A model generated the notes under the pieces. The model was given only the letters and a program-made list of their open reading frames with translations, did not search any database and was not told the origin of the DNA. Position numbers and translations under genes: made by a program. A DNA stretch of 64,000 nucleotides from a virus, in IMG/VR virus record IMGVR_UViG_3300025699_000004; one strand, given 5' to 3'. This document shows, piece by piece, positions 1 to 64,000 of this stretch. Numbering within the stretch: the stretch's first letter is position 1; each line of letters opens with the position of its first letter.

Positions 1-36
1 TAAAGACGAAAAAGCTTGTCCAGTACCTAATTAATT

Positions 37-42
37 GTGTAA
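37..42 (+). promoter_or_regulatory. GTGTA motif (candidate phage late promoter)
   Basis: GTGTAA 9 nt before the fibre start. Confidence 0.6.
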
Positions 43-51
43 TTTCAGTAA

Positions 52-2727
52 GTGTCTAATAAAAAAATATCAGATTTACAAAAACTCGACATTCCATCGA
101 ATGACGACCTTTTTGTTTATGCAAGAGAAGATCAGTCTAATTTTAAGATAGAATTCGTTGACCTAGCTCAGGTCTCTGCAGAAAGCGCGAATTCTGTTTT
201 TGTAACTGGAGATCAATTAATATTAGGCAACAAAACTTTTGCAAACCCTATATTAGGAAATTTAGATGGAAACATTAGTGGTAATGCAGAAACGGTCACG
301 AACGGAGTATACCTCATTGGAGATCAAACTATTTCAGGTGTTAAAACTTTTGACTCGCCTATTGTTGGCAACCTAGACGGAAGCATCAGTGGTAATGCTG
401 AATCTGTAACTCATGGGGTTTATGTTACGGGTAATCAAATCATATCGGGAGTTAAAATTTTTGACTCGCCAATCGTTGGCAATCTAGATGGAAACATCAG
501 CGGTAATGCTGAAACAGTTACTCATGGAGTTTACCTAACAGGCAACCAGTTTATATCTGGAATCAAGACTTTCGAATTGCCAATCGTTGGCAATCTAGAT
601 GGAAACATCAGCGGTAATGCTGAAACAGTTACTCATGGAGTTTACCTAACAGGCAACCAGTTTATCTCTGGAATCAAGACTTTCGAATTGCCAATCGTTG
701 GCAACCTAGACGGAAACATCAGTGGTAATGCTGAAACGGTTACTCATGGAGTTTACCTAACGGGCAACCAGTTTATCTCTGGAATCAAGACTTTCGAATT
801 GCCAATCGTTGGCAATCTAGACGGAAGCATCAGTGGTAATGCTGAAACAGTTACTCACGGGGTTTACGTTACGGGCGATCAAGTGGTATCTGGGATCAAG
901 AATTATTCGGGTCAATTATTAGTAAGTGGTCATAATGTTATTACAGAGCATACTATTTACGATTTCTCAACTGGAGTTTCTTTAGTTCTCGCAGATATTG
1001 ATCAATTAGCTAGCGGAAAAAAAACCTTTCTAGACCAGATAAAACCCTCTGGGCACATAGTAACAGCTAATGAATCAGGAAGTTTAGTTATAACTAACGA
1101 CCCTAACCCTAATCAGTATGCTAAAAATAATGCATTAACCCTAGGGTTTGAGAGCGGCGTATTCGTTACTGGATCGAAACTATACGTTGATCAAGGAATA
1201 GTAACCGACGAGATTGAGTCTCTTGATAATATCATAGGAGATTCAGGAGCTATGGTTATAACTGATGGACGAGACCCTGATCTCTTCGAAGGTCCTGATG
1301 AATCGTTAACTTTAGCATTCAAAAGCGGTGTATTCGTTACTGGATCGAAACTATACGTTGATCAAGGAATAGTAACCGACGAGATTGAGTCTCTTGATAA
1401 TATCATAGGAGATTCAGGAGCTATGGTTATAACTGATGGACGAGACCCTGATCTCTTCGAAGGTCCTGATGAATCGTTAACTTTAGCATTCAAAAGCGGT
1501 GTATTCGTTACTGGATCGAAACTATACGTTGAGCAAGGAATAGTAACTGACGAGATTGAGTCTCTTGATAATATCATAGGAGATTCAGGAGCTATGGTTA
1601 TAACTGATGGACGAGACCCTGATCTCTTCGAAGGTCCTGATGAATCGTTAACTTTAGCATTCAGAAGCGGCGTATTCGTTACTGGATCGAAACTATACGT
1701 TGAGCAAGGAATAGTAACTGACGAGATTGAGTCTCTTGATAATATCATAGGAGATTCGGGAGCTATGGTTATAACTGATGGACGAGACCCTGATCTCTTC
1801 GAAGGTCCTGATGAATCGTTAACTTTAGCATTCAAAAGTGGAGTTTTCATTACTGGAGCTCCTTTGTATTCAGAGTTTTCAATAATCGGTAATTTAAGTG
1901 GGAATATAAGCGGCAATGCCGAGACTGTTACTCACGGAGTTTATGTTACGGGCGACCAGGTAATTTCTGGAATTAAGACTTTTGACTCTTCAATTCTTGG
2001 GAATCTAGATGGGGATATCAGCGGTAATGCTGAGACGGTAACCTCTGGAGTTTATGTTTCTGGAGACCAAATCATATCTGGACTTAAAACTTTTGATTCA
2101 TCAATCGTTGGTAATTTAAGTGGAAATATAAGTGGTAATGCTGAGACAGTTACCGATGGAGTTTATACGACAGGAGACCAATCAATTTTTGGACATAAAA
2201 CATTCAAGGGGGATGTTACTATAGAGGGGAATCTTGATGCTACATCTATAGTAAATTTAAAATTATCTGATTATGTTCATATATATTTTAATGATAATGA
2301 TTCAGGTAAAACAATATATTTACCACTTCACCCAGGAGAATCAGCTACGAAAGAAAGAGCCACTGCATTAACTCAATCTTCTCACATAATAGTGGCTCCT
2401 CAAGACGGAAGAATAGTAAGAGCTCTATGCCGACCCAGGGCTCAAAAAGGAATAGCAACTAAATCTAGAGATTTTGAATTCAACATACTTACTGGAGTTC
2501 AAAATCAAGCGGTTGATGGAGATCCCACCGATATCGGTATTATAGAGACTACCCCGCTACAAACTATACCCGTAAACCCAAATCAAACTTATAATTTTGA
2601 ATTTTCTCAACTTCAACATTTTTCAAGTGGCGATGCATTCTTAATTTCTATTAACAGGCCCTCTGCTTCAGAAGGAGATACTCAATGCCACATCAATGTA
2701 ACTATGGAATTTCAATATTTCATTTAA
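52..2727 (+). CDS. Repeat-rich tail fibre / virion fibre protein (891 aa)
   Basis: N-terminal KISDL..D.F attachment-like motif; 37-aa GNLDGNISGNAETVTHGVY..G.Q.ISG.KTF repeats; 57-aa repeats; unique C-terminal domain; GTG start 9 nt after GTGTAA. Confidence 0.75.
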   Translation: MSNKKISDLQKLDIPSNDDLFVYAREDQSNFKIEFVDLAQVSAESANSVFVTGDQLILGNKTFANPILGNLDGNISGNAETVTNGVYLIGDQTISGVKTFDSPIVGNLDGSISGNAESVTHGVYVTGNQIISGVKIFDSPIVGNLDGNISGNAETVTHGVYLTGNQFISGIKTFELPIVGNLDGNISGNAETVTHGVYLTGNQFISGIKTFELPIVGNLDGNISGNAETVTHGVYLTGNQFISGIKTFELPIVGNLDGSISGNAETVTHGVYVTGDQVVSGIKNYSGQLLVSGHNVITEHTIYDFSTGVSLVLADIDQLASGKKTFLDQIKPSGHIVTANESGSLVITNDPNPNQYAKNNALTLGFESGVFVTGSKLYVDQGIVTDEIESLDNIIGDSGAMVITDGRDPDLFEGPDESLTLAFKSGVFVTGSKLYVDQGIVTDEIESLDNIIGDSGAMVITDGRDPDLFEGPDESLTLAFKSGVFVTGSKLYVEQGIVTDEIESLDNIIGDSGAMVITDGRDPDLFEGPDESLTLAFRSGVFVTGSKLYVEQGIVTDEIESLDNIIGDSGAMVITDGRDPDLFEGPDESLTLAFKSGVFITGAPLYSEFSIIGNLSGNISGNAETVTHGVYVTGDQVISGIKTFDSSILGNLDGDISGNAETVTSGVYVSGDQIISGLKTFDSSIVGNLSGNISGNAETVTDGVYTTGDQSIFGHKTFKGDVTIEGNLDATSIVNLKLSDYVHIYFNDNDSGKTIYLPLHPGESATKERATALTQSSHIIVAPQDGRIVRALCRPRAQKGIATKSRDFEFNILTGVQNQAVDGDPTDIGIIETTPLQTIPVNPNQTYNFEFSQLQHFSSGDAFLISINRPSASEGDTQCHINVTMEFQYFI
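256..921 (+). repeat. Six tandem 111-bp (37-aa) coding repeats; about three more degenerate copies at ~1888-2200
   Basis: Units start at 256, 367, 478, 589, 700 and 811, exactly 111 bp apart; the middle copies are nearly identical. Confidence 0.95.
1153..1836 (+). repeat. Four near-identical tandem 171-bp (57-aa) coding repeats
   Basis: Units start at 1153, 1324, 1495 and 1666, with a partial fifth at 1837; only a few substitutions between copies. Confidence 0.97.
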
Positions 2728-2742
2728 AACCAGGAAATAATA

Positions 2743-3864
2743 ATGTCAAATAATGTAACAGTAAAAAAAACCTCTTCATTTATTAGTGATTTTGATGCTC
2801 TTGAACGTCGGTTCAACCGTCTTAGTGGAAAGATACAAGCTGCAGAAGACAGAGCGAAAGCCTTAAACGACAGAAACATCAGTAGTTACGATAGTAAAGC
2901 TCAAGTTTGCAAAAAAAAGCTGTATGGAGAATTACAAGGAACTTCAGTCGTAGCTCCAAGAACTCCTGACCTGAGATATAAATACAAGGTTGATGAGCTC
3001 AAGCAACAACAAGTAGACTTTACAGCTCATCAAGAGATAATCACAAGGAAAAAACTTGACTCAAATTTTAATCAGATAGGAAACGCTGATAAAGTTTACG
3101 GTGCGGTAAAAGTAACTGGTTTAGTAAAACAAATAAAGCGGGTCACACAGATTCGAGAAACAGTGACTTTATCAAAAAAAGAAAAATGTTTCGAAGTCAA
3201 AGGGGGGCAATTCACTACTATACGAAATAGCAAAGGAGATATTTTAACTGGAGATGCAAAGCAAAAAGTACTCCAGCAGTTTAATGCAAACCCATCATCG
3301 TTTATTCAAAACAAAACCGAGGCGATAGAGGCGGCTGAAGTAAACTTCGCAAGGATCCCCGTACATTACACAAAAAGATTCACGGGCGACTACGGAGATG
3401 TTTCTATTCTAGGTGGATACAGTGTAATGTCAGGAACTGTTAAGGAATACAATAGGACTAGTGGAATTTCCCTTGGTAACGCCCACTTCTTACAGAGCCA
3501 AACCACAGGCCCGAGAAGTGTGGTGACTGAAGATCTTATTGTCGATAAAGCTAGGCAGACTCAGGTAGTAAATCAGAGCACTCGAGGTTTAAGCGGAAAA
3601 GCTCTAGATCTAGGGCTTGCCTACAAAGTTGATGTTACTGATAACTTTTCGATTGAAGCTTCAATTACTTCTAAATATATTTTAGATTCTAGCGATTCTT
3701 TTATCAAAGAAGATTCTTTCATGGGTACAAGTGCAAAACTTGCAATGAACCTTCATAACTTCACCAAGTCTTTATCCTTTGGAGTGGAAACGCAGTTCAA
3801 CTTCGCAGACCAACTTAGAGATAGCAGCGAAGAATACCGCGCTAATCTGCTTTGGACGTTTTAA
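2743..3864 (+). CDS. Hypothetical protein with outer-membrane beta-barrel-like C-terminal half (373 aa)
   Basis: AGGA upstream of ATG; amphipathic alternating strands in the C-terminal ~180 aa; ends YRANLLWTF with a terminal Phe; no signal peptide seen. Confidence 0.55.
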   Translation: MSNNVTVKKTSSFISDFDALERRFNRLSGKIQAAEDRAKALNDRNISSYDSKAQVCKKKLYGELQGTSVVAPRTPDLRYKYKVDELKQQQVDFTAHQEIITRKKLDSNFNQIGNADKVYGAVKVTGLVKQIKRVTQIRETVTLSKKEKCFEVKGGQFTTIRNSKGDILTGDAKQKVLQQFNANPSSFIQNKTEAIEAAEVNFARIPVHYTKRFTGDYGDVSILGGYSVMSGTVKEYNRTSGISLGNAHFLQSQTTGPRSVVTEDLIVDKARQTQVVNQSTRGLSGKALDLGLAYKVDVTDNFSIEASITSKYILDSSDSFIKEDSFMGTSAKLAMNLHNFTKSLSFGVETQFNFADQLRDSSEEYRANLLWTF

Positions 3865-5465
3865 TTCTTAGCCATTAAAATTAACTGATATCTCATATCT
3901 GCAAATTTAAAATTAGGGCTTTTCTCGTAAGACAAAGTTGATAAGGCCACGCTAAATACATCTCCAGGCGCAATAACCTCGTCTGTTTCCCATAAAGTTA
4001 AATAATGATCTGCTGTATTTGGTCGTGGAAAAGGATCGTCAAATCCATATTGTGCTAAACAAAAGGGGTAAGCATTTCTAGCTAAAATTTCATCATTATC
4101 CTCCTGAAAACCCGCTCCAGTATCCTCTTTTAGTCCAACAGAACATCTTGTCAATTTTGGGCTGTCTCTATTTAATACAGGTACAGGAAGTCGTCCTGCA
4201 TTTGCTCTCGCACTTAACGCTCCAATATCATTTCCGTAACAAGGCCAAGCGGCAGAGCTTTTTCTAAGATTTGCTCCAAACCCTCTGACATCGTAAAGAA
4301 ACACCTGCGTTGTTCCTTGTTGCTGATATTCACTTGAAAACATACTATATTGATCAAGTCGCCCTGGCGTATCATGGACTGAGTCTCCATCAAAATCCCA
4401 CCATCCATTGAACGTAGTATCCTGTGATCCTGGAAAAACGTCTAGGAATCGACTAAATAAAGGATGTTCTAATGGCCAATAATTACCTTCAGATACACCG
4501 TTTTTAGTGGTATCTCTAAAAACATTATTTACAACATTTCCATTAACCAGAGCATCTTTTACACAAAATAATCCCCAAGTTGCATTGTTGCCTTGGCCCT
4601 GCACTCCAGCAGCTCTGTAATCTCTACCTCGTATAGCTAATTGATTACTTGTAGAAACAGCACAGTCATCAACATCTGGAGATCCACACGCTATGTCTAT
4701 AGAAAAGGTGGCTGCCGTAAAATTAGCTACAGTACTATCCGTCGTTGCCGTGGTGATGCTATCTATACTAGTTATATTTAATCTATTTGCACCTTGAACT
4801 ACAACAAAATTAGGTAACAAGTAAGTTCTTATATCTACATTTGCAAAGGTTAAAGTAGTTCCCGCTTTAGCTACCGTTGCAGTAGCGGGTAAAGTGCTAT
4901 TTGCACTAGTTATATTAACAAATCTCCTGCCCGCATGATTTGATTCCCTCGGTCTTTGTAATACATTATTTTTATAAACCGAAAAACTTTTAAAATCAAA
5001 TGATTCAACTAGATTATCTTCCGCAGTACCGCCTCCCACTAAATTAGTAGTAAAAGTAGGCCTTCCTGCTGCATAACCAAATTCAGTTCTCAAAATTAAT
5101 CGACATCCATTATAAGGAATTCCAGCATGAGTAACACTAATTCTATTACTGTCATGAACTCCCATGAAAAATGTATCATTAGAATTATTTGCTATAAAAT
5201 CTGCGTATGCAGGGGTATTGGAGTATCCCTGCCTACTACCTGTAACAGCTAAATAATCAGAAATTGATGCCTGATTCGGATCTTGCGCAGTGGGCTCTGT
5301 CTGTAAGTTGTTTAGATCTTCAACGGCAGGGTGGGGGGTAAATAAGCTATCTGGATGACTGTTTGCAGTTTTACCTACAACCATTCGTTGTTGAGCTGAT
5401 GTTATATATTCCCCTGGATCTTCAAAGCCTCCTCCTCCGTTCCAATATATTTGGTCGTAAGGCAT
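3861..5465 (-). CDS. Putative virion/tail-associated beta-rich protein (534 aa)
   Basis: Long ORF at the end of the tail operon; G/T/N-rich beta-type composition; no recognised motif. Confidence 0.45.
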   Translation of the reverse strand: MPYDQIYWNGGGGFEDPGEYITSAQQRMVVGKTANSHPDSLFTPHPAVEDLNNLQTEPTAQDPNQASISDYLAVTGSRQGYSNTPAYADFIANNSNDTFFMGVHDSNRISVTHAGIPYNGCRLILRTEFGYAAGRPTFTTNLVGGGTAEDNLVESFDFKSFSVYKNNVLQRPRESNHAGRRFVNITSANSTLPATATVAKAGTTLTFANVDIRTYLLPNFVVVQGANRLNITSIDSITTATTDSTVANFTAATFSIDIACGSPDVDDCAVSTSNQLAIRGRDYRAAGVQGQGNNATWGLFCVKDALVNGNVVNNVFRDTTKNGVSEGNYWPLEHPLFSRFLDVFPGSQDTTFNGWWDFDGDSVHDTPGRLDQYSMFSSEYQQQGTTQVFLYDVRGFGANLRKSSAAWPCYGNDIGALSARANAGRLPVPVLNRDSPKLTRCSVGLKEDTGAGFQEDNDEILARNAYPFCLAQYGFDDPFPRPNTADHYLTLWETDEVIAPGDVFSVALSTLSYEKSPNFKFADMRYQLILMAKN

Positions 5466-5467
5466 TA

Positions 5468-5611
5468 TTATTTACTTTCTTCTTTAACCTCGTTCCTCTT
5501 TTTTAATTCTTCTTGAAATATTCTTATACTATTATCAATTTTTTGTTTCTCAATAAACAAATCATATAACAAAGCTTTAATCTCTATTCCTGATAATTCT
5601 TTTACATTCAT
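5468..5611 (-). CDS. Small coiled-coil protein (47 aa), possibly a fibre chaperone; absent from the ORF track
   Basis: Translated by hand: MNVKELSGIEIKALLYDLFIEKQKIDNSIRIFQEELKKRNEVKEESK*; fills the gap between J and the 534-aa gene; TATAAT 5 nt upstream. Confidence 0.7.
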   Translation of the reverse strand: MNVKELSGIEIKALLYDLFIEKQKIDNSIRIFQEELKKRNEVKEESK

Positions 5612-5639
5612 AATAAATTATAAAAAATTTTTTTAAAAA

Positions 5640-8600
5640 TTAAACATCAGGTCTGCTCAGTCCGATATTAAAACAGAATTTTGTAGCCCCATTTGTACTA
5701 TTAGGCATTGTGACAGTAAGGTCATCGCCAATATTTATATTACCAGCGGATGGATTAAAACCCCCTACACAGGCTGCAAATGCAGTTGTTCCTATTCCAG
5801 CACTTTGATCTATTGACAATATATTATAATTAACTTTACTTCCGCTAATTATATGATATGTTCTATTCGCTAAAGGAAATGGAATTTCTCCACATAATTG
5901 AGTATCTATTAAGCTTGCAATTCCAGAAGCACTCGCAGGGTCCGTCTTAAAATTAGACACAAAAGAGCCCGCATTGGAACCTCTTAAATAAAAACCTCTA
6001 GCCTTTCCCCCAACAAGAGCTGTGCTGAAATCATTACTTTGTATTCCTGTTATACTTACGAAATCATTATTCCCAGCATATTCAATTATATTTCCTTTTC
6101 CATTTGCCAATGAAAATGTACCATCTTTTCCAATATATATACCTGTATTATCTGTATCTGTATAATGATTTCTAGCCGTTGAGGTTGAGACATCAAAAGT
6201 AGAAATGTAATTCTCTGTTAATTCTAATCCGCCAATTCGTCCTGCACTTCCACTTATAGTACCACTAACAACTGCATTTACTGCATACAAATCGCCATCA
6301 TTATTTACGTGAAACTTGTTTCTAACATCATCATATACAGTTCCAGGTCCTATACTTATATTTCCCTCATTATCAGCTCTAAAAAAATTGCTCTGATCGC
6401 ACTTGCCGACATTAATACTAGAACCACTTATCATTCCAGACAGAACTTTCAAGTCCCAAAATGTTGCGGTTCCATCTCCTCTTAGTTGAAACCCAGATGG
6501 TATAACATCGCAATTTTCATTACTCCTGAACCCAAAGCTTTCTATAACACTTAGTTCGGGATTAACTTCGTCTCCTAAAATTATAGTTTGTCTAGGTTCA
6601 AAATGATTAGCTGTTACAGTTCCTGCTATGTTGGCATTTTGTGCATATAAGGTTCCCTCATTTGTGACTAAAAATCTAACATCTACTATTCTCCACCAAT
6701 CTCTATCTTCTCCAGCTGCAACATGAGACCAGCCCGTATCAACCTGATAATCTAATATTGGCGATGTTAATTGAACATATCCAAATTTTTCATGCTGACC
6801 ACCTCCCTCAGTGTAGTCCAGAACTGGAGAGGTTCCCATATCATTGTAAGTGAAATAAGTAGAGGAGGTAGTTATACCTCTTATATCTTGCCCTCCATTT
6901 CCATAATTAATTTCTAAAAATGCCCCCCTGTTTATAGCGGCTTTTACTGCATCAATTTTGTCCCTGAATTGATTTTTCCCTAAAGGTAAATAATCATCTA
7001 AATTCAACTGTACATTAACTGGCTTAGCATTACCTCTTATGTGCGGTTGGTTGATAGCTCCAGCTCCTCCAGTAAAATATCCAGATATCCTAAGAGCCTG
7101 ATTTCCTATGCTAAGTTCACCATCTTCTTTAATTCTTAGCTGAGTAGATGGATCGCTACCTATAGAGATGCTTCCAGCTGTCATATCTCCTCTAATTTCA
7201 AGAGTATTAGGTTCTATATCATGACCTAAAAGCCCATTTCCTATATCTGTCCATGTGGGTTGCTTGAAATCCCCATTGCCCAGCTTCTCACCTGTCCAGA
7301 ACAGTCCCTGCTCACCCAAGGAAGGGTTCCCTATTCTTAGCATTCTATGGTCCAAATACAGCCCCTCACCGATGCCATACATATATTTAGGATCTGCCAA
7401 GCCTTTTGCATAAACATTATCGCTAACCATTCTTCCACTAGGGTTAGCTAGAATTATCGTATTTGAAGTTATTGAATCTGTTAATATTTTACTAGCTCTT
7501 ATATTTCCAAGATAAGAATCGTCAATAGCCCCCCCAGTTACATAACCTAAATTATGAGGAACTACTCCGTATTTTTGATTAACGAAAGAAGATGTTTTTT
7601 GTTTTGCGGGATCTGAAAAATAAGAATTATGAGTGTTGCTAGCTATTCCCGAAACAAAACCTATACCTGTATTATTAGATCTATCTACAGTCCTAAGGAA
7701 GTAATGGTACAGAACTTCTTGTCTAGGTTGATCGTGTATATCGCCCGCTCCTACTCCATAACCACTAAAGATCCCAGTCTCTACATCGCTATCTATAAAT
7801 GCGGTTCCTGGATTTAATATATACGAATACTCATCTTTGTTATTATCGAAATACCCACTAATATCTTGAGTCTTCCAGCAATATTTCCCCTGTGTTGAGT
7901 TTTCGTTCAGCCTTCCTGTTGGAATACCTGTTTTATAAACAACCACACTTGCTAAATCAGAATCAGCTCCATTGGGCCAATCCCATTCTAGAAAAATTTG
8001 TTTAGGCCCAGATGTTATATAAAAATTTTCGGGATTACTAGGGTTGGTGTTATCTTTTGGCGTTGTAAAGGGCCTAGGTTTAGCTACTGTATAAGCACTA
8101 TATCGTCCGTCATTCTCTTTTATTCTTGCACGGAAAAAATAATCTTCATTAGCAAGAAGGTTTGAAAACACCCCGCTGCCAGTCATTGTTGGTGGATTAA
8201 TTCCGTACTCTATATCTGCTAACTGAGAACCAACCAAAGGGCTGAATCCTAAATTTTTTGCTAGATCTACTTTGTAATGAGAATGATCATAGTTTAATTT
8301 TCCAGTAATTACATACTCTACATAAGCAAATGAAGAACCGTCGCCCTTTGTATCATTTTCTATTCCAGTTATTAATTGTATATGTTCAGGTCTTAATGGA
8401 GTAGTTTTTTGTATTTTTAATTTTTGTCCACTATGATGAGGAAGAACTTCATTTAATAATCCTCCAGGAAATGTTACTGGATCTGTATTACCAACACTAA
8501 ATAAGCCAGTGTTATTAGATGAATCCACCCCTCTTAACCAAAAATATAAATCTTTATTTTGATCTCCTCCGAAATCTCTTAATGGTATAACCTCTGATTG

Positions 8601-11600
8601 AAATTTAGATATTTGATGTATATTAGTTCCCGCAGCAACACCCGTATCATTAGCAACCCCTGTATATAATATAGTTAAATCTAAATCGTTATCAGGAGGA
8701 TTAGCCCATGATAAAAATATATTATTTGAACTTTTATTAGTTTCTTTCCAGAGATGCTGGCCAGGAGGAGATTCATCATTTAGTGCTCTTAAATCTTTAC
8801 TAACTTCTGCACTCTTGTTTCCCTGAATATCATGAGAAGTCAACCTAAAGGTATATGTCCTTCCTCCAACAGCTAAATAATCATACTGACCAGAACAAGT
8901 TACACATCCTCCGTCATCAACTCTAGGTAAAGACCTACTATATATTTCGTTATTTGTGTTATTTTGTATTTTTAAATTGTACTCTTTAAAATCTGAATGA
9001 TCGTTAAAATCTCCAGAATAAAAAGCTGTTATATATGAATTTTGCGTTCCATCATTACCCAATCTAACACTACCTGATAATATTAAATCCACTCCGCCGA
9101 ATTGCATTATAGATATATCATTACTGTTATCAGCTTCCCCAGTATTTCCAGCATGATCTAAAGCTCTTATATGAAAACTTCCATTCAAGTCGGGGCCAAA
9201 ACCCCTATTTTTGTTAAACTGGTCTAAAGGATACACCGCAAAATTAGAGCTTGATTTAATTAAGAAATCATCTTTTCCATTTGTATACAGTGGAGCTATA
9301 TCGTGTTTGCCCGTATATATTCTTGCGTGATTTAAATCTGTATCACTAGGATTATCCCAGTTAAAATGAATATTATCAAATACAATTTTTGCTCGGAAAT
9401 TAGAGCAGGCTCCAGGAGGAGTTCTGTCTCTTTCAGCCCTGAAGAACATTATTTTTTCAGGACCTTGCCCGAAACTATTATATTCAGACCATCTTAATTC
9501 ATAATATTTATCTGGATTCGCCAGCTCAAATTCTCCAGAAAGAATGTTTCCAGTTATCACGTCTTGAGATTTTGTACCAAATACAGAACACCCAGAAAGA
9601 TTACCCTTTCCAGTTTCATTCATTACCCGAGGTCTCTCTATGATATAATCTTGTTTAAAATCTCCATCTAGATAATTTGGAACCGAAAGCATTTTATTCG
9701 CCTGCCCGCCAACCACGGCTTTATCTGACCCATCGTATAAAACTTCATACTCTCCACAATCTTGAACTCCTGATATGCAATATTCTCCGTCCTGCAAGAC
9801 GCCAGGTGTTGCGGCTAAATTTCCGTAATAAGTGTCCGTAACCTCTTGAACTCTAATTCTGTATCCAGCTGAATTAGACTGTCCTTTGCTATAATATTTT
9901 CCATTCTCTTGTGTGTTGTGAAAAAAGAATTCTACCTTGGATTTATTAACTCCTTCTGTATTAACGAAACCAGTCGCTCTAACCACAAGATCCACCGTAT
10001 TTTCTTCTGGAAAACCAAAGCTTACTGGCTGCTTAATGATTTCTGGAGTTGCTGGATTTGGATCTGGACCACCATCGCCAGGAGGTGGGTCAGTCGGTTC
10101 CAGCTCAAAATCGGATTCTTTATAGATCGTATTTAGTTTTTCAACATCCTTGAACTTGTCTTGATCATACTCTAACCCAACAATTCCATAACTTCCGTCT
10201 TCATTAGATGATACAGATAATACTTTAAATTGTTTTGTCGTTACTCCTGCTCCGCACAAATAACCAGCATCCCCAGTTCCTTCAAGTATGTATATATCCC
10301 CTTCTCTTATTTTTTGAGTATTAGTGATTCTATTAGCTCCATCTCTTAAGTTTGATAAAACAGAGTCGTCTAGTAAATAATCATTAAATGTTTTTAAACC
10401 TAAGCCTAGTTTATTATTTACATAATCTCCAGTGATCCCCGTTGATAGAATTAAATCTTGAGTTTCATGTGTTAATATCTTAGCTCCAGAAGGAGTATTC
10501 TCTATGTAATTATTTAAACTAGGATTTAAAGAGGCACTAGAATCTAAATTTGTAAAAGGAAAATTTCTTAAGTTATTGTCGGCTGACCCTATTGAGTGGC
10601 CATTTCTATGTATAAAAGTTTTAAATTGCTTAGACTGTTCTTCTAAGTCTTCCCCAGGTATATTAAAACTTATCGATTGAAAATTATAATCATTTGTATC
10701 TACTGTATCGTCTAATAAAATATAATTATCGCTGGCAACATTTTTATTATTAACAACCTTCTTAACTCTTCCGCCTCCTTTGTAGCCATTTCTTATAGAG
10801 TCAGATACCTCAAAAACATAACCTGGCCTTAAATGCTCCGCAATTTTATCAGTTACGAAAGATACCGTTTCCTCTTCTTTATTTGATGTTAATAAAACCC
10901 ATCTGCCCAACCTTAAAGCTTGATCTTTTGAAGTACAACCAACGGCAGCTAATTCTTTTTCTATAATTCCATGCCTTATTATTCCTTCTGCATCTTCTAC
11001 ATATGCATATTTAGGTAAATAATTTTCTTCTTTATCTTTATAAGCAACCTTTATTGCTGTAAACCTTGTCTGCTTAGATGTTCCAGAATATTGAAAATCA
11101 CCCTGCTTTACATTTGCATTTGTAAATTTCAAACAAGGCTCAGTTATATTATCTTGAGTTATTACAATTTTATTCGCATCAAAATAAACCATTCCCTGGA
11201 AAACCGAAGCTATTTCCTGTATAGCTTTATAAGCCTCCATTCTATTCTGTATCAAAACATTACAAGAATATCTCCTCTCTTTCCTGAATCTATCAGGGTC
11301 AGTATTTGTTGCGAATTTCTTTAACTTTGAAGTGGGAACTAACTGATCGCAATATTTGGCTATCTTGTAAAGCTCAAATTTATTTATGTCGGAATCAGTT
11401 ATATATTCCCCAAGCCCAAACCTATCGTTTGTAATTAAGTCGTATAATATCCATGCTGGATTATCTGTCCACTCTAAATCGTCTTTAAATCTACCATCCC
11501 AGACCCCCACATGCCTATCTTCCACGACTGGGCCGTTTGGCCCATCCCCTGAATCCTCATAATTAGAAGGTACTTTTACTTTTTTTAATTTTAAATCAAA

Positions 11601-12551
11601 AGTTCTTCTGGGTATTTGAGAAAAGCTTTCGGCGCTCAATACGGTTCCCACATAAGCGGAATTAGGATAACTTAAATTAGATTTAGTGATTTCTGTTACT
11701 GTAGCAAGTCTGGCGGAAAATTTAGATCTAAAATTAGTAGGTTCATCTGTTAAATTCCTTATGTATATTTGTCTAGATCTTTTAGAGGAGTCTGCTCCAA
11801 ATTCAGGATCCCTTAATTTAAATAGAATATCTTCCTTATATGAAGATGTGCATACTCCAGTAAAATGAACATAAGCATGGTATTCTGTAGATACAGGGGG
11901 AATGGGTAGTATTTTTTTTGTAGATCGATGATAGTATCCCGTAATGTCTCCCCATATGTGAACCATTCCATGATTGCCCGTCAACCAACCGTCGTTCTCA
12001 GTAAAACTGCATTGCCCCAGCTCTAAAGTAACTCCAATCCAATCTACATCATGATCAATCACACTATGAGAGGTTCTGAAAACAGAAGTTTCATTACCCG
12101 CCAACATCTTTGAATTCGGCAAATTAACGTTTTTAGTGATTGTTTTAGAAGCATACGAAAAATCTTCCAACCAATAAAAGTTATCAACATCAACAATACC
12201 TGCATTACCTTGACCAGTATAAACCCCAGATTGACTTTCTTCGCCGTGCTTAAAAACTGTATTTATACTCCTGAAATTATACAAATCAGGCTTAGCCAAA
12301 TCTGTGGTTATTTTTACAGGTACATCATTTAAATATACTCCTTTTAAAATATCAGAACCGCTAACTAACCTTCCTGTCGCATCGCAAAAACCCTCCACGG
12401 GACCTTCTGATAAAAGGTCTACAGCCTTGAAGTAAGATGTAGACTCGTAAAGGTTTTTTTCATAAGGGGTAACATTACCATGTCCAGTAACAGCCCTAAA
12501 TCCAACATGAGGATTAAGTCCCGTAGCAGCGGCATTTATATAAACAGGCAT
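5640..12551 (-). CDS. Tail tip / central fibre protein, lambda gpJ-like (2303 aa)
   Basis: DLLSEGPVEG, WTDNPAWILYDLITNDRFGLG, YCDQLV, RYSCN, GCTSKDQALRLGRW motifs; FN3-like repeats (D.TPP...F); follows the I, K and L genes. Confidence 0.92.
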   Translation of the reverse strand: MPVYINAAATGLNPHVGFRAVTGHGNVTPYEKNLYESTSYFKAVDLLSEGPVEGFCDATGRLVSGSDILKGVYLNDVPVKITTDLAKPDLYNFRSINTVFKHGEESQSGVYTGQGNAGIVDVDNFYWLEDFSYASKTITKNVNLPNSKMLAGNETSVFRTSHSVIDHDVDWIGVTLELGQCSFTENDGWLTGNHGMVHIWGDITGYYHRSTKKILPIPPVSTEYHAYVHFTGVCTSSYKEDILFKLRDPEFGADSSKRSRQIYIRNLTDEPTNFRSKFSARLATVTEITKSNLSYPNSAYVGTVLSAESFSQIPRRTFDLKLKKVKVPSNYEDSGDGPNGPVVEDRHVGVWDGRFKDDLEWTDNPAWILYDLITNDRFGLGEYITDSDINKFELYKIAKYCDQLVPTSKLKKFATNTDPDRFRKERRYSCNVLIQNRMEAYKAIQEIASVFQGMVYFDANKIVITQDNITEPCLKFTNANVKQGDFQYSGTSKQTRFTAIKVAYKDKEENYLPKYAYVEDAEGIIRHGIIEKELAAVGCTSKDQALRLGRWVLLTSNKEEETVSFVTDKIAEHLRPGYVFEVSDSIRNGYKGGGRVKKVVNNKNVASDNYILLDDTVDTNDYNFQSISFNIPGEDLEEQSKQFKTFIHRNGHSIGSADNNLRNFPFTNLDSSASLNPSLNNYIENTPSGAKILTHETQDLILSTGITGDYVNNKLGLGLKTFNDYLLDDSVLSNLRDGANRITNTQKIREGDIYILEGTGDAGYLCGAGVTTKQFKVLSVSSNEDGSYGIVGLEYDQDKFKDVEKLNTIYKESDFELEPTDPPPGDGGPDPNPATPEIIKQPVSFGFPEENTVDLVVRATGFVNTEGVNKSKVEFFFHNTQENGKYYSKGQSNSAGYRIRVQEVTDTYYGNLAATPGVLQDGEYCISGVQDCGEYEVLYDGSDKAVVGGQANKMLSVPNYLDGDFKQDYIIERPRVMNETGKGNLSGCSVFGTKSQDVITGNILSGEFELANPDKYYELRWSEYNSFGQGPEKIMFFRAERDRTPPGACSNFRAKIVFDNIHFNWDNPSDTDLNHARIYTGKHDIAPLYTNGKDDFLIKSSSNFAVYPLDQFNKNRGFGPDLNGSFHIRALDHAGNTGEADNSNDISIMQFGGVDLILSGSVRLGNDGTQNSYITAFYSGDFNDHSDFKEYNLKIQNNTNNEIYSRSLPRVDDGGCVTCSGQYDYLAVGGRTYTFRLTSHDIQGNKSAEVSKDLRALNDESPPGQHLWKETNKSSNNIFLSWANPPDNDLDLTILYTGVANDTGVAAGTNIHQISKFQSEVIPLRDFGGDQNKDLYFWLRGVDSSNNTGLFSVGNTDPVTFPGGLLNEVLPHHSGQKLKIQKTTPLRPEHIQLITGIENDTKGDGSSFAYVEYVITGKLNYDHSHYKVDLAKNLGFSPLVGSQLADIEYGINPPTMTGSGVFSNLLANEDYFFRARIKENDGRYSAYTVAKPRPFTTPKDNTNPSNPENFYITSGPKQIFLEWDWPNGADSDLASVVVYKTGIPTGRLNENSTQGKYCWKTQDISGYFDNNKDEYSYILNPGTAFIDSDVETGIFSGYGVGAGDIHDQPRQEVLYHYFLRTVDRSNNTGIGFVSGIASNTHNSYFSDPAKQKTSSFVNQKYGVVPHNLGYVTGGAIDDSYLGNIRASKILTDSITSNTIILANPSGRMVSDNVYAKGLADPKYMYGIGEGLYLDHRMLRIGNPSLGEQGLFWTGEKLGNGDFKQPTWTDIGNGLLGHDIEPNTLEIRGDMTAGSISIGSDPSTQLRIKEDGELSIGNQALRISGYFTGGAGAINQPHIRGNAKPVNVQLNLDDYLPLGKNQFRDKIDAVKAAINRGAFLEINYGNGGQDIRGITTSSTYFTYNDMGTSPVLDYTEGGGQHEKFGYVQLTSPILDYQVDTGWSHVAAGEDRDWWRIVDVRFLVTNEGTLYAQNANIAGTVTANHFEPRQTIILGDEVNPELSVIESFGFRSNENCDVIPSGFQLRGDGTATFWDLKVLSGMISGSSINVGKCDQSNFFRADNEGNISIGPGTVYDDVRNKFHVNNDGDLYAVNAVVSGTISGSAGRIGGLELTENYISTFDVSTSTARNHYTDTDNTGIYIGKDGTFSLANGKGNIIEYAGNNDFVSITGIQSNDFSTALVGGKARGFYLRGSNAGSFVSNFKTDPASASGIASLIDTQLCGEIPFPLANRTYHIISGSKVNYNILSIDQSAGIGTTAFAACVGGFNPSAGNINIGDDLTVTMPNSTNGATKFCFNIGLSRPDV

Positions 12552-12553
12552 TA

Positions 12554-13330
12554 CTATATATTATGATGCTGAACCGCTTCTGTTTTCAATTTCACTTTCC
12601 CCCCAGGGGCAGATGGAGAGTCTGACTCTATAGAATCAATCACCATATAAGGAAACTTGACTAATCTAGAGTTGAAAACAGACGAAGAAATCATACTGCT
12701 GCCTACCCTCAATCTACCATAACCCACTGGAACAGATACTCCTTGTTTAACATTATTTCCTGGTTGAGAAAAAATAAAAGAAGAGCTTGATGGGTTTGAT
12801 GATTGTTCGTCCGCAACCTCAGGGTGTTCTGGCTCGTCAGTCAATGCCTCAATTGCTCCCTGCAACATCATTGCTATACCGATCTCTTGAGCGAACTCCC
12901 CAACCCCAATCATTAAATCCCCTAATGAAAAATCATCAACGAACGGAATCCAATCCAGAGATATGTCTTGGAAAAAATCTAATCCACCAGCCCACTCCAG
13001 GCCCATCCCCCCTGCAGTAGTATAAGTTCCATACCTGCCCATATCTGTGTCCCAAAAATCCCCCAAAAACCCTGCTCCTTTTAAGGCTGGTACCACATGA
13101 ATTTCATCGACGTTACTCAGGCTCAAACTAACCTGCTCCCTAGAGAGAGGAGCTTTGTCAATAAATATATTGTAAACAACTCCTTGCTGCTCTTTCTTAA
13201 TAACTTCATTTAAAAAATTTTCAGAATTAGCATCTATAGCGCTAAAAATCTCACTGGGGCTATTTATTTCAAACTCCCAATCTTTTCCAAATTTATCTCC
13301 CAAGAAACCGTGTAAAAATACCTTTTTCAT
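12554..13330 (-). CDS. Tail assembly protein, lambda gpI-like (258 aa)
   Basis: KVFLHGFLGDKFG start, IHVVPALKGAG, QGVSVPVGYGRLRVGS..IS. Confidence 0.9.
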   Translation of the reverse strand: MKKVFLHGFLGDKFGKDWEFEINSPSEIFSAIDANSENFLNEVIKKEQQGVVYNIFIDKAPLSREQVSLSLSNVDEIHVVPALKGAGFLGDFWDTDMGRYGTYTTAGGMGLEWAGGLDFFQDISLDWIPFVDDFSLGDLMIGVGEFAQEIGIAMMLQGAIEALTDEPEHPEVADEQSSNPSSSSFIFSQPGNNVKQGVSVPVGYGRLRVGSSMISSSVFNSRLVKFPYMVIDSIESDSPSAPGGKVKLKTEAVQHHNI

Positions 13331-13346
13331 CCTTTATCCTATAATA

Positions 13347-13730
13347 TTATACACCATATTCTTTCCTGATTCTTTTTAAAAAATTACAAAGAGATTTTGT
13401 CGCTTTTTTGAGATTTAAACTTTTCGGTATATATAAATTACTCTTTTTAGTTTTAAAGCTATAAACAAAATAGGGCACCATTAATTCTTCAGAATGAATA
13501 ACATCCTTACTAGAGAAGCTTTCGTCAAATTCTATATGAGAATGATATAAACCAAAAATTTGAAATTCTTTCTTCAAATCTAAGTAATCCTTTATAGATA
13601 TTTCGAAGTTCTCAAAACGTCTACTTGCTATATTTTCACACTTTTTTAACTTTACTTTTTTATCAAAATAAATTATACCACATTCTTCATTTTTAAAATC
13701 TGAAAATTGTTTTTTTATAGCCTCTTTCAT
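13347..13730 (-). CDS. JAB/MPN (JAMM) domain tail assembly protein, gpK N-domain-like (127 aa)
   Basis: EECG plus intact H-S-H-x7-S-x2-D (YHSHIEFDESFSSKD); lies between L and I. Confidence 0.88.
   Translation of the reverse strand: MKEAIKKQFSDFKNEECGIIYFDKKVKLKKCENIASRRFENFEISIKDYLDLKKEFQIFGLYHSHIEFDESFSSKDVIHSEELMVPYFVYSFKTKKSNLYIPKSLNLKKATKSLCNFLKRIRKEYGV
13349..13354 (-). promoter_or_regulatory. GTGTA motif
   Basis: GTGTAT upstream of the I-like gene, but overlapping the last codons of the JAB gene. Confidence 0.35.
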
Positions 13731-14638
13731 TAAAAAATTCTGCTTCCTGGGAACCCTCCAAACGGCAAATGCTCCCCATCATCCCCCTTAAACCTAAACT
13801 TGCATCCCTTTAATTTTTTGGAGCATTCGTCTGCAGCCCAAAACTCAGTACTCACGGTGGGTCTGTTTTCTGAATCGGAATTGTTATCTGACACACAAAT
13901 ATAAAAAACCTTCCTTAATTTACTCCCTTCGGTAACCTCGACATAAACAAAATCTCCTTTTGCATAAGCTATAGATTCTTGCCATTGCCCCCTGTCATTT
14001 AAAACCGATGTAAACAAAGCGTCGTTAGCATCAGCTACAGGAGGCCCAGAGTAACCGCAGCTCTCTCCTCTATACTTCCAGAAGCAATAATTGTTTATAA
14101 CCTGCCTCCTAGGTACTTTTAAATTTTCTAGGTCTAAAGGTGAAATCAACTCATACTCAACAAATATTTTATTTTCAGATGACTTTCTATTAATTATCCA
14201 GTTTTGATCTTCAAGCTTTGAAGTCGGGTCAGGATTGATCCCAAGAGAGTTCCAATAATCTATATCCTTATCATAATTTATAAAATTATCTTTATCCAAA
14301 AACCTTAAAAAAGTTCTTTCTCTTCTTACTTTCGCTCCCAATAAGTCTTCCTTATCTTTTATATAACCAGAGAAGAAACCTTTTAAGTTAATTAATTTCA
14401 AGGAGGGTCTAGCTAAAGATCCACTCGTTTTTAAATCAAACCCTTCAGCTTCAAAAGGTAAATACTTATAAACATTCCCGCTAAATATAATGTTTTTATT
14501 AACTTCACTAACACCTCCGTGAAATCTAATGATATCAGTAGTATTAGGTATATCGTATATAGTGTAAAAATCTATTAAAAGATTCGGGTCATTTCCGAAA
14601 AGTTCTCTATTTATATTCTCTGTTTTTCGACTTGTCAT
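13730..14638 (-). CDS. Minor tail protein, lambda gpL-like (302 aa)
   Basis: G..Y..LPFEAEGF, RPSLKL.N, Cys motif CFWKYRGESCGY...DECSKKLKGCKFRF, ends PFGGFPG. Confidence 0.93.
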   Translation of the reverse strand: MTSRKTENINRELFGNDPNLLIDFYTIYDIPNTTDIIRFHGGVSEVNKNIIFSGNVYKYLPFEAEGFDLKTSGSLARPSLKLINLKGFFSGYIKDKEDLLGAKVRRERTFLRFLDKDNFINYDKDIDYWNSLGINPDPTSKLEDQNWIINRKSSENKIFVEYELISPLDLENLKVPRRQVINNYCFWKYRGESCGYSGPPVADANDALFTSVLNDRGQWQESIAYAKGDFVYVEVTEGSKLRKVFYICVSDNNSDSENRPTVSTEFWAADECSKKLKGCKFRFKGDDGEHLPFGGFPGSRIF

Positions 14639-14660
14639 TCAATTATATTTTAAATTTTTT

Positions 14661-16382
14661 TTAAAAAACTTCCAATATCTTAACTCTTACTGTATGGTTG
14701 TTTTTGAAAACATAGTTGTGATTAACTCCTCTACATAAAAATGTACCTTCCTTCACATAAGGCTCTTTTATTTTAAAATTAAATTTTTTAACACCCATTC
14801 TATAAACATAAAAATTGAGAACCTCTAATAATTCCTCGTTATTTAAATTATTATACGTTAAGTCATAGGAATTGGCCAAGGAATTTATTCCATCACTTTC
14901 AGTAAAATTTCTAGAATTTCTCGATGCGAATCTTTGGGATTTCAAATTGGTTGTTATAGGTAATGAATGGGACGGTTTTATTCCTAAGGAGTCCGCTGAT
15001 CTTGCTCCAGATATAATCTGTCTTTGCGATTCTGGCATGCAAGGCATTTCCAATATATTTTTCATAGAAAAAATAGACAAGTTTTCATTAACTAAAAACA
15101 TGCTTACATCATTATTATCTTTGAATTTTTTATCAACATTCAAACTTTCACATCTAAAATCTTGTACGAAATATGGAGGAACAGAATATAATGATTTATA
15201 AGCCTCTTGATTAGTCAGACCTATTCTATCTTTAACTTGATAAGGAAACTTCCCGTGACTACCAGCATTTTCAATGTATGTCGATATACCACTGGCTTGC
15301 TCGTCTGATTTATCTGTAAAATTTAAATTCATAGAGAATCTAATATTATTTAAGTGTACAGGATCAAAAGATGAATAACTTTCGCCGTATTCAATAATGT
15401 CATTATCAAAAGATATATCTACAGATGAACCATAAGACGGAATATAATTAAATGGGCTCTCATATGTGAAGTTTTTTAAAGTTGAATCGGTTCTTATACC
15501 ACTTGAGAATTGTTCGAAATTATTGTAAAACCCCCCTGCCGAATTAACGCTTTCATCAAAGTAAGATTTTTTTAAATCCCAAAATTTTCCGCTTTGAAAA
15601 GACTCGTCGCATATATCTCTAGGGCTAATCGTAGCAGGTTTAGCCTCAACTTCCAGGAGTGTAAATCTCCAATTATTCCTCGACGCACCCCAAAAGGAAG
15701 CGGTCTCAGTAAGGATATAACTACTTCCATCGCTCTCCCAACCAGAAGTTATGGTTTTAATTACTGATGTTCCAAGCGCTAAATTCTCAATCTTTATTTT
15801 TTTGATTCTAAAATTAGTCGCATTAGTAGATAGCATCCTGAAGTGTAAGCTTTTCATTCTTGCTGGCTCAACTTTCACATACTTATGAACATTTTCAGAT
15901 AATGATTGGTTAAACAATGGCGACACACCAATATTGTCATCAGGAATAACCTGCATGGTTACTAATGCAAATCTGCTGGTAGAAAAAACTCCACCATAAG
16001 AAGGGTCCACGTCGAATGTTACTATATCAGCATCGCTAATACTCCTAGCTTCAATATTCCAGACTGAGTCTGGCTCAGATCCAAATGTATGCCTAGCACT
16101 CCATCCAAGGTAATTCGTCATTGTTCCATTTAAAAGAGGTCCCCAACCAGCATCTGTCGTGTTAGTTATTAATAATGAGTCTATGTGTTGTCCATTTGGA
16201 TGAGTTAATCTAGAATATGCCCAGTTAGCTCCAACAGTTGTGGATGTTTGCCCGATTGATAATTCTTGAATAACATTCCAAGACGAATCAAGAAGCTTAA
16301 GTCTAAGTAAAGAGCTGTCGTTTATAACTCCGCCAGGAGTCCCTGCTCCGACATTGTTTATAAAATTTACAGTATGTGCCAT
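14661..16382 (-). CDS. Distal tail protein with C-terminal gpM-like domains and an extra N-terminal domain (573 aa)
   Basis: Two gpM-like segments (YGESYS..D..HLNNIRFSMNLNF; DGINSLANSYDLTY...GVKKFNF); lies directly upstream of L. Confidence 0.6.
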   Translation of the reverse strand: MAHTVNFINNVGAGTPGGVINDSSLLRLKLLDSSWNVIQELSIGQTSTTVGANWAYSRLTHPNGQHIDSLLITNTTDAGWGPLLNGTMTNYLGWSARHTFGSEPDSVWNIEARSISDADIVTFDVDPSYGGVFSTSRFALVTMQVIPDDNIGVSPLFNQSLSENVHKYVKVEPARMKSLHFRMLSTNATNFRIKKIKIENLALGTSVIKTITSGWESDGSSYILTETASFWGASRNNWRFTLLEVEAKPATISPRDICDESFQSGKFWDLKKSYFDESVNSAGGFYNNFEQFSSGIRTDSTLKNFTYESPFNYIPSYGSSVDISFDNDIIEYGESYSSFDPVHLNNIRFSMNLNFTDKSDEQASGISTYIENAGSHGKFPYQVKDRIGLTNQEAYKSLYSVPPYFVQDFRCESLNVDKKFKDNNDVSMFLVNENLSIFSMKNILEMPCMPESQRQIISGARSADSLGIKPSHSLPITTNLKSQRFASRNSRNFTESDGINSLANSYDLTYNNLNNEELLEVLNFYVYRMGVKKFNFKIKEPYVKEGTFLCRGVNHNYVFKNNHTVRVKILEVF

Positions 16383-17149
16383 TATCTAACCCTCTCTGTT
16401 ATGCTAATTGATCCACCTAAGACATCTCCCTTTGATACCGAAAGGTTCTGGGAATATATCACCCCCTCACACTCTATTACCTCGCCCCTTCTGGAGTTAT
16501 TCATTGATTTGGGGGTTAATGAAACCTTAGCTATATTCTTTCCTGAAAAATCAATAAAAGATCCTATGTTTTCGCCGTCTATAGAAAGGCTTTTTGTGAC
16601 CGTTCCATACCTAACACCGCAAGCGAATTCACTTCCTATTTCATAACTCGGCACTCTTTCACAATCAACGGAATAATTTATTGAAACAGGGTAATCAATA
16701 CCGACATTAATTGAATCTATATTATTAATATCAGTATAAGCCCCGTTGGCGAAGTCTAATGCATTTCCAGAAAAAGAATCTGGAGTTATAGAGCTTTCAT
16801 CGTAACCGCTAAATATAGAGAAATTCGCCGAAAAGACAACTGGCACATAAGGCTCAATATCTACAGAATATTTATTTAGATATGCTCCAGAAAACTTAAT
16901 TCCACCAAAAGATCCGCTGCATGAATGGTCTCCAGTGAGTGATGATATATGATCTTCTAGACCAGTCACATAATAACTAACATTCAACGATGCACTCAAT
17001 GCTGCATTAGCCCTATAATCCACAGAGTTAACCTCTATTGGTTTACTAGGAGCCAAGGAGGCATCAGCGTTTAAATCCGCAGATAAACCGAGCATTTTCT
17101 TGCCATTGATCTCGACCAAGCATTCGTTATATTTTATATACTTACTCAT
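16382..17149 (-). CDS. Tail tube-like / baseplate-proximal structural protein (255 aa)
   Basis: Position between TMP and tip genes; internally duplicated beta pattern (SVNYSVDCERVPSYEIG) resembling the tube protein. Confidence 0.5.
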   Translation of the reverse strand: MSKYIKYNECLVEINGKKMLGLSADLNADASLAPSKPIEVNSVDYRANAALSASLNVSYYVTGLEDHISSLTGDHSCSGSFGGIKFSGAYLNKYSVDIEPYVPVVFSANFSIFSGYDESSITPDSFSGNALDFANGAYTDINNIDSINVGIDYPVSINYSVDCERVPSYEIGSEFACGVRYGTVTKSLSIDGENIGSFIDFSGKNIAKVSLTPKSMNNSRRGEVIECEGVIYSQNLSVSKGDVLGGSISITERVR

Positions 17150-17970
17150 ATATATCTTATACTCGGTGGGTTATGGGTAGACAAAGAATAACTGAGAGAT
17201 ACAGTTACTGAATTTTCCGTAGATGCAGATAAAACTTCAGAAGTTAATTTAGCTCCGCTTAGATTATATATAATTTTTTTATTAATGTCACACTTATCTG
17301 ATAAAGAAATTTCTATATTTTTCTCATGTATTCCTGTTTTTATATAACCATAAAGATCTCTAGATTCATAATCATCAACTTCTATATTAACTGCGAAGTT
17401 ACATCTATAAGGAGTCATTCTTAAAACTTCACATGGATAAAAACTCCCTATTTTAAATGCTGGTTTATTTTCTAATGAAATAGAGTAAGAAAAGCTTGTA
17501 ACTCTATTAGTTTGCCTTCCATCGCAATTTATCATTATACCACTAGACGCAGGGACAAATGGCCCCTGTTGCTCTCGTGTGTTGCTAAAAACCACATTAG
17601 GCCCCATATCGCCATACACATCAAAAGATATTGAAGAAGACGGTATCTCATCAACTTGAAATGAAGCAGAATAAGAAGATAGAAATCCACTATTAAAAGC
17701 TAATTTCCTATTATTATATAAAACTGCTCCTCCAAATCCTGAGCCAGTAACTAAGTCAGTTATCTCTTCGTCAGATGTCAACATCTGTTTCTCGAAAGAA
17801 AAATTAGCCCTACCAGGAGCATTTTGTATTAAATTTGGATCTCCCTCGTATCCTAAAAATAAATTCTCTTGAGTTGGTATCGAATAATTACCCCTTACAG
17901 AAGATACCCCAGATAATTTTGTGCCATCAATCACGAAGCCCTGATCTTCAGTATAAACCAAGCCTTTCAT
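17146..17970 (-). CDS. Tail tube-like structural protein (274 aa)
   Basis: LSGVSSVRGNYSI, SGFLSSYSASFQVDEIPSSSISF resembles GFLSDYSLDASVGSIPSVSSTV of the tube gene at 29836-31398. Confidence 0.55.
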   Translation of the reverse strand: MKGLVYTEDQGFVIDGTKLSGVSSVRGNYSIPTQENLFLGYEGDPNLIQNAPGRANFSFEKQMLTSDEEITDLVTGSGFGGAVLYNNRKLAFNSGFLSSYSASFQVDEIPSSSISFDVYGDMGPNVVFSNTREQQGPFVPASSGIMINCDGRQTNRVTSFSYSISLENKPAFKIGSFYPCEVLRMTPYRCNFAVNIEVDDYESRDLYGYIKTGIHEKNIEISLSDKCDINKKIIYNLSGAKLTSEVLSASTENSVTVSLSYSLSTHNPPSIRYI

Positions 17971-17971
17971 T

Positions 17972-20900
17972 TTACCTCAAGGAACCGCCTACTCTTTTTT
18001 CTTGTTGTATTACTTGCAATACCGCAGCTTTTACTTTTTCTGCAAATTTCTTTGGGTTTTCTGGAGAACTTCCGCCTGAAGAGGTTTTTGCTGACCCAGA
18101 AGAATCTACATTAACATTGATATTAACTTCGTTGTTATTATTAACACCTTGAGCGCTTGATCCTGACGAACCAGTATTTAAAGTTCCATTGTTTATTTTA
18201 GACATCGTGGAGCTTCCGTACTTGTTAACGGCAGAAGGATTCATTACGTATTCTCCTCCCTGAAGCATCGCTGGAACTTTCCCCCCAGAAGAGTTATATA
18301 TAACTCTACCGCTCTTACTTATGCTTGTTTTAATCCCTGACTCTTGAGCCGCAATTGCTGCCTGAGTCGGATTTTGTTTAGCCATTCTGTTTATAAACGA
18401 CTTGGCCGAATATACATCATCTGGATTTTGGTAGACCTTACCAATAGAGTTTCCCTTTGTGTTGACAAACCCTTTTTTATCCATTTGTGATGTGACCCCT
18501 TTTCTTGCCCTGGATTTTGAAAAATCTGTATTCTTATACCAATCCATTCCCTTTGATAAAGCAACACCTCCCGCTATACCTAACAATGCACCCTGCCAAG
18601 CTTTTCTTTTTTGAGTGCGAGCCCTTTGGTAATTCTCATCTCTGCTTTTCCTTTGCTTAACGGTCTGAAGGTCTTGCCTGAATTGATTTTCCTGCTCGTC
18701 AAAATACTCTTGAATAGTTCTGTCGTTAGCTCTTGCGTAACCACTGAGCCTAGAGTCCATTCCTGTATCCGCGCTTTTAGTCTTGTAAGTAGTTATATCT
18801 CCGTATTTACTTTCATCTACCACGGCTTCTCTAACAGCTGCTCTTGGAGAACTCATTGATAATGATACGGGCCCTCCTTTGGCATATCCAGATATTTCTC
18901 CATTATTTAATTTATTTAAAAAATCAGATCCGTATCTTTGAACAGCGCTTTTCTTGATAACATATTCTCCGCCCATCAGCATTGCTGGAACATCATCTCG
19001 AACACCACTACCTCCTGAGACATAACCGCCTTCAGCTTTCCCTAAACCAAACAAACCTTGCATTCCTCCCACCAACCTACTAGAAGCACTTTGCAAAAAT
19101 GCTTGTTGTACCATTTGCAACAAAGATATTCCAATTTCTTTTATTTTTCCACTTAAATCGTCCGCTTTATTTAAAGCTAAAGTCATGGCGCTAGTAAGCC
19201 CATCCCTAAATGCAAAAGGAAGATCCTGCCCAAGCTTTACATAAATAGATTCTGCCTGAGAATCCAAAGCGGCAAATCCTTGACCAAGGCCTAGATTCAT
19301 GTTTGTTCTAAACTCATTTCCAAATCCCCCATCCCTAGGAGTGACTCTTTCCATTTGCCCTGTCAATTCAACAATCTGTTCCTCCAAGCTAACCATTGCT
19401 TCTGCAGCTTTCCTCCTTTCTTCTGAACCTATAGCAGAATCACTAAAATTTTTCGTTTCGCTTACGAAATCTTTGTTCATTTGTATAAGAGAAGATCTTT
19501 GTTTTACAGTTCCTATGCTTTGCCTTCCTGCGGCAAGCCTTGCATTTTGCACCTCCAGCCTACTTGCTCCTGGATCATTTTGCAAAACCTTAAAAGCTTT
19601 TTCCGCTTCGGCTTGCTTGGCTATCCTGTCAATGCTTGATATTCTTCCCGCCGAAACATTATCCATGTCTCTTAGGTCGTTCAATCTATTAATTGATCCT
19701 CTTGATCCAGACATCACCCTGAAATCAGCCACTTTATTTTTTAAATTTGTGTTTTTTAGTGTGAGATTGTTTGCCTTCTTAAATGCGTCTTCCGCTATAA
19801 TCAAAGCTTCAATACCTTCTATAGCAGTATCTATTTGAAGTTCCAACTGTTCCCCAGAATCTCCACCTTTAGCAGACATTGTCTTTAGCTCTTTTAATTT
19901 ATTCTTTGAATTTTCAAGCCCCATTGAATCAAGTGAAATTGCCTCGACTTTTCCTGCAAAAGCATCGGTACTCTTAAAATTAATTCCGCCATTGGGGTTC
20001 ATCATCTCCCTGGTTACTTTATCAACTTCCGCTTGAACATCTTTAAGAGTTATAACCTTTTGATTTGCTGGATCGGTTGACACTCGTTCAACTTGTTTTT
20101 GAGCGTCTCTAAGTTTTTTCTTATTTCTTAATACTTCTTCTCGTGCTGACGTATCAATCACTCTACTTGCATTTAATTTTGCTTGAGTATTTTTTAGATC
20201 TTTTTCAGCTTTATCCATTTCTGTCTTGAGGTCTGTTACTCTTCTTGGCCCGATTGCCTGACCCTTACCCGCTTCGTATCTTTCCTCTGCTTTTGCAAAC
20301 GCTTGCTTGTCTACATTTAACATATCTCCCAAAAATTGTTTCCTGCTTCCAGTATCGTTAGCTTTTTTTTGGGATGAATTCAATTCTTTTTGAATATTAG
20401 TTCTTTTTGAGATGGCTTCCTTTTTCTTAAGTAATCCAGTTTCATTTAATCCTAAATTTATTTTCTTATCCAGATTGGGGGGATTTTTTCCAGTCAGAGG
20501 CTCTAGTAAATCTTTAACAGCACTTCCTAAATTATTTAAAGCAAAAATCACTTTTTGGTCACTTAATAACCTTCTTATTTCCATCTTTGCTCTGGCCGCT
20601 AATTCTTTACCCTGGATCGATTCTTGCTCTTTAAATATTTTTTCTTGAATATCAGTTTGTCTTCTATTCTCTTGCCTAGTTGAGCCAGATCTAAATATAC
20701 CATCTTTTTCAAAATTTAAATTTGCTTGAGTTAACTTCGATTTAGCTTGAGCCCTAGCTATCGTATTATCTTCTTTCGATGCATTAAAAGACATCCTCAT
20801 TGATTGAGTCGTCATTAATTCATTAATTCTTGCTGAAATAATATTTTGAGATTCTTGCAATATAAGAGCTTCTTGTTGAACTTTTATTTTTTCTAGTTCT

Positions 20901-23900
20901 AATTCTTTTTGTCTGTCAATTACAGAAATTATATCTTGTATAACTTTAATAGTTGCATCGTCAGTTTGTTTCTCAAAATCTAAATTAAACTCAGCTCCCT
21001 GGGCGAACTTTCCGCCCACACCTGCTTTTGCTGCGTCCGCCAGTTTGATAGTTAATTTATTTATCTGTTCATCGGAAAGAGCGACTAAGTCCCTAAGCTC
21101 GCTCATGTCATCTCTGTTCTTAAGATTATTCCTTATGCCATTGGGAGTCCCTATAAATGATTTCCGCATCTTATTGATCTGTTCGAGCCTAGCTTCAGGA
21201 GTCTCCGCTCCACCCAGAATATCCATCGTTCCAGTTATTTTTCCAGAATTCAACTGATCTCTTAATACTTGAAACCCTTCAGTTGCTACTTTATTAAGTA
21301 TCGCTGCTTGCTGGGTAATTTGTAAATTAGTTCCTTTTAATTTTTGCTGAAACTTTGTCGCAAAACCTGCTCTAGAATTTAAGTCATTAGCTTCGATTTG
21401 AGATGATCTCAACGCTTCAGTCGAAGATATTGTTCTTCTTGACATTCTTTTTTGAATATCAGAACCTTGGAATCCCGAAAATTGAGACGAAAATCTTATT
21501 GCACTATTTTGTCTTTGTCCAACACCAGCTGATCTTATCGACTTTATTTGAGCTTCTTGTTTTAAATTAGCTATAGTCGTAGCAAAAGCTTTATCTAAAT
21601 TAAATATCCTTCCAGATAACTTTTCACTCTCTTTCCTCATTTTAAGATTAGCTTCTACAGTTTTTTCTGTTGATTTTAACAGAGCATCGAATGATTGATC
21701 TCCTTTGTTGTAGGCCGCTATTAAAGATTGAAACTGCCTATCTGTTAGTGCCGCAGCTTCAGCTAGCTTGCCAAGATGTTGAGCGGCATCAGCTTCCTGG
21801 TCTCTTATTATTTCTAGTTCAGTTTTAGCGATTTCCTGTTCTCCATATTGTCCCACCGCATACCCCGCAGATGCGCCCGCAGCCATCGTTGCTCCTACCG
21901 CAGTGAGACCCAAGGAGGCTCCAAAAGTAGGTATGGCTGCTAGTGCGCCAACTACTGCGAGACCTATGCCCGCACCTATTCCTAGTCCCCATCCGCCCAA
22001 TCCTTCGAAAGTTCCTACATCTCCACTCGCTCTTCTTTTTATACCTTCTAATTCTTCTGGAGTTCTCAACAAACCTTTAGAGCTTAATTCTTTTCTTTGA
22101 TTTCTTATTCCAGCTATAGCGTCCTTAAATTTATCCTCTTTAAGTAAGCCTGAAGAAATTTGTTGGGCGACAATATTACCAAAAGCTAAACCTTGAGACT
22201 TTGAGTCTTTATTTTTTGTTGCAACTGAAAAATTTTGAATTGATGCGTCTATGCTTAATCTATCTTGAAGCCTTTTGTTCAAATTTTTCATTGCGTCAGC
22301 ATTGCCCATAGCATTAGACATTTCGTCAAAAACTTCGACATCAGCAATCTGTCCCAATGTGGCATTTATAGCCGCGTCAATTCTTTTCAACCCTTGTTCA
22401 TCTCCTTGCCCAAACGCTGTAGCTCTTGTGCCCATTAATCCTTCTAATTGAGTTCCAGCCTGAACACTTCTACTTAAAAGTTGCAATTGCTTTTCTTGTT
22501 TTTGAACTATTTCATCTATAGAAAGAGTCATCTTCTTTGATGAAGAGACAAAACCTATTGCTGCTCCAACTAGCATTCCAGGTAAACCGAAAAGAGCTCC
22601 TATACCTGCCCCCATCATTGTTGAGGACATTCTTTCTTTATCTCCACCCTCTGTTATTTCAAAATTACCGCTTTGCTGATTAAAAGTAGCTCTTTCATCC
22701 CTCGCTCTTGTTGGAGAAACCATTCCAGCTAACATAGGTAATGCAAAAGATAGGCCTAGCCCAAGCTGGCCTCCCATACCGCCCATCTTTCCAAAACTAC
22801 CAAGAGCCCCTTTACCTCTTGTAACTAACCCTCCCGCTCTATTAGCTATACCTGACCCCATCCCACCTTGACCAGACATTCCTCCAAAAAAACCAGCTCT
22901 TATATTATTACCTCTAGCTAAGTGTGATTGAGCTTTTGCCGCAAATCCAGAAGGCTGTGCTCTTTGCTGCTGGGCAGCGTTAACGACCTCTTTCCTTACC
23001 GCCTCCAACCTCTTGAAAGCTGCGGGATTCGCCGCTATTCTTGCAGCTTCTTTTTGAAGCCCTTTAGTTAAACTTTTGATTTGTTTTTTATTACCGTCTG
23101 CAACAGCTTTTTCTAAGGATTTTAAATCTCTTGTAAATCCAGTAGAGGTTGTTCTTACGCCTTTTTGGTCTGTAGTTAATTTCCCGAATTCGCCCTTCAT
23201 TAAACCTCCTCTAGCCAGAACACCCGAAGAAGAAGTGACTCCTGCTGAAGCTGCGAATTTAGAAAAATCACTAGCTGCCCCTCTGCCTCCAGCCATCATT
23301 ACTGAATTCATCGCTTTAGTTCCCATGCCTTCGGTATTAACTCCTTTTTGCCCTAAGTAATCCCGAAGAAATACTTTATTTAAATCTGACTTAGAATACC
23401 CTTTTGTTCCAAACACCCTATCGGAAACCTTGTTCATAGCCGCTTGATTAGCTATTCCACTGCCCAATTGCTGGCCCAAGAATTTAGGCGAATTCATAGA
23501 TGCTTTTGCTGATTTGTCTAAAGTTTTATTCAGGTTCTGTAAAGCTCTTAATGTAGTATTATCCCCAGAGGCTTTAGCTGTAACCATTTTTTCCTTCAAC
23601 ATGTCTTCGTTAAGCTTTCCTCCGCTCATAACGCTAGACATTAAAGGGCCAACTCTGCTATCTTTCATCATTGCTTGAGCAGCATCGTTTCTAAATAACT
23701 GCCTAGCAAAACCTTTATTTCTGTCGCTTAAATTTCCCCTGGATGATTGAGTCCTGACTTCAGCCTCTTTAGCTGATTTAGCTGTATTACCAAATGAAAT
23801 AGCTGCTTTTTGCATTTCGGCTTTTAATTTTTTAGAGCTTGCAGTAGCAGCATCTATTGCTTGGCTGGCATTATAAAAAGATTTCTCCATAGATTTCAAA

Positions 23901-26900
23901 CCCATAGATTCATTAGTCTTATAAGCCATTCTTTTGTTCGCCAAAAAATCTTGAGCCGTTAGTGGAGTTGCATAATTTGGAATCACTCCTTTCGATGAAC
24001 CCTGTCTTGGATTTAATCTCCCATGCAATTTTCTAGCATTCGCTAGCTTTCCGCCTTCTTGCTCGTTATTAACCACAGCAAGCCCAGGATTGGTAAGGCT
24101 TTTTAGAGATGGAGCTGTTACAACTTTAGGAGTTACGCCAAAAGATGCTTCTCTCGATACAGCATTAGACACGGCGTTTGTGAATTCAGGTTTTGTAGAT
24201 AATACATCTCTTGCTCCTGGACCAAATAAGCTATAATTAGGTATATGCCCGTCGCCTTTCAATCCAAACTTCCTTCTTGTTCTAGCGCTTAACGGCTGGC
24301 TAAATAAATTTCTATCAAAACCAGAGCCGCGCGGAGCACCTGTTTGTTTTTTCTTCTCGAAAAGGTCTTTATAAATCTTGTTTATTCTATCTGACTCAAC
24401 CCCCGCTAAAGTCGCAGCCCGCCTAGCTGAATAATTTTCTTTCTCCATTAAATCTTGAGCTTTTATAGAAGCGATCCCGCCTTTACCCAATGCTGAGCCC
24501 AATACAGCGTCTCGTGCCGACATCCCAGTTGAGTTGCCAAAAGAAGCTCCTTGATTTATTCCTATTATATCTCGCAATAATCCAGAATCTACAGCTCGAC
24601 GTGTAATAGCCTCATCCCCTCTAAATCTTCCGCTTGTCGCACCAAATTTATTATTTACAGTCTTAAGATTACCATCTTTATCTATATATTGCGACCCAAG
24701 GGCAAGCCCTCCTGATCCCCCTGGAGCTCTTGGATTGCCTGGGTTACCCAGTCTTGATAAAGCAGTTAGGACGTCAGGGTTTGATCTGGAAAGGTTGTGG
24801 AAAAGTCTTTTGCGCTTATCTAAATTGCTTAAATTTCTTTCTGGATCAAAAGGCAATCCAAGTGGGATCTTAGGTGCCATAGCTTCATTTTGACGAATAA
24901 GATGCGCCATTGGTATGTTCATTCTAAAAGAAGGATCAAGAACATGGCCACTTCCCCTCGTTTGTTTAAAAGCTTTTTGTATATACCCTTGAACAGACCC
25001 GCTCTTTGATCCAGGAGACGATGCTCCAGCAGTTAAAAAGTCTTCTCTTATTAAACTTAACCTGTCTTTCTTTTTTTGCCCAGGAATTAGGCCATCATCA
25101 ATACTTTTTACTCTTGGTATCATTCCATGCTTAGACATGAAATGTTTTTTCTCATCTGCTGTTAAGGCGGATTCTATTCCTATGGAAGTAGATTTTCCAG
25201 TGATATATCTAAAAAAAGATTTCATAACATCAGGGTTCTGCAGGATTTCTCCCTGCCTTTTATTGCTTAAATAATCTAATCCTAATGTATTAGAACTTCC
25301 TTTTGGGAAATTTGACTGAAAATCCTTCATTGACATTCCAGGATAAGATCCTTTAAAGTCAAAAATCCCCTCCTTGACATACATTTTCATAGCCTGTTTC
25401 AATTTCTGCTCAGGCATAAACTCTAAAGCTTTCAGAAATGATATTCGATCCCCCGTTCTTGGCATTGACATGGGGAGATTTTTATCATAATGGAAAGCTG
25501 AATAATTTGGAACGAATCCAGAATTTGCCATATTTGGATCAACTTTTAAATGCTTTCCTTGAGATACGACACTTTGAATTCTATTTAACTTTAGTTTTCT
25601 AAATGCATCAGCCCCTTCACCTGTTGATCCGATCCACATAGAGCGGGTGCCTGTAGCTTTATCCATTTCTCCATAAGAAACATAATTGCCAGGAGGAGGT
25701 GCTCCTTTTTTATATTTATTTACTCCCCATCTAGCATTTTTATAAGTTAAATCGTTGCCAGCTTTAGATGTATAGTTTAAAGATTTAAATAAGCCAGTTG
25801 TTAAGATATTATCCAACTCCTTCATTCCTATCGTATCATCAAACTTATTTGAATGTATTTTGCCTTGCCCTATACTTTTAATTTTATTCGCATTTAACCT
25901 CATTCCAAAATTAGGAACGAACCCTTCGCTAGTGCTCATGTCCCATTTTCCTGGTTTGTCTATTCTCAAACTGCCAAACATATTTTTTGGTATTAAAGTA
26001 TGAGGAAAAAGATGAGGAGGTATCGGTCTATCAGGTTTCATATAGCCAGATTTCCAATACATCATGGCCGCTTTCTCCATCATTGAAGGGCTAAGGTCTC
26101 TAAATCTTTTGCCTACAGATCTTCCTGATGAAACTTTTGGAGTAAAATACTTTTTAGGCCCAGGATTTCTCAAACTTGCATTCATCTCATCAAGCCAAGT
26201 ATTCATAGCTTTATCATCCGAATTCATTTGAGAAGGTAAACCTTTCCCCCTTCTTGCGAAATTAGGAATATGCCCGCCCGACATTCCTATTTTTTCTAAC
26301 ATTGCTTTGGGTACATTATTAGCTGATCCAAAATTATTAGGACCTCCTTTTACTCTTAACATTCCTATTGCGACTTTTTGCAAATCATCAGGAAGGTCTC
26401 TTATGCGTAAGTTTCCTCTATGTTTCCCCTTCGCTTTTAAGTCCGAGCCCACCTTGTTGTCTTTCCTCGTCTTATTCATCCTTAAGATATCGTCGGCCAG
26501 TGTAAGGCCCAAGACAGAGGCGGGAAGGGCTCCTCCAAGCACGGCAGATATTAAGTCTATATGGCTTGTTGGGTTTTGAAATACATCTAAAACTCCCTTC
26601 CCTAATTTTCCGCCCATCTCAAGAGCTTTAGGTCCATATTTACCTACAGCCCCCATGATTTGATCTTGAAATTTATACCCTAAACCTCCCCCTCCTCCAT
26701 AAAGAGTTGCTCTAGGAAATTTCTTCATAAGATCAAAACCTTTGCCTAATCCATGTTTTCCAGCTTCAAAAATGTTGGTATATGCATTATACCCCCCCTT
26801 TGCAGTGCCAATAATACCTCTCCTTATAAGGTCGCCGCCTTTATCAGCTATATTATACCCCCCTTTTAACAAAGAGCCTATATCTTTAAAAGGTGTGCTT

Positions 26901-29746
26901 ATTAATTTTCCTGCAGCGCCGAGTCCTTTACCCAAGAAATCTCTATCTGATGTTTTTGGCTTCTGCCTTCTAAAAAGATTTCCTAATCCGTAATTAGGAA
27001 CATGACCTTGATTTGATATCTTATATGTATAATTCTCGCCTCCCCACATTCCATTTTTTTCACCGATATCTTTTCGGAATTGTAGATCTCCAGCCTTTTC
27101 CACTTTAAATTTCTTTCCCTTGGCTATGCTATCAACAACTCTCATTGCAGAAATAGAAGTTCCTATATCTCCATATAATCCAGTGTATCCATTTTTTCTT
27201 GAATATTCAGCCATATGCTCGTACAAATCTTTTCCGTAACCTTTTCCTCTTAAAGATGGGTTGGCTTCTGAAGTCATTATTACCTGTAATGCTCTTTTGT
27301 TTGGATCTTTAAAGTCGGCGATATCTATAACATGAGATGTTGCAAAATTTTTCCCACCCACACTGGACTCAAAATATACTTGCTTAGGAGGTCCGTACTC
27401 ACTTGGCCCATCATCTCTAACCTGGGTTTTATATTTAGCTGGAATTCTTGCGCTTGCATAATTAGGAACATAACCCCCGCTGTAAGGCATTGGCAATTTC
27501 CTCGAAGACCTTCTAGCTCCGTTTAATGACTCCACCATTCCATAAACTAAATCTCCGCTACCTCCCCAAGACTTAGGAACATTTGCTCCGAAATTTCTAA
27601 GGGCAGCGTTAACATCATGCCTCATTTGGTCTCCCTTTCCCACTATAAAATTTTTGTAAATTTTCTCCCTAATGGAATTCATTTCAGTGCCCGTTGCCAT
27701 AGCTGGGCCATACGAGTGCCAAGTGTCCTTTAATTGTTTGTTGGGAGCTACCTGAAGACCCATGGCTGTTTTTCCTCCATAAATCAATCCTCTTGCTATA
27801 TTAGCGGCACTTTCTGGAGAGTACCTCATGGCGGCATAGTTAGGAATGTGTCCCTGATTTGCATACGGATTAAACCCATGAACTTTTTTAAATGCTTTTG
27901 TATAATTTTTTCCAGCATTACTTCTTTTAGGAGGCATTATTGCTGGCTGCTTCATCCCAGGGAAAGCTCTTACCGATTCAGCTGTATTATAAACAACCCT
28001 ACCCTGACCAGGCATGTTCATCGATTTCACAGCTCCAGGATTATAGCCAGCTGATTTAGCTCCTGCTCTTTCTGCGGAAGCCTCTTCTTTAGACGGATAA
28101 CCCTTAACAAGATTAAAGTTAGGAATGTGCCCTTCGCTCCTTGTTCTTTTTAAATTTTGATTAAACCCAGCTCTCATTACCGCTGGCCCTATAGCCGCAG
28201 CTGCAGCTGCAATTTTTTGCTGTTCCATTGATTGAGCTCTCAAAATCCCCAATATAGTTTTTTCTTGCGCGGCTCGATTTCCTTCTTGCGATAATATTTT
28301 TTGTTGAAGAGCTGAATTCTCAGAAAGTACAGCAACAATTGTTTTTTGTATTTCTTTTTGTTTTTGAGCTACCGTTGTGATTCCCAAAAGCTCTTTCATA
28401 CTACCCGCTAAAAATGAAAATGTTTTTCCAAAAAGTTTAACTAACACACCTAAGAAACTAAGCATGACTGGGCCAGCCAACACATTTCCGATACCCTTGA
28501 TTAACCCTCTTCCTATATCAGCCCCGAAACCTTCACCTGCTGATAAAAATTCTGCAGCGTTACCAAAACCATCTTTAATTATATTTAGAAAGAATCTTAT
28601 GGGCTCATCAAAAGCTAGTTTACCCATTACTGCACCCAATTGTTCTATAGAAGTAACTGTTTGAGAAGTTAAAGCCGCTATAGTCTGATTAAGAAGTGCA
28701 TTTTTTCTATAAGCTTCATCTGTAGCTTGACTTGCTATTTTTGTAGCTCTAGCTAAAATACTATTCTCTTCAGATAAATCTTTGATTGCCGCTTTTAAAA
28801 TATTGATTTGAAAAACTCCACCTACTTGCTCGGCAACAGCCGCTTTCGTTGTGTCTGCTAATGTGTCGTATGTTTTTGATAAATTTTCTAAGACTCTTAT
28901 GGCTGGTAGCGTATTTCCAGCTATATCTCTAACTGCTATGCCAAGCTCTTCAAGCCTTTGGATGGTACTCGCTCTTTGCACCCTAGTAAATATAGTCTTA
29001 AAACTATTACCTATAACTTTACCTCCTCTAGCAGTTTGTTGTTGAGCTGCGGTAACGGCGCCTAACAGCTGATCGAAACTAACTCCAGCATCTTGAGCTA
29101 CAGCACCAGCTCTTGCTATACCATCAATTAAATCTTCTGTACTAACTGCAAATTGAACATCAACAGCAGCCATCTTACTTAATATTTTTGTCGAATCTAA
29201 TCCAGCTTTATTAAATGTATTAATTGCCGCAGTTAAACCAGAAACCGCATTTGCTGCATCTAAACCAGTTAGCCTAGTTAAAATCAGGGCATCGTTAGTT
29301 CTTTTTAAGGTTTCTTCCATTGATAAACCCTGCCTTGCCAATTCAGTAGCCGCAGTAGCTACAGTTGAAAAGCTTTGAGCTGTATTTTTAGCCACTTTGA
29401 ACAAACCTCTGCTCATTTCGTCAAGTTCTTTATTGGTTACTCCCATAACCACATTAATTTCAGCTAATTTCCTCTCGACTTCTACTGTAGATTTTATCAA
29501 AGCGGAGAAAGCTCGTTGTACACCCTGTATAATTCCAACAGATGCACCAAACGCTAAAACTCTGGCATTAGATGCATCTAGTGATTTATTAAATTCACTT
29601 ACAGACCCCGTTATTTTACCAAGAGGCCTTGTAAACTGTTTGTCGTTTACAGACAGGTTTAACCCTCCCCTTCTATTTACGCTACTTACAGCTTTTCTAA
29701 TAGAAGCTTCTAGGCCCGTTTGAACTGTTTGAACTTTTAATGGCAT
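17972..29746 (-). CDS. Tape measure protein with an internal module array (3924 aa)
   Basis: N-terminal TP901-type core (ELARQGLS..ETLKRT..AL.L, GNSFKTIF.R), Gly/Ala hydrophobic segments, coiled coils, C-terminal DDVPAML.GGEYV motifs; lies downstream of the tube gene. Confidence 0.93.
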   Translation of the reverse strand: MPLKVQTVQTGLEASIRKAVSSVNRRGGLNLSVNDKQFTRPLGKITGSVSEFNKSLDASNARVLAFGASVGIIQGVQRAFSALIKSTVEVERKLAEINVVMGVTNKELDEMSRGLFKVAKNTAQSFSTVATAATELARQGLSMEETLKRTNDALILTRLTGLDAANAVSGLTAAINTFNKAGLDSTKILSKMAAVDVQFAVSTEDLIDGIARAGAVAQDAGVSFDQLLGAVTAAQQQTARGGKVIGNSFKTIFTRVQRASTIQRLEELGIAVRDIAGNTLPAIRVLENLSKTYDTLADTTKAAVAEQVGGVFQINILKAAIKDLSEENSILARATKIASQATDEAYRKNALLNQTIAALTSQTVTSIEQLGAVMGKLAFDEPIRFFLNIIKDGFGNAAEFLSAGEGFGADIGRGLIKGIGNVLAGPVMLSFLGVLVKLFGKTFSFLAGSMKELLGITTVAQKQKEIQKTIVAVLSENSALQQKILSQEGNRAAQEKTILGILRAQSMEQQKIAAAAAAIGPAVMRAGFNQNLKRTRSEGHIPNFNLVKGYPSKEEASAERAGAKSAGYNPGAVKSMNMPGQGRVVYNTAESVRAFPGMKQPAIMPPKRSNAGKNYTKAFKKVHGFNPYANQGHIPNYAAMRYSPESAANIARGLIYGGKTAMGLQVAPNKQLKDTWHSYGPAMATGTEMNSIREKIYKNFIVGKGDQMRHDVNAALRNFGANVPKSWGGSGDLVYGMVESLNGARRSSRKLPMPYSGGYVPNYASARIPAKYKTQVRDDGPSEYGPPKQVYFESSVGGKNFATSHVIDIADFKDPNKRALQVIMTSEANPSLRGKGYGKDLYEHMAEYSRKNGYTGLYGDIGTSISAMRVVDSIAKGKKFKVEKAGDLQFRKDIGEKNGMWGGENYTYKISNQGHVPNYGLGNLFRRQKPKTSDRDFLGKGLGAAGKLISTPFKDIGSLLKGGYNIADKGGDLIRRGIIGTAKGGYNAYTNIFEAGKHGLGKGFDLMKKFPRATLYGGGGGLGYKFQDQIMGAVGKYGPKALEMGGKLGKGVLDVFQNPTSHIDLISAVLGGALPASVLGLTLADDILRMNKTRKDNKVGSDLKAKGKHRGNLRIRDLPDDLQKVAIGMLRVKGGPNNFGSANNVPKAMLEKIGMSGGHIPNFARRGKGLPSQMNSDDKAMNTWLDEMNASLRNPGPKKYFTPKVSSGRSVGKRFRDLSPSMMEKAAMMYWKSGYMKPDRPIPPHLFPHTLIPKNMFGSLRIDKPGKWDMSTSEGFVPNFGMRLNANKIKSIGQGKIHSNKFDDTIGMKELDNILTTGLFKSLNYTSKAGNDLTYKNARWGVNKYKKGAPPPGNYVSYGEMDKATGTRSMWIGSTGEGADAFRKLKLNRIQSVVSQGKHLKVDPNMANSGFVPNYSAFHYDKNLPMSMPRTGDRISFLKALEFMPEQKLKQAMKMYVKEGIFDFKGSYPGMSMKDFQSNFPKGSSNTLGLDYLSNKRQGEILQNPDVMKSFFRYITGKSTSIGIESALTADEKKHFMSKHGMIPRVKSIDDGLIPGQKKKDRLSLIREDFLTAGASSPGSKSGSVQGYIQKAFKQTRGSGHVLDPSFRMNIPMAHLIRQNEAMAPKIPLGLPFDPERNLSNLDKRKRLFHNLSRSNPDVLTALSRLGNPGNPRAPGGSGGLALGSQYIDKDGNLKTVNNKFGATSGRFRGDEAITRRAVDSGLLRDIIGINQGASFGNSTGMSARDAVLGSALGKGGIASIKAQDLMEKENYSARRAATLAGVESDRINKIYKDLFEKKKQTGAPRGSGFDRNLFSQPLSARTRRKFGLKGDGHIPNYSLFGPGARDVLSTKPEFTNAVSNAVSREASFGVTPKVVTAPSLKSLTNPGLAVVNNEQEGGKLANARKLHGRLNPRQGSSKGVIPNYATPLTAQDFLANKRMAYKTNESMGLKSMEKSFYNASQAIDAATASSKKLKAEMQKAAISFGNTAKSAKEAEVRTQSSRGNLSDRNKGFARQLFRNDAAQAMMKDSRVGPLMSSVMSGGKLNEDMLKEKMVTAKASGDNTTLRALQNLNKTLDKSAKASMNSPKFLGQQLGSGIANQAAMNKVSDRVFGTKGYSKSDLNKVFLRDYLGQKGVNTEGMGTKAMNSVMMAGGRGAASDFSKFAASAGVTSSSGVLARGGLMKGEFGKLTTDQKGVRTTSTGFTRDLKSLEKAVADGNKKQIKSLTKGLQKEAARIAANPAAFKRLEAVRKEVVNAAQQQRAQPSGFAAKAQSHLARGNNIRAGFFGGMSGQGGMGSGIANRAGGLVTRGKGALGSFGKMGGMGGQLGLGLSFALPMLAGMVSPTRARDERATFNQQSGNFEITEGGDKERMSSTMMGAGIGALFGLPGMLVGAAIGFVSSSKKMTLSIDEIVQKQEKQLQLLSRSVQAGTQLEGLMGTRATAFGQGDEQGLKRIDAAINATLGQIADVEVFDEMSNAMGNADAMKNLNKRLQDRLSIDASIQNFSVATKNKDSKSQGLAFGNIVAQQISSGLLKEDKFKDAIAGIRNQRKELSSKGLLRTPEELEGIKRRASGDVGTFEGLGGWGLGIGAGIGLAVVGALAAIPTFGASLGLTAVGATMAAGASAGYAVGQYGEQEIAKTELEIIRDQEADAAQHLGKLAEAAALTDRQFQSLIAAYNKGDQSFDALLKSTEKTVEANLKMRKESEKLSGRIFNLDKAFATTIANLKQEAQIKSIRSAGVGQRQNSAIRFSSQFSGFQGSDIQKRMSRRTISSTEALRSSQIEANDLNSRAGFATKFQQKLKGTNLQITQQAAILNKVATEGFQVLRDQLNSGKITGTMDILGGAETPEARLEQINKMRKSFIGTPNGIRNNLKNRDDMSELRDLVALSDEQINKLTIKLADAAKAGVGGKFAQGAEFNLDFEKQTDDATIKVIQDIISVIDRQKELELEKIKVQQEALILQESQNIISARINELMTTQSMRMSFNASKEDNTIARAQAKSKLTQANLNFEKDGIFRSGSTRQENRRQTDIQEKIFKEQESIQGKELAARAKMEIRRLLSDQKVIFALNNLGSAVKDLLEPLTGKNPPNLDKKINLGLNETGLLKKKEAISKRTNIQKELNSSQKKANDTGSRKQFLGDMLNVDKQAFAKAEERYEAGKGQAIGPRRVTDLKTEMDKAEKDLKNTQAKLNASRVIDTSAREEVLRNKKKLRDAQKQVERVSTDPANQKVITLKDVQAEVDKVTREMMNPNGGINFKSTDAFAGKVEAISLDSMGLENSKNKLKELKTMSAKGGDSGEQLELQIDTAIEGIEALIIAEDAFKKANNLTLKNTNLKNKVADFRVMSGSRGSINRLNDLRDMDNVSAGRISSIDRIAKQAEAEKAFKVLQNDPGASRLEVQNARLAAGRQSIGTVKQRSSLIQMNKDFVSETKNFSDSAIGSEERRKAAEAMVSLEEQIVELTGQMERVTPRDGGFGNEFRTNMNLGLGQGFAALDSQAESIYVKLGQDLPFAFRDGLTSAMTLALNKADDLSGKIKEIGISLLQMVQQAFLQSASSRLVGGMQGLFGLGKAEGGYVSGGSGVRDDVPAMLMGGEYVIKKSAVQRYGSDFLNKLNNGEISGYAKGGPVSLSMSSPRAAVREAVVDESKYGDITTYKTKSADTGMDSRLSGYARANDRTIQEYFDEQENQFRQDLQTVKQRKSRDENYQRARTQKRKAWQGALLGIAGGVALSKGMDWYKNTDFSKSRARKGVTSQMDKKGFVNTKGNSIGKVYQNPDDVYSAKSFINRMAKQNPTQAAIAAQESGIKTSISKSGRVIYNSSGGKVPAMLQGGEYVMNPSAVNKYGSSTMSKINNGTLNTGSSGSSAQGVNNNNEVNINVNVDSSGSAKTSSGGSSPENPKKFAEKVKAAVLQVIQQEKRVGGSLR
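23972..28132 (-). repeat. Nine dispersed G-[HYFV]-[IV]-P-N-[FY] linker motifs in the TMP
   Basis: In-frame copies at 28115-28132, 27836-27853, 27458-27475, 26990-27007, 26258-26275, 25907-25924, 25502-25519, 24233-24250 and 23972-23989. Confidence 0.92.
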
Positions 29747-29768
29747 TATCCTTAATCCTTAAAATGGA

Positions 29769-29774
29769 TTACAC
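29769..29774 (-). promoter_or_regulatory. GTGTA motif
   Basis: GTGTAA just after the terminator, 22 nt before the TMP start. Confidence 0.65.
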
Positions 29775-29783
29775 CAAAAAAAC

Positions 29784-29813
29784 AAAAACCCGACTAATAA
29801 AAGTCGGGTTTTT
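29784..29813 (-). terminator. Intrinsic terminator after the tail tube gene (bidirectional form)
   Basis: AAAAACCCGACT-aataaa-AGTCGGGTTTTT perfect stem with A and T tracts. Confidence 0.85.
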
Positions 29814-29835
29814 GAAGTAATGTGGCGGGAAAAAA

Positions 29836-31398
29836 CTATTTCCTTGGAATAGCGACGTGATCAGGAATGTCCACTCTATTGGCTCCTGAAATAAATACGC
29901 CGTGAAGTTTATCTTCTGGACCACCGATTTGGGTGGTGAAAGATAAGTCTACAGATTTATTACTACCAATGTCAGAGCTGATAGATTCACTATCTATTCT
30001 CGCTCCTTTGAAATCAATAATCATTGAATCTGTCGCATCTCCGACTCCGCAACTTTGATTAGCTTTCATTTTAACTTTGACATCATATTCGTCACAAGCA
30101 TCAATGATTTTTGCCAAGTTAGCTTCGTTAACTTCAGAAACAAGAGCGGAAACACTCATTGTTGCAACAACTGGAAAGTCTACAACTCTAGAAAATGCGA
30201 ACCTAGTTCCCAATCTGTCGATAGGACTTCTTGAGAGAGGTAATGAAAGACTAAAGTTTTGAATGTGAACGGATCCGTCTCCGCTTACATCAGTAAATAT
30301 AGAAAGTCCTGTCGGAATTTGCAATTCAATATCACCAGGCCTTAAAGCGGTAGCAGTAACATCTCCCGTAGAAGGAGCCGCTCCTTCACCATCACCCCTT
30401 AGGGTTGAGTGATGACCTACAGAGAAATTAATTCCTGTAACTGGCTTTCCGTCATCAAGAGTAACAGCTGGAATTTCTTTTCCAGTCGTTCCAATATCTG
30501 ACTTCGCATTAAAAAGTTCAACCGTACTAGAGACCGAAGGAATAGACCCTACAGAAGCGTCTAAAGAATAATCACTAAGGAAACCATTACCCAATGAAAT
30601 AACACTTCTTTCTGAAACTGAGCGCGTTGTATTAAAAGCATCAGTTCCTTCAGGAGTAGTTAAAATAAAGAAATTTCTTCCAGCACCATCATCTTGAAGG
30701 TGTCCAGATGAAGCATTAAGAATTGCAGTTCCCATTCCAACTCCCTTATTAGCTGCTCCTTGAATGTAAAATCCAAGATTTCTTTCGTTAAATCCGTCTG
30801 TTGGATAATAAGTGAAATCAAGATTTACTGTGGGTGGCTCAAGAGCGATAGCATCAATTCTAGCAAGCTGACCAAAAGTATTAACATCAGTTCTATTGAT
30901 AGAGAAGCTATAATTCGCGCTTTGTACTCTATGAATTTGTTGAACTAAATTTTCGTAATCTCCACTTATTGCTGGTTGAAGCATTACGCCAGTTGTAGAC
31001 GCTCCAGCCCCCGCTGTTACTGAAGTATCAGCAAATGTCTCAAAGCTCGATTTTTTTGTGAACAGAGCTGCGTTTCCTTGGCCCGCTGCTGTTCCATTAA
31101 TAGCTTGAATCAAATTGAAACCAGGCATCGCAGCTTTTACCGCCCCACTTATATTAACTAAATCAAATTCTTCAGGGCTTGCGGTCAAACTAGTAGAAGG
31201 CGTAACGTCGAACTGCTTTGTTACTTGTGGGTCTTGAGTTAATCCAATAGGACTAACAGGCATAACTGCTGAATGCCACTCGTTCAAGCCTGGCCCACCC
31301 TTCCCAGTTAAGACTCCATTACATATGAAGTGCGCTCCTGTCGAATTAGGGCTAACGAATACCGCTTCACTTTGATATATTACTCTATTTCTTGCCAT
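29836..31398 (-). CDS. Major tail tube protein (520 aa)
   Basis: RVQSANYSFSINRTDVNTFGQLA, PPTVNLDFTY, FKGARIDSES; upstream of the TMP; followed by a strong terminator. Confidence 0.8.
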   Translation of the reverse strand: MARNRVIYQSEAVFVSPNSTGAHFICNGVLTGKGGPGLNEWHSAVMPVSPIGLTQDPQVTKQFDVTPSTSLTASPEEFDLVNISGAVKAAMPGFNLIQAINGTAAGQGNAALFTKKSSFETFADTSVTAGAGASTTGVMLQPAISGDYENLVQQIHRVQSANYSFSINRTDVNTFGQLARIDAIALEPPTVNLDFTYYPTDGFNERNLGFYIQGAANKGVGMGTAILNASSGHLQDDGAGRNFFILTTPEGTDAFNTTRSVSERSVISLGNGFLSDYSLDASVGSIPSVSSTVELFNAKSDIGTTGKEIPAVTLDDGKPVTGINFSVGHHSTLRGDGEGAAPSTGDVTATALRPGDIELQIPTGLSIFTDVSGDGSVHIQNFSLSLPLSRSPIDRLGTRFAFSRVVDFPVVATMSVSALVSEVNEANLAKIIDACDEYDVKVKMKANQSCGVGDATDSMIIDFKGARIDSESISSDIGSNKSVDLSFTTQIGGPEDKLHGVFISGANRVDIPDHVAIPRK

Positions 31399-31488
31399 GA
31401 CTTATCTTTTGTTAAATTTAAATTTTTGGTGGGTTACTGTAAATTACAACCAACATCACTTAATGTGAAATATTTAATTGCTTTTTTA

Positions 31489-32349
31489 TTAGCATATTCT
31501 AGGATATCTTAGTTTAGTTACCTCGAAATCTATAAAACCGACAAAGAGAGACGGAGATATTGTATTCCTTATTGTCTCACTTATCTTCGAAGTATTAACT
31601 CTTTCTATATTAAAAATATTTTGATTATGTCTATTTTGTAAGTTTTCATACAAATATATCCCGCTCTTTAAATCCCCATATTCATTTATAGGATGTTCGG
31701 CAAATGAAACATGTGGATATGCGATATCTCTAGAGTCAGCGAATAATGATAATACTCCATCTAATTGGTATAAATTTTCAGCAAAAACAACAGATTTGAA
31801 ATTTAATATAGTTTTATCTTCCCCTCCAAATGAAAAAGGTTTATTTTCTATATATTCATTATTTACGAAAATAGCAGGAGTTACGAAATCATAAGGTGGT
31901 ATTCCAGTTTCGACTACTGTAAATCTACTATTTGTATCGTATTTATTTTCTATAACTAAATTTTCTTCAGATTGATTAGTGTTATATATATTAAAATCTT
32001 TTACTGCGAATTGCCCGCTCCATTGCATGTTTTCATCTGCAGCGGCTCCAGTGGCTACAATCCCGCCATTATCAAAATCGATGTAATACCCCATTCCTGG
32101 ATCTCCTCTTCTGGTAGCTAAGCCAAATCCAGAAAAATTGACAGGTACATGAGCTCCACCCACACCGCTTTCCGTACACCATTGTTTATAAGAACTACTA
32201 TACCTGTAGAACCCCGCTGGCAGCCTATCATCTTTGACATAATATAACTTACCCGTCTTGTTCGAATAAGCCTCAGCGTTTTTTATTAAAAAATCATCAA
32301 ACCATAATGAAAAGCTGGTAGTTGCTTCGTGACCAAAATTTATTTTCAT
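31489..32349 (-). CDS. Putative tail completion/terminator protein (286 aa)
   Basis: Position between the neck and tube genes; no diagnostic motif. Confidence 0.45.
   Translation of the reverse strand: MKINFGHEATTSFSLWFDDFLIKNAEAYSNKTGKLYYVKDDRLPAGFYRYSSSYKQWCTESGVGGAHVPVNFSGFGLATRRGDPGMGYYIDFDNGGIVATGAAADENMQWSGQFAVKDFNIYNTNQSEENLVIENKYDTNSRFTVVETGIPPYDFVTPAIFVNNEYIENKPFSFGGEDKTILNFKSVVFAENLYQLDGVLSLFADSRDIAYPHVSFAEHPINEYGDLKSGIYLYENLQNRHNQNIFNIERVNTSKISETIRNTISPSLFVGFIDFEVTKLRYPRIC
32009..32054 (-). repeat. 46-bp dispersed repeat, copy A (in the tail completion gene)
   Basis: 42/46 identical to 63529-63574, with a perfect 31-bp core AATTGCCCGCTCCATTGCATGTTTTCATCTG. Confidence 0.95.
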
Positions 32350-33014
32350 TAAAGCATTCTCCCGTTTAAAGCGATAACCGACCTTCTAAAGTCTTTTAGT
32401 ATAGATGAAATGTAAGAAGTTCTTGTGAACCTAGTTCTTTGGTTAGCTATAGCCCCCCCAGTACTTCCTCCTCCAAAAGCTTTCTCGTCTTTTTTTCCTC
32501 CTTTTATTTGTATAGCTGGTCCAGATCTTGATTTATCTATATTTTTTCCTTGTAAATACAAATAGAAACCTAAGCCAGAAATACCCGTCTCGATACCATC
32601 TAGCCAGCTCCTTGAGCCCTCAAAATCGGACCTGAAGTTTGAAAATTTTGTCATTGAGAAAAGCTCATCTTTCGTCGGTTCTGTAGTTATGAAGTTAAAT
32701 ACTCCCCTGCTTATTTTTTGTTTAATAATTCTTGTTTCTTCTAATCTCGATCTTATTGGCTCTATGGGATCGTGTCCAGAAGGAAACCCAATAAAAGTAA
32801 ATAAATTACCATAACCACTTAAAGTCTTACTTGAATTACTAGCATCTTCTCCATTTTCTATCTCTATAGTTACTGGATGATTATTGAAATCGCTAATCAT
32901 TCTGCGTTTTATTATTTCAAATTCTTTTAATAAAATCTTTAAAACAGATGGAGCTAATTGTTTGCTGGCTTGAGATTCTATCGACCTTCTGACATCTGCA
33001 GGTAATCTATTCAT
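32349..33014 (-). CDS. Putative neck/tail completion protein (221 aa)
   Basis: Synteny within the head-tail joining cluster; GNLFTFIGF, SWLDGIETGISG. Confidence 0.45.
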   Translation of the reverse strand: MNRLPADVRRSIESQASKQLAPSVLKILLKEFEIIKRRMISDFNNHPVTIEIENGEDASNSSKTLSGYGNLFTFIGFPSGHDPIEPIRSRLEETRIIKQKISRGVFNFITTEPTKDELFSMTKFSNFRSDFEGSRSWLDGIETGISGLGFYLYLQGKNIDKSRSGPAIQIKGGKKDEKAFGGGSTGGAIANQRTRFTRTSYISSILKDFRRSVIALNGRML

Positions 33015-33473
33015 TTAATTCTCTGTTGGAGTTAAAAAGAATGTATAATAATTAGGTTCAAATAAACCGTGAGGTCTCACATCGCTAGTTATTGAAAATC
33101 TTCTTCCATCAAAATCTACTCTTTTTGCTTGCCTGATATACTGATATCCTGTTTTATCTAATTTTATCCGTACTGTACCGTCTGGGATTTTTATTTTTAA
33201 TTGAGAATCTATTTCTGGAGATGATATATTTTGTTCAGCTCGATCAGTGTCGTAAGTTATTCGAGCCATAAAAGAGCCTGATTGAACTTGTTTTGTTTCT
33301 ATTTTTGATTGAGCTGCATTCTGATGGTATATAGCATTATAAGAAGGGTTTGTCGCTATAGATATCGACTTAGCCTCCTTATACACATATATTTCCCGAG
33401 CAAAAGTATCATGCAAATCATTAAATGCGCCTTGTAGCGCTGCCTTTTGAGCTGCTGTTAATAATGAAGCCAT
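33015..33473 (-). CDS. Putative head closure protein (152 aa; start moved to MASLL)
   Basis: Beta-rich C-terminus (RVDFDGRRF.I.SD.RPHGLF..YYTFFL); GTGTAT motif 9 nt upstream of this ATG. Confidence 0.55.
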   Translation of the reverse strand: MASLLTAAQKAALQGAFNDLHDTFAREIYVYKEAKSISIATNPSYNAIYHQNAAQSKIETKQVQSGSFMARITYDTDRAEQNISSPEIDSQLKIKIPDGTVRIKLDKTGYQYIRQAKRVDFDGRRFSITSDVRPHGLFEPNYYTFFLTPTEN

Positions 33474-33482
33474 ATGTAATAT

Positions 33483-33519
33483 ATACACTTTTATTTGAAA
33501 AAATATTTTTTTTGTGTAA
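33483..33519. promoter_or_regulatory. Divergent pair of GTGTA motifs
   Basis: GTGTAT on minus (33483-33488) and GTGTAA on plus (33514-33519), between divergent genes. Confidence 0.65.
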
Positions 33520-33541
33520 CATAATATGGAAAAAGGTTTCT

Positions 33542-33823
33542 ATGGAGGATAAAAAATTATTACAGGAAAGGTATGAAAGACATGTTAAGGATTTATTTAA
33601 ATCTTTTCTTTTTATCTTGGAGGATTTAGCGGATGATCACGCTATACATTTCGCAAAATTAAAAAGATCACTACCAGAACATTCGAGTCTAATTGATCAA
33701 GCTAATTATTTTGACAAAGAAAAACTTCAATTCTTAAGGAAAAGAGTTTTGGATTTAGGAAACGACTCATTAAGAAGCCACGGCGAAGATTTGGAAAAAT
33801 TCACTGTAATTTTTAAATTTTAA
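33542..33823 (+). CDS. Hypothetical protein (93 aa; start at MEDKK)
   Basis: AAAGG upstream of ATG 33542; GTGTAA at 33514; the ORF-track extension to 33425 overlaps the opposite-strand gene. Confidence 0.65.
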   Translation: MEDKKLLQERYERHVKDLFKSFLFILEDLADDHAIHFAKLKRSLPEHSSLIDQANYFDKEKLQFLRKRVLDLGNDSLRSHGEDLEKFTVIFKF

Positions 33824-33837
33824 TTTTATAATACAAT

Positions 33838-34599
33838 ATGAAAGAAATATATAGTTTTAATGTTGAGGTAGAGCGCACTGTAGAAGAAACTTCGACCAAG
33901 AAAAGAAAAAACAAAGACACGGGTAAAATGGAAGAAGTGTCTGTCGCCCAAGAGGTTAAAAAAGAAGTCCCCGTAAAGATTATTTTAAGAGAGCCCAACA
34001 GAAGGCAGCTAGAGGAGGCCGACATGGAATATAGCATTGAAATGAGTAAGTGCATCAAAAGAGGAATTCTTACCAAGGCAATGCTCGCAAAAAAGTATAG
34101 CGACTCAGGAGGGTTACTTAGTGAGGAAGATGCTCAATTTTTAACTAGAAAGTATTCTGAATTAGGCGATTTTCAAAATAAATATACTAGACTTTCTACA
34201 AAACCTAAAAAGACTAAATCTGACGAAGACAAATTAAAGAATATGCTAGGAGAGATGGCTGAAAAAAGAAGGGAAATTGTTGACATGGAAACAAGCTATT
34301 CTTCTTTATTTAATCATACCGCTGACACTAAAGCTCAAAATAGAGTGTTATTGTGGTATCTAGTAAACCTCTCTTTTTTCCAAGAAAACGAATCGGAAGA
34401 AATGAAACCATTTTTTACCGCAGAAAGCATGGAGGATAAGATAGAGGAGTATTACGATCTAGATGAGGGAGGAAACGATATCTTCGATATTTCTAAGGAT
34501 AAATTATCTACAATTTTAAGTTTTTGGTATTTTAGCTCAAACGCAACTCAAGAAGACTTTGACAAATTGAATGAAGATATAGAATCGGGAAATGTCTAA
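33838..34599 (+). CDS. Helical acidic protein, possible tail assembly chaperone (253 aa)
   Basis: LREPNRRQLEEADMEY resembles chaperone G-like motifs; function inferred. Confidence 0.4.
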   Translation: MKEIYSFNVEVERTVEETSTKKRKNKDTGKMEEVSVAQEVKKEVPVKIILREPNRRQLEEADMEYSIEMSKCIKRGILTKAMLAKKYSDSGGLLSEEDAQFLTRKYSELGDFQNKYTRLSTKPKKTKSDEDKLKNMLGEMAEKRREIVDMETSYSSLFNHTADTKAQNRVLLWYLVNLSFFQENESEEMKPFFTAESMEDKIEEYYDLDEGGNDIFDISKDKLSTILSFWYFSSNATQEDFDKLNEDIESGNV

Positions 34600-35590
34600 G
34601 AGTGAAGCTACTTTATATAGAAAAATTTTTAGAGATGTAGTTCAAGGTTTTACCAAAGTCTTTCATGGTGAAGAGCTTATATTCATAAAGCACTTAACAA
34701 CTCACGACCAAGTTAACCTGGAGGATATAGAAGAGAACTTTTTTAATAAAGCTCAAGCAAGGGGCTTAAAGACGGAGCAAGAATCTCTTGATCAAATAAT
34801 TAAAGATGAATTATGGACAAGAGAGGACGAGCAGTTTCTCTCGACTCAAAAATCTTACGTAGAAAATTTATACAAAGGTAAGTCTCAATTAATTCTAAAA
34901 TCTCAAATAGATAATCAAGAGAGGTTAATAAACACTGAGCTTAAAAAGCTAGACGAAAAAATCAACGAAAAAAACGAATTGCTAGGCGAAACTTGCGAAA
35001 AATACTCCAAGAAAAGAGCTAATGATTATTATATAATGACGAGCTTTTATAGCGACGAAAAATTAACCACAAAACTTTATGAAGAAAAAGAATTTGATGA
35101 TGTTGGATATAGTAGATTAAGCGAATTAGTAAATATTCACAACGAGCACTTTTCTGTTTTTTCTGAGGATAACATACAAAAAACTATATTAGAAGATTTC
35201 TTTTTTCCCTTTATGTCGTTCAGCGAAGACACAATGCAGTTTTTTGGCAAACCTGTCTGCGAATTAACGAACCATCAAGTTAAATTAATTATATTCGCTA
35301 GAATTTTTAAATCGATTTTTGATAATAATGAAAATATACCTGAAAAGATCAGGAAAGATCCAAAGGCATTAATAGACTTCGCCTCAACCTCAAACAAAGG
35401 AAAAGAAGAACTGGACAGGCACGAGGAAAAAGGAGGGGCAACTACAGTGGTAGGAGCTACTAAAGAAGATTATGAATACATGGGAGTCAATCCTGTAAAG
35501 GCTGAAGGTGGAGTGTCCTTGCACGAGAAAGCGAAGAAGAAAGGCGGAACCTTAAATATGAATGACCTAATGGAAATGGCTGGGCAGTAA
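34592..35590 (+). CDS. Helical protein, possible second tail assembly chaperone (332 aa)
   Basis: Overlaps the preceding gene by 8 nt; coiled coil; FFGKPVCELT.HQ; function inferred. Confidence 0.35.
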   Translation: MSKSEATLYRKIFRDVVQGFTKVFHGEELIFIKHLTTHDQVNLEDIEENFFNKAQARGLKTEQESLDQIIKDELWTREDEQFLSTQKSYVENLYKGKSQLILKSQIDNQERLINTELKKLDEKINEKNELLGETCEKYSKKRANDYYIMTSFYSDEKLTTKLYEEKEFDDVGYSRLSELVNIHNEHFSVFSEDNIQKTILEDFFFPFMSFSEDTMQFFGKPVCELTNHQVKLIIFARIFKSIFDNNENIPEKIRKDPKALIDFASTSNKGKEELDRHEEKGGATTVVGATKEDYEYMGVNPVKAEGGVSLHEKAKKKGGTLNMNDLMEMAGQ

Positions 35591-35591
35591 T

Positions 35592-36116
35592 TTATTCAGG
35601 AGAATCTTTCCCAGCGACTTGCCTGGGTCCGCCCCTGTAAGAGGTATATCTTTGCAACAAATCCCTTAATGTATAATCAGCGTCTTGAGCAAATGAAGAG
35701 AATGTTCTTGATGCGGTTACTTTTGTTGCTGGGCTTGCTAACATAGCTTGTCTTTTTATTACACTATCTCCATCTCTTAATTCAGTCCAATCAGAAGTAA
35801 CTATTGACCCTGACCCGCTCGAGCTTGAACTGCTTGAGCTGGTCGAAACTCCCATTAAAGCGCTTCTCCCTAGCTTTGTATAATAGTTTTTTAGAAAAAC
35901 TTGCCTGTAAATAGCCTGCTCCTCAACTCTTAATCCTGGATTTTCTCCGCTGTAACAAGTATGAATTAATACATTTAATTCGCCCATGTTGTTTTGCAAC
36001 CATCCTGATATATAGTCCATCGACACCGATCCAGTATTTGAATCGAAATCATACTTAAATATTCCAGTAGCTAAATTACCTACTTCGTTTAAAGATGGTG
36101 AAAAATAATAGCTCAT
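35592..36116 (-). CDS. Putative head-tail adaptor (174 aa)
   Basis: Downstream of the capsid gene; contains a Ser run (SSSSSSSGSGS). Confidence 0.45.
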   Translation of the reverse strand: MSYYFSPSLNEVGNLATGIFKYDFDSNTGSVSMDYISGWLQNNMGELNVLIHTCYSGENPGLRVEEQAIYRQVFLKNYYTKLGRSALMGVSTSSSSSSSSGSGSIVTSDWTELRDGDSVIKRQAMLASPATKVTASRTFSSFAQDADYTLRDLLQRYTSYRGGPRQVAGKDSPE

Positions 36117-36526
36117 TTTCCATTAAGTATATCTATTATATCTTTAGCGACCTCCGAATCTGGATCAACAATAGGTTTTTCCACTTGAGAGTTGTGTAAC
36201 GGCCTGTTTAGACTGCCGAATTTTGTTTTGAATTCTTTTTTCAGTTTATTTTTTAGAGTGGTCTTATTTCCAGATGGAAAAACACTAGCGTTAACTGCCA
36301 TTTCTTGCATCTCTCTAATATTCATAGATGCTAACCTTTCCTCCAAATTTTCTAAAGATTCAACTCCAAATGGATTTCTGGGAGCGTTAAGAATATCTTC
36401 AATATCTTTAGCTAAGTTGTGGTCTTGTTCGATTTTTCCATTCGCTAAAAACACTTCGGTCTCTTGTTTTTTATTCACCTTACGAGTTGTTGCTTTTGTT
36501 TTTCTTGTAGTTGTCTTTTTTGTCAT
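36113..36526 (-). CDS. Hypothetical protein with basic N-tail and HeH/SAP-like helical motif (137 aa)
   Basis: LASMNIREMQEMAV...GNKTTLKNKLKKEF; position after the capsid gene. Confidence 0.45.
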   Translation of the reverse strand: MTKKTTTRKTKATTRKVNKKQETEVFLANGKIEQDHNLAKDIEDILNAPRNPFGVESLENLEERLASMNIREMQEMAVNASVFPSGNKTTLKNKLKKEFKTKFGSLNRPLHNSQVEKPIVDPDSEVAKDIIDILNGK

Positions 36527-36547
36527 AATTTAATCCTTTATATTAGG

Positions 36548-36553
36548 GTACAC
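36548..36553 (-). promoter_or_regulatory. GTGTA motif
   Basis: GTGTAC after the capsid terminator, ~21 nt before the start at 36526. Confidence 0.6.
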
Positions 36554-36575
36554 ATATATTATAATATCTAGAAAC

Positions 36576-36604
36576 AAAAAATCCACCATAAAGGTGGACT
36601 TTTT
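36576..36604 (-). terminator. Intrinsic terminator after the major capsid gene
   Basis: AAAAAA-TCCACC-ataaa-GGTGGA-CTTTTT. Confidence 0.75.
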
Positions 36605-36625
36605 GCAAAAGAATGTGAAATACTC

Positions 36626-37720
36626 TTAAACCTGAATGGCTAAGATAGCACTATCATTGATGATTGTGCGACCTTCTTCAAGCTCGGAGTAAAATCCGAT
36701 CTTCTTAGAGCGAGTCACATACTGATCATCAGCAGAAACACTCATTGTTGTGCCAGATTCGGCATCAACAGCCACAGCTCTCAAAAGCGACTCTCTTGAC
36801 CTGTCAAGACCAAGGCAAACGTCGGCTCTTGTCATTGTGCCTCCAAGAAGCTTTTTAGCAACCTTGGTGTACTTAGCGTTTAAACCAAGTTCATAAATTT
36901 CCATGATGGAAATTCCGTAGAACTCAGGAAGTCCAGCGCTATTGTAGATAGCTTGACGCATTTCGTCAGTAGCAGGAATTGCAGTTTCGGTTGTCTGGTT
37001 TGCGCCAGTACCAGCAGCAGTTTGAACTCCACCCTTGGTATTAATTGGATTGTAAGCCATTTCACGAAGGCTTTGAACGATCTCAGGAGAAACGATCAAA
37101 TCAGTCATGCCACGAGTACGCTCAGGAGTACCACCGCTCCAAGAAGGATTATTCCTTTTCATCTTGGTAAGCATCTTGTTGAAATCATCAAGCAAGAAGC
37201 GGTTAGCAAAAGTGGAAGAAGTAAGCAGCTTGTTTGAATTATCTGCGATAGTTCCAAGAAGCAAAGATGCAGAAGCATTTTCTTGCTGAATAAGGATCTC
37301 TTGAGCCAAGCGAGTCATGCTTTTACTTACTACATCAAGTCTGGAACGAGAAGCGTAGCGCTTGTCGAAGTCAACAGCACTCTCAAGTCTGTAAGTGGCA
37401 AGCTTCAACTCACTATGAGTTGGAGTTACGTGGCTGGAAGGAAGTCCGCCTGCAGCATTTGTGCTATAAACCTTAATGTAGTCTTCGTCCGATACATCAT
37501 AGTAGAGATCGAGCGGAATACTGGGGTTATCATCAGCAGCAAACTGAAAGGGGTTAAACAAGTTACTGATCGTAGGAGCGTTGTCTACTACTTCAGCGAC
37601 AACAGGTCCGATAAATGCAGCTAAAGCTTCTTGAGCTTCGTATGCAACATTTCTGTCGCGTGAAGCCATTGCCTTGACCAGTTCTACTTGCTCGTCGGTT
37701 CTTTTTAGTGTGATATTCAT
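36626..37720 (-). CDS. Major capsid protein (364 aa)
   Basis: Follows the protease/scaffold and decoration genes; highly biased codon usage; followed by a terminator; TDLIVSPE, YSELEEGR..I HK97-like pattern. Confidence 0.8.
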   Translation of the reverse strand: MNITLKRTDEQVELVKAMASRDRNVAYEAQEALAAFIGPVVAEVVDNAPTISNLFNPFQFAADDNPSIPLDLYYDVSDEDYIKVYSTNAAGGLPSSHVTPTHSELKLATYRLESAVDFDKRYASRSRLDVVSKSMTRLAQEILIQQENASASLLLGTIADNSNKLLTSSTFANRFLLDDFNKMLTKMKRNNPSWSGGTPERTRGMTDLIVSPEIVQSLREMAYNPINTKGGVQTAAGTGANQTTETAIPATDEMRQAIYNSAGLPEFYGISIMEIYELGLNAKYTKVAKKLLGGTMTRADVCLGLDRSRESLLRAVAVDAESGTTMSVSADDQYVTRSKKIGFYSELEEGRTIINDSAILAIQV

Positions 37721-37756
37721 TTTATATAAGCCTTTTCTATTTTTAAAAGTTAGTGA

Positions 37757-38422
37757 TTAGCAAGATAGCTTGATTACATAATAAATTCCACTCTGGAAAT
37801 CATTATTAATTGCTCCATAAGAAGGACCAGTTTTGTTTGCTCCTCTGTGTCCAGTAGCAATAACAGATCCTAAAATGTCGTCCATATCCTTAGAAGCACT
37901 CGATAAGAACTTCTTGAACTTACCAGGGGATCCTACGGAAAGCTTGTCTCCTACTGCGGGAGATCCGTCAACGCCATTCGCATGAACTGTCACAACTCCT
38001 TTAGTAAGAACTGGTACAGTTTGACCAGAAAGAACTGCTTGAAGCTCGTCTTTCTTTACTGGGTTAAAAAGCAAGCTCTCTCCGTTTTCGTCAACGGCGA
38101 GCGTTTGATTAAGAGTTACTCCTAATACGGCGTCTCCAGAAACTGCGGGGGCAACTTTAAGAGGGTTAGTCGGATAAGGGTTACGTCCAACAGGAGAATC
38201 GTAGCTAGCCATGAAGCGATTGTCCTCGCTAACATCGATAACTTCATTGTCATTCATGTTTCCGTTTGTTACTGAAACAAGAACTCCATCTGCATTAATG
38301 TCATCTACAGAAGGCTGGATGGCTTTAAGCCCTCCCGCAGCAACGCTATCTGCGTCAAGAGCGTATAGGTTAATGACGTCGTTTTCGTCGTATTGTCTGA
38401 AAGGTAATAGTCTGTGTGCCAT
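37757..38422 (-). CDS. Capsid decoration / cement-like protein (221 aa)
   Basis: LGVTLNQT, VLSGQTVPVLTKG..TV beta-tulip-like pattern; lies between the scaffold and capsid genes. Confidence 0.55.
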   Translation of the reverse strand: MAHRLLPFRQYDENDVINLYALDADSVAAGGLKAIQPSVDDINADGVLVSVTNGNMNDNEVIDVSEDNRFMASYDSPVGRNPYPTNPLKVAPAVSGDAVLGVTLNQTLAVDENGESLLFNPVKKDELQAVLSGQTVPVLTKGVVTVHANGVDGSPAVGDKLSVGSPGKFKKFLSSASKDMDDILGSVIATGHRGANKTGPSYGAINNDFQSGIYYVIKLSC

Positions 38423-38428
38423 GATTTT

Positions 38429-40081
38429 TTAGTATTTAATTGTTATGGATTCTTTTGAAAATGCTTTTTCAAATTTTTCTTTAAGAGATAATTCTTTTTC
38501 AACGGATGCTCCGTTATTAGAAGGAAGTTGTTCGGAAGTAGCTTCAGTTTGATCAAGGGCAGTTTCAATTTCTTCTTCTTGATTTTCTTCTACAGCTTCT
38601 GTTTTAACTTCTTCTACTACAACTGTTGATGCTTCGGATCTTTTTGCTATTTCAGCTTGTATTTTTTCTTCGAAAGATTTTTCTTGATTTTCAATGAATT
38701 GTTTGCTTTTGTGATTGAAAATTATTCCAATTCTTTTTTGATAACTAGCAAAACTCTCATCGGCCTGATCCACAGTCTTCAAGTCTTCCGCAATGATTTG
38801 CCTATCTTCGTCAGACAATTCATATTCAGAATCAAAAGAATCCATTCTTTTATTAAACAAGTCGAGAGCGGCGGCGGCTTTTTGTTCAGCTTGAACTTCG
38901 GCCAATTGATCTCTTGCGGAAGCTAACTCTTCCTCCATCTTGTGGAGTTTTTCGTCGGCATCCTGTTTTGCTTGAGCAACATCTTCTTTTTGTTTTTCGA
39001 TTTCGGCTTTCTCTTTTACGTACTCTTCACTTCTTTCGCGTATTGCGTCGGAAACTACCTTTACGATATTAGCTACAGCCTCTTCGGAAAACTTATCAGC
39101 AGATGAAGCTTCGATAGTTTCTTTGAGTTGTTCGATTATTTCTTTCATGTCCATTTTGTTTTTCAATGATAAAATTGCTTTGTCAGAAGTTACATGCGTT
39201 TTTTCAATATGTGAATGATTTTTTTTATAATTTTTTATTTTTTTTAAAAAATCTTCTGTATTAATTTCAATTTTTTCGACTTCTGCACTTAGATCCTCTT
39301 CTACTTCAATCTCTTTTTCAAGACTTACCTCTTCTTTTTTTTTACTCTCTAAAGAGATTAAACCCTTCACTTCTGCAGCAGGGTTGGCGGTAAAACCAAT
39401 CCCTAAAGGAAATACAGATCCTGAAATTAATCTATATACTTCAGTTCCGTCCTTAGTCTTTCCTTGTCCTTCAAATGCTTTTAAATATTGTTTATACTCT
39501 TTAATATGTTTTTCATCAGTAAGAATCTCCGCTTCGTTTAAATTTTTACTGCCCAAAGCAATGACAAAATCATTAAAACCTATTTCCCAACTAGCTGAAA
39601 CTATATTATATTTATCGCTAGATGGATCGCAGCTCTCCTCAACAAGATTCGCAAAATCTTTATTAGCTACTTTATATATAACAGAAGCCAAAGAGATATT
39701 AAAAGGATCAAGTCCACTAATGTCATCTTTTTTTATTATTTGATTATCTCCATAAGAAGAAAACCCTGAAGATACTATATGCCCAACGACCTTGTCTTTA
39801 TTATGCTCGATGTTAGTGGGCTTATGTTTGAAATATTCAGAAACCGCAAGAGCAGTATCTGTTGACATGCCATCATGATTTTTGTTAAACTTATTCACCA
39901 CAGCCGCATTAAATGCAACAGCCATGATATCAATGTTTTTCTCTAAATCTATACCCTCAGGTATTAGACTCACCAAGCTGTCTAAAGAAGCCTTGCTTAT
40001 TCGATCAACTTCCTGTTCTCCTATTGAGGATGCTGAGATCAAGTTAGTGAATTCAGCTTTATACTTGTAAGGTTTACTCAT
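38429..40081 (-). CDS. Prohead protease / scaffold fusion (550 aa)
   Basis: HKPTNIEH..DKVVGHI, SASWEIGF, PLGIGFTANPAA.V protease-like N-half; acidic coiled-coil C-half. Confidence 0.8.
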   Translation of the reverse strand: MSKPYKYKAEFTNLISASSIGEQEVDRISKASLDSLVSLIPEGIDLEKNIDIMAVAFNAAVVNKFNKNHDGMSTDTALAVSEYFKHKPTNIEHNKDKVVGHIVSSGFSSYGDNQIIKKDDISGLDPFNISLASVIYKVANKDFANLVEESCDPSSDKYNIVSASWEIGFNDFVIALGSKNLNEAEILTDEKHIKEYKQYLKAFEGQGKTKDGTEVYRLISGSVFPLGIGFTANPAAEVKGLISLESKKKEEVSLEKEIEVEEDLSAEVEKIEINTEDFLKKIKNYKKNHSHIEKTHVTSDKAILSLKNKMDMKEIIEQLKETIEASSADKFSEEAVANIVKVVSDAIRERSEEYVKEKAEIEKQKEDVAQAKQDADEKLHKMEEELASARDQLAEVQAEQKAAAALDLFNKRMDSFDSEYELSDEDRQIIAEDLKTVDQADESFASYQKRIGIIFNHKSKQFIENQEKSFEEKIQAEIAKRSEASTVVVEEVKTEAVEENQEEEIETALDQTEATSEQLPSNNGASVEKELSLKEKFEKAFSKESITIKY

Positions 40082-40092
40082 ATAAAAATCTA

Positions 40093-40098
40093 TTACAC
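40093..40098 (-). promoter_or_regulatory. GTGTA motif
   Basis: GTGTAA 11 nt before the protease/scaffold start. Confidence 0.65.
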
Positions 40099-40104
40099 AA
40101 GCTT

Positions 40105-42129
40105 TTATTTACTTTTCACTTTTTTTTTGCTATGATACAATAAAGCGGCTGGAAAGCACTCCACTTCATGCTTGCTAGACTCTTCTAATATTTCAGGTAA
40201 AACAGATAGCTTTTCTATCTTGTCTAAATTTTTCACGCATGAAGATACAGTTCTTGTCCATAAATTTTGACTTTTAGATAAAACCACAGATTCGCACAAC
40301 TGTCTTGCTAGCTTTTCTTGATCAGGAGTTAATTCTTTCAACTTAAAATGCTCCTTCATCTTATTTGACGCATGACTTTCTAAATTCTCAATTTTATAGA
40401 CAATGTTTTGTATATCTTTTCTTGAATAAAGATCAGAAGCGTTTACTTGTCTTGGTATTCCAGTTGTCCCCTTTGGTCTTCCTACTGGCCTTCCGCTTGA
40501 TTTAGGGCCTGATGAACTTTTATCATCTCCAGTCGGTACGGTGTCAACTTCTCCATCTCCATCGACATCTATCATTGGAATACCTCCGACCAAAGGATTA
40601 TACATACCTTCTTTTCTTTTTTCGATATATCTCTCCTGAGCGGGCTCTATTTCTTCTGAGTTTGGATATATGCCAGTTTTTATAGCATTAATTCCTTGCT
40701 CTGGAGTGAGTATTCCCATTTCAATTAATCGAGTAACAACCCTTTGTAATTGAACCTCATCCTTAATGTCAATTTCCTCAAATCTAGCCGTAGGGTAAAC
40801 TTTAAATCCCATTTCCTGGCAAACTAATTTTATCTGAGGTTGAAGAAAATTATGCAAGAAAGCTTGTCTGGCTTCTTTTAATCTTTCTAAAAATATCTCA
40901 GCCTTTACTTGGGTGTTCTTATATTTCTCATCTCCCACAATTACATTCTGAAGTCCCTGTCTAATATCTTCATTAACTATTTGATATTTTTCTGGACCAA
41001 TTACTTTACCTATATCAGGAAGGACAAACTCAGCCTTAGTTGTATAATCTGCGACTAATACCCTTCCAACACTTTCATTCTGAAAAAGAGATTGCATTGC
41101 TTGCATATTGCTAGGATTAATTCCGCCCTTATCTGGATCGGTCCCCATTGTAATTAAAAGTATTACATTCTCTATAGTTCTACTAATCGCTTGATCAACT
41201 TTTTTCAACTCCATCTTCCAGTTAATGTCATCTAGAACTGGGAATCCAAAAGGAATAGCGAATGGTTCGTAATCTTGTTTTTTGTAAAAAGAAACGCAAA
41301 GCTTCGATGGATCTAAGTTCATTAAGACTCCGTCGCTAGACCAACCCCCTTGCTTTATTCTTTTTTTCGTGTCCTCAGGCAAAGAGTTAAATATCTCTTC
41401 ATCCTCCTGAGTTTTTGGGTTTTTAAGTCTTTCTAACTCATATTCAGATAATATTTTCTTGTAACAGTTTATATCAAAAGTAGTACTTCTGGAAGCAACT
41501 ATGTCGTAAGGATTTAAAACTGTATATTTTATTGGAATCTCCCCTTTATCAAGAAAGCTTGATCCGTAAATTTTATGCAATTTTGAAAAATCTTCAGAAT
41601 TAAATTTTCCATCCATTCTATACAAAAATATATTTCCAGATCTATAATATTCTCTAAAAAATTGATCTTTTAATGACCAGAGATTTATTTTTGAGAACCA
41701 TTTTTTTATAAAAGTCCTTGATTTTTCATTTCCTTGTTCCACATAAATGGGTGAATTAGCTAATTCTGCCATAATATCTATAGCATTCCTAAATATAGGG
41801 ACATTAGCATAGGCTTTCTGGCAAAGCTCTATAGACTCCTTAACATCAACCCCGTCAGAAGAAACGCTAAACGGAAGCATTCCTTGGGCTATATTCTCAA
41901 ACCTATATTTTTTAGAAGAAATAGCTGTAGAGTTCCTTCTTCTCGATGTCGATGATCCGCCCCCATTCCTCGAATAGCCTCCAGTAGAAGCAGAAGAAAC
42001 ATAAAAACTTTCTCCAGCTGATGCAGGAGGAATACCTGGATTCACATCATTTCCTTGCATTAAGTCCGTTATAGGTTTATTAAATTTCTCCCAGTATTCG
42101 GATTTTTTTTGGTACTTTCTTTTGCTCAT
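40105..42129 (-). CDS. Portal protein (674 aa)
   Basis: Lies between terL and the protease; Y..VPIFRNAIDIMAE, FFREYYRSGN, YEPFAIPFGFPVL. Confidence 0.85.
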   Translation of the reverse strand: MSKRKYQKKSEYWEKFNKPITDLMQGNDVNPGIPPASAGESFYVSSASTGGYSRNGGGSSTSRRRNSTAISSKKYRFENIAQGMLPFSVSSDGVDVKESIELCQKAYANVPIFRNAIDIMAELANSPIYVEQGNEKSRTFIKKWFSKINLWSLKDQFFREYYRSGNIFLYRMDGKFNSEDFSKLHKIYGSSFLDKGEIPIKYTVLNPYDIVASRSTTFDINCYKKILSEYELERLKNPKTQEDEEIFNSLPEDTKKRIKQGGWSSDGVLMNLDPSKLCVSFYKKQDYEPFAIPFGFPVLDDINWKMELKKVDQAISRTIENVILLITMGTDPDKGGINPSNMQAMQSLFQNESVGRVLVADYTTKAEFVLPDIGKVIGPEKYQIVNEDIRQGLQNVIVGDEKYKNTQVKAEIFLERLKEARQAFLHNFLQPQIKLVCQEMGFKVYPTARFEEIDIKDEVQLQRVVTRLIEMGILTPEQGINAIKTGIYPNSEEIEPAQERYIEKRKEGMYNPLVGGIPMIDVDGDGEVDTVPTGDDKSSSGPKSSGRPVGRPKGTTGIPRQVNASDLYSRKDIQNIVYKIENLESHASNKMKEHFKLKELTPDQEKLARQLCESVVLSKSQNLWTRTVSSCVKNLDKIEKLSVLPEILEESSKHEVECFPAALLYHSKKKVKSK

Positions 42130-42139
42130 TGTATATATG

Positions 42140-42145
42140 ATACAC
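42140..42145 (-). promoter_or_regulatory. GTGTA motif
   Basis: GTGTAT 10 nt before the portal start. Confidence 0.65.
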
Positions 42146-42188
42146 GAAAGTCGATCAAAAGTCTAAAAGTTAACTTTCTAACTTTCTA
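42146..42188. promoter_or_regulatory. AAAGT/ACTTT repeat cluster with a 12-bp palindrome between terL and portal
   Basis: gAAAGTcgatcaAAAGTctaAAAGTtaACTTTctaACTTTcta; AAAGTTAACTTT at 42166-42177. Confidence 0.4.
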
Positions 42189-44057
42189 TTTTATGAACAT
42201 AGGGGTGAATCCTGCAACCACCTTTTTCTCGGTCGAAGACATTATATCATAGTATACTTTTATCATCCAGTTGCCTAACACCATAGCCGAATAAGCGTCC
42301 TTTCTCGCTTTATGCGGTCCCGTGGTCCTCTTTAGAGTATCAGGGAGGTCAAAGGTTTGATTTCCTTGTGGAGAGGTTTTAATTTGTATTAATGCACATT
42401 GAGTTTTTACCAACTCCATCATGTCTTGTTGATGTTCAACAAAATCTATCATTTTAGCTCCCGAACTTTGCTTCTCCTCTGCGTCAGCGAAAGTCGAAAA
42501 TTTCAAATCTTTAATAGGTATTTTCTTTTTTATTTGTTCATGATAACTATTATTTATAGCTCTGCCCGCAAAGAATACTCTTTTATGATCGAAATTAGCC
42601 TGAAGGAGTTCGTTGGCTCTTCTGATCCATTGACTGGTAGGCTTCCTCAATATACAATATTTTCTTTCTGATAAATTGTATTGTTTTTTAGCTTCAATTA
42701 AATCTTCGCTATAAGACTCAGGCTTTTCAAAATCCGATGTCAGCATGTCAATGAAAATTTTAGACTTCTTGAATAAACCGCTTTCATTGCATGCATTTAT
42801 AAATTGAACCCCTCCATTGTAATCTCCAACTATTGCGACTATATTAAAGTTAGTTAAGATATAATGAAAATATTTCATATGATGCTTCAAGCTGGTTCCT
42901 GGCAACGCGTAGCCATGAACTAATGTGCCAGTTTTTGTTTGATCATTTATTTTAAATACCTGAATCGCAAAGTCATCAGAACTTTCGGACTCTGCCCAAC
43001 TAGGGTCAAACGAAATAATATACTTCGATTCAGAATCTCCAGAAACCTCAATGCTGGGATCTTCCCCATCAGGGATAGTGCAATCGACCATGCGGGATGT
43101 CTTAAAGTATCCAGAGCTATCGTCTGTAAATACAGCACCAAATTCTCTGTCAAACTGAGACTGACTCATAGTAGATTTTGATTGTAAAATTAAATTTTCA
43201 TCGTACAGTCTTTTGGGAGCGCAATCGTAGCTAAACTGCATAATACATCTATTCGCATCTCCTTGTTCCGCATCATAAGGATTCGCTATTAACCCTTCGA
43301 ATTTTTCATAAAGCTTGTAGAGATATTCAAATTTATAACTTGCTGAAGATAGCATTATCAACTTATTGTTCGGCCACTTATACCTATCTTTTTCTTGCAT
43401 TTTTCCTTGGGCGATTAAGTCGCTTTCCACTTGATGCATTCTTTCTCTTTCCACAGGATTTTCTACAACAGATAAAAATGGCACTATAACCTCATTATAT
43501 ATTCTTTCTGGCATCAATAACATTTCGTCAATAATAATTCTATGAAACCTGAAGCCTCTCAACTTAGATCCATCACCCAGAGGTAAAGCTCTTATCCTAG
43601 AGCTGCCTATCTCAAGTAACCATTCATCATTATTTTTGGATTTATGAGTTATACATTGGGCCAACATTCTCGCCTCAGGTTTTGCGGCAATGTCTTCTAT
43701 TTTTTTAAAAATCATTTTAGACTGTCTAAATGATTTTGACAATATACCAATCTCAACGCCTGGATTAAGTATAGCATCCAAGAATGCATATATTCCTGTG
43801 GTAAAAGATTTAGACATACCTCTTGACCAAATACCTAAAGTGTAATCACTTTCAAACATAGCTTTAATCGCTAAGTGTTGAAAGGGAAAAAGCTCAACCC
43901 CCGAAACCAGATCTGTAAAGAAAGTGACGTTTTCTCTTAGAAACTGATAAAGTAATATTTTAGCCTCGTCTTCATCTAGAAACCCTTCTATTTCCTTGAG
44001 CTTCTTGTTGAAATCTTCTTTTTTTAATCGTTGTTGATCTCCTATTTCCCAACTCAT
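42186..44057 (-). CDS. terL: Terminase large subunit (623 aa)
   Basis: ELFPFQ, Walker A WSRGMSKS, LRGFRF..IIIDE Walker B, nuclease DPSWAESE.SDDF and KDAYSA. Confidence 0.95.
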   Translation of the reverse strand: MSWEIGDQQRLKKEDFNKKLKEIEGFLDEDEAKILLYQFLRENVTFFTDLVSGVELFPFQHLAIKAMFESDYTLGIWSRGMSKSFTTGIYAFLDAILNPGVEIGILSKSFRQSKMIFKKIEDIAAKPEARMLAQCITHKSKNNDEWLLEIGSSRIRALPLGDGSKLRGFRFHRIIIDEMLLMPERIYNEVIVPFLSVVENPVERERMHQVESDLIAQGKMQEKDRYKWPNNKLIMLSSASYKFEYLYKLYEKFEGLIANPYDAEQGDANRCIMQFSYDCAPKRLYDENLILQSKSTMSQSQFDREFGAVFTDDSSGYFKTSRMVDCTIPDGEDPSIEVSGDSESKYIISFDPSWAESESSDDFAIQVFKINDQTKTGTLVHGYALPGTSLKHHMKYFHYILTNFNIVAIVGDYNGGVQFINACNESGLFKKSKIFIDMLTSDFEKPESYSEDLIEAKKQYNLSERKYCILRKPTSQWIRRANELLQANFDHKRVFFAGRAINNSYHEQIKKKIPIKDLKFSTFADAEEKQSSGAKMIDFVEHQQDMMELVKTQCALIQIKTSPQGNQTFDLPDTLKRTTGPHKARKDAYSAMVLGNWMIKVYYDIMSSTEKKVVAGFTPMFIK

Positions 44058-44416
44058 TCCCTAAATATTTTTTGACACTTATAGGAAGTTGGCCCCCAGA
44101 AATCTTCTGATATTTCTATGACTTCACTGGGCTTATAACCCGCGCAACTGTGAATATTGACAAATATGTCTTTTGATTTGTTTATTAAATGAGCTGTAAT
44201 TAAGCAATTCGAAGTTTCATGTACTAACCTGAATCCAGACATCTCTTCTTCGTGCTCCCCAAAGGGAGAAACCACGCCCATAATTTCAGCATCAGGATCG
44301 ATAAATTCGCCCAATTTTTTAGCGAAATCTTTTGCAGTTTCTTCGTTAATTTTTTTTGATTCGCACTTTTTTAAATCCAAGCATAAATCAAGAGACCATA
44401 GTGTTTTGTTTTTCAT
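44054..44416 (-). CDS. speD: S-adenosylmethionine decarboxylase-like proenzyme (120 aa)
   Basis: LDLCLD..C, FGE..EMSGFRL..ETS...AH...D.FVNIHSC..Y; fits the prokaryotic AdoMetDC layout but is divergent at the cleavage site. Confidence 0.6.
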   Translation of the reverse strand: MKNKTLWSLDLCLDLKKCESKKINEETAKDFAKKLGEFIDPDAEIMGVVSPFGEHEEEMSGFRLVHETSNCLITAHLINKSKDIFVNIHSCAGYKPSEVIEISEDFWGPTSYKCQKIFRE

Positions 44417-45344
44417 CTATTTTTTTATCTATATAATATTGTAAATCCACATTCCATAATTCCTTACCGTATAATAATAACTTTGGAATTATATTTTTCA
44501 ACCCAGATCTATTATGCAAGAACAAAACCTGACAAACATCTTTATAGCTTTGGCTCATTTCTTTTAAGTTGTGCCATATATATGGGAGTTTTGATTTGTG
44601 CGCTCCGAAATTATTATTTAACTTTATTTTTTCTATACTGCTTTCCACCCCTATGAATATAAAAGAATTCAACTCCCTTGCTCTATCCAATTCCCTCTTG
44701 AATCTTTCATAGTTTTTTCCGCTTAAAGTACTCTTGAAGTCCTGCTCGCTCTTTCTATCTACATATGTATAGTCGTAGTATTTGCCTCCGCATGTATAGT
44801 CTCCAAAATCTAATTTCATATCAATACTTTTTTTAAATTTTAAAGGTTTTTGTTCTCTAGTATCCACGAAAATTTCTAAATCCTGAGGCGAATCAACTTG
44901 AAAAAAGTTCTCTGGAATTCTATTTTTCAACAAATTTTTTACACCTAGAGGTTTAGATAACTTGCAATAGCTGCCAAATATTTTTCTATACGTGTCGATA
45001 TCAGGCAAGTCACATAACTCAAGCTCCACATGACTCAACAAGTATTTAATCCCCTTCTCTTCGATTCTTTTTTTTAAGAGAGTCCTGCAATACTCTAAAG
45101 TTTCACTTTTATTTTTATCATTGCACCACTGTATCAATTCGGCTCTATTTAAAAAATCTCGGTTCTTATAATCCTTAATATTTTTAAAAGGAATTTTTTT
45201 TCCAAAAAGCAGACTCTTCTTGGGGCAATATTCCTCGTAATATTTTGAAATTTCAAGCTTATGAGCTTTCGATATGTGTAAGTGAAGCCCTCTCTCTTTG
45301 TCGAATTTTTTACCGCATATTTCGCACTCAAATTCTTCCGACAT
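44388..45344 (-). CDS. C2H2 zinc finger plus ERCC4/XPF-type nuclease (318 aa)
   Basis: CEICGKKF....GLHLHISKAH; VDTREQ, GDY, VDRKS..DF, IGVE. Confidence 0.85.
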   Translation of the reverse strand: MSEEFECEICGKKFDKERGLHLHISKAHKLEISKYYEEYCPKKSLLFGKKIPFKNIKDYKNRDFLNRAELIQWCNDKNKSETLEYCRTLLKKRIEEKGIKYLLSHVELELCDLPDIDTYRKIFGSYCKLSKPLGVKNLLKNRIPENFFQVDSPQDLEIFVDTREQKPLKFKKSIDMKLDFGDYTCGGKYYDYTYVDRKSEQDFKSTLSGKNYERFKRELDRARELNSFIFIGVESSIEKIKLNNNFGAHKSKLPYIWHNLKEMSQSYKDVCQVLFLHNRSGLKNIIPKLLLYGKELWNVDLQYYIDKKIDEKQNTMVS

Positions 45345-46393
45345 TACATTACATCCTCTTTCCTTAAACCCATGACCCTAGCCTTCCAGGAGTCCATTGA
45401 TTCAAGCTTATCTATTTCTTCCTCGACCAGCATTTTTTGCTTTTCCGCTATTTCTATCATCCTGTTTCTTTCTTCTTGCTCTTGAAATGATTGCACCAAA
45501 TTTAATATAGATGCATATTTATCTTGTTTGTTTTTCATCCTGACGGATCTATCTCCATTAAGTTTTTTTATCAACGACTCTTGTCTTTGTTCACACTGGT
45601 GATATTCCGCGCTTTTAGCCTTAAGTATCTCCGCTAACTTTACTGACATTTCTGTTTGATCTTCAACCTCGTCAAACATTCTATTTAATTTTTCCATGTT
45701 TTTTTGAATAATTTTTAAATTAACATAATCAACACATACATTTATATATAAATTAACTTCGTCTGTTGTTAAGTCGGGCTTATCCCATACAGCTCTAATG
45801 AATTCCCCTTCAAAGAGCTTTGCATCCTGGCAGTTATAAGTATTCATCAAATCAACAAACCTGGGCGACGATAAAAACTTTTCAAGAGCGTTTAAGTTTT
45901 CTTTATCTGATCTTTTTAATGTTTTTTCGTCTACTTCAACTTGAGCGAAACTTTTGATCTTTTTAGTCAATTTCGCTATTGTATTTGGTATTTCATACTG
46001 TTTTCTCTCGATAATTAATTCTTCAGGTTTTATGAAATCAATAGAATTAGTTTTTAGGAAATTCGCTACAGCTCTTTGTTCCATGCTTAGGTTTTTCACC
46101 TCTTTATCTTGAAATAATAATTGGGCTATTTGCAGGCTGTTTAGCCTGTCTCTAGAATATTCCTTAATTAATTCTTCCTGACTTTCCGTTAATATTATTT
46201 TTTTTGCTTTTTTATGAACTTTCGTTTTGTATCCAAACCCCATTTCCAGCATGTAAGAAGCAACAGCTTTCCCCTCCTTGTTTCTTCCGTCTAGAGACTG
46301 ATCGTTAAATAAAGTTCTGGTCAATTGATCTATATCTGGTATATGCAAATAATTATTACCTATAAATTTCTTTTGATCATTATTAAGTTCCAT
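45344..46393 (-). CDS. Hypothetical helical protein (349 aa)
   Basis: ORF in an operon with coupled stop/start; C-terminal coiled coil; no motif recognised. Confidence 0.6.
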   Translation of the reverse strand: MELNNDQKKFIGNNYLHIPDIDQLTRTLFNDQSLDGRNKEGKAVASYMLEMGFGYKTKVHKKAKKIILTESQEELIKEYSRDRLNSLQIAQLLFQDKEVKNLSMEQRAVANFLKTNSIDFIKPEELIIERKQYEIPNTIAKLTKKIKSFAQVEVDEKTLKRSDKENLNALEKFLSSPRFVDLMNTYNCQDAKLFEGEFIRAVWDKPDLTTDEVNLYINVCVDYVNLKIIQKNMEKLNRMFDEVEDQTEMSVKLAEILKAKSAEYHQCEQRQESLIKKLNGDRSVRMKNKQDKYASILNLVQSFQEQEERNRMIEIAEKQKMLVEEEIDKLESMDSWKARVMGLRKEDVM

Positions 46394-47094
46394 TATAAAA
46401 ATATATCCTTTCTTTTTATTAGGCTCAAGGCCTTCTCCTTAAACTTACTCTTTAAATTTTTTATTTGCTTGTAACCAGCCTTCCGACCTTTTTCTGAAGT
46501 TTTATAACCAAGCTTTAGGGCCACTTGCTCTTCGTCTATTTTATCAATGAAAAGCATTTTATAAATTCCAAATTGTTTTTCGCTAAGGTAGCTTTTCATT
46601 TCCTTATGGAATTTTTTAACATTTAAATCTATATCTTCATTTAATATATTAAAAGACTTAAGGTCATATTGTAAGTTTTCCATTGAAACTGGAAGTTTTA
46701 TATCGCAAGCATGTTTTTTGGCCTTCGACCATTTTTTATAGAGCGGGCATGTGTTATCCTGCTTCCCGCTTTTCGTAAATCCGCAGGCATTCTCTTCTGC
46801 TGACCCAGACATATTAAGAGGGCAATTAGAGCATGGCTTAACGAAACTGTGGTAATTATTTCTTAAGATATTTTTAAATTGATTTGTTATGATTTTGTTA
46901 ACCCAAGGTAACAAAGATCTCTCTTGATCCCATTGGTCCCATTTTTTATATATATGAGCCCTTATTATCTGGGAAACATCATCAAAATCCATCCACGCTA
47001 AAGAAGTTAAACGCCACTTACCCCGACGTTTTTGTATTTCTTTATCTATATCGATGTATTTATCTTCGTAATTGAACTTACTTTTCTTCGCCAC
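46393..47094 (-). CDS. Phage sigma-factor-like protein (233 aa)
   Basis: Region-2-like DFDDVSQII..HIYKKW..WD..R.L.PWVNKIITNQ.KN.LR; region-4-like HTH EEQVALKLGY. Confidence 0.7.
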   Translation of the reverse strand: MAKKSKFNYEDKYIDIDKEIQKRRGKWRLTSLAWMDFDDVSQIIRAHIYKKWDQWDQERSLLPWVNKIITNQFKNILRNNYHSFVKPCSNCPLNMSGSAEENACGFTKSGKQDNTCPLYKKWSKAKKHACDIKLPVSMENLQYDLKSFNILNEDIDLNVKKFHKEMKSYLSEKQFGIYKMLFIDKIDEEQVALKLGYKTSEKGRKAGYKQIKNLKSKFKEKALSLIKRKDIFL

Positions 47095-47392
47095 TTTGTT
47101 TTAGTTCATTTATTTTCCCTATTATGTCTGATCCTTTAATAACCCTACCTGACCCTCCATAGTCTACGTCCACTTTCAATCCACCTCTAATTTCGGGGAC
47201 ATAATCTATATCCGAAAAATCATCGCCTTGATCAATTTCTCTTGCTTTGGAAGTTTTAAGAGCCCTTGTCTTCGGGGCATCTTTAATCGCCGCACTTAAT
47301 CCCAGGGGCTTGCCGCATCCTCCGCAAAACTTAGGTGGATGAATTGAATATTCGTTTTTATAACCACAATGAGTACAGTATGTATTAGCCAT
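47078..47392 (-). CDS. Zinc-ribbon protein (104 aa)
   Basis: CTHCG...PKFCGGCG. Confidence 0.7.
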   Translation of the reverse strand: MANTYCTHCGYKNEYSIHPPKFCGGCGKPLGLSAAIKDAPKTRALKTSKAREIDQGDDFSDIDYVPEIRGGLKVDVDYGGSGRVIKGSDIIGKINELKQSGEEK

Positions 47393-47713
47393 TTAAATCC
47401 TTCTTGATATTAGTTTGCAATATTTTTTTATAACCCTTTTTTCTTTTTCAGATAAATCATCACTAAGTTCGGACATTCGTATTTCAACCATATCTATCTC
47501 AACATTCGAAGAGATCGCTGCATCTGAATTGTATCTCTCTTCCTTCTTTAATACTATTTGAGCTCGTTTAATCTTGCCTTGCGCTAGAATTTTTTTAATT
47601 TCTAGTTTTAAGTTAGACTCTTTTCTCTTTGACAAGAGCAGTTGTATTAACATAACGATGATCGCTACAGACCCACCTATAATTGCTGAAATTATTTCAT
47701 TACTCATAAACAC
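47393..47713 (-). CDS. Single-pass membrane protein (~104-106 aa)
   Basis: N-terminal TM IISAIIGGSVAIIVMLIQLLLS followed by a basic segment; start may be the ATG at 47707. Confidence 0.6.
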   Translation of the reverse strand: MFMSNEIISAIIGGSVAIIVMLIQLLLSKRKESNLKLEIKKILAQGKIKRAQIVLKKEERYNSDAAISSNVEIDMVEIRMSELSDDLSEKEKRVIKKYCKLISRRI

Positions 47714-47745
47714 TTTATGATAAAAAAATTTTTAAAAATTTAAAT

Positions 47746-48459
47746 TTATTTTTCTAATTTCTTAATTATAAATTTTAAAATCTCACTTCTTACGATATCC
47801 TCTTGGTTGAAAGAAAAACAGTGAATTCCATTATCCGAACTCTCTTTATCCTTAAATACATTAAACATTTGAGAGAATCCAGACTTACCATTTATATCAC
47901 TTTGCATAAAATCTCCGCATATAAAAATTTTAGTATTTTTTCCTATTCTAGTTATTAATGTTGTCAATTCCTTGAATGTCGCATTCTGAGCTTCATCCAT
48001 TATTACAATTTTGTTATTCCAGCTAGAACCCCTTAAGAAATTTATAGGCATAGCATCTATCCTCCCCTTCTCCTCCAGGTCTCTTCTTGCTGTGGTATTC
48101 TTGGGTAATAGCTCGTATAATTTATCATTTAACGGTAAGATGTAGGGGTTGAACTTTGTATCCAAGTCTCCAGGTAGTGCCCCAAGCCCCTTATCGGCGC
48201 TTTCTATTATAGTCCTAACATAGAGAAGGTCCAAGTCCTTATCGTCCGACAGCAGCCTTAGAGCGCAATAGACTGCCATGTATGTTTTTGAGCTTCCTGC
48301 GGGCCCAGATACAAAAGTAATTTTACTTTCTTTGTCTAGAGATAAATCCAGTAAAGCTTTTTGCTTTTTAGTTAGAGACAATCTATTGAGAGATATTTTA
48401 TCAGAACCAATTGATATGTCTTGCTTTGTTAGTTTAGTTTTTGTTTTTTTTGTTGCCAT
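47746..48459 (-). CDS. phoH: PhoH-family ATPase (237 aa)
   Basis: GPAGSSKT Walker A, LPGDL..K, PINFLRGSSW, IMDEAQN, GDFMQSDI, DIVRS. Confidence 0.95.
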   Translation of the reverse strand: MATKKTKTKLTKQDISIGSDKISLNRLSLTKKQKALLDLSLDKESKITFVSGPAGSSKTYMAVYCALRLLSDDKDLDLLYVRTIIESADKGLGALPGDLDTKFNPYILPLNDKLYELLPKNTTARRDLEEKGRIDAMPINFLRGSSWNNKIVIMDEAQNATFKELTTLITRIGKNTKIFICGDFMQSDINGKSGFSQMFNVFKDKESSDNGIHCFSFNQEDIVRSEILKFIIKKLEK

Positions 48460-48985
48460 GTTTAATGTTATTTAAAATATTATTAATTAATGCTCCTTTG
48501 TTTTTGTTAGTCTCATGATACCACTTCCAATGAATAGACTCTATTATATTTTTTATATCCAATTTTAAAGAATCGACCTCTCTTTCCATTTGCTCGATTT
48601 GTCTAAATGAAATACCATCTACATTCACATTTAACTTTATTGCATTGTCTATTAACTTAGATATTTCCCCTTCTTTTTTAGCTTTTGCGGATTCTATAAA
48701 AATGTCTTGATCATACTTTTCTATTTTGTCAGGATGGCTTTTTTTGGCTATCTCCCTAAATATCGACTTAATCTCCTCCTCGTTTACTGAAGTTTTATCT
48801 TGTTTTTCTTTTTTTTCTGGCTTGAATTCTAAATCGACATTTTCTTTCTTAGCTCGAAATGAAATCTCTTCATTAAATAATTGCAAAGCCTTTAATTCTA
48901 CATCTCTTAAGCTCAAATATTCAGAAGTTAGATTTCTCCACTCAACCCTTATTCTTTTTAATATTTTCTTTTTTTCTTTCAACAT
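48434..48985 (-). CDS. J-domain (DnaJ-like) protein (183 aa)
   Basis: IKSIFREIAKKSHPDK with the HPD motif. Confidence 0.75.
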   Translation of the reverse strand: MLKEKKKILKRIRVEWRNLTSEYLSLRDVELKALQLFNEEISFRAKKENVDLEFKPEKKEKQDKTSVNEEEIKSIFREIAKKSHPDKIEKYDQDIFIESAKAKKEGEISKLIDNAIKLNVNVDGISFRQIEQMEREVDSLKLDIKNIIESIHWKWYHETNKNKGALINNILNNIKHGNKKNKN

Positions 48986-49262
48986 ATTTTCTTATGCCAT
49001 AAAATGTGCCCGAACAAATCAGTAGAACTAATATGATTCCCAGTATTCCAAAAAACACAAATGCAGGCTTCTGCAAATCCACGCCTTGACCTTCTTGATT
49101 TTGAAATTCTTCCTGCGATATAAAATTATCTTGATTTTTGTCTATTTTTCTAAATTTTTTTTGATCGTAGATTTCTGAACGATCAGCATCAGGATTATTT
49201 ATCAAGCCCTTCATAGAGCAAGACGCCAGACTTAAAAGGGTTATAAAAAATAAGAATTTCAC
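48942..49262 (-). CDS. Lipoprotein with an EF-hand loop and C-terminal TM helix (106 aa)
   Basis: Lipobox LASC; DKNQDNFISQEEF EF-hand; TM FVFFGILGIILVLLIC; basic tail. Confidence 0.7.
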   Translation of the reverse strand: MKFLFFITLLSLASCSMKGLINNPDADRSEIYDQKKFRKIDKNQDNFISQEEFQNQEGQGVDLQKPAFVFFGILGIILVLLICSGTFYGIRKYVERKKENIKKNKG

Positions 49263-49321
49263 AATTTACCAAAATTAATAATGCTATAGAAATAATAGTT
49301 TTTAAATTTAATATAATTGTA

Positions 49322-49327
49322 TTACAC
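49322..49327 (-). promoter_or_regulatory. GTGTA motif
   Basis: GTGTAA at the head of the leftward operon that starts with the lipoprotein. Confidence 0.5.
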
Positions 49328-49531
49328 ATGAATAAAAGAAAAGTTCTCAAAAACATATGCCTAGAGTATGTCGAAGCCAATGATGTTAAAGTTGAGGGCG
49401 AAGAATTATTCGTGCTAGTGCCTTCTAAATATGCGGGCGATTTAATAATGAAACTGGAGCAAAAAGGATGCAAGCTCCAATTTAGCAAAAAGAAGCATTT
49501 CTTGCTGCTTATTTGCTTCTTAATACCCTAA
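49328..49531 (+). CDS. Hypothetical protein (67 aa)
   Basis: First ORF of the + strand glycan operon; ends 1 nt before the next ATG. Confidence 0.55.
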   Translation: MNKRKVLKNICLEYVEANDVKVEGEELFVLVPSKYAGDLIMKLEQKGCKLQFSKKKHFLLLICFLIP

Positions 49532-49532
49532 A

Positions 49533-51065
49533 ATGAAGAAGAAATTGTATTGTTTCTTTACTCCGTCCCACGAGTCATTATTTAATGACTACTTAAAACC
49601 TAGTGCCGAAAAAGAATATGATATAAATTATCTTTTTTACAAAAACCAAATTTGTGAATCTGGAGAATATAGTGAAAGCGGATGGAGGGAGACTCAATAC
49701 AATAAAGTTTTATACTGGATAGATGCGGTGAAAAAAAACTACCAAGATGTAATTGTTTGCTGCGATGTGGATGTTCAGTTTTTGAAACCTAGCTTCGAGT
49801 TACTCGTTCAGGCCTTAGGCTCAGGCGATATCGCTTTTCAATGCAATGATAGTTCTGGGAATATTTGTTCTGGATTTTTTATCTGCAAATGTAACGATAA
49901 GACCCTTTCATTCTTGAAGGAAACAGCCGCAATACTAAAAGGCAAGATGCGTCAAGATGGAGGGGGGGAGCAGTACGTAATGAGAGATATCCTTTTTAAA
50001 GATTCTTGCGATTTAAATTGGGCGGTCATTCCGAGATCAATAGTTTGGTGCCCTTCTGAAAAATACAATGCACTTTCAGCTTTAAAAGTAAATAATAGCC
50101 TAGTTGCCCATCATGCAAACTGGACAAATGGAGTTGATGAAAAAATAAAACAACTTGATTACATTAGAAATCGATTTAATCAAGGCTCATTGGCGGAAAA
50201 GCAATCCAGGATAGCTTTGTGCTCCTCATCCCTTTTAAGGAACCTTGGTCAAACATATGAGAACTTAATAGAGAAAATAATAAAGCCGCTTCCAGAGGCC
50301 CCTGATTTTTTTGGGTTTTTTACCGACAAGTGCGAAACGGAAGAAAATAAGAGGTATTTAAATGAAATAAAAAAACATTGCAATTCAATGCATATTGAAT
50401 TCAAGGAAGACATTATAGATGAGACACTTTGCGATCTTAGCGATGGCTTAAATAGATTCCAGAGACATGGATTAAGGGGCAATATACTTCAGTGGCAGTC
50501 TATGAAAAAGGTCAAGGAGTTAAAGTGCAATTTTGAGAATTTTCACGGAATGACTTACGAGTGCGTTATTTGGACTAGGCCAGATTTGTATTTTTTTAAC
50601 TCCCTGGATAATATTTTAAATTTAAAATTCCATGAAATATATAACTCAGCTCACGACAATCATCTTCACGGGATTTGCGACAGATTCTCATTAGGCTCTT
50701 CGGAGGCTATGGACTCAAGAATGACGATAATTGACTCTTTTAGAGAATGGTTCTTCAACCACAAGAGAGAAGATACTTTTTTTTCAAAAAAAGAACAGAG
50801 GTTTATGTGGAACCCAGAGGTATTTTATCGTGATTACCTGGAGATTTGCGAATTAAATCACGGGAAGTTGAATCTATGTTTCGGTAAATCAAGGGAGAAC
50901 GGAGAGGTCAAGATTCCATTCTGGCATGAAATCTCTGGAAATTCAAACTCTGGACACTCTTGCTCTGAAGATATTATCAATCCTGAGGTTCTCAAAACCA
51001 TTAAAGACAGTGAAGATCTAATCTTAGATAAATATGGAAACTGGATGACAGTTAAAATGAAATGA
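49533..51065 (+). CDS. Nucleotide-diphospho-sugar transferase (GT-A) fused to a second domain (510 aa)
   Basis: CCDVDVQF DxD, ICSGFF, EQ, HHANW; second domain with WTRPDLYF, DRFSLG. Confidence 0.8.
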   Translation: MKKKLYCFFTPSHESLFNDYLKPSAEKEYDINYLFYKNQICESGEYSESGWRETQYNKVLYWIDAVKKNYQDVIVCCDVDVQFLKPSFELLVQALGSGDIAFQCNDSSGNICSGFFICKCNDKTLSFLKETAAILKGKMRQDGGGEQYVMRDILFKDSCDLNWAVIPRSIVWCPSEKYNALSALKVNNSLVAHHANWTNGVDEKIKQLDYIRNRFNQGSLAEKQSRIALCSSSLLRNLGQTYENLIEKIIKPLPEAPDFFGFFTDKCETEENKRYLNEIKKHCNSMHIEFKEDIIDETLCDLSDGLNRFQRHGLRGNILQWQSMKKVKELKCNFENFHGMTYECVIWTRPDLYFFNSLDNILNLKFHEIYNSAHDNHLHGICDRFSLGSSEAMDSRMTIIDSFREWFFNHKREDTFFSKKEQRFMWNPEVFYRDYLEICELNHGKLNLCFGKSRENGEVKIPFWHEISGNSNSGHSCSEDIINPEVLKTIKDSEDLILDKYGNWMTVKMK

Positions 51066-51907
51066 AGAAAACTCGGATTATAGCTGTCTACTTTGGAAGT
51101 TTTCCTTATTACTTCTCCCTCTTCAAGGAAAGTTGTTTTAAGAATAAAAACTTCGAGTGGTTGATATTTAATGATAGTGTGGGAGATAAGCGGGAAAAAA
51201 ATATAAAATATGTAAGGACTTCCCTTAAGGAACTCAGCGAGCTCGCCTCGGAAGCCCTAAGCTGTAAGATCGACCTCAAGGAACCTTACAAGGTATGTGA
51301 CTTAAGACCAATCTTTCCTATTGTTTTTTCCGATTACATTAAGGGTTACGAATTTTGGGGTCACTGCGATCTGGATGTAATTTGGGGAGATATGGGTAAG
51401 TTTTTGGATTACGAATTTCCCTGGGAAAATGATATAATATCTGCCGATAGAAGAAGGGTTTGCGGTCCATTTTCATTATTTAAAATTTCAGACCAAATGA
51501 AATACCTATATAAAGATATCGATGATTATATTGATATATTAAATTCAGAAGAATCTGGAATTATAGATGAGCTAGAATTTAACCAAGTTAACGAACCTAA
51601 AAGATGCACTCAGACAATAGATACGAAGAAATATAAAGTTTTTTGCGGCCACGATATTTCAGGCAAGTTTATATCACTACAAAGGTATAGCACGGACAGA
51701 GCTCCAGCTTACTGGAAGAGTGGGAAATTATTCATTGAAAAATATTTTAAAAATCTAGTGGTCGATGGTAACAATTTTCATGGATTCGGGGCGGAAACAA
51801 TGATGCTTCATGTAAGAAAATGGCATTATGTGGATTGTAAAAAAAAGTCAATACATCACAAGGATGAAAGTGTTGATATTTACAAGCAATGGGCTAATAC
51901 CCATTAA
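51062..51907 (+). CDS. Polysaccharide-locus GT-like protein (DUF6625-like, 281 aa)
   Basis: YFGSFPYYFSLF, PYKVCDLRP, FWGHCDLDVIWGD. Confidence 0.7.
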   Translation: MKKTRIIAVYFGSFPYYFSLFKESCFKNKNFEWLIFNDSVGDKREKNIKYVRTSLKELSELASEALSCKIDLKEPYKVCDLRPIFPIVFSDYIKGYEFWGHCDLDVIWGDMGKFLDYEFPWENDIISADRRRVCGPFSLFKISDQMKYLYKDIDDYIDILNSEESGIIDELEFNQVNEPKRCTQTIDTKKYKVFCGHDISGKFISLQRYSTDRAPAYWKSGKLFIEKYFKNLVVDGNNFHGFGAETMMLHVRKWHYVDCKKKSIHHKDESVDIYKQWANTH

Positions 51908-51914
51908 GGTTTTA

Positions 51915-51920
51915 GTGTAA
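51915..51920 (+). promoter_or_regulatory. GTGTA motif
   Basis: GTGTAA 9 nt before a fucosyltransferase-like gene. Confidence 0.6.
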
Positions 51921-51929
51921 TATATTTTT

Positions 51930-52826
51930 ATGCCTAATTTCAATTCGAGTCCGTATCTATCTACTTCCCTTGTTGATGTTAGGGAAAATCCAAGGCATTA
52001 CTCCAAGAGCTTTTTGGAATTTGGGATAATTGCCAATTTGGGCCGAGGAGGGTTCTGCAACCAAATAATACAAATCGTACATGCCGAAAGCATTTCTCAA
52101 ATACTAAAGGAAGAGTTTTCTCGAAATGTTGATTATTACATAGGCAAATTCCCGAAACTGAAAAATAAAAATTTTAATAATGTTTTTTCTTACATAGATT
52201 CAGATAAAAGAATTGATTCAGGAGGCTCGTGCAACTTCTTCCTCCAAAGAGGTTGGGGCTTATTGGACGAGAAAGCGGCAAGTAGGGCTCACAGAGTTCT
52301 TCAAATAATGGGGGTAAAAATAAATAAAAAAGAATACATGAACAGGTATTCTGCAAATTTTAAAAAAATAAAATTTAAAAAAAATATACTAAAAGAAGCT
52401 GACGATTTTTCTTCGATAAATGATATCGACTTCGAGTTAACTTTGGGAATTCATTTAAGAACTAACGATCACGATCCTAAAAAAGGTAAATTTTTTAAGC
52501 GTAATGACTTTGATAAATGCATTTCGAGCATAAACAAAACACTTAAGCTTAAAAATTTAAAATGCGTCTATATCTCAGGAACGGACAGGACGAATCGAAA
52601 TTTCGACAATAAGGTGGGCCTACATAGCGAAGTTGTAAAATATTATAAAGATAAAAATATTAAAATTATTTCTGATAACGAAAGCTCCTACATAAGAGAT
52701 TCGCCCGAATGGATAAGGGACTTAATAATTTTATCAAAATGTAGATTTTCTACAGGACATCAGGCTTCTACTTTTAGTTTTCTTCCGTCCTTCCTTGGGG
52801 ATTCTGAATTTATACCTATAAAATGA
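51930..52826 (+). CDS. Fucosyltransferase-like GT-B enzyme (298 aa)
   Basis: GGFCNQI, LGIHLRTND, DLIILSKC, STFSF. Confidence 0.7.
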   Translation: MPNFNSSPYLSTSLVDVRENPRHYSKSFLEFGIIANLGRGGFCNQIIQIVHAESISQILKEEFSRNVDYYIGKFPKLKNKNFNNVFSYIDSDKRIDSGGSCNFFLQRGWGLLDEKAASRAHRVLQIMGVKINKKEYMNRYSANFKKIKFKKNILKEADDFSSINDIDFELTLGIHLRTNDHDPKKGKFFKRNDFDKCISSINKTLKLKNLKCVYISGTDRTNRNFDNKVGLHSEVVKYYKDKNIKIISDNESSYIRDSPEWIRDLIILSKCRFSTGHQASTFSFLPSFLGDSEFIPIK

Positions 52827-53683
52827 AACTGGGTTTATGCTTCTTAATTAGAGATTCAATTAATCTAGAAAAGGAATTGTGGGTGAATTTCTTAAAAAAT
52901 GTTAACCGTGATTCTTTTGGAATCTATGTCCACCATAAGCATTTGGGAGAACATACAAATTTCGTGAGTGACCTGCCCAATGCAAAAGATTGTACCAATA
53001 TAATTCCCACTGCTAGAGGGTACCCTAGTTTAGTCGATGCAACTAGAAATCTTTTTTTAGATGCGTTTAACGATGGCTGCGATTATGCATATCTTATATC
53101 AGGAGACATGATTCCTCTTTGTAGCTTTGGTCAGTTACAAGAAATATCAAAAGAAACCCTGTTCCAGTTCTTAGAGACAAAAGATATAAAAAGATATTGC
53201 AATCATTGTAAAAAATTACTGGCAGATGACCATTTCGTAAGAAGAACTTTGTTTGTTTGGGAAAAAAGGTACGAAGAACACTACGAGAGGAATGCTAATT
53301 CTAGAATCAAAGAAATAGCCCCTTCTTTTCATGATTACAAAAAACAATTCATGTTTTTCGGAATGAATAAAGAGTCTTTTTTGAAAATAGAAAGTGATTA
53401 TAATTTTCCAAAATATAAAAAATTAAATGGTTGGCACTGGGGAATAGATGAATTTTACTGGATAAATATATGCAATTATTTAAATATTAAATATAAAAAA
53501 ATTGATAACTTATTATTTTGCAACAGAGATCCGATAGAAACTCAAGCCGAGCATATTGATTTTTGCAACTCATTTTCCAAAAACATCCGTAAGTTTTTCT
53601 TTGCTAGGAAGATAGCTTATATAGATAAAATTCAACAAGAAGAAATTATTAATATGTATAATAGTAAAAATATTAATTTATAA
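52823..53683 (+). CDS. Core-2/I-branching (GT14-like) glycosyltransferase (286 aa)
   Basis: FGIYVH, SLVDAT..L, YLISGDMIPL, DEFY. Confidence 0.75.
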   Translation: MKLGLCFLIRDSINLEKELWVNFLKNVNRDSFGIYVHHKHLGEHTNFVSDLPNAKDCTNIIPTARGYPSLVDATRNLFLDAFNDGCDYAYLISGDMIPLCSFGQLQEISKETLFQFLETKDIKRYCNHCKKLLADDHFVRRTLFVWEKRYEEHYERNANSRIKEIAPSFHDYKKQFMFFGMNKESFLKIESDYNFPKYKKLNGWHWGIDEFYWINICNYLNIKYKKIDNLLFCNRDPIETQAEHIDFCNSFSKNIRKFFFARKIAYIDKIQQEEIINMYNSKNINL

Positions 53684-53684
53684 A

Positions 53685-53690
53685 GTGTAT
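53685..53690 (+). promoter_or_regulatory. GTGTA motif
   Basis: GTGTAT 11 nt before the GT32-like gene. Confidence 0.6.
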
Positions 53691-53701
53691 CTATATTATA
53701 T

Positions 53702-54568
53702 ATGCGAACTGTTTTTTGTTACTGGAACAGAGGGGTCAATTGCATGCCCCCTCCAATTAGAATAATTTACGAAAGAAATTGTAGATTACTGAAATCATTT
53801 GGGTTGAAATTCAGACTTGTTTCTGATGAGAATGCTTCTGAGTTTGTAGGAATTCTTCCTGATTTTTTTGAAAATCTTTCGCCCAATCATAAGAGTGATT
53901 TTTTAAGGTGGGAAATTCTTTATAAGCACGGAGGTGTTTGGCTGGATACCGATATTATTTTATACAAAGACATAACTCCTCTTTTTGAAAAACTTTATGA
54001 TTTTGATTCTGTGGATGTTTTATTAAATATAGAATACAGATCAAAAATACATAATATATTGCAGGAAAACTGTGTGGAAGAATTGGTGGTATACGAAGAT
54101 TTCTACATAAAGCCTGCTTGCTGTGTGGTTTTTGCGAAGCCAAAGTCAGATTTTATTAAATTCTGCAAAGAAAATACTTTAGAAAAAATAAGCTCCAGCC
54201 TTCACTTGGACTGGTGGGACATCGGACCGTGTATGATATCTAAAGCATATAGGAATAATAAATCTTTGGCATATATATTAAACAATTCAGAGATGGACGA
54301 GTTGGGCTTTAATGCTGTCACCTGGAAGGTGGACCTTAGCTTGCCTACTATTTTAAATAATTACCCTGGATATAATAAGTCTCAATGGTACGGCTCCCCA
54401 CCAACAGTCGCCCAGAAAGCAAAAAGAATGATCTTGAATGAAAATTTCTTTTATTTACCTATATGGTCTATACATAAAAGAAATAATGGAGACCAAAAGA
54501 ATATTGAAAGTGTATTATTTCAAGAGGAGAGATCTCTTTTTTATCAACTTAACAAACTGTCTAAATAA
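53702..54568 (+). CDS. GT32-like DxD glycosyltransferase (288 aa)
   Basis: SDFLRWEILYKHGGVWLDTDI, W..IGP. Confidence 0.88.
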   Translation: MRTVFCYWNRGVNCMPPPIRIIYERNCRLLKSFGLKFRLVSDENASEFVGILPDFFENLSPNHKSDFLRWEILYKHGGVWLDTDIILYKDITPLFEKLYDFDSVDVLLNIEYRSKIHNILQENCVEELVVYEDFYIKPACCVVFAKPKSDFIKFCKENTLEKISSSLHLDWWDIGPCMISKAYRNNKSLAYILNNSEMDELGFNAVTWKVDLSLPTILNNYPGYNKSQWYGSPPTVAQKAKRMILNENFFYLPIWSIHKRNNGDQKNIESVLFQEERSLFYQLNKLSK

Positions 54569-56358
54569 TGAAATTAGGATTTTTAATATGGAAATTTCCA
54601 GCACAAGCCAACACTTTTATAGTTAATGAAATAAAAGAGTTTATTAAATCTGGAAGGCATGATTACCATATTTATTCTTTAGATAAACCAAGTTCTTATA
54701 CATTTGATATATTTAAAGAAGATTTAGATTTTATAGACCGTGATAAAATCACATATATAAAAAAGGAAGGGCTGATGATGGAAAAGATTATTCGCCTGTC
54801 AGAAGTTCCCTTTCACTCAAAACTAAAAGACTCAGATATCCATTCTGCTAAAGAGATTCATGACATTGAAGAAATCAAACATAAATCAATAGCCAATAAA
54901 TTTGCATTCTCTAATTTAGCCAAAAGAATACATGAGGATGGAGTAAAAGCTATTTACTCGCCTTTTGGTAATTATACTTCCGATATAGCTATGATGTTGA
55001 AAGTTCATTACGGAATACCTTATATGTTCTCTGTACATGCGTATGATTTATTCACCGAATTTAATTATCAGAAGCAAAAAGCTAAAACATGCCATAAAGC
55101 ACTTCCTATATCAGAATATAATAAAAAATATTTAAAAGATTTAGACTTCCCTTCTATAAAGACTACAGTTAAAAGGATAAATTTCAGAAGCGAGTCGAGC
55201 AGCATTGTTGAATATAAGTCGGAATATAAATATATTTTTTCCGCCAGCAGGCTTGACCCTATGAAAGGTTATGAATATTCTATAAAAGCTTTTTCTGAAT
55301 TTTTGAAATCTAATCCTGACTACCGTTATTACATAGCAGGAAGAGGCGATCAGGAATACGAATTGTTTTTAAAAAAAATTGTTAAGGATTTATCAATAGA
55401 GGATAAAGTTCATTTTTTAGGTTTCATAAGTAACGAGGAAGTTATTTCATATATAAAAGGAGCTCGATTTACAATTCTTTCCTCTGTTGAATTAAGTAAT
55501 AGCGATAAAGAGGGTATACCCACATTTTTTATAGAAAGTTTGTCGAACGGAATTCCTGCCATTGGATCAAAATTATCAGGTATACCTGAGTTGCTAAACG
55601 ATGATGTAGGGGGGTTATCCGAACAGGCTGATATTGATAGCATAGTGTATCAAATGGAAAGACTGGCTTCATTATTGAATAGGAAAATTGAAAAAAGAAA
55701 GATGAGAAGACAGTGCAGGATGAAGGTCTCTAGTATGTATGATAATCTTGCGAATATAAATATATTAAATGATACATTAGACTCATTGTCTGTAGAGGAT
55801 TTTTTCTGTTATAATAATTTAGAGCTAGACCCCTTTATTCCTATAGAAAATCCCGGTTTGGATAGTATCCTTTTAAATCAAAAACCTATTTCAAAAGATA
55901 AAACTTTTATCTATAATCCATACAATATTAAGATTTGGAAAATTGATAATTTTCCATATAAAAATATACAAGATTGTAATATCAATAAATATAAAAAACT
56001 TATAAATGAGAAGTATTCATGGTTTAATTATGAAGGAGGATGTGTTAAAGATTTAAAAACTTATTTTAATATTGTAAAAAATAGTAATAATATTATAATT
56101 AACAATGATCTTAGCTTTGTAATACTTAATCATTTATTCCCCAATAGTAAATTTATATTATATGTACCTGAAAATCTGGAATGGGTAAGAGAGAAAATGA
56201 TAAAGAATGGTTGGTGCCAGGGGGACTTAAAGGTTATAGATTCGACGGTTAAAGGCGGAGAAGCGGTTCTTGAATTAATGCAGAAATGCATGAAAAAAAT
56301 AATAGACGAAGATTCTCTAGAAATAATAAAAATAAATGACAAAGAGCTCGAAAGATAA
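54568..56358 (+). CDS. GT4-like glycosyltransferase with extra C-terminal domain (596 aa)
   Basis: FSVHAYDLF, SRLDPMKG, EGIPTFFIESLSNGIPAIGS..SGIPEL. Confidence 0.88.
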   Translation: MKLGFLIWKFPAQANTFIVNEIKEFIKSGRHDYHIYSLDKPSSYTFDIFKEDLDFIDRDKITYIKKEGLMMEKIIRLSEVPFHSKLKDSDIHSAKEIHDIEEIKHKSIANKFAFSNLAKRIHEDGVKAIYSPFGNYTSDIAMMLKVHYGIPYMFSVHAYDLFTEFNYQKQKAKTCHKALPISEYNKKYLKDLDFPSIKTTVKRINFRSESSSIVEYKSEYKYIFSASRLDPMKGYEYSIKAFSEFLKSNPDYRYYIAGRGDQEYELFLKKIVKDLSIEDKVHFLGFISNEEVISYIKGARFTILSSVELSNSDKEGIPTFFIESLSNGIPAIGSKLSGIPELLNDDVGGLSEQADIDSIVYQMERLASLLNRKIEKRKMRRQCRMKVSSMYDNLANINILNDTLDSLSVEDFFCYNNLELDPFIPIENPGLDSILLNQKPISKDKTFIYNPYNIKIWKIDNFPYKNIQDCNINKYKKLINEKYSWFNYEGGCVKDLKTYFNIVKNSNNIIINNDLSFVILNHLFPNSKFILYVPENLEWVREKMIKNGWCQGDLKVIDSTVKGGEAVLELMQKCMKKIIDEDSLEIIKINDKELER

Positions 56359-56863
56359 AGGTAATGCTTGGGAGCTTGAATTAGCTAAAATATTAGAAGA
56401 TAACTTTGAAGGAAAATTTAGTAGGACTCCTAGATCTGGCGCGATTTTTGGAGGGTCTAATGCAGAGAAAGCGGAAGGAGAAAGGGAAGATGTGGTTGAA
56501 ATACTTTCTGGAGACTTAATAACCCCCAAAGACTTTCCCTTCTTGGTGGAAGCCAAACACTATGAAGATTTTAAGTTCTCGCAAGTAATAAATGGTCAAA
56601 ACAAAGAGTTCGACGGATGGATAGATCAAGCTAGCACAGATGCGGAAAGATGCTCTAAACTTCCAATGATATTTTGTAAAATTAATTATATTGGAATATA
56701 TTGTATATTTGAATATAAGATATTATCATTAGATAGCGGTATTTGCCCTACTACATATTTCTCTAATCATTTAATATATAAAAGAAAATGGATAATGATA
56801 TCTATGGAAACTTTTTTAAATTATAAAAATATAATAGTTGATATGGCCAGACTTAAATCTTAA
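56336..56863 (+). CDS. Holliday junction resolvase-like PD-(D/E)xK nuclease (175 aa)
   Basis: SKDKGNAWELELAK, RTPRSGA, GDLI, VEAKHY. Confidence 0.85.
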   Translation: MTKSSKDKGNAWELELAKILEDNFEGKFSRTPRSGAIFGGSNAEKAEGEREDVVEILSGDLITPKDFPFLVEAKHYEDFKFSQVINGQNKEFDGWIDQASTDAERCSKLPMIFCKINYIGIYCIFEYKILSLDSGICPTTYFSNHLIYKRKWIMISMETFLNYKNIIVDMARLKS

Positions 56864-57504
56864 GCGTTATTCCTCATTTGCCTTATAAGCCCAGAAAAAG
56901 AAGACCAGCCTGTGCCTTTGAACCTTTTAGCCCCTATGCACAAATACAAGTCTATAACAGAATCTTCTAAAGATGTGTGTCTGAATCCAGATTTTTGTAT
57001 AAATTTAATATATTTTATAAGAGGCGCGAATTTATCATAAAATATTTTCTGCGTTTCTAAATTATCTGTAGCTATATATAATGGCCTATCTTTATTATTA
57101 TCTATAAAATTAAAAAACAATTCGTCTGGTTGATATATATTTCTCTGCTTTCTTATTAATACATGATCTGTTCTTCTTATATGAACTGCATTGTAATCTA
57201 GCGATAGTTTGCCCTGAACCTCTTTAACTTTTTGCATAATTTCTTTCTTAACCTTTAGATCTTTATATAAAAACATTTTGTTAGCGTCGAAATTATGCCT
57301 ACATATACCGTAAGTAGGGCTAGATGTCGTATTATTAAAGAAAACTCCTTCTGGGGGCTCGAATAACTCCAGAAAGTGACCAGGGCAATCTTCGTCTGGG
57401 GTCCAATTAACAAAAAGCTCTTCTTTTTTCTGTTTACAATATTCCAGATGAGAAAAAAGGCTTCTTAGTCTGTTAGACAAACCTAAGTTTACGGTAATCT
57501 GCAT
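56860..57504 (-). CDS. Fucosyltransferase-like GT-B enzyme (214 aa)
   Basis: GLSNRLR, AVHIRRTD, YIATD, IDLYLC, WSSFS. Confidence 0.8.
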   Translation of the reverse strand: MQITVNLGLSNRLRSLFSHLEYCKQKKEELFVNWTPDEDCPGHFLELFEPPEGVFFNNTTSSPTYGICRHNFDANKMFLYKDLKVKKEIMQKVKEVQGKLSLDYNAVHIRRTDHVLIRKQRNIYQPDELFFNFIDNNKDRPLYIATDNLETQKIFYDKFAPLIKYIKFIQKSGFRHTSLEDSVIDLYLCIGAKRFKGTGWSSFSGLIRQMRNNA

Positions 57505-57506
57505 TT

Positions 57507-58085
57507 TTAAAAATCATAAGGGAATAAATTTAAGTCTTGTTCAAATCTTTTTTCTATAATTTTTATTGTTTCTGAATTGTAATACTCTTTATAATTCCCT
57601 CTATTTGAAGAATTTATTTTTTTAATAGGTTGGCTGTATTCTATATTGTTCTTTTCACATATATATTTCATATCTTCATTTATAGTTTCTAATCTTCCTA
57701 CGTAATTCAAAGATATATTTTCCTTATTTAATAAAAAGCCTAATATCGATAAGGGGTCTTGAGTTGACCACTTTTCACCATCAACCGTTTTATTCTCCCA
57801 GTGATTAGGCAGCCCTTTTCTTACCCAGTGATCAAAACCCTGTTTGTTTTTAGGTTCGTATGGGTCGCCATGATGATGAAAATACCAAGAAACCATCCTG
57901 TCCCAAGGATTTCTTATAAAGGTGAACTTAAAGAACTTCTCTAGTTCGTCATAAGACAGGTCTGACGAATACTTTCTTAGTGTCTCGTGCCTAAGTCCAT
58001 TCCACCCAAAAAACCTCTCTATAGAGACTCCAGCGCATTTAGGAATATGTATAAAAATTAAGTTGGGATCTTTTTTTATCACCAC
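57507..58085 (-). CDS. Sulfotransferase (Sulfotransfer_2-like), copy 1 (192 aa)
   Basis: FIHIPKCAGVSI and RNPWDRMVSWY; start may be the second GTG at 58082. Confidence 0.9.
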   Translation of the reverse strand: MVIKKDPNLIFIHIPKCAGVSIERFFGWNGLRHETLRKYSSDLSYDELEKFFKFTFIRNPWDRMVSWYFHHHGDPYEPKNKQGFDHWVRKGLPNHWENKTVDGEKWSTQDPLSILGFLLNKENISLNYVGRLETINEDMKYICEKNNIEYSQPIKKINSSNRGNYKEYYNSETIKIIEKRFEQDLNLFPYDF

Positions 58086-58100
58086 TTATTATAAAATAAA

Positions 58101-59429
58101 TTAGTGATATTTAAATAATTTCCTAATATCTCTTACGACATAACTTCCGAACCTATTATCATACCTATTGTCAAAAAGATAATTAGAAGGGTGTAGGGCT
58201 ATACATGTTCCATTTATAAAATTTTTAAAATTCATTCCTGGATCTTCTAGTAGTTGGTGCCATGTTAATCGATTTCCGCCAGTCCTGTAAGGAATCCTTA
58301 AGCTTAATTTAGGATTAAGTTGTATTGCTGAATTTTTCTTAACATATCTAATTTCTGAATTATGTATATGTATGCAATTTACAAAACCATGAAATCCTAT
58401 ATTATACAATTCAAGCCCTTCTAACTTCAATGCACTTAAAAATTGCTGCTCGCAATGAAGTGTTCCTAGGGGAAGTTCTGAGAAATTAGTAGTAATTAAA
58501 TCTGCGGTTTTTTTTGTAAAAGCCCATGCATCGGAACTGTAAGGAGGCATTCTGGAAGATTGTTCGCTATGTTCTCTTACTATTAATTTTCCCACTTTCT
58601 TCGTGCCATTTAATCTGCTGGATGGAACTATACTACCATCAGCCATCTCGTCTTGCCTAGTCATTGATAATAAAAACTTATCTGTGTAATTTATTTTTTT
58701 TAAAATACCCACCGTCTTATCAAAATAGCAATCTGAATTGCACAGTAAATAAACCGAATCGCCATTCCCATGATTTCTCGCGTATTTTAATGCAGCCTCA
58801 TAATTAAGTCTTACTGGAGACACTATTATGTCAACCTTTTTCTTCAAGGAACTCGGAATCCCTAGCTTTTTCAATAAAGAAATCGTACTATCCGAAATGA
58901 CTGAATTGTACCTCCTGCTAGGTTGATCCACAAAAATAACAATTTTATCAATCAGCTCATTTTTAACATTTAATAAAATGCTTTTTTTTAACTCATTAAA
59001 TCTTTCCTTGCTTTTTTCCGAGTATATAGAAGTTATTAATGTTATTTCTTGTTTAGAGTCTCTCGTTGGTACTTCCTGGTGATTAATTTTTTTAATTTTT
59101 ACCAAAGATTCTTTCTCAGTTAAATCAACTAAGCATTTTATGGTATTTTTCTCGACGTAATCTGCGTAAATTTTCCTAATTATTTTTTCGCAGGGTTCAG
59201 AAAATTTTTCTCCGTGAATATGACTTTCTATTAGAGGCCAAAGATATTCATTCTTCCATTTGATCGTAAAGTCGTTAGATAATATTTCTTCTACAGAATC
59301 CTTCGATAGTGCTTCTGGGTTGTTTTGAGCTATGGAAATAAGCACAGGTCTTATCTCGTGCAGCATGCTTATGAAATTATAACTTTCAGTTATGCTCCCG
59401 CAACATTCACATACATTAATCTTCCTCAT
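58101..59429 (-). CDS. GT-A-like glycosyltransferase with N-terminal extension (442 aa)
   Basis: YLLCNSDCYFD, SSDAW.F, HIHNS; N-terminal CECC. Confidence 0.65.
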   Translation of the reverse strand: MRKINVCECCGSITESYNFISMLHEIRPVLISIAQNNPEALSKDSVEEILSNDFTIKWKNEYLWPLIESHIHGEKFSEPCEKIIRKIYADYVEKNTIKCLVDLTEKESLVKIKKINHQEVPTRDSKQEITLITSIYSEKSKERFNELKKSILLNVKNELIDKIVIFVDQPSRRYNSVISDSTISLLKKLGIPSSLKKKVDIIVSPVRLNYEAALKYARNHGNGDSVYLLCNSDCYFDKTVGILKKINYTDKFLLSMTRQDEMADGSIVPSSRLNGTKKVGKLIVREHSEQSSRMPPYSSDAWAFTKKTADLITTNFSELPLGTLHCEQQFLSALKLEGLELYNIGFHGFVNCIHIHNSEIRYVKKNSAIQLNPKLSLRIPYRTGGNRLTWHQLLEDPGMNFKNFINGTCIALHPSNYLFDNRYDNRFGSYVVRDIRKLFKYH

Positions 59430-59430
59430 T

Positions 59431-60045
59431 TTAAAAATTATAATTAAATCTCTTAATGTCTTCTTTGTATAATTTAGCTACTTCCTGCTGCGATTCTTTA
59501 TTGTAACAATCTTTGTAATTTATTTTTGGAGCTTTATGATTGTATTTCTTATGGTCAAACGGATTTTTTCTCTCCAAAGGTATATTCTTACCTATTTTTT
59601 GACAAATCGTTTCCCAGCTGCCCTTGAGATCCTCAAATCTTCCTATAAAATCTAAAGGTTCATCTAAAATATTTAAATATATCGAGTTTTTAATTGGATT
59701 GTCTTTTGAGGTGCTTATCGATCTATGATCAAATTCAAATCCATACCTATTAATTCTTTTTTTAAATCCACTTAAGTCAATTTTCCCATCTTCAATTTTT
59801 ACTTTGTAAAAATTAGGGAATCTAGCTAAAGATTTTGTCCTATCCCAGGGATTTCTAATTATAGTGAATTTAAAATAATCATCCCAATATTTTGAGTAAG
59901 CCTTTTTCGCGTCGCTTGCAAATATATGCTTTGTTTTTTTATCAATCAACCACCAGTCTTTTTTTACAAGACTTAGCTCTATACTGCTTCCTGCGCAACC
60001 AGGAATATGTATAAATATGCATTTATTCTTATGATCAATCATCAT
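59431..60045 (-). CDS. Sulfotransferase, copy 2 (start moved to MMIDHK)
   Basis: FIHIPGCAGSSI, RNPWDR, FIGRFE; GTGTAT just upstream. Confidence 0.85.
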   Translation of the reverse strand: MMIDHKNKCIFIHIPGCAGSSIELSLVKKDWWLIDKKTKHIFASDAKKAYSKYWDDYFKFTIIRNPWDRTKSLARFPNFYKVKIEDGKIDLSGFKKRINRYGFEFDHRSISTSKDNPIKNSIYLNILDEPLDFIGRFEDLKGSWETICQKIGKNIPLERKNPFDHKKYNHKAPKINYKDCYNKESQQEVAKLYKEDIKRFNYNF

Positions 60046-60051
60046 AAGTAT

Positions 60052-60057
60052 ATACAC
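60052..60057 (-). promoter_or_regulatory. GTGTA motif
   Basis: GTGTAT 6-9 nt before sulfotransferase copy 2. Confidence 0.55.
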
Positions 60058-60063
60058 TCTTAA

Positions 60064-60291
60064 TTAAATAACTTTAAATGAAATTTTATGTTTTTGGGAT
60101 TTTGGCGGATTAGAATATATAATGCAATCATTTTCCCAATGTAAATTTACGAAATCTTGCTCAAATAATCCGACATTGTGCATGAAATTGCAAATGCAAT
60201 ATAATCTTATTTCGTCAAAAATGTTCTCACTATTAGTTATTTTAAATTCATTTACGCAAATGTCCTCAAAGAGGACTTCTATTTTTCTCAT
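60064..60291 (-). CDS. Hypothetical protein (75 aa)
   Basis: Fills the gap in the minus-strand operon. Confidence 0.55.
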   Translation of the reverse strand: MRKIEVLFEDICVNEFKITNSENIFDEIRLYCICNFMHNVGLFEQDFVNLHWENDCIIYSNPPKSQKHKISFKVI

Positions 60292-60303
60292 CTTAACTAC
60301 TCT

Positions 60304-60710
60304 TTAAACTTTTAACATTTCATTAAATTCTTTAAGGTCAACTCCCCCTCCATCTGTTAAAGAGGGGTATAGAACTTTGAACCATTCTTTTTTAAATTCC
60401 CGTTTTCTTCCTTTAAGCAATACCTTGCATTCTTTTATTTGACTTGATGTAATGCCGTTTAGAACAAGATCCCAAGCATGCTCTGCTGCAAAATGAAAAT
60501 ATGCATTTTCACCTCTTGTGAGAATCGGTATGCCATTTCTTACTTTGGGTAAAGTCAATGAAGTAGACTTACCTTGATGAAATCCATTTCCAGCATCCCT
60601 CAATACGAATTTTCCGTCTGTCAATCCGACTTCAACTTCGAATTTTATATTTGAGTTATCCTCTCCCAGAAAACTGCCGTTCCATTCGATTTTTTATTCT
60701 CCAAACTCAT
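60304..60710 (-). pseudogene. Hypothetical gene with an apparent 1-nt frameshift in an A6 run (or a 106-aa CDS from TTG 60624)
   Basis: ATG 60710 gives MSLENKK; the frame of the 60304-60624 ORF stays open up to the A6 run (KIEWNGSFLGEDNSNIKFEVEVGLTDGKF); A7 would join them into 135 aa. Confidence 0.5.
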
Positions 60711-60725
60711 GTTTATATTGCAATG

Positions 60726-61364
60726 TTATTCCCCAAATTTATATCCGAAATACTCGATGTCCTTTGCGTATTTTTGGGCAACGATTTGACGAGTTTCGTC
60801 ATCGTAGTATTCGGTATAGTGTTTATGTTTACTTTTGTTATTATGCGGAAGTTGTTGCCGTGGAATTCCAATTTTGTCGCAGACGGTATTAAAGTCTTCT
60901 TGGAGGTTTTCTGTTTTTCCGATGAAATCTAATAAATTATTTTGGTTTTTATCTTCGTAATATCTACTATACCCAAGGTAGCAAGAATTTCTTTTTTTAT
61001 ACTCAGACCGTATGAATGTATTAAAATCAATTAAAGAAAATTCTTTATATTTATTATACTGTTTTGCTGTAAAATCATATTTTGGGGATTCAGTTTTATG
61101 CACCTGCTTACACATGAACTCGTACCAGGATACTATTCTATCCCAGGGATTTCTGACAAATGAGAATTTAAAATACGAATTGAATTTTTTTGTGTCATTT
61201 ACAAATAGTTCCTTTTTAACTTCCGACGCAGTAGTGTGTGGATTTTTTTCGTTAAAATTGCCGTATCTTATATCGGAATACTGATTCAATCTGTTTCTTA
61301 TTGATACCGACCCAGTCTTTTCCATTGCAATATATACAAACTTATTTTTATGTGATATTATCAT
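60726..61364 (-). CDS. Sulfotransferase, copy 3 (212 aa)
   Basis: YIAMEKTGSVSI, FVRNPWDRIVSWY, FIGKTE. Confidence 0.9.
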   Translation of the reverse strand: MIISHKNKFVYIAMEKTGSVSIRNRLNQYSDIRYGNFNEKNPHTTASEVKKELFVNDTKKFNSYFKFSFVRNPWDRIVSWYEFMCKQVHKTESPKYDFTAKQYNKYKEFSLIDFNTFIRSEYKKRNSCYLGYSRYYEDKNQNNLLDFIGKTENLQEDFNTVCDKIGIPRQQLPHNNKSKHKHYTEYYDDETRQIVAQKYAKDIEYFGYKFGE

Positions 61365-61367
61365 TTC

Positions 61368-62096
61368 TTATTCATGTTCGAGGAATTTTTGGATTGGTAG
61401 AGCAAAAAAACCATCGAATTTACTTACGGCTGGAAAGCTCCTAATTTGGTCGTAATGATAATCTCCGTGCAAGATAAGGTCTAGCAGACCATCCTCGCAG
61501 TTTTCATCTCCTTTGAAAGCCACATCATAGATAACATTTTCATTTAATACTTTAACAATTTTATTGTATTTGCTCCAAGTAGCGGGACATTCTTTTGCTC
61601 GTTTGATTAGATTTTTTTTTCCTTGACTGTTTTTTGGCAAATTATCAACGAGGTATTGCAAATCTGTTTGAGTATTGAGTGCAATTACATTATTTACTTT
61701 TAACAAACTTCCGAATAATAAACTTGCATAACCTCCCGCACTGCTCCCCATACATAACACTTTATCGTATTTAGCGAATTCTTTTCTCAGAAATGCAATA
61801 GTATGATTAATATTCTTTCCAATTCCATTAAGACTACCAAGATACCATTTACTTTGATTTCTTAAATACAATACATCAAAGTCGTTGCGTTTATATTTTA
61901 GTTCCATTAAACTTCTTTTTCTTTGAAAAAAGTCTTTTTCAGGTGCTCCATTGCTTGAAAAACTTACAATAAGTTTTTTGTTATTATCACCCACTTTAAC
62001 ATACGATATTTCAGTTGCTTCTTGTTTGTTAATATACTGCATCGCATCTTCATAATTGTTCATTTCCACCCTCTTGTATTTTGGTGATGTTATCAT
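61368..62096 (-). CDS. Alpha/beta-hydrolase fold protein (242 aa)
   Basis: GSSAGG nucleophile elbow; DVLYLR...WY. Confidence 0.75.
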   Translation of the reverse strand: MITSPKYKRVEMNNYEDAMQYINKQEATEISYVKVGDNNKKLIVSFSSNGAPEKDFFQRKRSLMELKYKRNDFDVLYLRNQSKWYLGSLNGIGKNINHTIAFLRKEFAKYDKVLCMGSSAGGYASLLFGSLLKVNNVIALNTQTDLQYLVDNLPKNSQGKKNLIKRAKECPATWSKYNKIVKVLNENVIYDVAFKGDENCEDGLLDLILHGDYHYDQIRSFPAVSKFDGFFALPIQKFLEHE

Positions 62097-62097
62097 T

Positions 62098-62242
62098 TTA
62101 AATTTCCTTGATATAATATTTTTTAATATATTCTTCGTCCATAATTTCTGCTTCGTTTATTATGTCCACACATTCCATTTAATTTGTTGTCTAAAAAAGT
62201 AGATCCACTTCTTGGGGTCGATAATAATATTGTTGAATTCAT
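62098..62242 (-). pseudogene. Truncated sulfotransferase remnant (PRSGST-type)
   Basis: 62242-62123 translates as MNSTILLSTPRSGSTFLDNKLNGMCG..., a 5-prime PAPS-binding loop, but only 39 aa; an out-of-frame tail ends at 62098. Confidence 0.65.
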
Positions 62243-62244
62243 AT

Positions 62245-62880
62245 TTACTCTCCAAATTTGTATCCAAAATACTCGATGTCCTTTGCATATTTTTTTGCAA
62301 CAATTTCACGTGTTTCTTCATCGTAGTATTCGGTATAATGCTTGTGTTTTGTTTTGTTTTTGTGTGGAAGTTCTCGTTTTGGAATGCCAACTTTGTCGCA
62401 GACGGTGTTGAAGTCTTCTTGATACGTTTCGAGATTGCCTATAAAACTTAATAATTTTTTGCCATCGGAATTAAATAATTTCATACGAGGGTCGGTGTAT
62501 GGCATTACATGACTCCATTTAAAAAAAGTCCAGTCTGATTCCTTCAAAACATGGTCTCTTATAAAATCAGTAAAATCATTAAATGGAACTTCCCATTTAT
62601 TATTTATCTTCTTACTCGTTACCCAAGGGCATTTCCATGCAGAAACCAATCTCTCAAAGGGATTTCGCACAAAAGAAAAAGAAAATTCTATATCCGATAC
62701 ATCTTCAATATTCGTATAAACATCGGTATCGTGTTCTTCATTAAGTTTATTTGCATTACCATTCACAGTATCAATTAATATATCATTATCACGACACACA
62801 CTTTCCATACTCAATCCACCGCACTTTGGGACATGAATAAAAATAAATTTTCGTTCGTTATCAATCATTTTCGTTTCCAT
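62245..62880 (-). CDS. Sulfotransferase, copy 4 (211 aa)
   Basis: FIHVPKCGGLSM, FVRNPFERLVSAW, FIGNLE. Confidence 0.9.
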   Translation of the reverse strand: METKMIDNERKFIFIHVPKCGGLSMESVCRDNDILIDTVNGNANKLNEEHDTDVYTNIEDVSDIEFSFSFVRNPFERLVSAWKCPWVTSKKINNKWEVPFNDFTDFIRDHVLKESDWTFFKWSHVMPYTDPRMKLFNSDGKKLLSFIGNLETYQEDFNTVCDKVGIPKRELPHKNKTKHKHYTEYYDEETREIVAKKYAKDIEYFGYKFGE

Positions 62881-63932
62881 TTGTTGTTTTTTGTTAAATT
62901 TTTAAAAATGAGCTTTTCAATATGCTCCTCTGAGCTTGGTGTAAATTGAGAGATATATTCCGATGCTCTCATGGAAATATTCTTGCATTCTAGGTCGTTA
63001 TTCCTGCACCATTCTAACTTTTCATCAAAATCGGAAACATCATCTTTTAAAGGGACATAATGAACCCAAGGTTTTAGTTTGAAATGTACTATATTATGCC
63101 ATTTGGGAGTAGGCGCGAGAGTAACGCTATTTGAAAACAATGAAGGTATTAAGCTACTGGGCCAGTCATGCCCCTCTAGGTTCAAAATATATTTATATTC
63201 ACAAATTCGGTAAAACCAATCTATTCTGCTTCCGAATGAATTTTCATTTTCTTTTCTAAAGAATTCATTGTAATATGATAAGTTTTTTAAATTTCTTTTT
63301 AACATTGATTGATATGTAGCGTCTGGAAAATCTATAAATTTTATATTATTTTTACTCGATAGCTTTTCAACAAACCTAATTCTTTGAATATCGTTAGCAT
63401 AACTTTCAATATTTTCGGATTTGAAGAAGTTTTTTCCGTCACGATCTCTTCCTGTCAATGTTCCCCTCCAAACCACTTCGTCAATTTTTTCATTAAACGG
63501 GTAGAGGTCTTTATGCTCAAAATTCGTTAATTGCCCGCTCCATTGCATGTTTTCATCTGGGGTGGCTTCAGTGGAGAGTTGTTTGGTCGTACATGGTAGA
63601 GCAAATAAAATTGAATTATTTTTATTGTATTCTCTATTGTGCGATATGTACGGAATATTTTTCGCATCAAATCCGAATTGAAGTTTTAGCTTTTTAAGTC
63701 TTATGTCTAGTTCTTTTTCCGATAAGTAATCTTCGGAATCTACGATAACTCCTGGATTTTTATCAATTCCGTATTTTATCCATTTTTCAATCCAGTCGAG
63801 ACGTCTTAGGTTATCAGGCATAGGGGTAGTTTTCTCACAATCCCAATCAAATTGGCGGCAAGAGTATTCTTTGTTGTGCCATTTGCCCATTCTGTACTTA
63901 ACCGAATCTTCTATGTAGTTTTTTTCAATCAT
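62865..63932 (-). CDS. GT90/CAP10-like glycosyltransferase (355 aa)
   Basis: VVWRG, YKYILNLEG..W.SSL, LKPWVHYVPL, LEWCR.ND. Confidence 0.88.
   Translation of the reverse strand: MIEKNYIEDSVKYRMGKWHNKEYSCRQFDWDCEKTTPMPDNLRRLDWIEKWIKYGIDKNPGVIVDSEDYLSEKELDIRLKKLKLQFGFDAKNIPYISHNREYNKNNSILFALPCTTKQLSTEATPDENMQWSGQLTNFEHKDLYPFNEKIDEVVWRGTLTGRDRDGKNFFKSENIESYANDIQRIRFVEKLSSKNNIKFIDFPDATYQSMLKRNLKNLSYYNEFFRKENENSFGSRIDWFYRICEYKYILNLEGHDWPSSLIPSLFSNSVTLAPTPKWHNIVHFKLKPWVHYVPLKDDVSDFDEKLEWCRNNDLECKNISMRASEYISQFTPSSEEHIEKLIFKNLTKNNKWKRK
63529..63574 (-). repeat. 46-bp dispersed repeat, copy B (in the GT90 gene)
   Basis: Same orientation and reading frame as copy A; both encode DENMQWSGQ. Confidence 0.95.
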
Positions 63933-64000
63933 ACTATTTTATTCCCATATTCAAATTTAAAATGCTCAATATCTTTTGAGAAGACTTCCGCAACGATTGA
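63929..64000 (-). CDS. C-terminal end of a fifth sulfotransferase (cut by the window edge)
   Basis: SIVAEVFSKDIEHFKFEYGNKIV* matches IVAKKYAKDIEYFGYKFGE; its TGA overlaps the next ATG. Confidence 0.7.
   Translation of the reverse strand, partial: SIVAEVFSKDIEHFKFEYGNKIV

Follow-up and report, generated by a model that had tools for sequence, protein, structure and literature searches.

A recombining array of eight unrelated modules, bounded by a short peptide motif, within the tape measure protein of an uncultured marine phage

The opening minutes of a phage infection, in which host defences are met and the cell is taken over, are decided by proteins that are made in advance and enter alongside the phage genome. 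Such proteins are known mainly from phage heads, the T4 internal proteins, the N4 vRNAP and the polyvalent proteins being examples. The T4 internal proteins are pre-made, host-directed and injected, and they share a short peptide, the capsid targeting sequence, which is at once a targeting and a cleavage signal. Polyvalent proteins are very large multidomain proteins of phages and conjugative elements, which combine several conflict-related domains (GNAT included); according to the proposal made for them, they enter the cell along with the DNA and are then cut into smaller products, and the paper describing them mentions neither tape measure proteins nor a delimiting motif (Iyer et al. 2017, PMC5512222). 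A modular layout is also found in the MARTX toxins of Vibrio and its relatives, giant polypeptides in which conserved membrane-crossing flanks enclose unrelated central effector domains; these are drawn from a shared pool, differ between strains by recombination and are released by the cutting of unstructured linkers (PMC6315884, PMC4453568). In the tail, the tape measure protein (TMP) is the "ruler" of tail length. The TMP of phage T5, pb2, is a metastable trimer in the lumen of the tube that is expelled at infection, and is cleaved after R1127, between its body and its peptidase domain, both parts remaining in the tail (PMC10038345). Sle1, from actinobacterial contractile injection systems, is a TMP-derived carrier loaded into a tail-like tube; its functional domain can be exchanged and varies among species (PMC13277306).

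The locus described here lies in a stretch of 64,000 nucleotides from an uncultured marine phage (IMG/VR record IMGVR_UViG_3300025699_000004), hereafter the window, and its features are collected in Table 1. The carrier protein, P0001, is a lambda-like siphophage tape measure protein, and the array sits in its N-terminal half. Near its N-terminus it has the PF10145 core that marks the TP901/PhageMin_Tail type of TMP (E 5.5e-25, 88.8 bits versus a cut-off of 33.2 in the Pfam search), and PHROG searches assign it to TMP families with E values as low as 1.9e-51. Directly downstream of its gene, homologues of lambda gpM, gpL, gpK, gpI and gpJ follow at 5640-16382; the genes upstream are without family assignment. 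The chaperone position holds an uncharacterised gene of 520-600 aa that is common to all relatives, and a PDB sequence-profile search with the 520-aa protein upstream of the TMP returned nothing meaningful. Hydrophobic stretches occupy aa 2328-2400 and 2587-2619 of the TMP body, the C-terminal part of which has two V-P-A-M-L..G-E-Y-V repeats. No protease domain was detected in the TMP, searched with Pfam down to E<=1, or in seven neighbouring genes, a search which divergent peptidases could escape. Relatedness to cultured phages extends over aa 64-462 of the TMP only, at ~27% identity, and no part of the array was matched in cultured phages by blastn or tblastn in the collection searched.

Table 1. 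Features of the tape measure protein gene and its module array, in window coordinates
Feature	Position	Strand	Basis or remark
TMP gene (P0001)	17972..29746	minus	one ORF, 3924 aa; PF10145, PHROG TMP families
PhageMin_Tail core domain (PF10145)	28817..29395	minus	aa 118-310 of TMP
Hydrophobic membrane-helix-like segment	28412..28483	minus	aa 422-445, directly upstream of array; Kyte-Doolittle window 19, score 1.98
Motif 1, GHIPNF	28115..28132	minus	aa 539; motif search and PSSM
Module F1, constant first, ~87 aa	27854..28114	minus	alignment with 21 invariant columns
Motif 2, GHIPNY	27836..27853	minus	aa 632; motif search and PSSM
Module F8, 120 aa, conserved	27476..27835	minus	alignment; array position varies among relatives
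Motif 3, GYVPNY	27458..27475	minus	aa 758; motif search and PSSM
Module F7, GNAT-fold acetyltransferase-like domain	27008..27457	minus	loop, Pfam, AlphaFold, Foldseek
Motif 4, GHVPNY	26990..27007	minus	aa 914; motif search and PSSM
Module F10, 238 aa, 18% Gly	26276..26989	minus	membrane-helix-like segment aa 1065-1083 (26498-26554)
Motif 5, GHIPNF	26258..26275	minus	aa 1158; left partner of P0002 crossover
Module F23, 111 aa	25925..26257	minus	whole module missing from P0002
Motif 6, GFVPNF	25907..25924	minus	aa 1275; right partner of P0002 crossover
Module F3, compact core of alpha/beta type with weak Sm/WYL-like resemblance	25520..25906	minus	alignment, AlphaFold
Motif 7, GFVPNY	25502..25519	minus	aa 1410; motif search and PSSM
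Module F4, 417 aa, heterogeneous	24251..25501	minus	alignment; holds relict motif
Relict motif G-M-I-P-R-V inside F4	25109-25126	minus	aa 1541; PSSM
Motif 8, GHIPNY	24233..24250	minus	aa 1833; motif search and PSSM
Module F2, constant last, 81 aa	23990..24232	minus	consensus from relatives
Motif 9, GVIPNY	23972..23989	minus	aa 1920; motif search and PSSM
TMP body	17972..23971	minus	aa 1926-3924, rich in helix-forming residues

The hexapeptide G-x-[IV]-P-N-[FY] occurs exactly nine times in the TMP, against ~0.004 copies expected from composition, and the spacings of 93, 126, 156, 244, 117, 135, 423 and 87 aa between the copies delimit eight modules, at the very positions and intervals given by the original prediction. 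All six frames of the window hold no further copy. With a position-specific matrix (PSSM) of 10 positions, built from the relatives, each of the nine copies scores 22-31 bits; the count is unambiguous because the next best site in the TMP reached only -10.5, and the absence of the motif from the remainder of the protein, already noted from the sequence alone, is thereby borne out. The fuller consensus is a decapeptide, A-[SAN]-x-G-[FLHY]-[IV]-P-N-[FY]-[AS], present once per linker. Among the relatives its G and P are invariant, the N is kept at 97% and the aromatic residue at 100%, and no conservation extends beyond +/-3. The motif is exclusive to the TMP: the 582 kb of DNA flanking 91 loci contain no copy, which rules it out as a general tag of virion proteins.

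The modules follow one another in the order F1-F8-F7-F10-F23-F3-F4-F2, and profile-profile comparison finds the eight families mutually unrelated, as had been supposed from their appearance. The supposition that they are basic and rich in proline and aromatic residues likewise agrees with their composition. Pro makes up 5.8% of the array versus 1.5% of the TMP body, and aromatics 8.3% versus 4.9%; the pI of the modules lies between 9.3 and 10.4 without exception, although the whole TMP is basic too. F1 heads the array in 64 of 98 relatives and in most of the 91 loci, F2 closes it in 58 of the 98, and F8 occupies different positions among relatives. F1 and F2 are duplicates neither of one another nor of the V-P-A-x-L..G-E-x-V repeats that lie in the C-terminal part (hhalign probabilities of 1.8%, 1.2% and 0.1%). 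No PDB sequence match was obtained for F1, F8 or F4. Most modules belong to no enzyme family recognisable by Pfam, F7 being the one enzyme-like module of the window's eight, and among 20 representative modules of relatives Pfam reported a single family above threshold, SNase (staphylococcal nuclease), in one relative. The term "effector" may not suit every module, since F10 has a conserved membrane-helix-like segment and F4, which is poorly conserved, looks heterogeneous.

Two modules, F7 and F3, were folded by AlphaFold. A GNAT enzyme had been recognised among the modules beforehand, and F7 has a GNAT fold with a conserved acetyl-CoA loop in its model and is a candidate acetyltransferase. All 17 of the 17 homologues share, without change, its loop R-G-K-G-Y-G (R-x-x-G-x-G), which fits the pyrophosphate-binding loop of GNAT motif A, Q/R-x-x-G-x-G/A. 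PF00583 is matched weakly by all 17 members of the family (best E 5.8e-5), and by the module of the window at 19.3 bits, below the Pfam gathering score of 20.7. The model (pLDDT 81.3, pTM 0.79) matched 130 PDB chains in Foldseek at E<=1e-3, and the matches listed are almost all GNAT-superfamily acetyl- or acyltransferases or AHL synthases (TM 0.41-0.57). Of the viral models 48 were matched at E<=1e-3, mostly GNATs, and polyvalent-type viral proteins are also matched by fold. F3, whose core is modelled at a pLDDT of ~85 with disordered ends, is weakly indicated to be an Sm/WYL-like barrel. Its best Foldseek E is 0.17, its similarity to the WYL domains of PafBC, CapW, BrxR and DriD (VIA Z 4.2-5.3 over ~70 residues) lies below the tool's reliable level, and a PDB sequence-profile search gave nothing meaningful; small phage proteins of the ESM Atlas are matched at TM 0.54-0.56, and 58% of the members of the cluster at TM 0.56 carry PF10902 (WYL_2). 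In F7 as in F3, the two ends that bear the motif have a pLDDT of less than 50, and the linkers around the modules are, by these two models, disordered. A linker that forms part of a single repeated fold, which would have spoken against the cassette reading, is rejected by these two different folds with their disordered motif ends and by the unrelated profiles of the modules. Relatives of F3 number 34 among 1.84 billion representatives, nearly all being giant TMPs and the short ones resembling gene fragments; the search for free-standing homologues of F7 yielded no more than a single fragment of 158 aa, from a contig of 2 kb. Lacking free-standing sequence relatives, F3 and F7 are thus not obviously recent captures of ordinary genes.

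Comparison with ~180 metagenomic relatives reveals how such arrays change. The relatives carry 2-13 copies of the motif (97 of 98 in one set), and their inter-motif segments fall into 122 families that are drawn from a shared pool and appear in permuted order. The arrays F1-F8-F8-F3-F4-F11-F10-F2 of P0003 and F1-F11-F4-F3-F37-F10-F8 of P0009 illustrate this. Constant F1 and F2 frame a variable interior, and the minimal array among the relatives is F1-X-F2. BLASTP alignments end within 8 aa of the motif in 57% of cases, versus 9% at random. The relative P0002, with 93% nucleotide identity to the window, is without exactly one module, F23, and its junction, GGG CAT | GTT CCT AAT TTT, is a chimera of motifs 5 and 6 of the window, so that the crossover falls inside the motif. 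The F3 module of the window is only 64% identical to that of P0002, where the backbone is 99% identical, versus 91% to that of P0003, where the backbone is at 76%. Through crossovers within the motif, entire modules are acquired, dropped, exchanged and rearranged among these phages, and the array is a recombining "beads-on-a-string" insert of eight independently evolving modules. The polymorphic-cassette reading of the original prediction, with conserved flanks around inner modules that vary in number and identity, is thus what the relatives display, in place of the fixed order of identical modules that would have counted against it.

The P0002 crossover within the 18 bp that encode the motif raises the question of whether the motif is chiefly a DNA-level recombination site, similar to an integron attC or used by a dedicated recombinase, with the peptide as a by-product. 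A slight excess of NTT-CCT codons points the same way, yet the codons for G, N, F and Y show in the motif the same synonymous variation as elsewhere in the gene, and this background-like usage disfavours a DNA-level signal; no recombinase was found adjacent to the TMP gene. The shared DNA at junctions amounts to only ~8-11 nt because position 2 of the motif varies (H, F, L, Y). The motif is maintained by selection on the peptide rather than on the DNA, and the DNA-site explanation is very improbable. The lengths of the TMPs invite another explanation: the non-array part measures 2537-2925 aa and is nearly constant in the close clade while the array ranges from 598 to 2064 aa, and modules are dispensable between close relatives, as would be seen if the array were stuffing that tunes tail length or a set of selfish or neutral in-frame insertions, the motif marking insertion-tolerant junctions. 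Against this, conservation is strong in the cores of the modules (F7 alone has 47 invariant columns; mean column identity is 53-68% in F3, F8 and F7), a catalytic-type loop is preserved, two modules have confident globular models, and the motif is kept across TMPs of only ~40% identity. Length stuffing or selfish insertion is an unlikely account.

Because relatives add, drop, swap and reorder modules at the motif, the tail is probably the vehicle by which a variable stock of proteins, made beforehand, enters the host. The mechanism proposed here is one that we hold to be evenly balanced between right and wrong: the recombining array would be delivered as pre-made host-directed proteins, with the motif as a candidate processing site. 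That the modules act as anti-defence or takeover effectors, as the original prediction has it, is a conjecture. As part of the TMP, the array would be loaded into the lumen of the tail tube, and it would exit at infection just before the DNA, since the C-terminus of the TMP sits at the tail tip and leaves first. Modules loaded in the lumen and leaving ahead of the DNA would be delivered pre-made, reaching the host envelope or cytoplasm before phage gene expression, and the need of a GNAT module for acetyl-CoA would indicate the cytoplasm as its site of action. The motif may be the recognition site of one conserved partner. Our committed guess is that the linkers undergo proteolysis by a host or phage protease, or an assembly-triggered self-cleavage at Asn, the strictly Asn-dependent form of which is disfavoured because ~2% of motif copies among the relatives have Ser in its place. 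Cut linkers would release the modules from the ruler, much as the TMP of T5 is severed between body and enzyme domain. The GNAT fold, the SNase module of a relative and the near-constant ruler length set against a variable array are in favour of cargo; against it, F7 is the sole enzyme-like module of the window's eight, the search of the TMP and its neighbours detected no protease domain, and three copies of a folded 17-kDa domain would, by our own estimate, be tight in a tube lumen of ~4 nm. The membrane-type helix of F10 and the poorly conserved F4 are as compatible with a structural or envelope function as with cargo.

The same features may be assigned to the injection machinery of the tail itself, in which case the modules would refold in the periplasm or membrane as a conduit or anchor for the DNA, or would engage host envelope proteins. 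The motif would then be a docking contact, for instance with the protein of the chaperone position or with the tube lumen, that orders non-helical segments in assembly, and modules would turn over as the phages adapt to the envelopes of their hosts or evade immune sensors of TMPs. The conserved helix of F10, the constancy and strong conservation of F1 and F2, the confinement of the motif to TMPs, the occurrence in all relatives of a gene at the chaperone position and the absence of an enzyme family from most modules are all in keeping with this; F3 and F7, found solely inside TMPs, could likewise be integral parts of the ruler. It is not obvious, though, what a GNAT fold whose acetyl-CoA loop is intact, or an SNase module, would do in a conduit, and deleted or reordered modules in near-identical phages are unexpected in an ordered machine. 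The machinery explanation is a possible one which we nevertheless doubt. Within the cargo reading, a bolder form that we advance only tentatively, and consider rather unlikely, makes the decapeptide a dedicated processing signal: the TMP would be cut at every motif after assembly or during ejection, and the lumen would act as a magazine that fires separate host-directed proteins ahead of the genome, F1 and F2 forming the loading frame. The candidate cargo would then comprise an acetyltransferase, a nuclease, WYL-like binders and membrane-active pieces.

Delivery of the array would add, next to the phage head, a second compartment for pre-made proteins, the long non-contractile tail, which is large and can be reconfigured quickly. 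Were the magazine form true, it would amount to a new mode of protein delivery for non-contractile tails and a plug-and-play scaffold for foreign tail cargo. Among uncultured phages of the sea and other waters the system seems to have a wide distribution; its motif offers a sequence handle by which hundreds of orphan module families can be mined as candidate host-directed proteins, and it marks possible in-frame insertion points for foreign modules. The array also bears on the relation of TMP length to tail length. Even if the modules are injection machinery, a short linear motif that organises modular evolution within a ruler protein is unreported.

The original prediction knew of no described system with this layout, and in the literature on the motif or on cassette arrays in TMPs no description of it was found; the statement nevertheless calls for moderation, MARTX toxins and phage polyvalent proteins being close functional analogues, although neither are TMPs or use this motif. 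Known TMPs with embedded domains have one, rarely two, cell-wall-directed domains in a fixed place, with neither a repeated motif nor a shuffled array. Sle1 differs in its single C-terminal functional domain, its contractile and non-phage setting and its want of a delimiting motif. The T4 internal proteins are encoded by separate genes, are located in the head and have an N-terminal signal that is cut by the prohead protease at L/I-x-E. Where polyvalent proteins combine several unrelated conflict-type domains, the array has eight unrelated modules, only one of them with a recognisable enzyme fold, and SNase is present in a relative. Polyvalent proteins are packaged in the head or transferred by a T4SS, and are typically processed by a zincin-like peptidase, whereas the array is in a TMP with no detected peptidase. 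MARTX toxins are secreted by bacteria against eukaryotic cells, have RTX-type repeats and are cut after Leu by an inositol-phosphate-activated cysteine protease, and Pfam finds neither RTX-type repeats nor cysteine protease families in P0001. The carrier is here a phage TMP and the linker is G-Φ-[IV]-P-N-[FY], yet conserved flanks around a recombining central array, the MARTX arrangement, are encountered in the relatives of this phage as well, and the resemblance is one of functional analogy, not of homology.

The tape measure protein (TMP) of the window, P0001, carries an array of independent modules that are set off from one another by a motif and that recombine. Nine copies of G-x-[IV]-P-N-[FY] were recovered at exactly the residues and spacings of the original prediction, against 0.004 expected from composition, and no further copy occurs in any frame of the window; with a PSSM built from relatives, the nine sites score 22-31 bits, and no other site scores above -10.5. 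The eight modules also have the character foreseen for them: every one is basic, proline and aromatics are commoner in the array than in the TMP body, and profile-profile comparison finds the modules mutually unrelated. The protein is identified as a TMP by PF10145 (aa 118-310, E 5.5e-25), and PHROG TMP families match it down to E 1.9e-51. Directly downstream lie homologues of lambda gpM, gpL, gpK, gpI and a 2303-aa gpJ; a large terminase gene is located farther away. The 520-aa upstream ORF has a counterpart (520-604 aa) at the same place in 11 of 11 relatives looked up; by sequence it matches nothing in Pfam, PHROG or the PDB. For neither of the 274-aa and 255-aa ORFs was a family found; the counterpart of the former in the relative locus L007 matches Phage_tube_2 faintly.

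Features of the window discussed in the text
Feature	Coordinates	Strand	Details
gpJ-like central tail fibre protein	5640-12551	-	2303 aa; known families match aa 21-637 only
Two conserved ORFs	16382-17970	-	274 and 255 aa; between TMP and gpM homologue
TMP gene	17972-29746	-	single ORF, 11.8 kb, 3924 aa; contains array
C-terminal TMP repeat, first copy	18887-18991	-	aa 3586-3620
C-terminal TMP repeat, second copy	18173-18277	-	aa 3824-3858
Relict motif G-M-I-P-R-V	25109-25126	-	aa 1541-1546, within module F4
520-aa ORF	29836-31398	-	at tail assembly chaperone position
Large terminase gene	42186-44057		adjoins ERCC4-type nuclease homologue
ERCC4-type nuclease homologue	44388-45344	-	phrog_3490, E 1e-12; adjoins large terminase gene

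With aa 530-1930 as query, 98 giant TMPs (2200-5600 aa) were obtained, from marine and other metagenomes; 97 of them carry 2-13 motif copies, the first at aa 540-650. A further scan, in which the query was the conserved N-terminus together with the first module, matched 210 viral contigs, and 80 of these were retrieved. Over 571 copies the motif reads A-[SAN]-x-G-[FLHY]-[IV]-P-N-[FY]-[AS], with no conservation beyond, and the segments between copies form 122 families, 67 of which have a single member. The families of the window (F1-F8-F7-F10-F23-F3-F4-F2) recur in relatives in different order and number, as in P0003 (F1-F8-F8-F3-F4-F11-F10-F2), P0009 (F1-F11-F4-F3-F37-F10-F8) and P0020 (F1-F3-F7-F4-F2), and other families appear in more distant relatives. 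The expectation of conserved flanks around variable inner modules thus held, F1 being nearly always first and F2 last, while the interior differs in number and identity. A minimal form, F1-X-F2, in which X is a single module of 250-310 aa, occurs in TMPs of 2100-2300 aa, and within the close clade the array spans 598-2064 aa as against 2537-2925 aa for the remainder. The C-terminal repeat (V-P-A-M-L-x-G-G-E-Y-V...A-V-x-x-Y-G...L-N-N-G) recurs once or twice per protein in the majority of relatives (92 of 126 proteins); considered as kin of F1 and F2, it proved unrelated by hhalign. The array was found in no cultured phage of the collection searched, where the match is limited to aa 64-462 at about 27% identity.

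Exchange takes place at the motif. The close relative P0002, with 93% DNA identity to the window, lacks exactly one module, F23, and at its junction, GGG CAT / GTT CCT AAT TTT, motif 5 of the window supplies the left half and motif 6 the right. When all relatives are taken together, 57% of the BLASTP alignment ends that lie in the array are no more than 8 aa from a motif, versus 9% at random. The modules have separate evolutionary histories; F3 is 64% identical to that of the window in P0002 (N-terminus 99%) and 91% in P0003 (N-terminus 76%). In the locus L020 (IMGVR_UViG_3300031519_009791; F1-F8-F23-F3-F4-F7-F11-F62-F23-F3) the F23-F3 pair occurs twice, with different F3 alleles (90% and 59% identical to the F3 of the window), and the array resembles an intermediate stage in the permutation of modules. 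Adjacent modules are found both as F3-F4 and as F4-F3, which in-frame DNA inversion cannot yield, and reordering by unequal crossovers between motif-coding repeats, duplication being followed by loss, is therefore suggested. Some family members are fusions with a decayed motif, such as K-L-Q-I-P-N-F in the loci L008 and L030. F4 probably arose by fusion of two older modules once the motif had decayed; its relict motif is kept in part of the family.

The codons for G, N, F and Y in the motif match the background usage of the gene, only those for I and V showing some NTT preference, so selection works at the level of the peptide. In 582 kb of flanking phage DNA (91 loci, six frames) no copy of the motif occurs, which argues that its partner handles the TMP specifically. 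In AlphaFold models of two modules, each with both flanking motifs, the cores are confident and the motifs have pLDDT below 50: F7 has a mean pLDDT of 81.3 and pTM of 0.79, with low values at residues 1-5 and 157-162, and F3 a core pLDDT of about 85, with low values at residues 1-25 and 136-141. The motif thus reads as a peptide signal in linkers that both models show as disordered.

The predicted GNAT enzyme is F7, recognized as a GNAT-fold domain from an invariant loop (R-G-K-G-Y-G in 17 homologues), PF00583 (matched by 17 of 17, just below the gathering score), top PDB profile matches that are acetyltransferases throughout, and 130 Foldseek matches in the PDB at E<=1e-3, those listed being nearly all of the GNAT superfamily (TM 0.41-0.57). 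Its viral fold matches include GNAT parts of polyvalent-type proteins; a word-based search gave one fragment and no free-standing sequence relatives. F3 is a compact alpha/beta module whose best fold matches, weak yet consistent, are Sm/WYL-type barrels (Z 4.2-5.3; E>=0.17), a likeness of the model that serves as a lead only. Its fold also matches small free-standing phage proteins (TM 0.54-0.56), one cluster with PF10902 WYL_2, and a profile search run exhaustively against 1.84 billion representatives found no free-standing sequence relatives: of its 34 matches, nearly all are giant TMPs, in which the position of the module varies. F10 is rich in Gly and has a conserved segment that resembles a membrane helix, F4 is long and shows little conservation, and F1, F2, F8 and F23 gave no match. 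Family F20, of distant relatives, is homologous to staphylococcal nuclease (PF00565 at 24.8 bits, cut-off 21; L056:9741-10364); precomputed PF00565 assignments also occur in two of the 98 TMPs, and 19 other representative modules of relatives matched no Pfam family.

The modules are read here, by analogy, as delivered proteins, and the motif as the recognition site of one conserved partner, most likely for a processing cut in the linkers. GNAT enzymes require acetyl-CoA, and this suggests the cytoplasm as their site of action. In the main rival reading the array itself forms part of the injection or assembly machinery; against delivery and processing stand the lack of a detectable protease in the TMP or the neighbouring genes examined, Ser in place of Asn in about 2% of motif copies, several modules unlike enzymes, and the tight fit that three folded module copies per level would make in the tube lumen. 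As to the motif itself, cleavage is put forward tentatively, at rather less than an even chance, a docking or packing contact is given only slightly lower odds, and some other role takes what probability remains. The delivery reading draws on pb2 of T5, a metastable lumenal trimer expelled at infection, whose C-terminus is located in the tail tip and which is cut after R1127, between body and enzyme domain, with both parts retained (PMC10038345). By this analogy the array would be carried in the tail-tube lumen and, because it is located in the N-terminal third of the TMP, would exit last, immediately before the DNA.

The literature searched describes no TMP in which a motif delimits the modules of a shuffled array. 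TMPs with one embedded lytic domain are already known, as against the multi-module array of the window, and so are contractile injection systems whose TMP-like effectors each have one domain that can be swapped (PMC13277306). Phage polyvalent proteins resemble the array in concept, as giant proteins that are injected and combine several effectors, GNAT domains included; the paper on them does not mention tape measure proteins (PMC5512222). The closest functional analogue is provided by the MARTX toxins, which differ in their RTX repeats and cysteine protease domain, neither found in the TMP of the window, and in which conserved translocating flanks enclose a recombining central effector array whose linkers are cut to release the domains (PMC6315884, PMC4453568).
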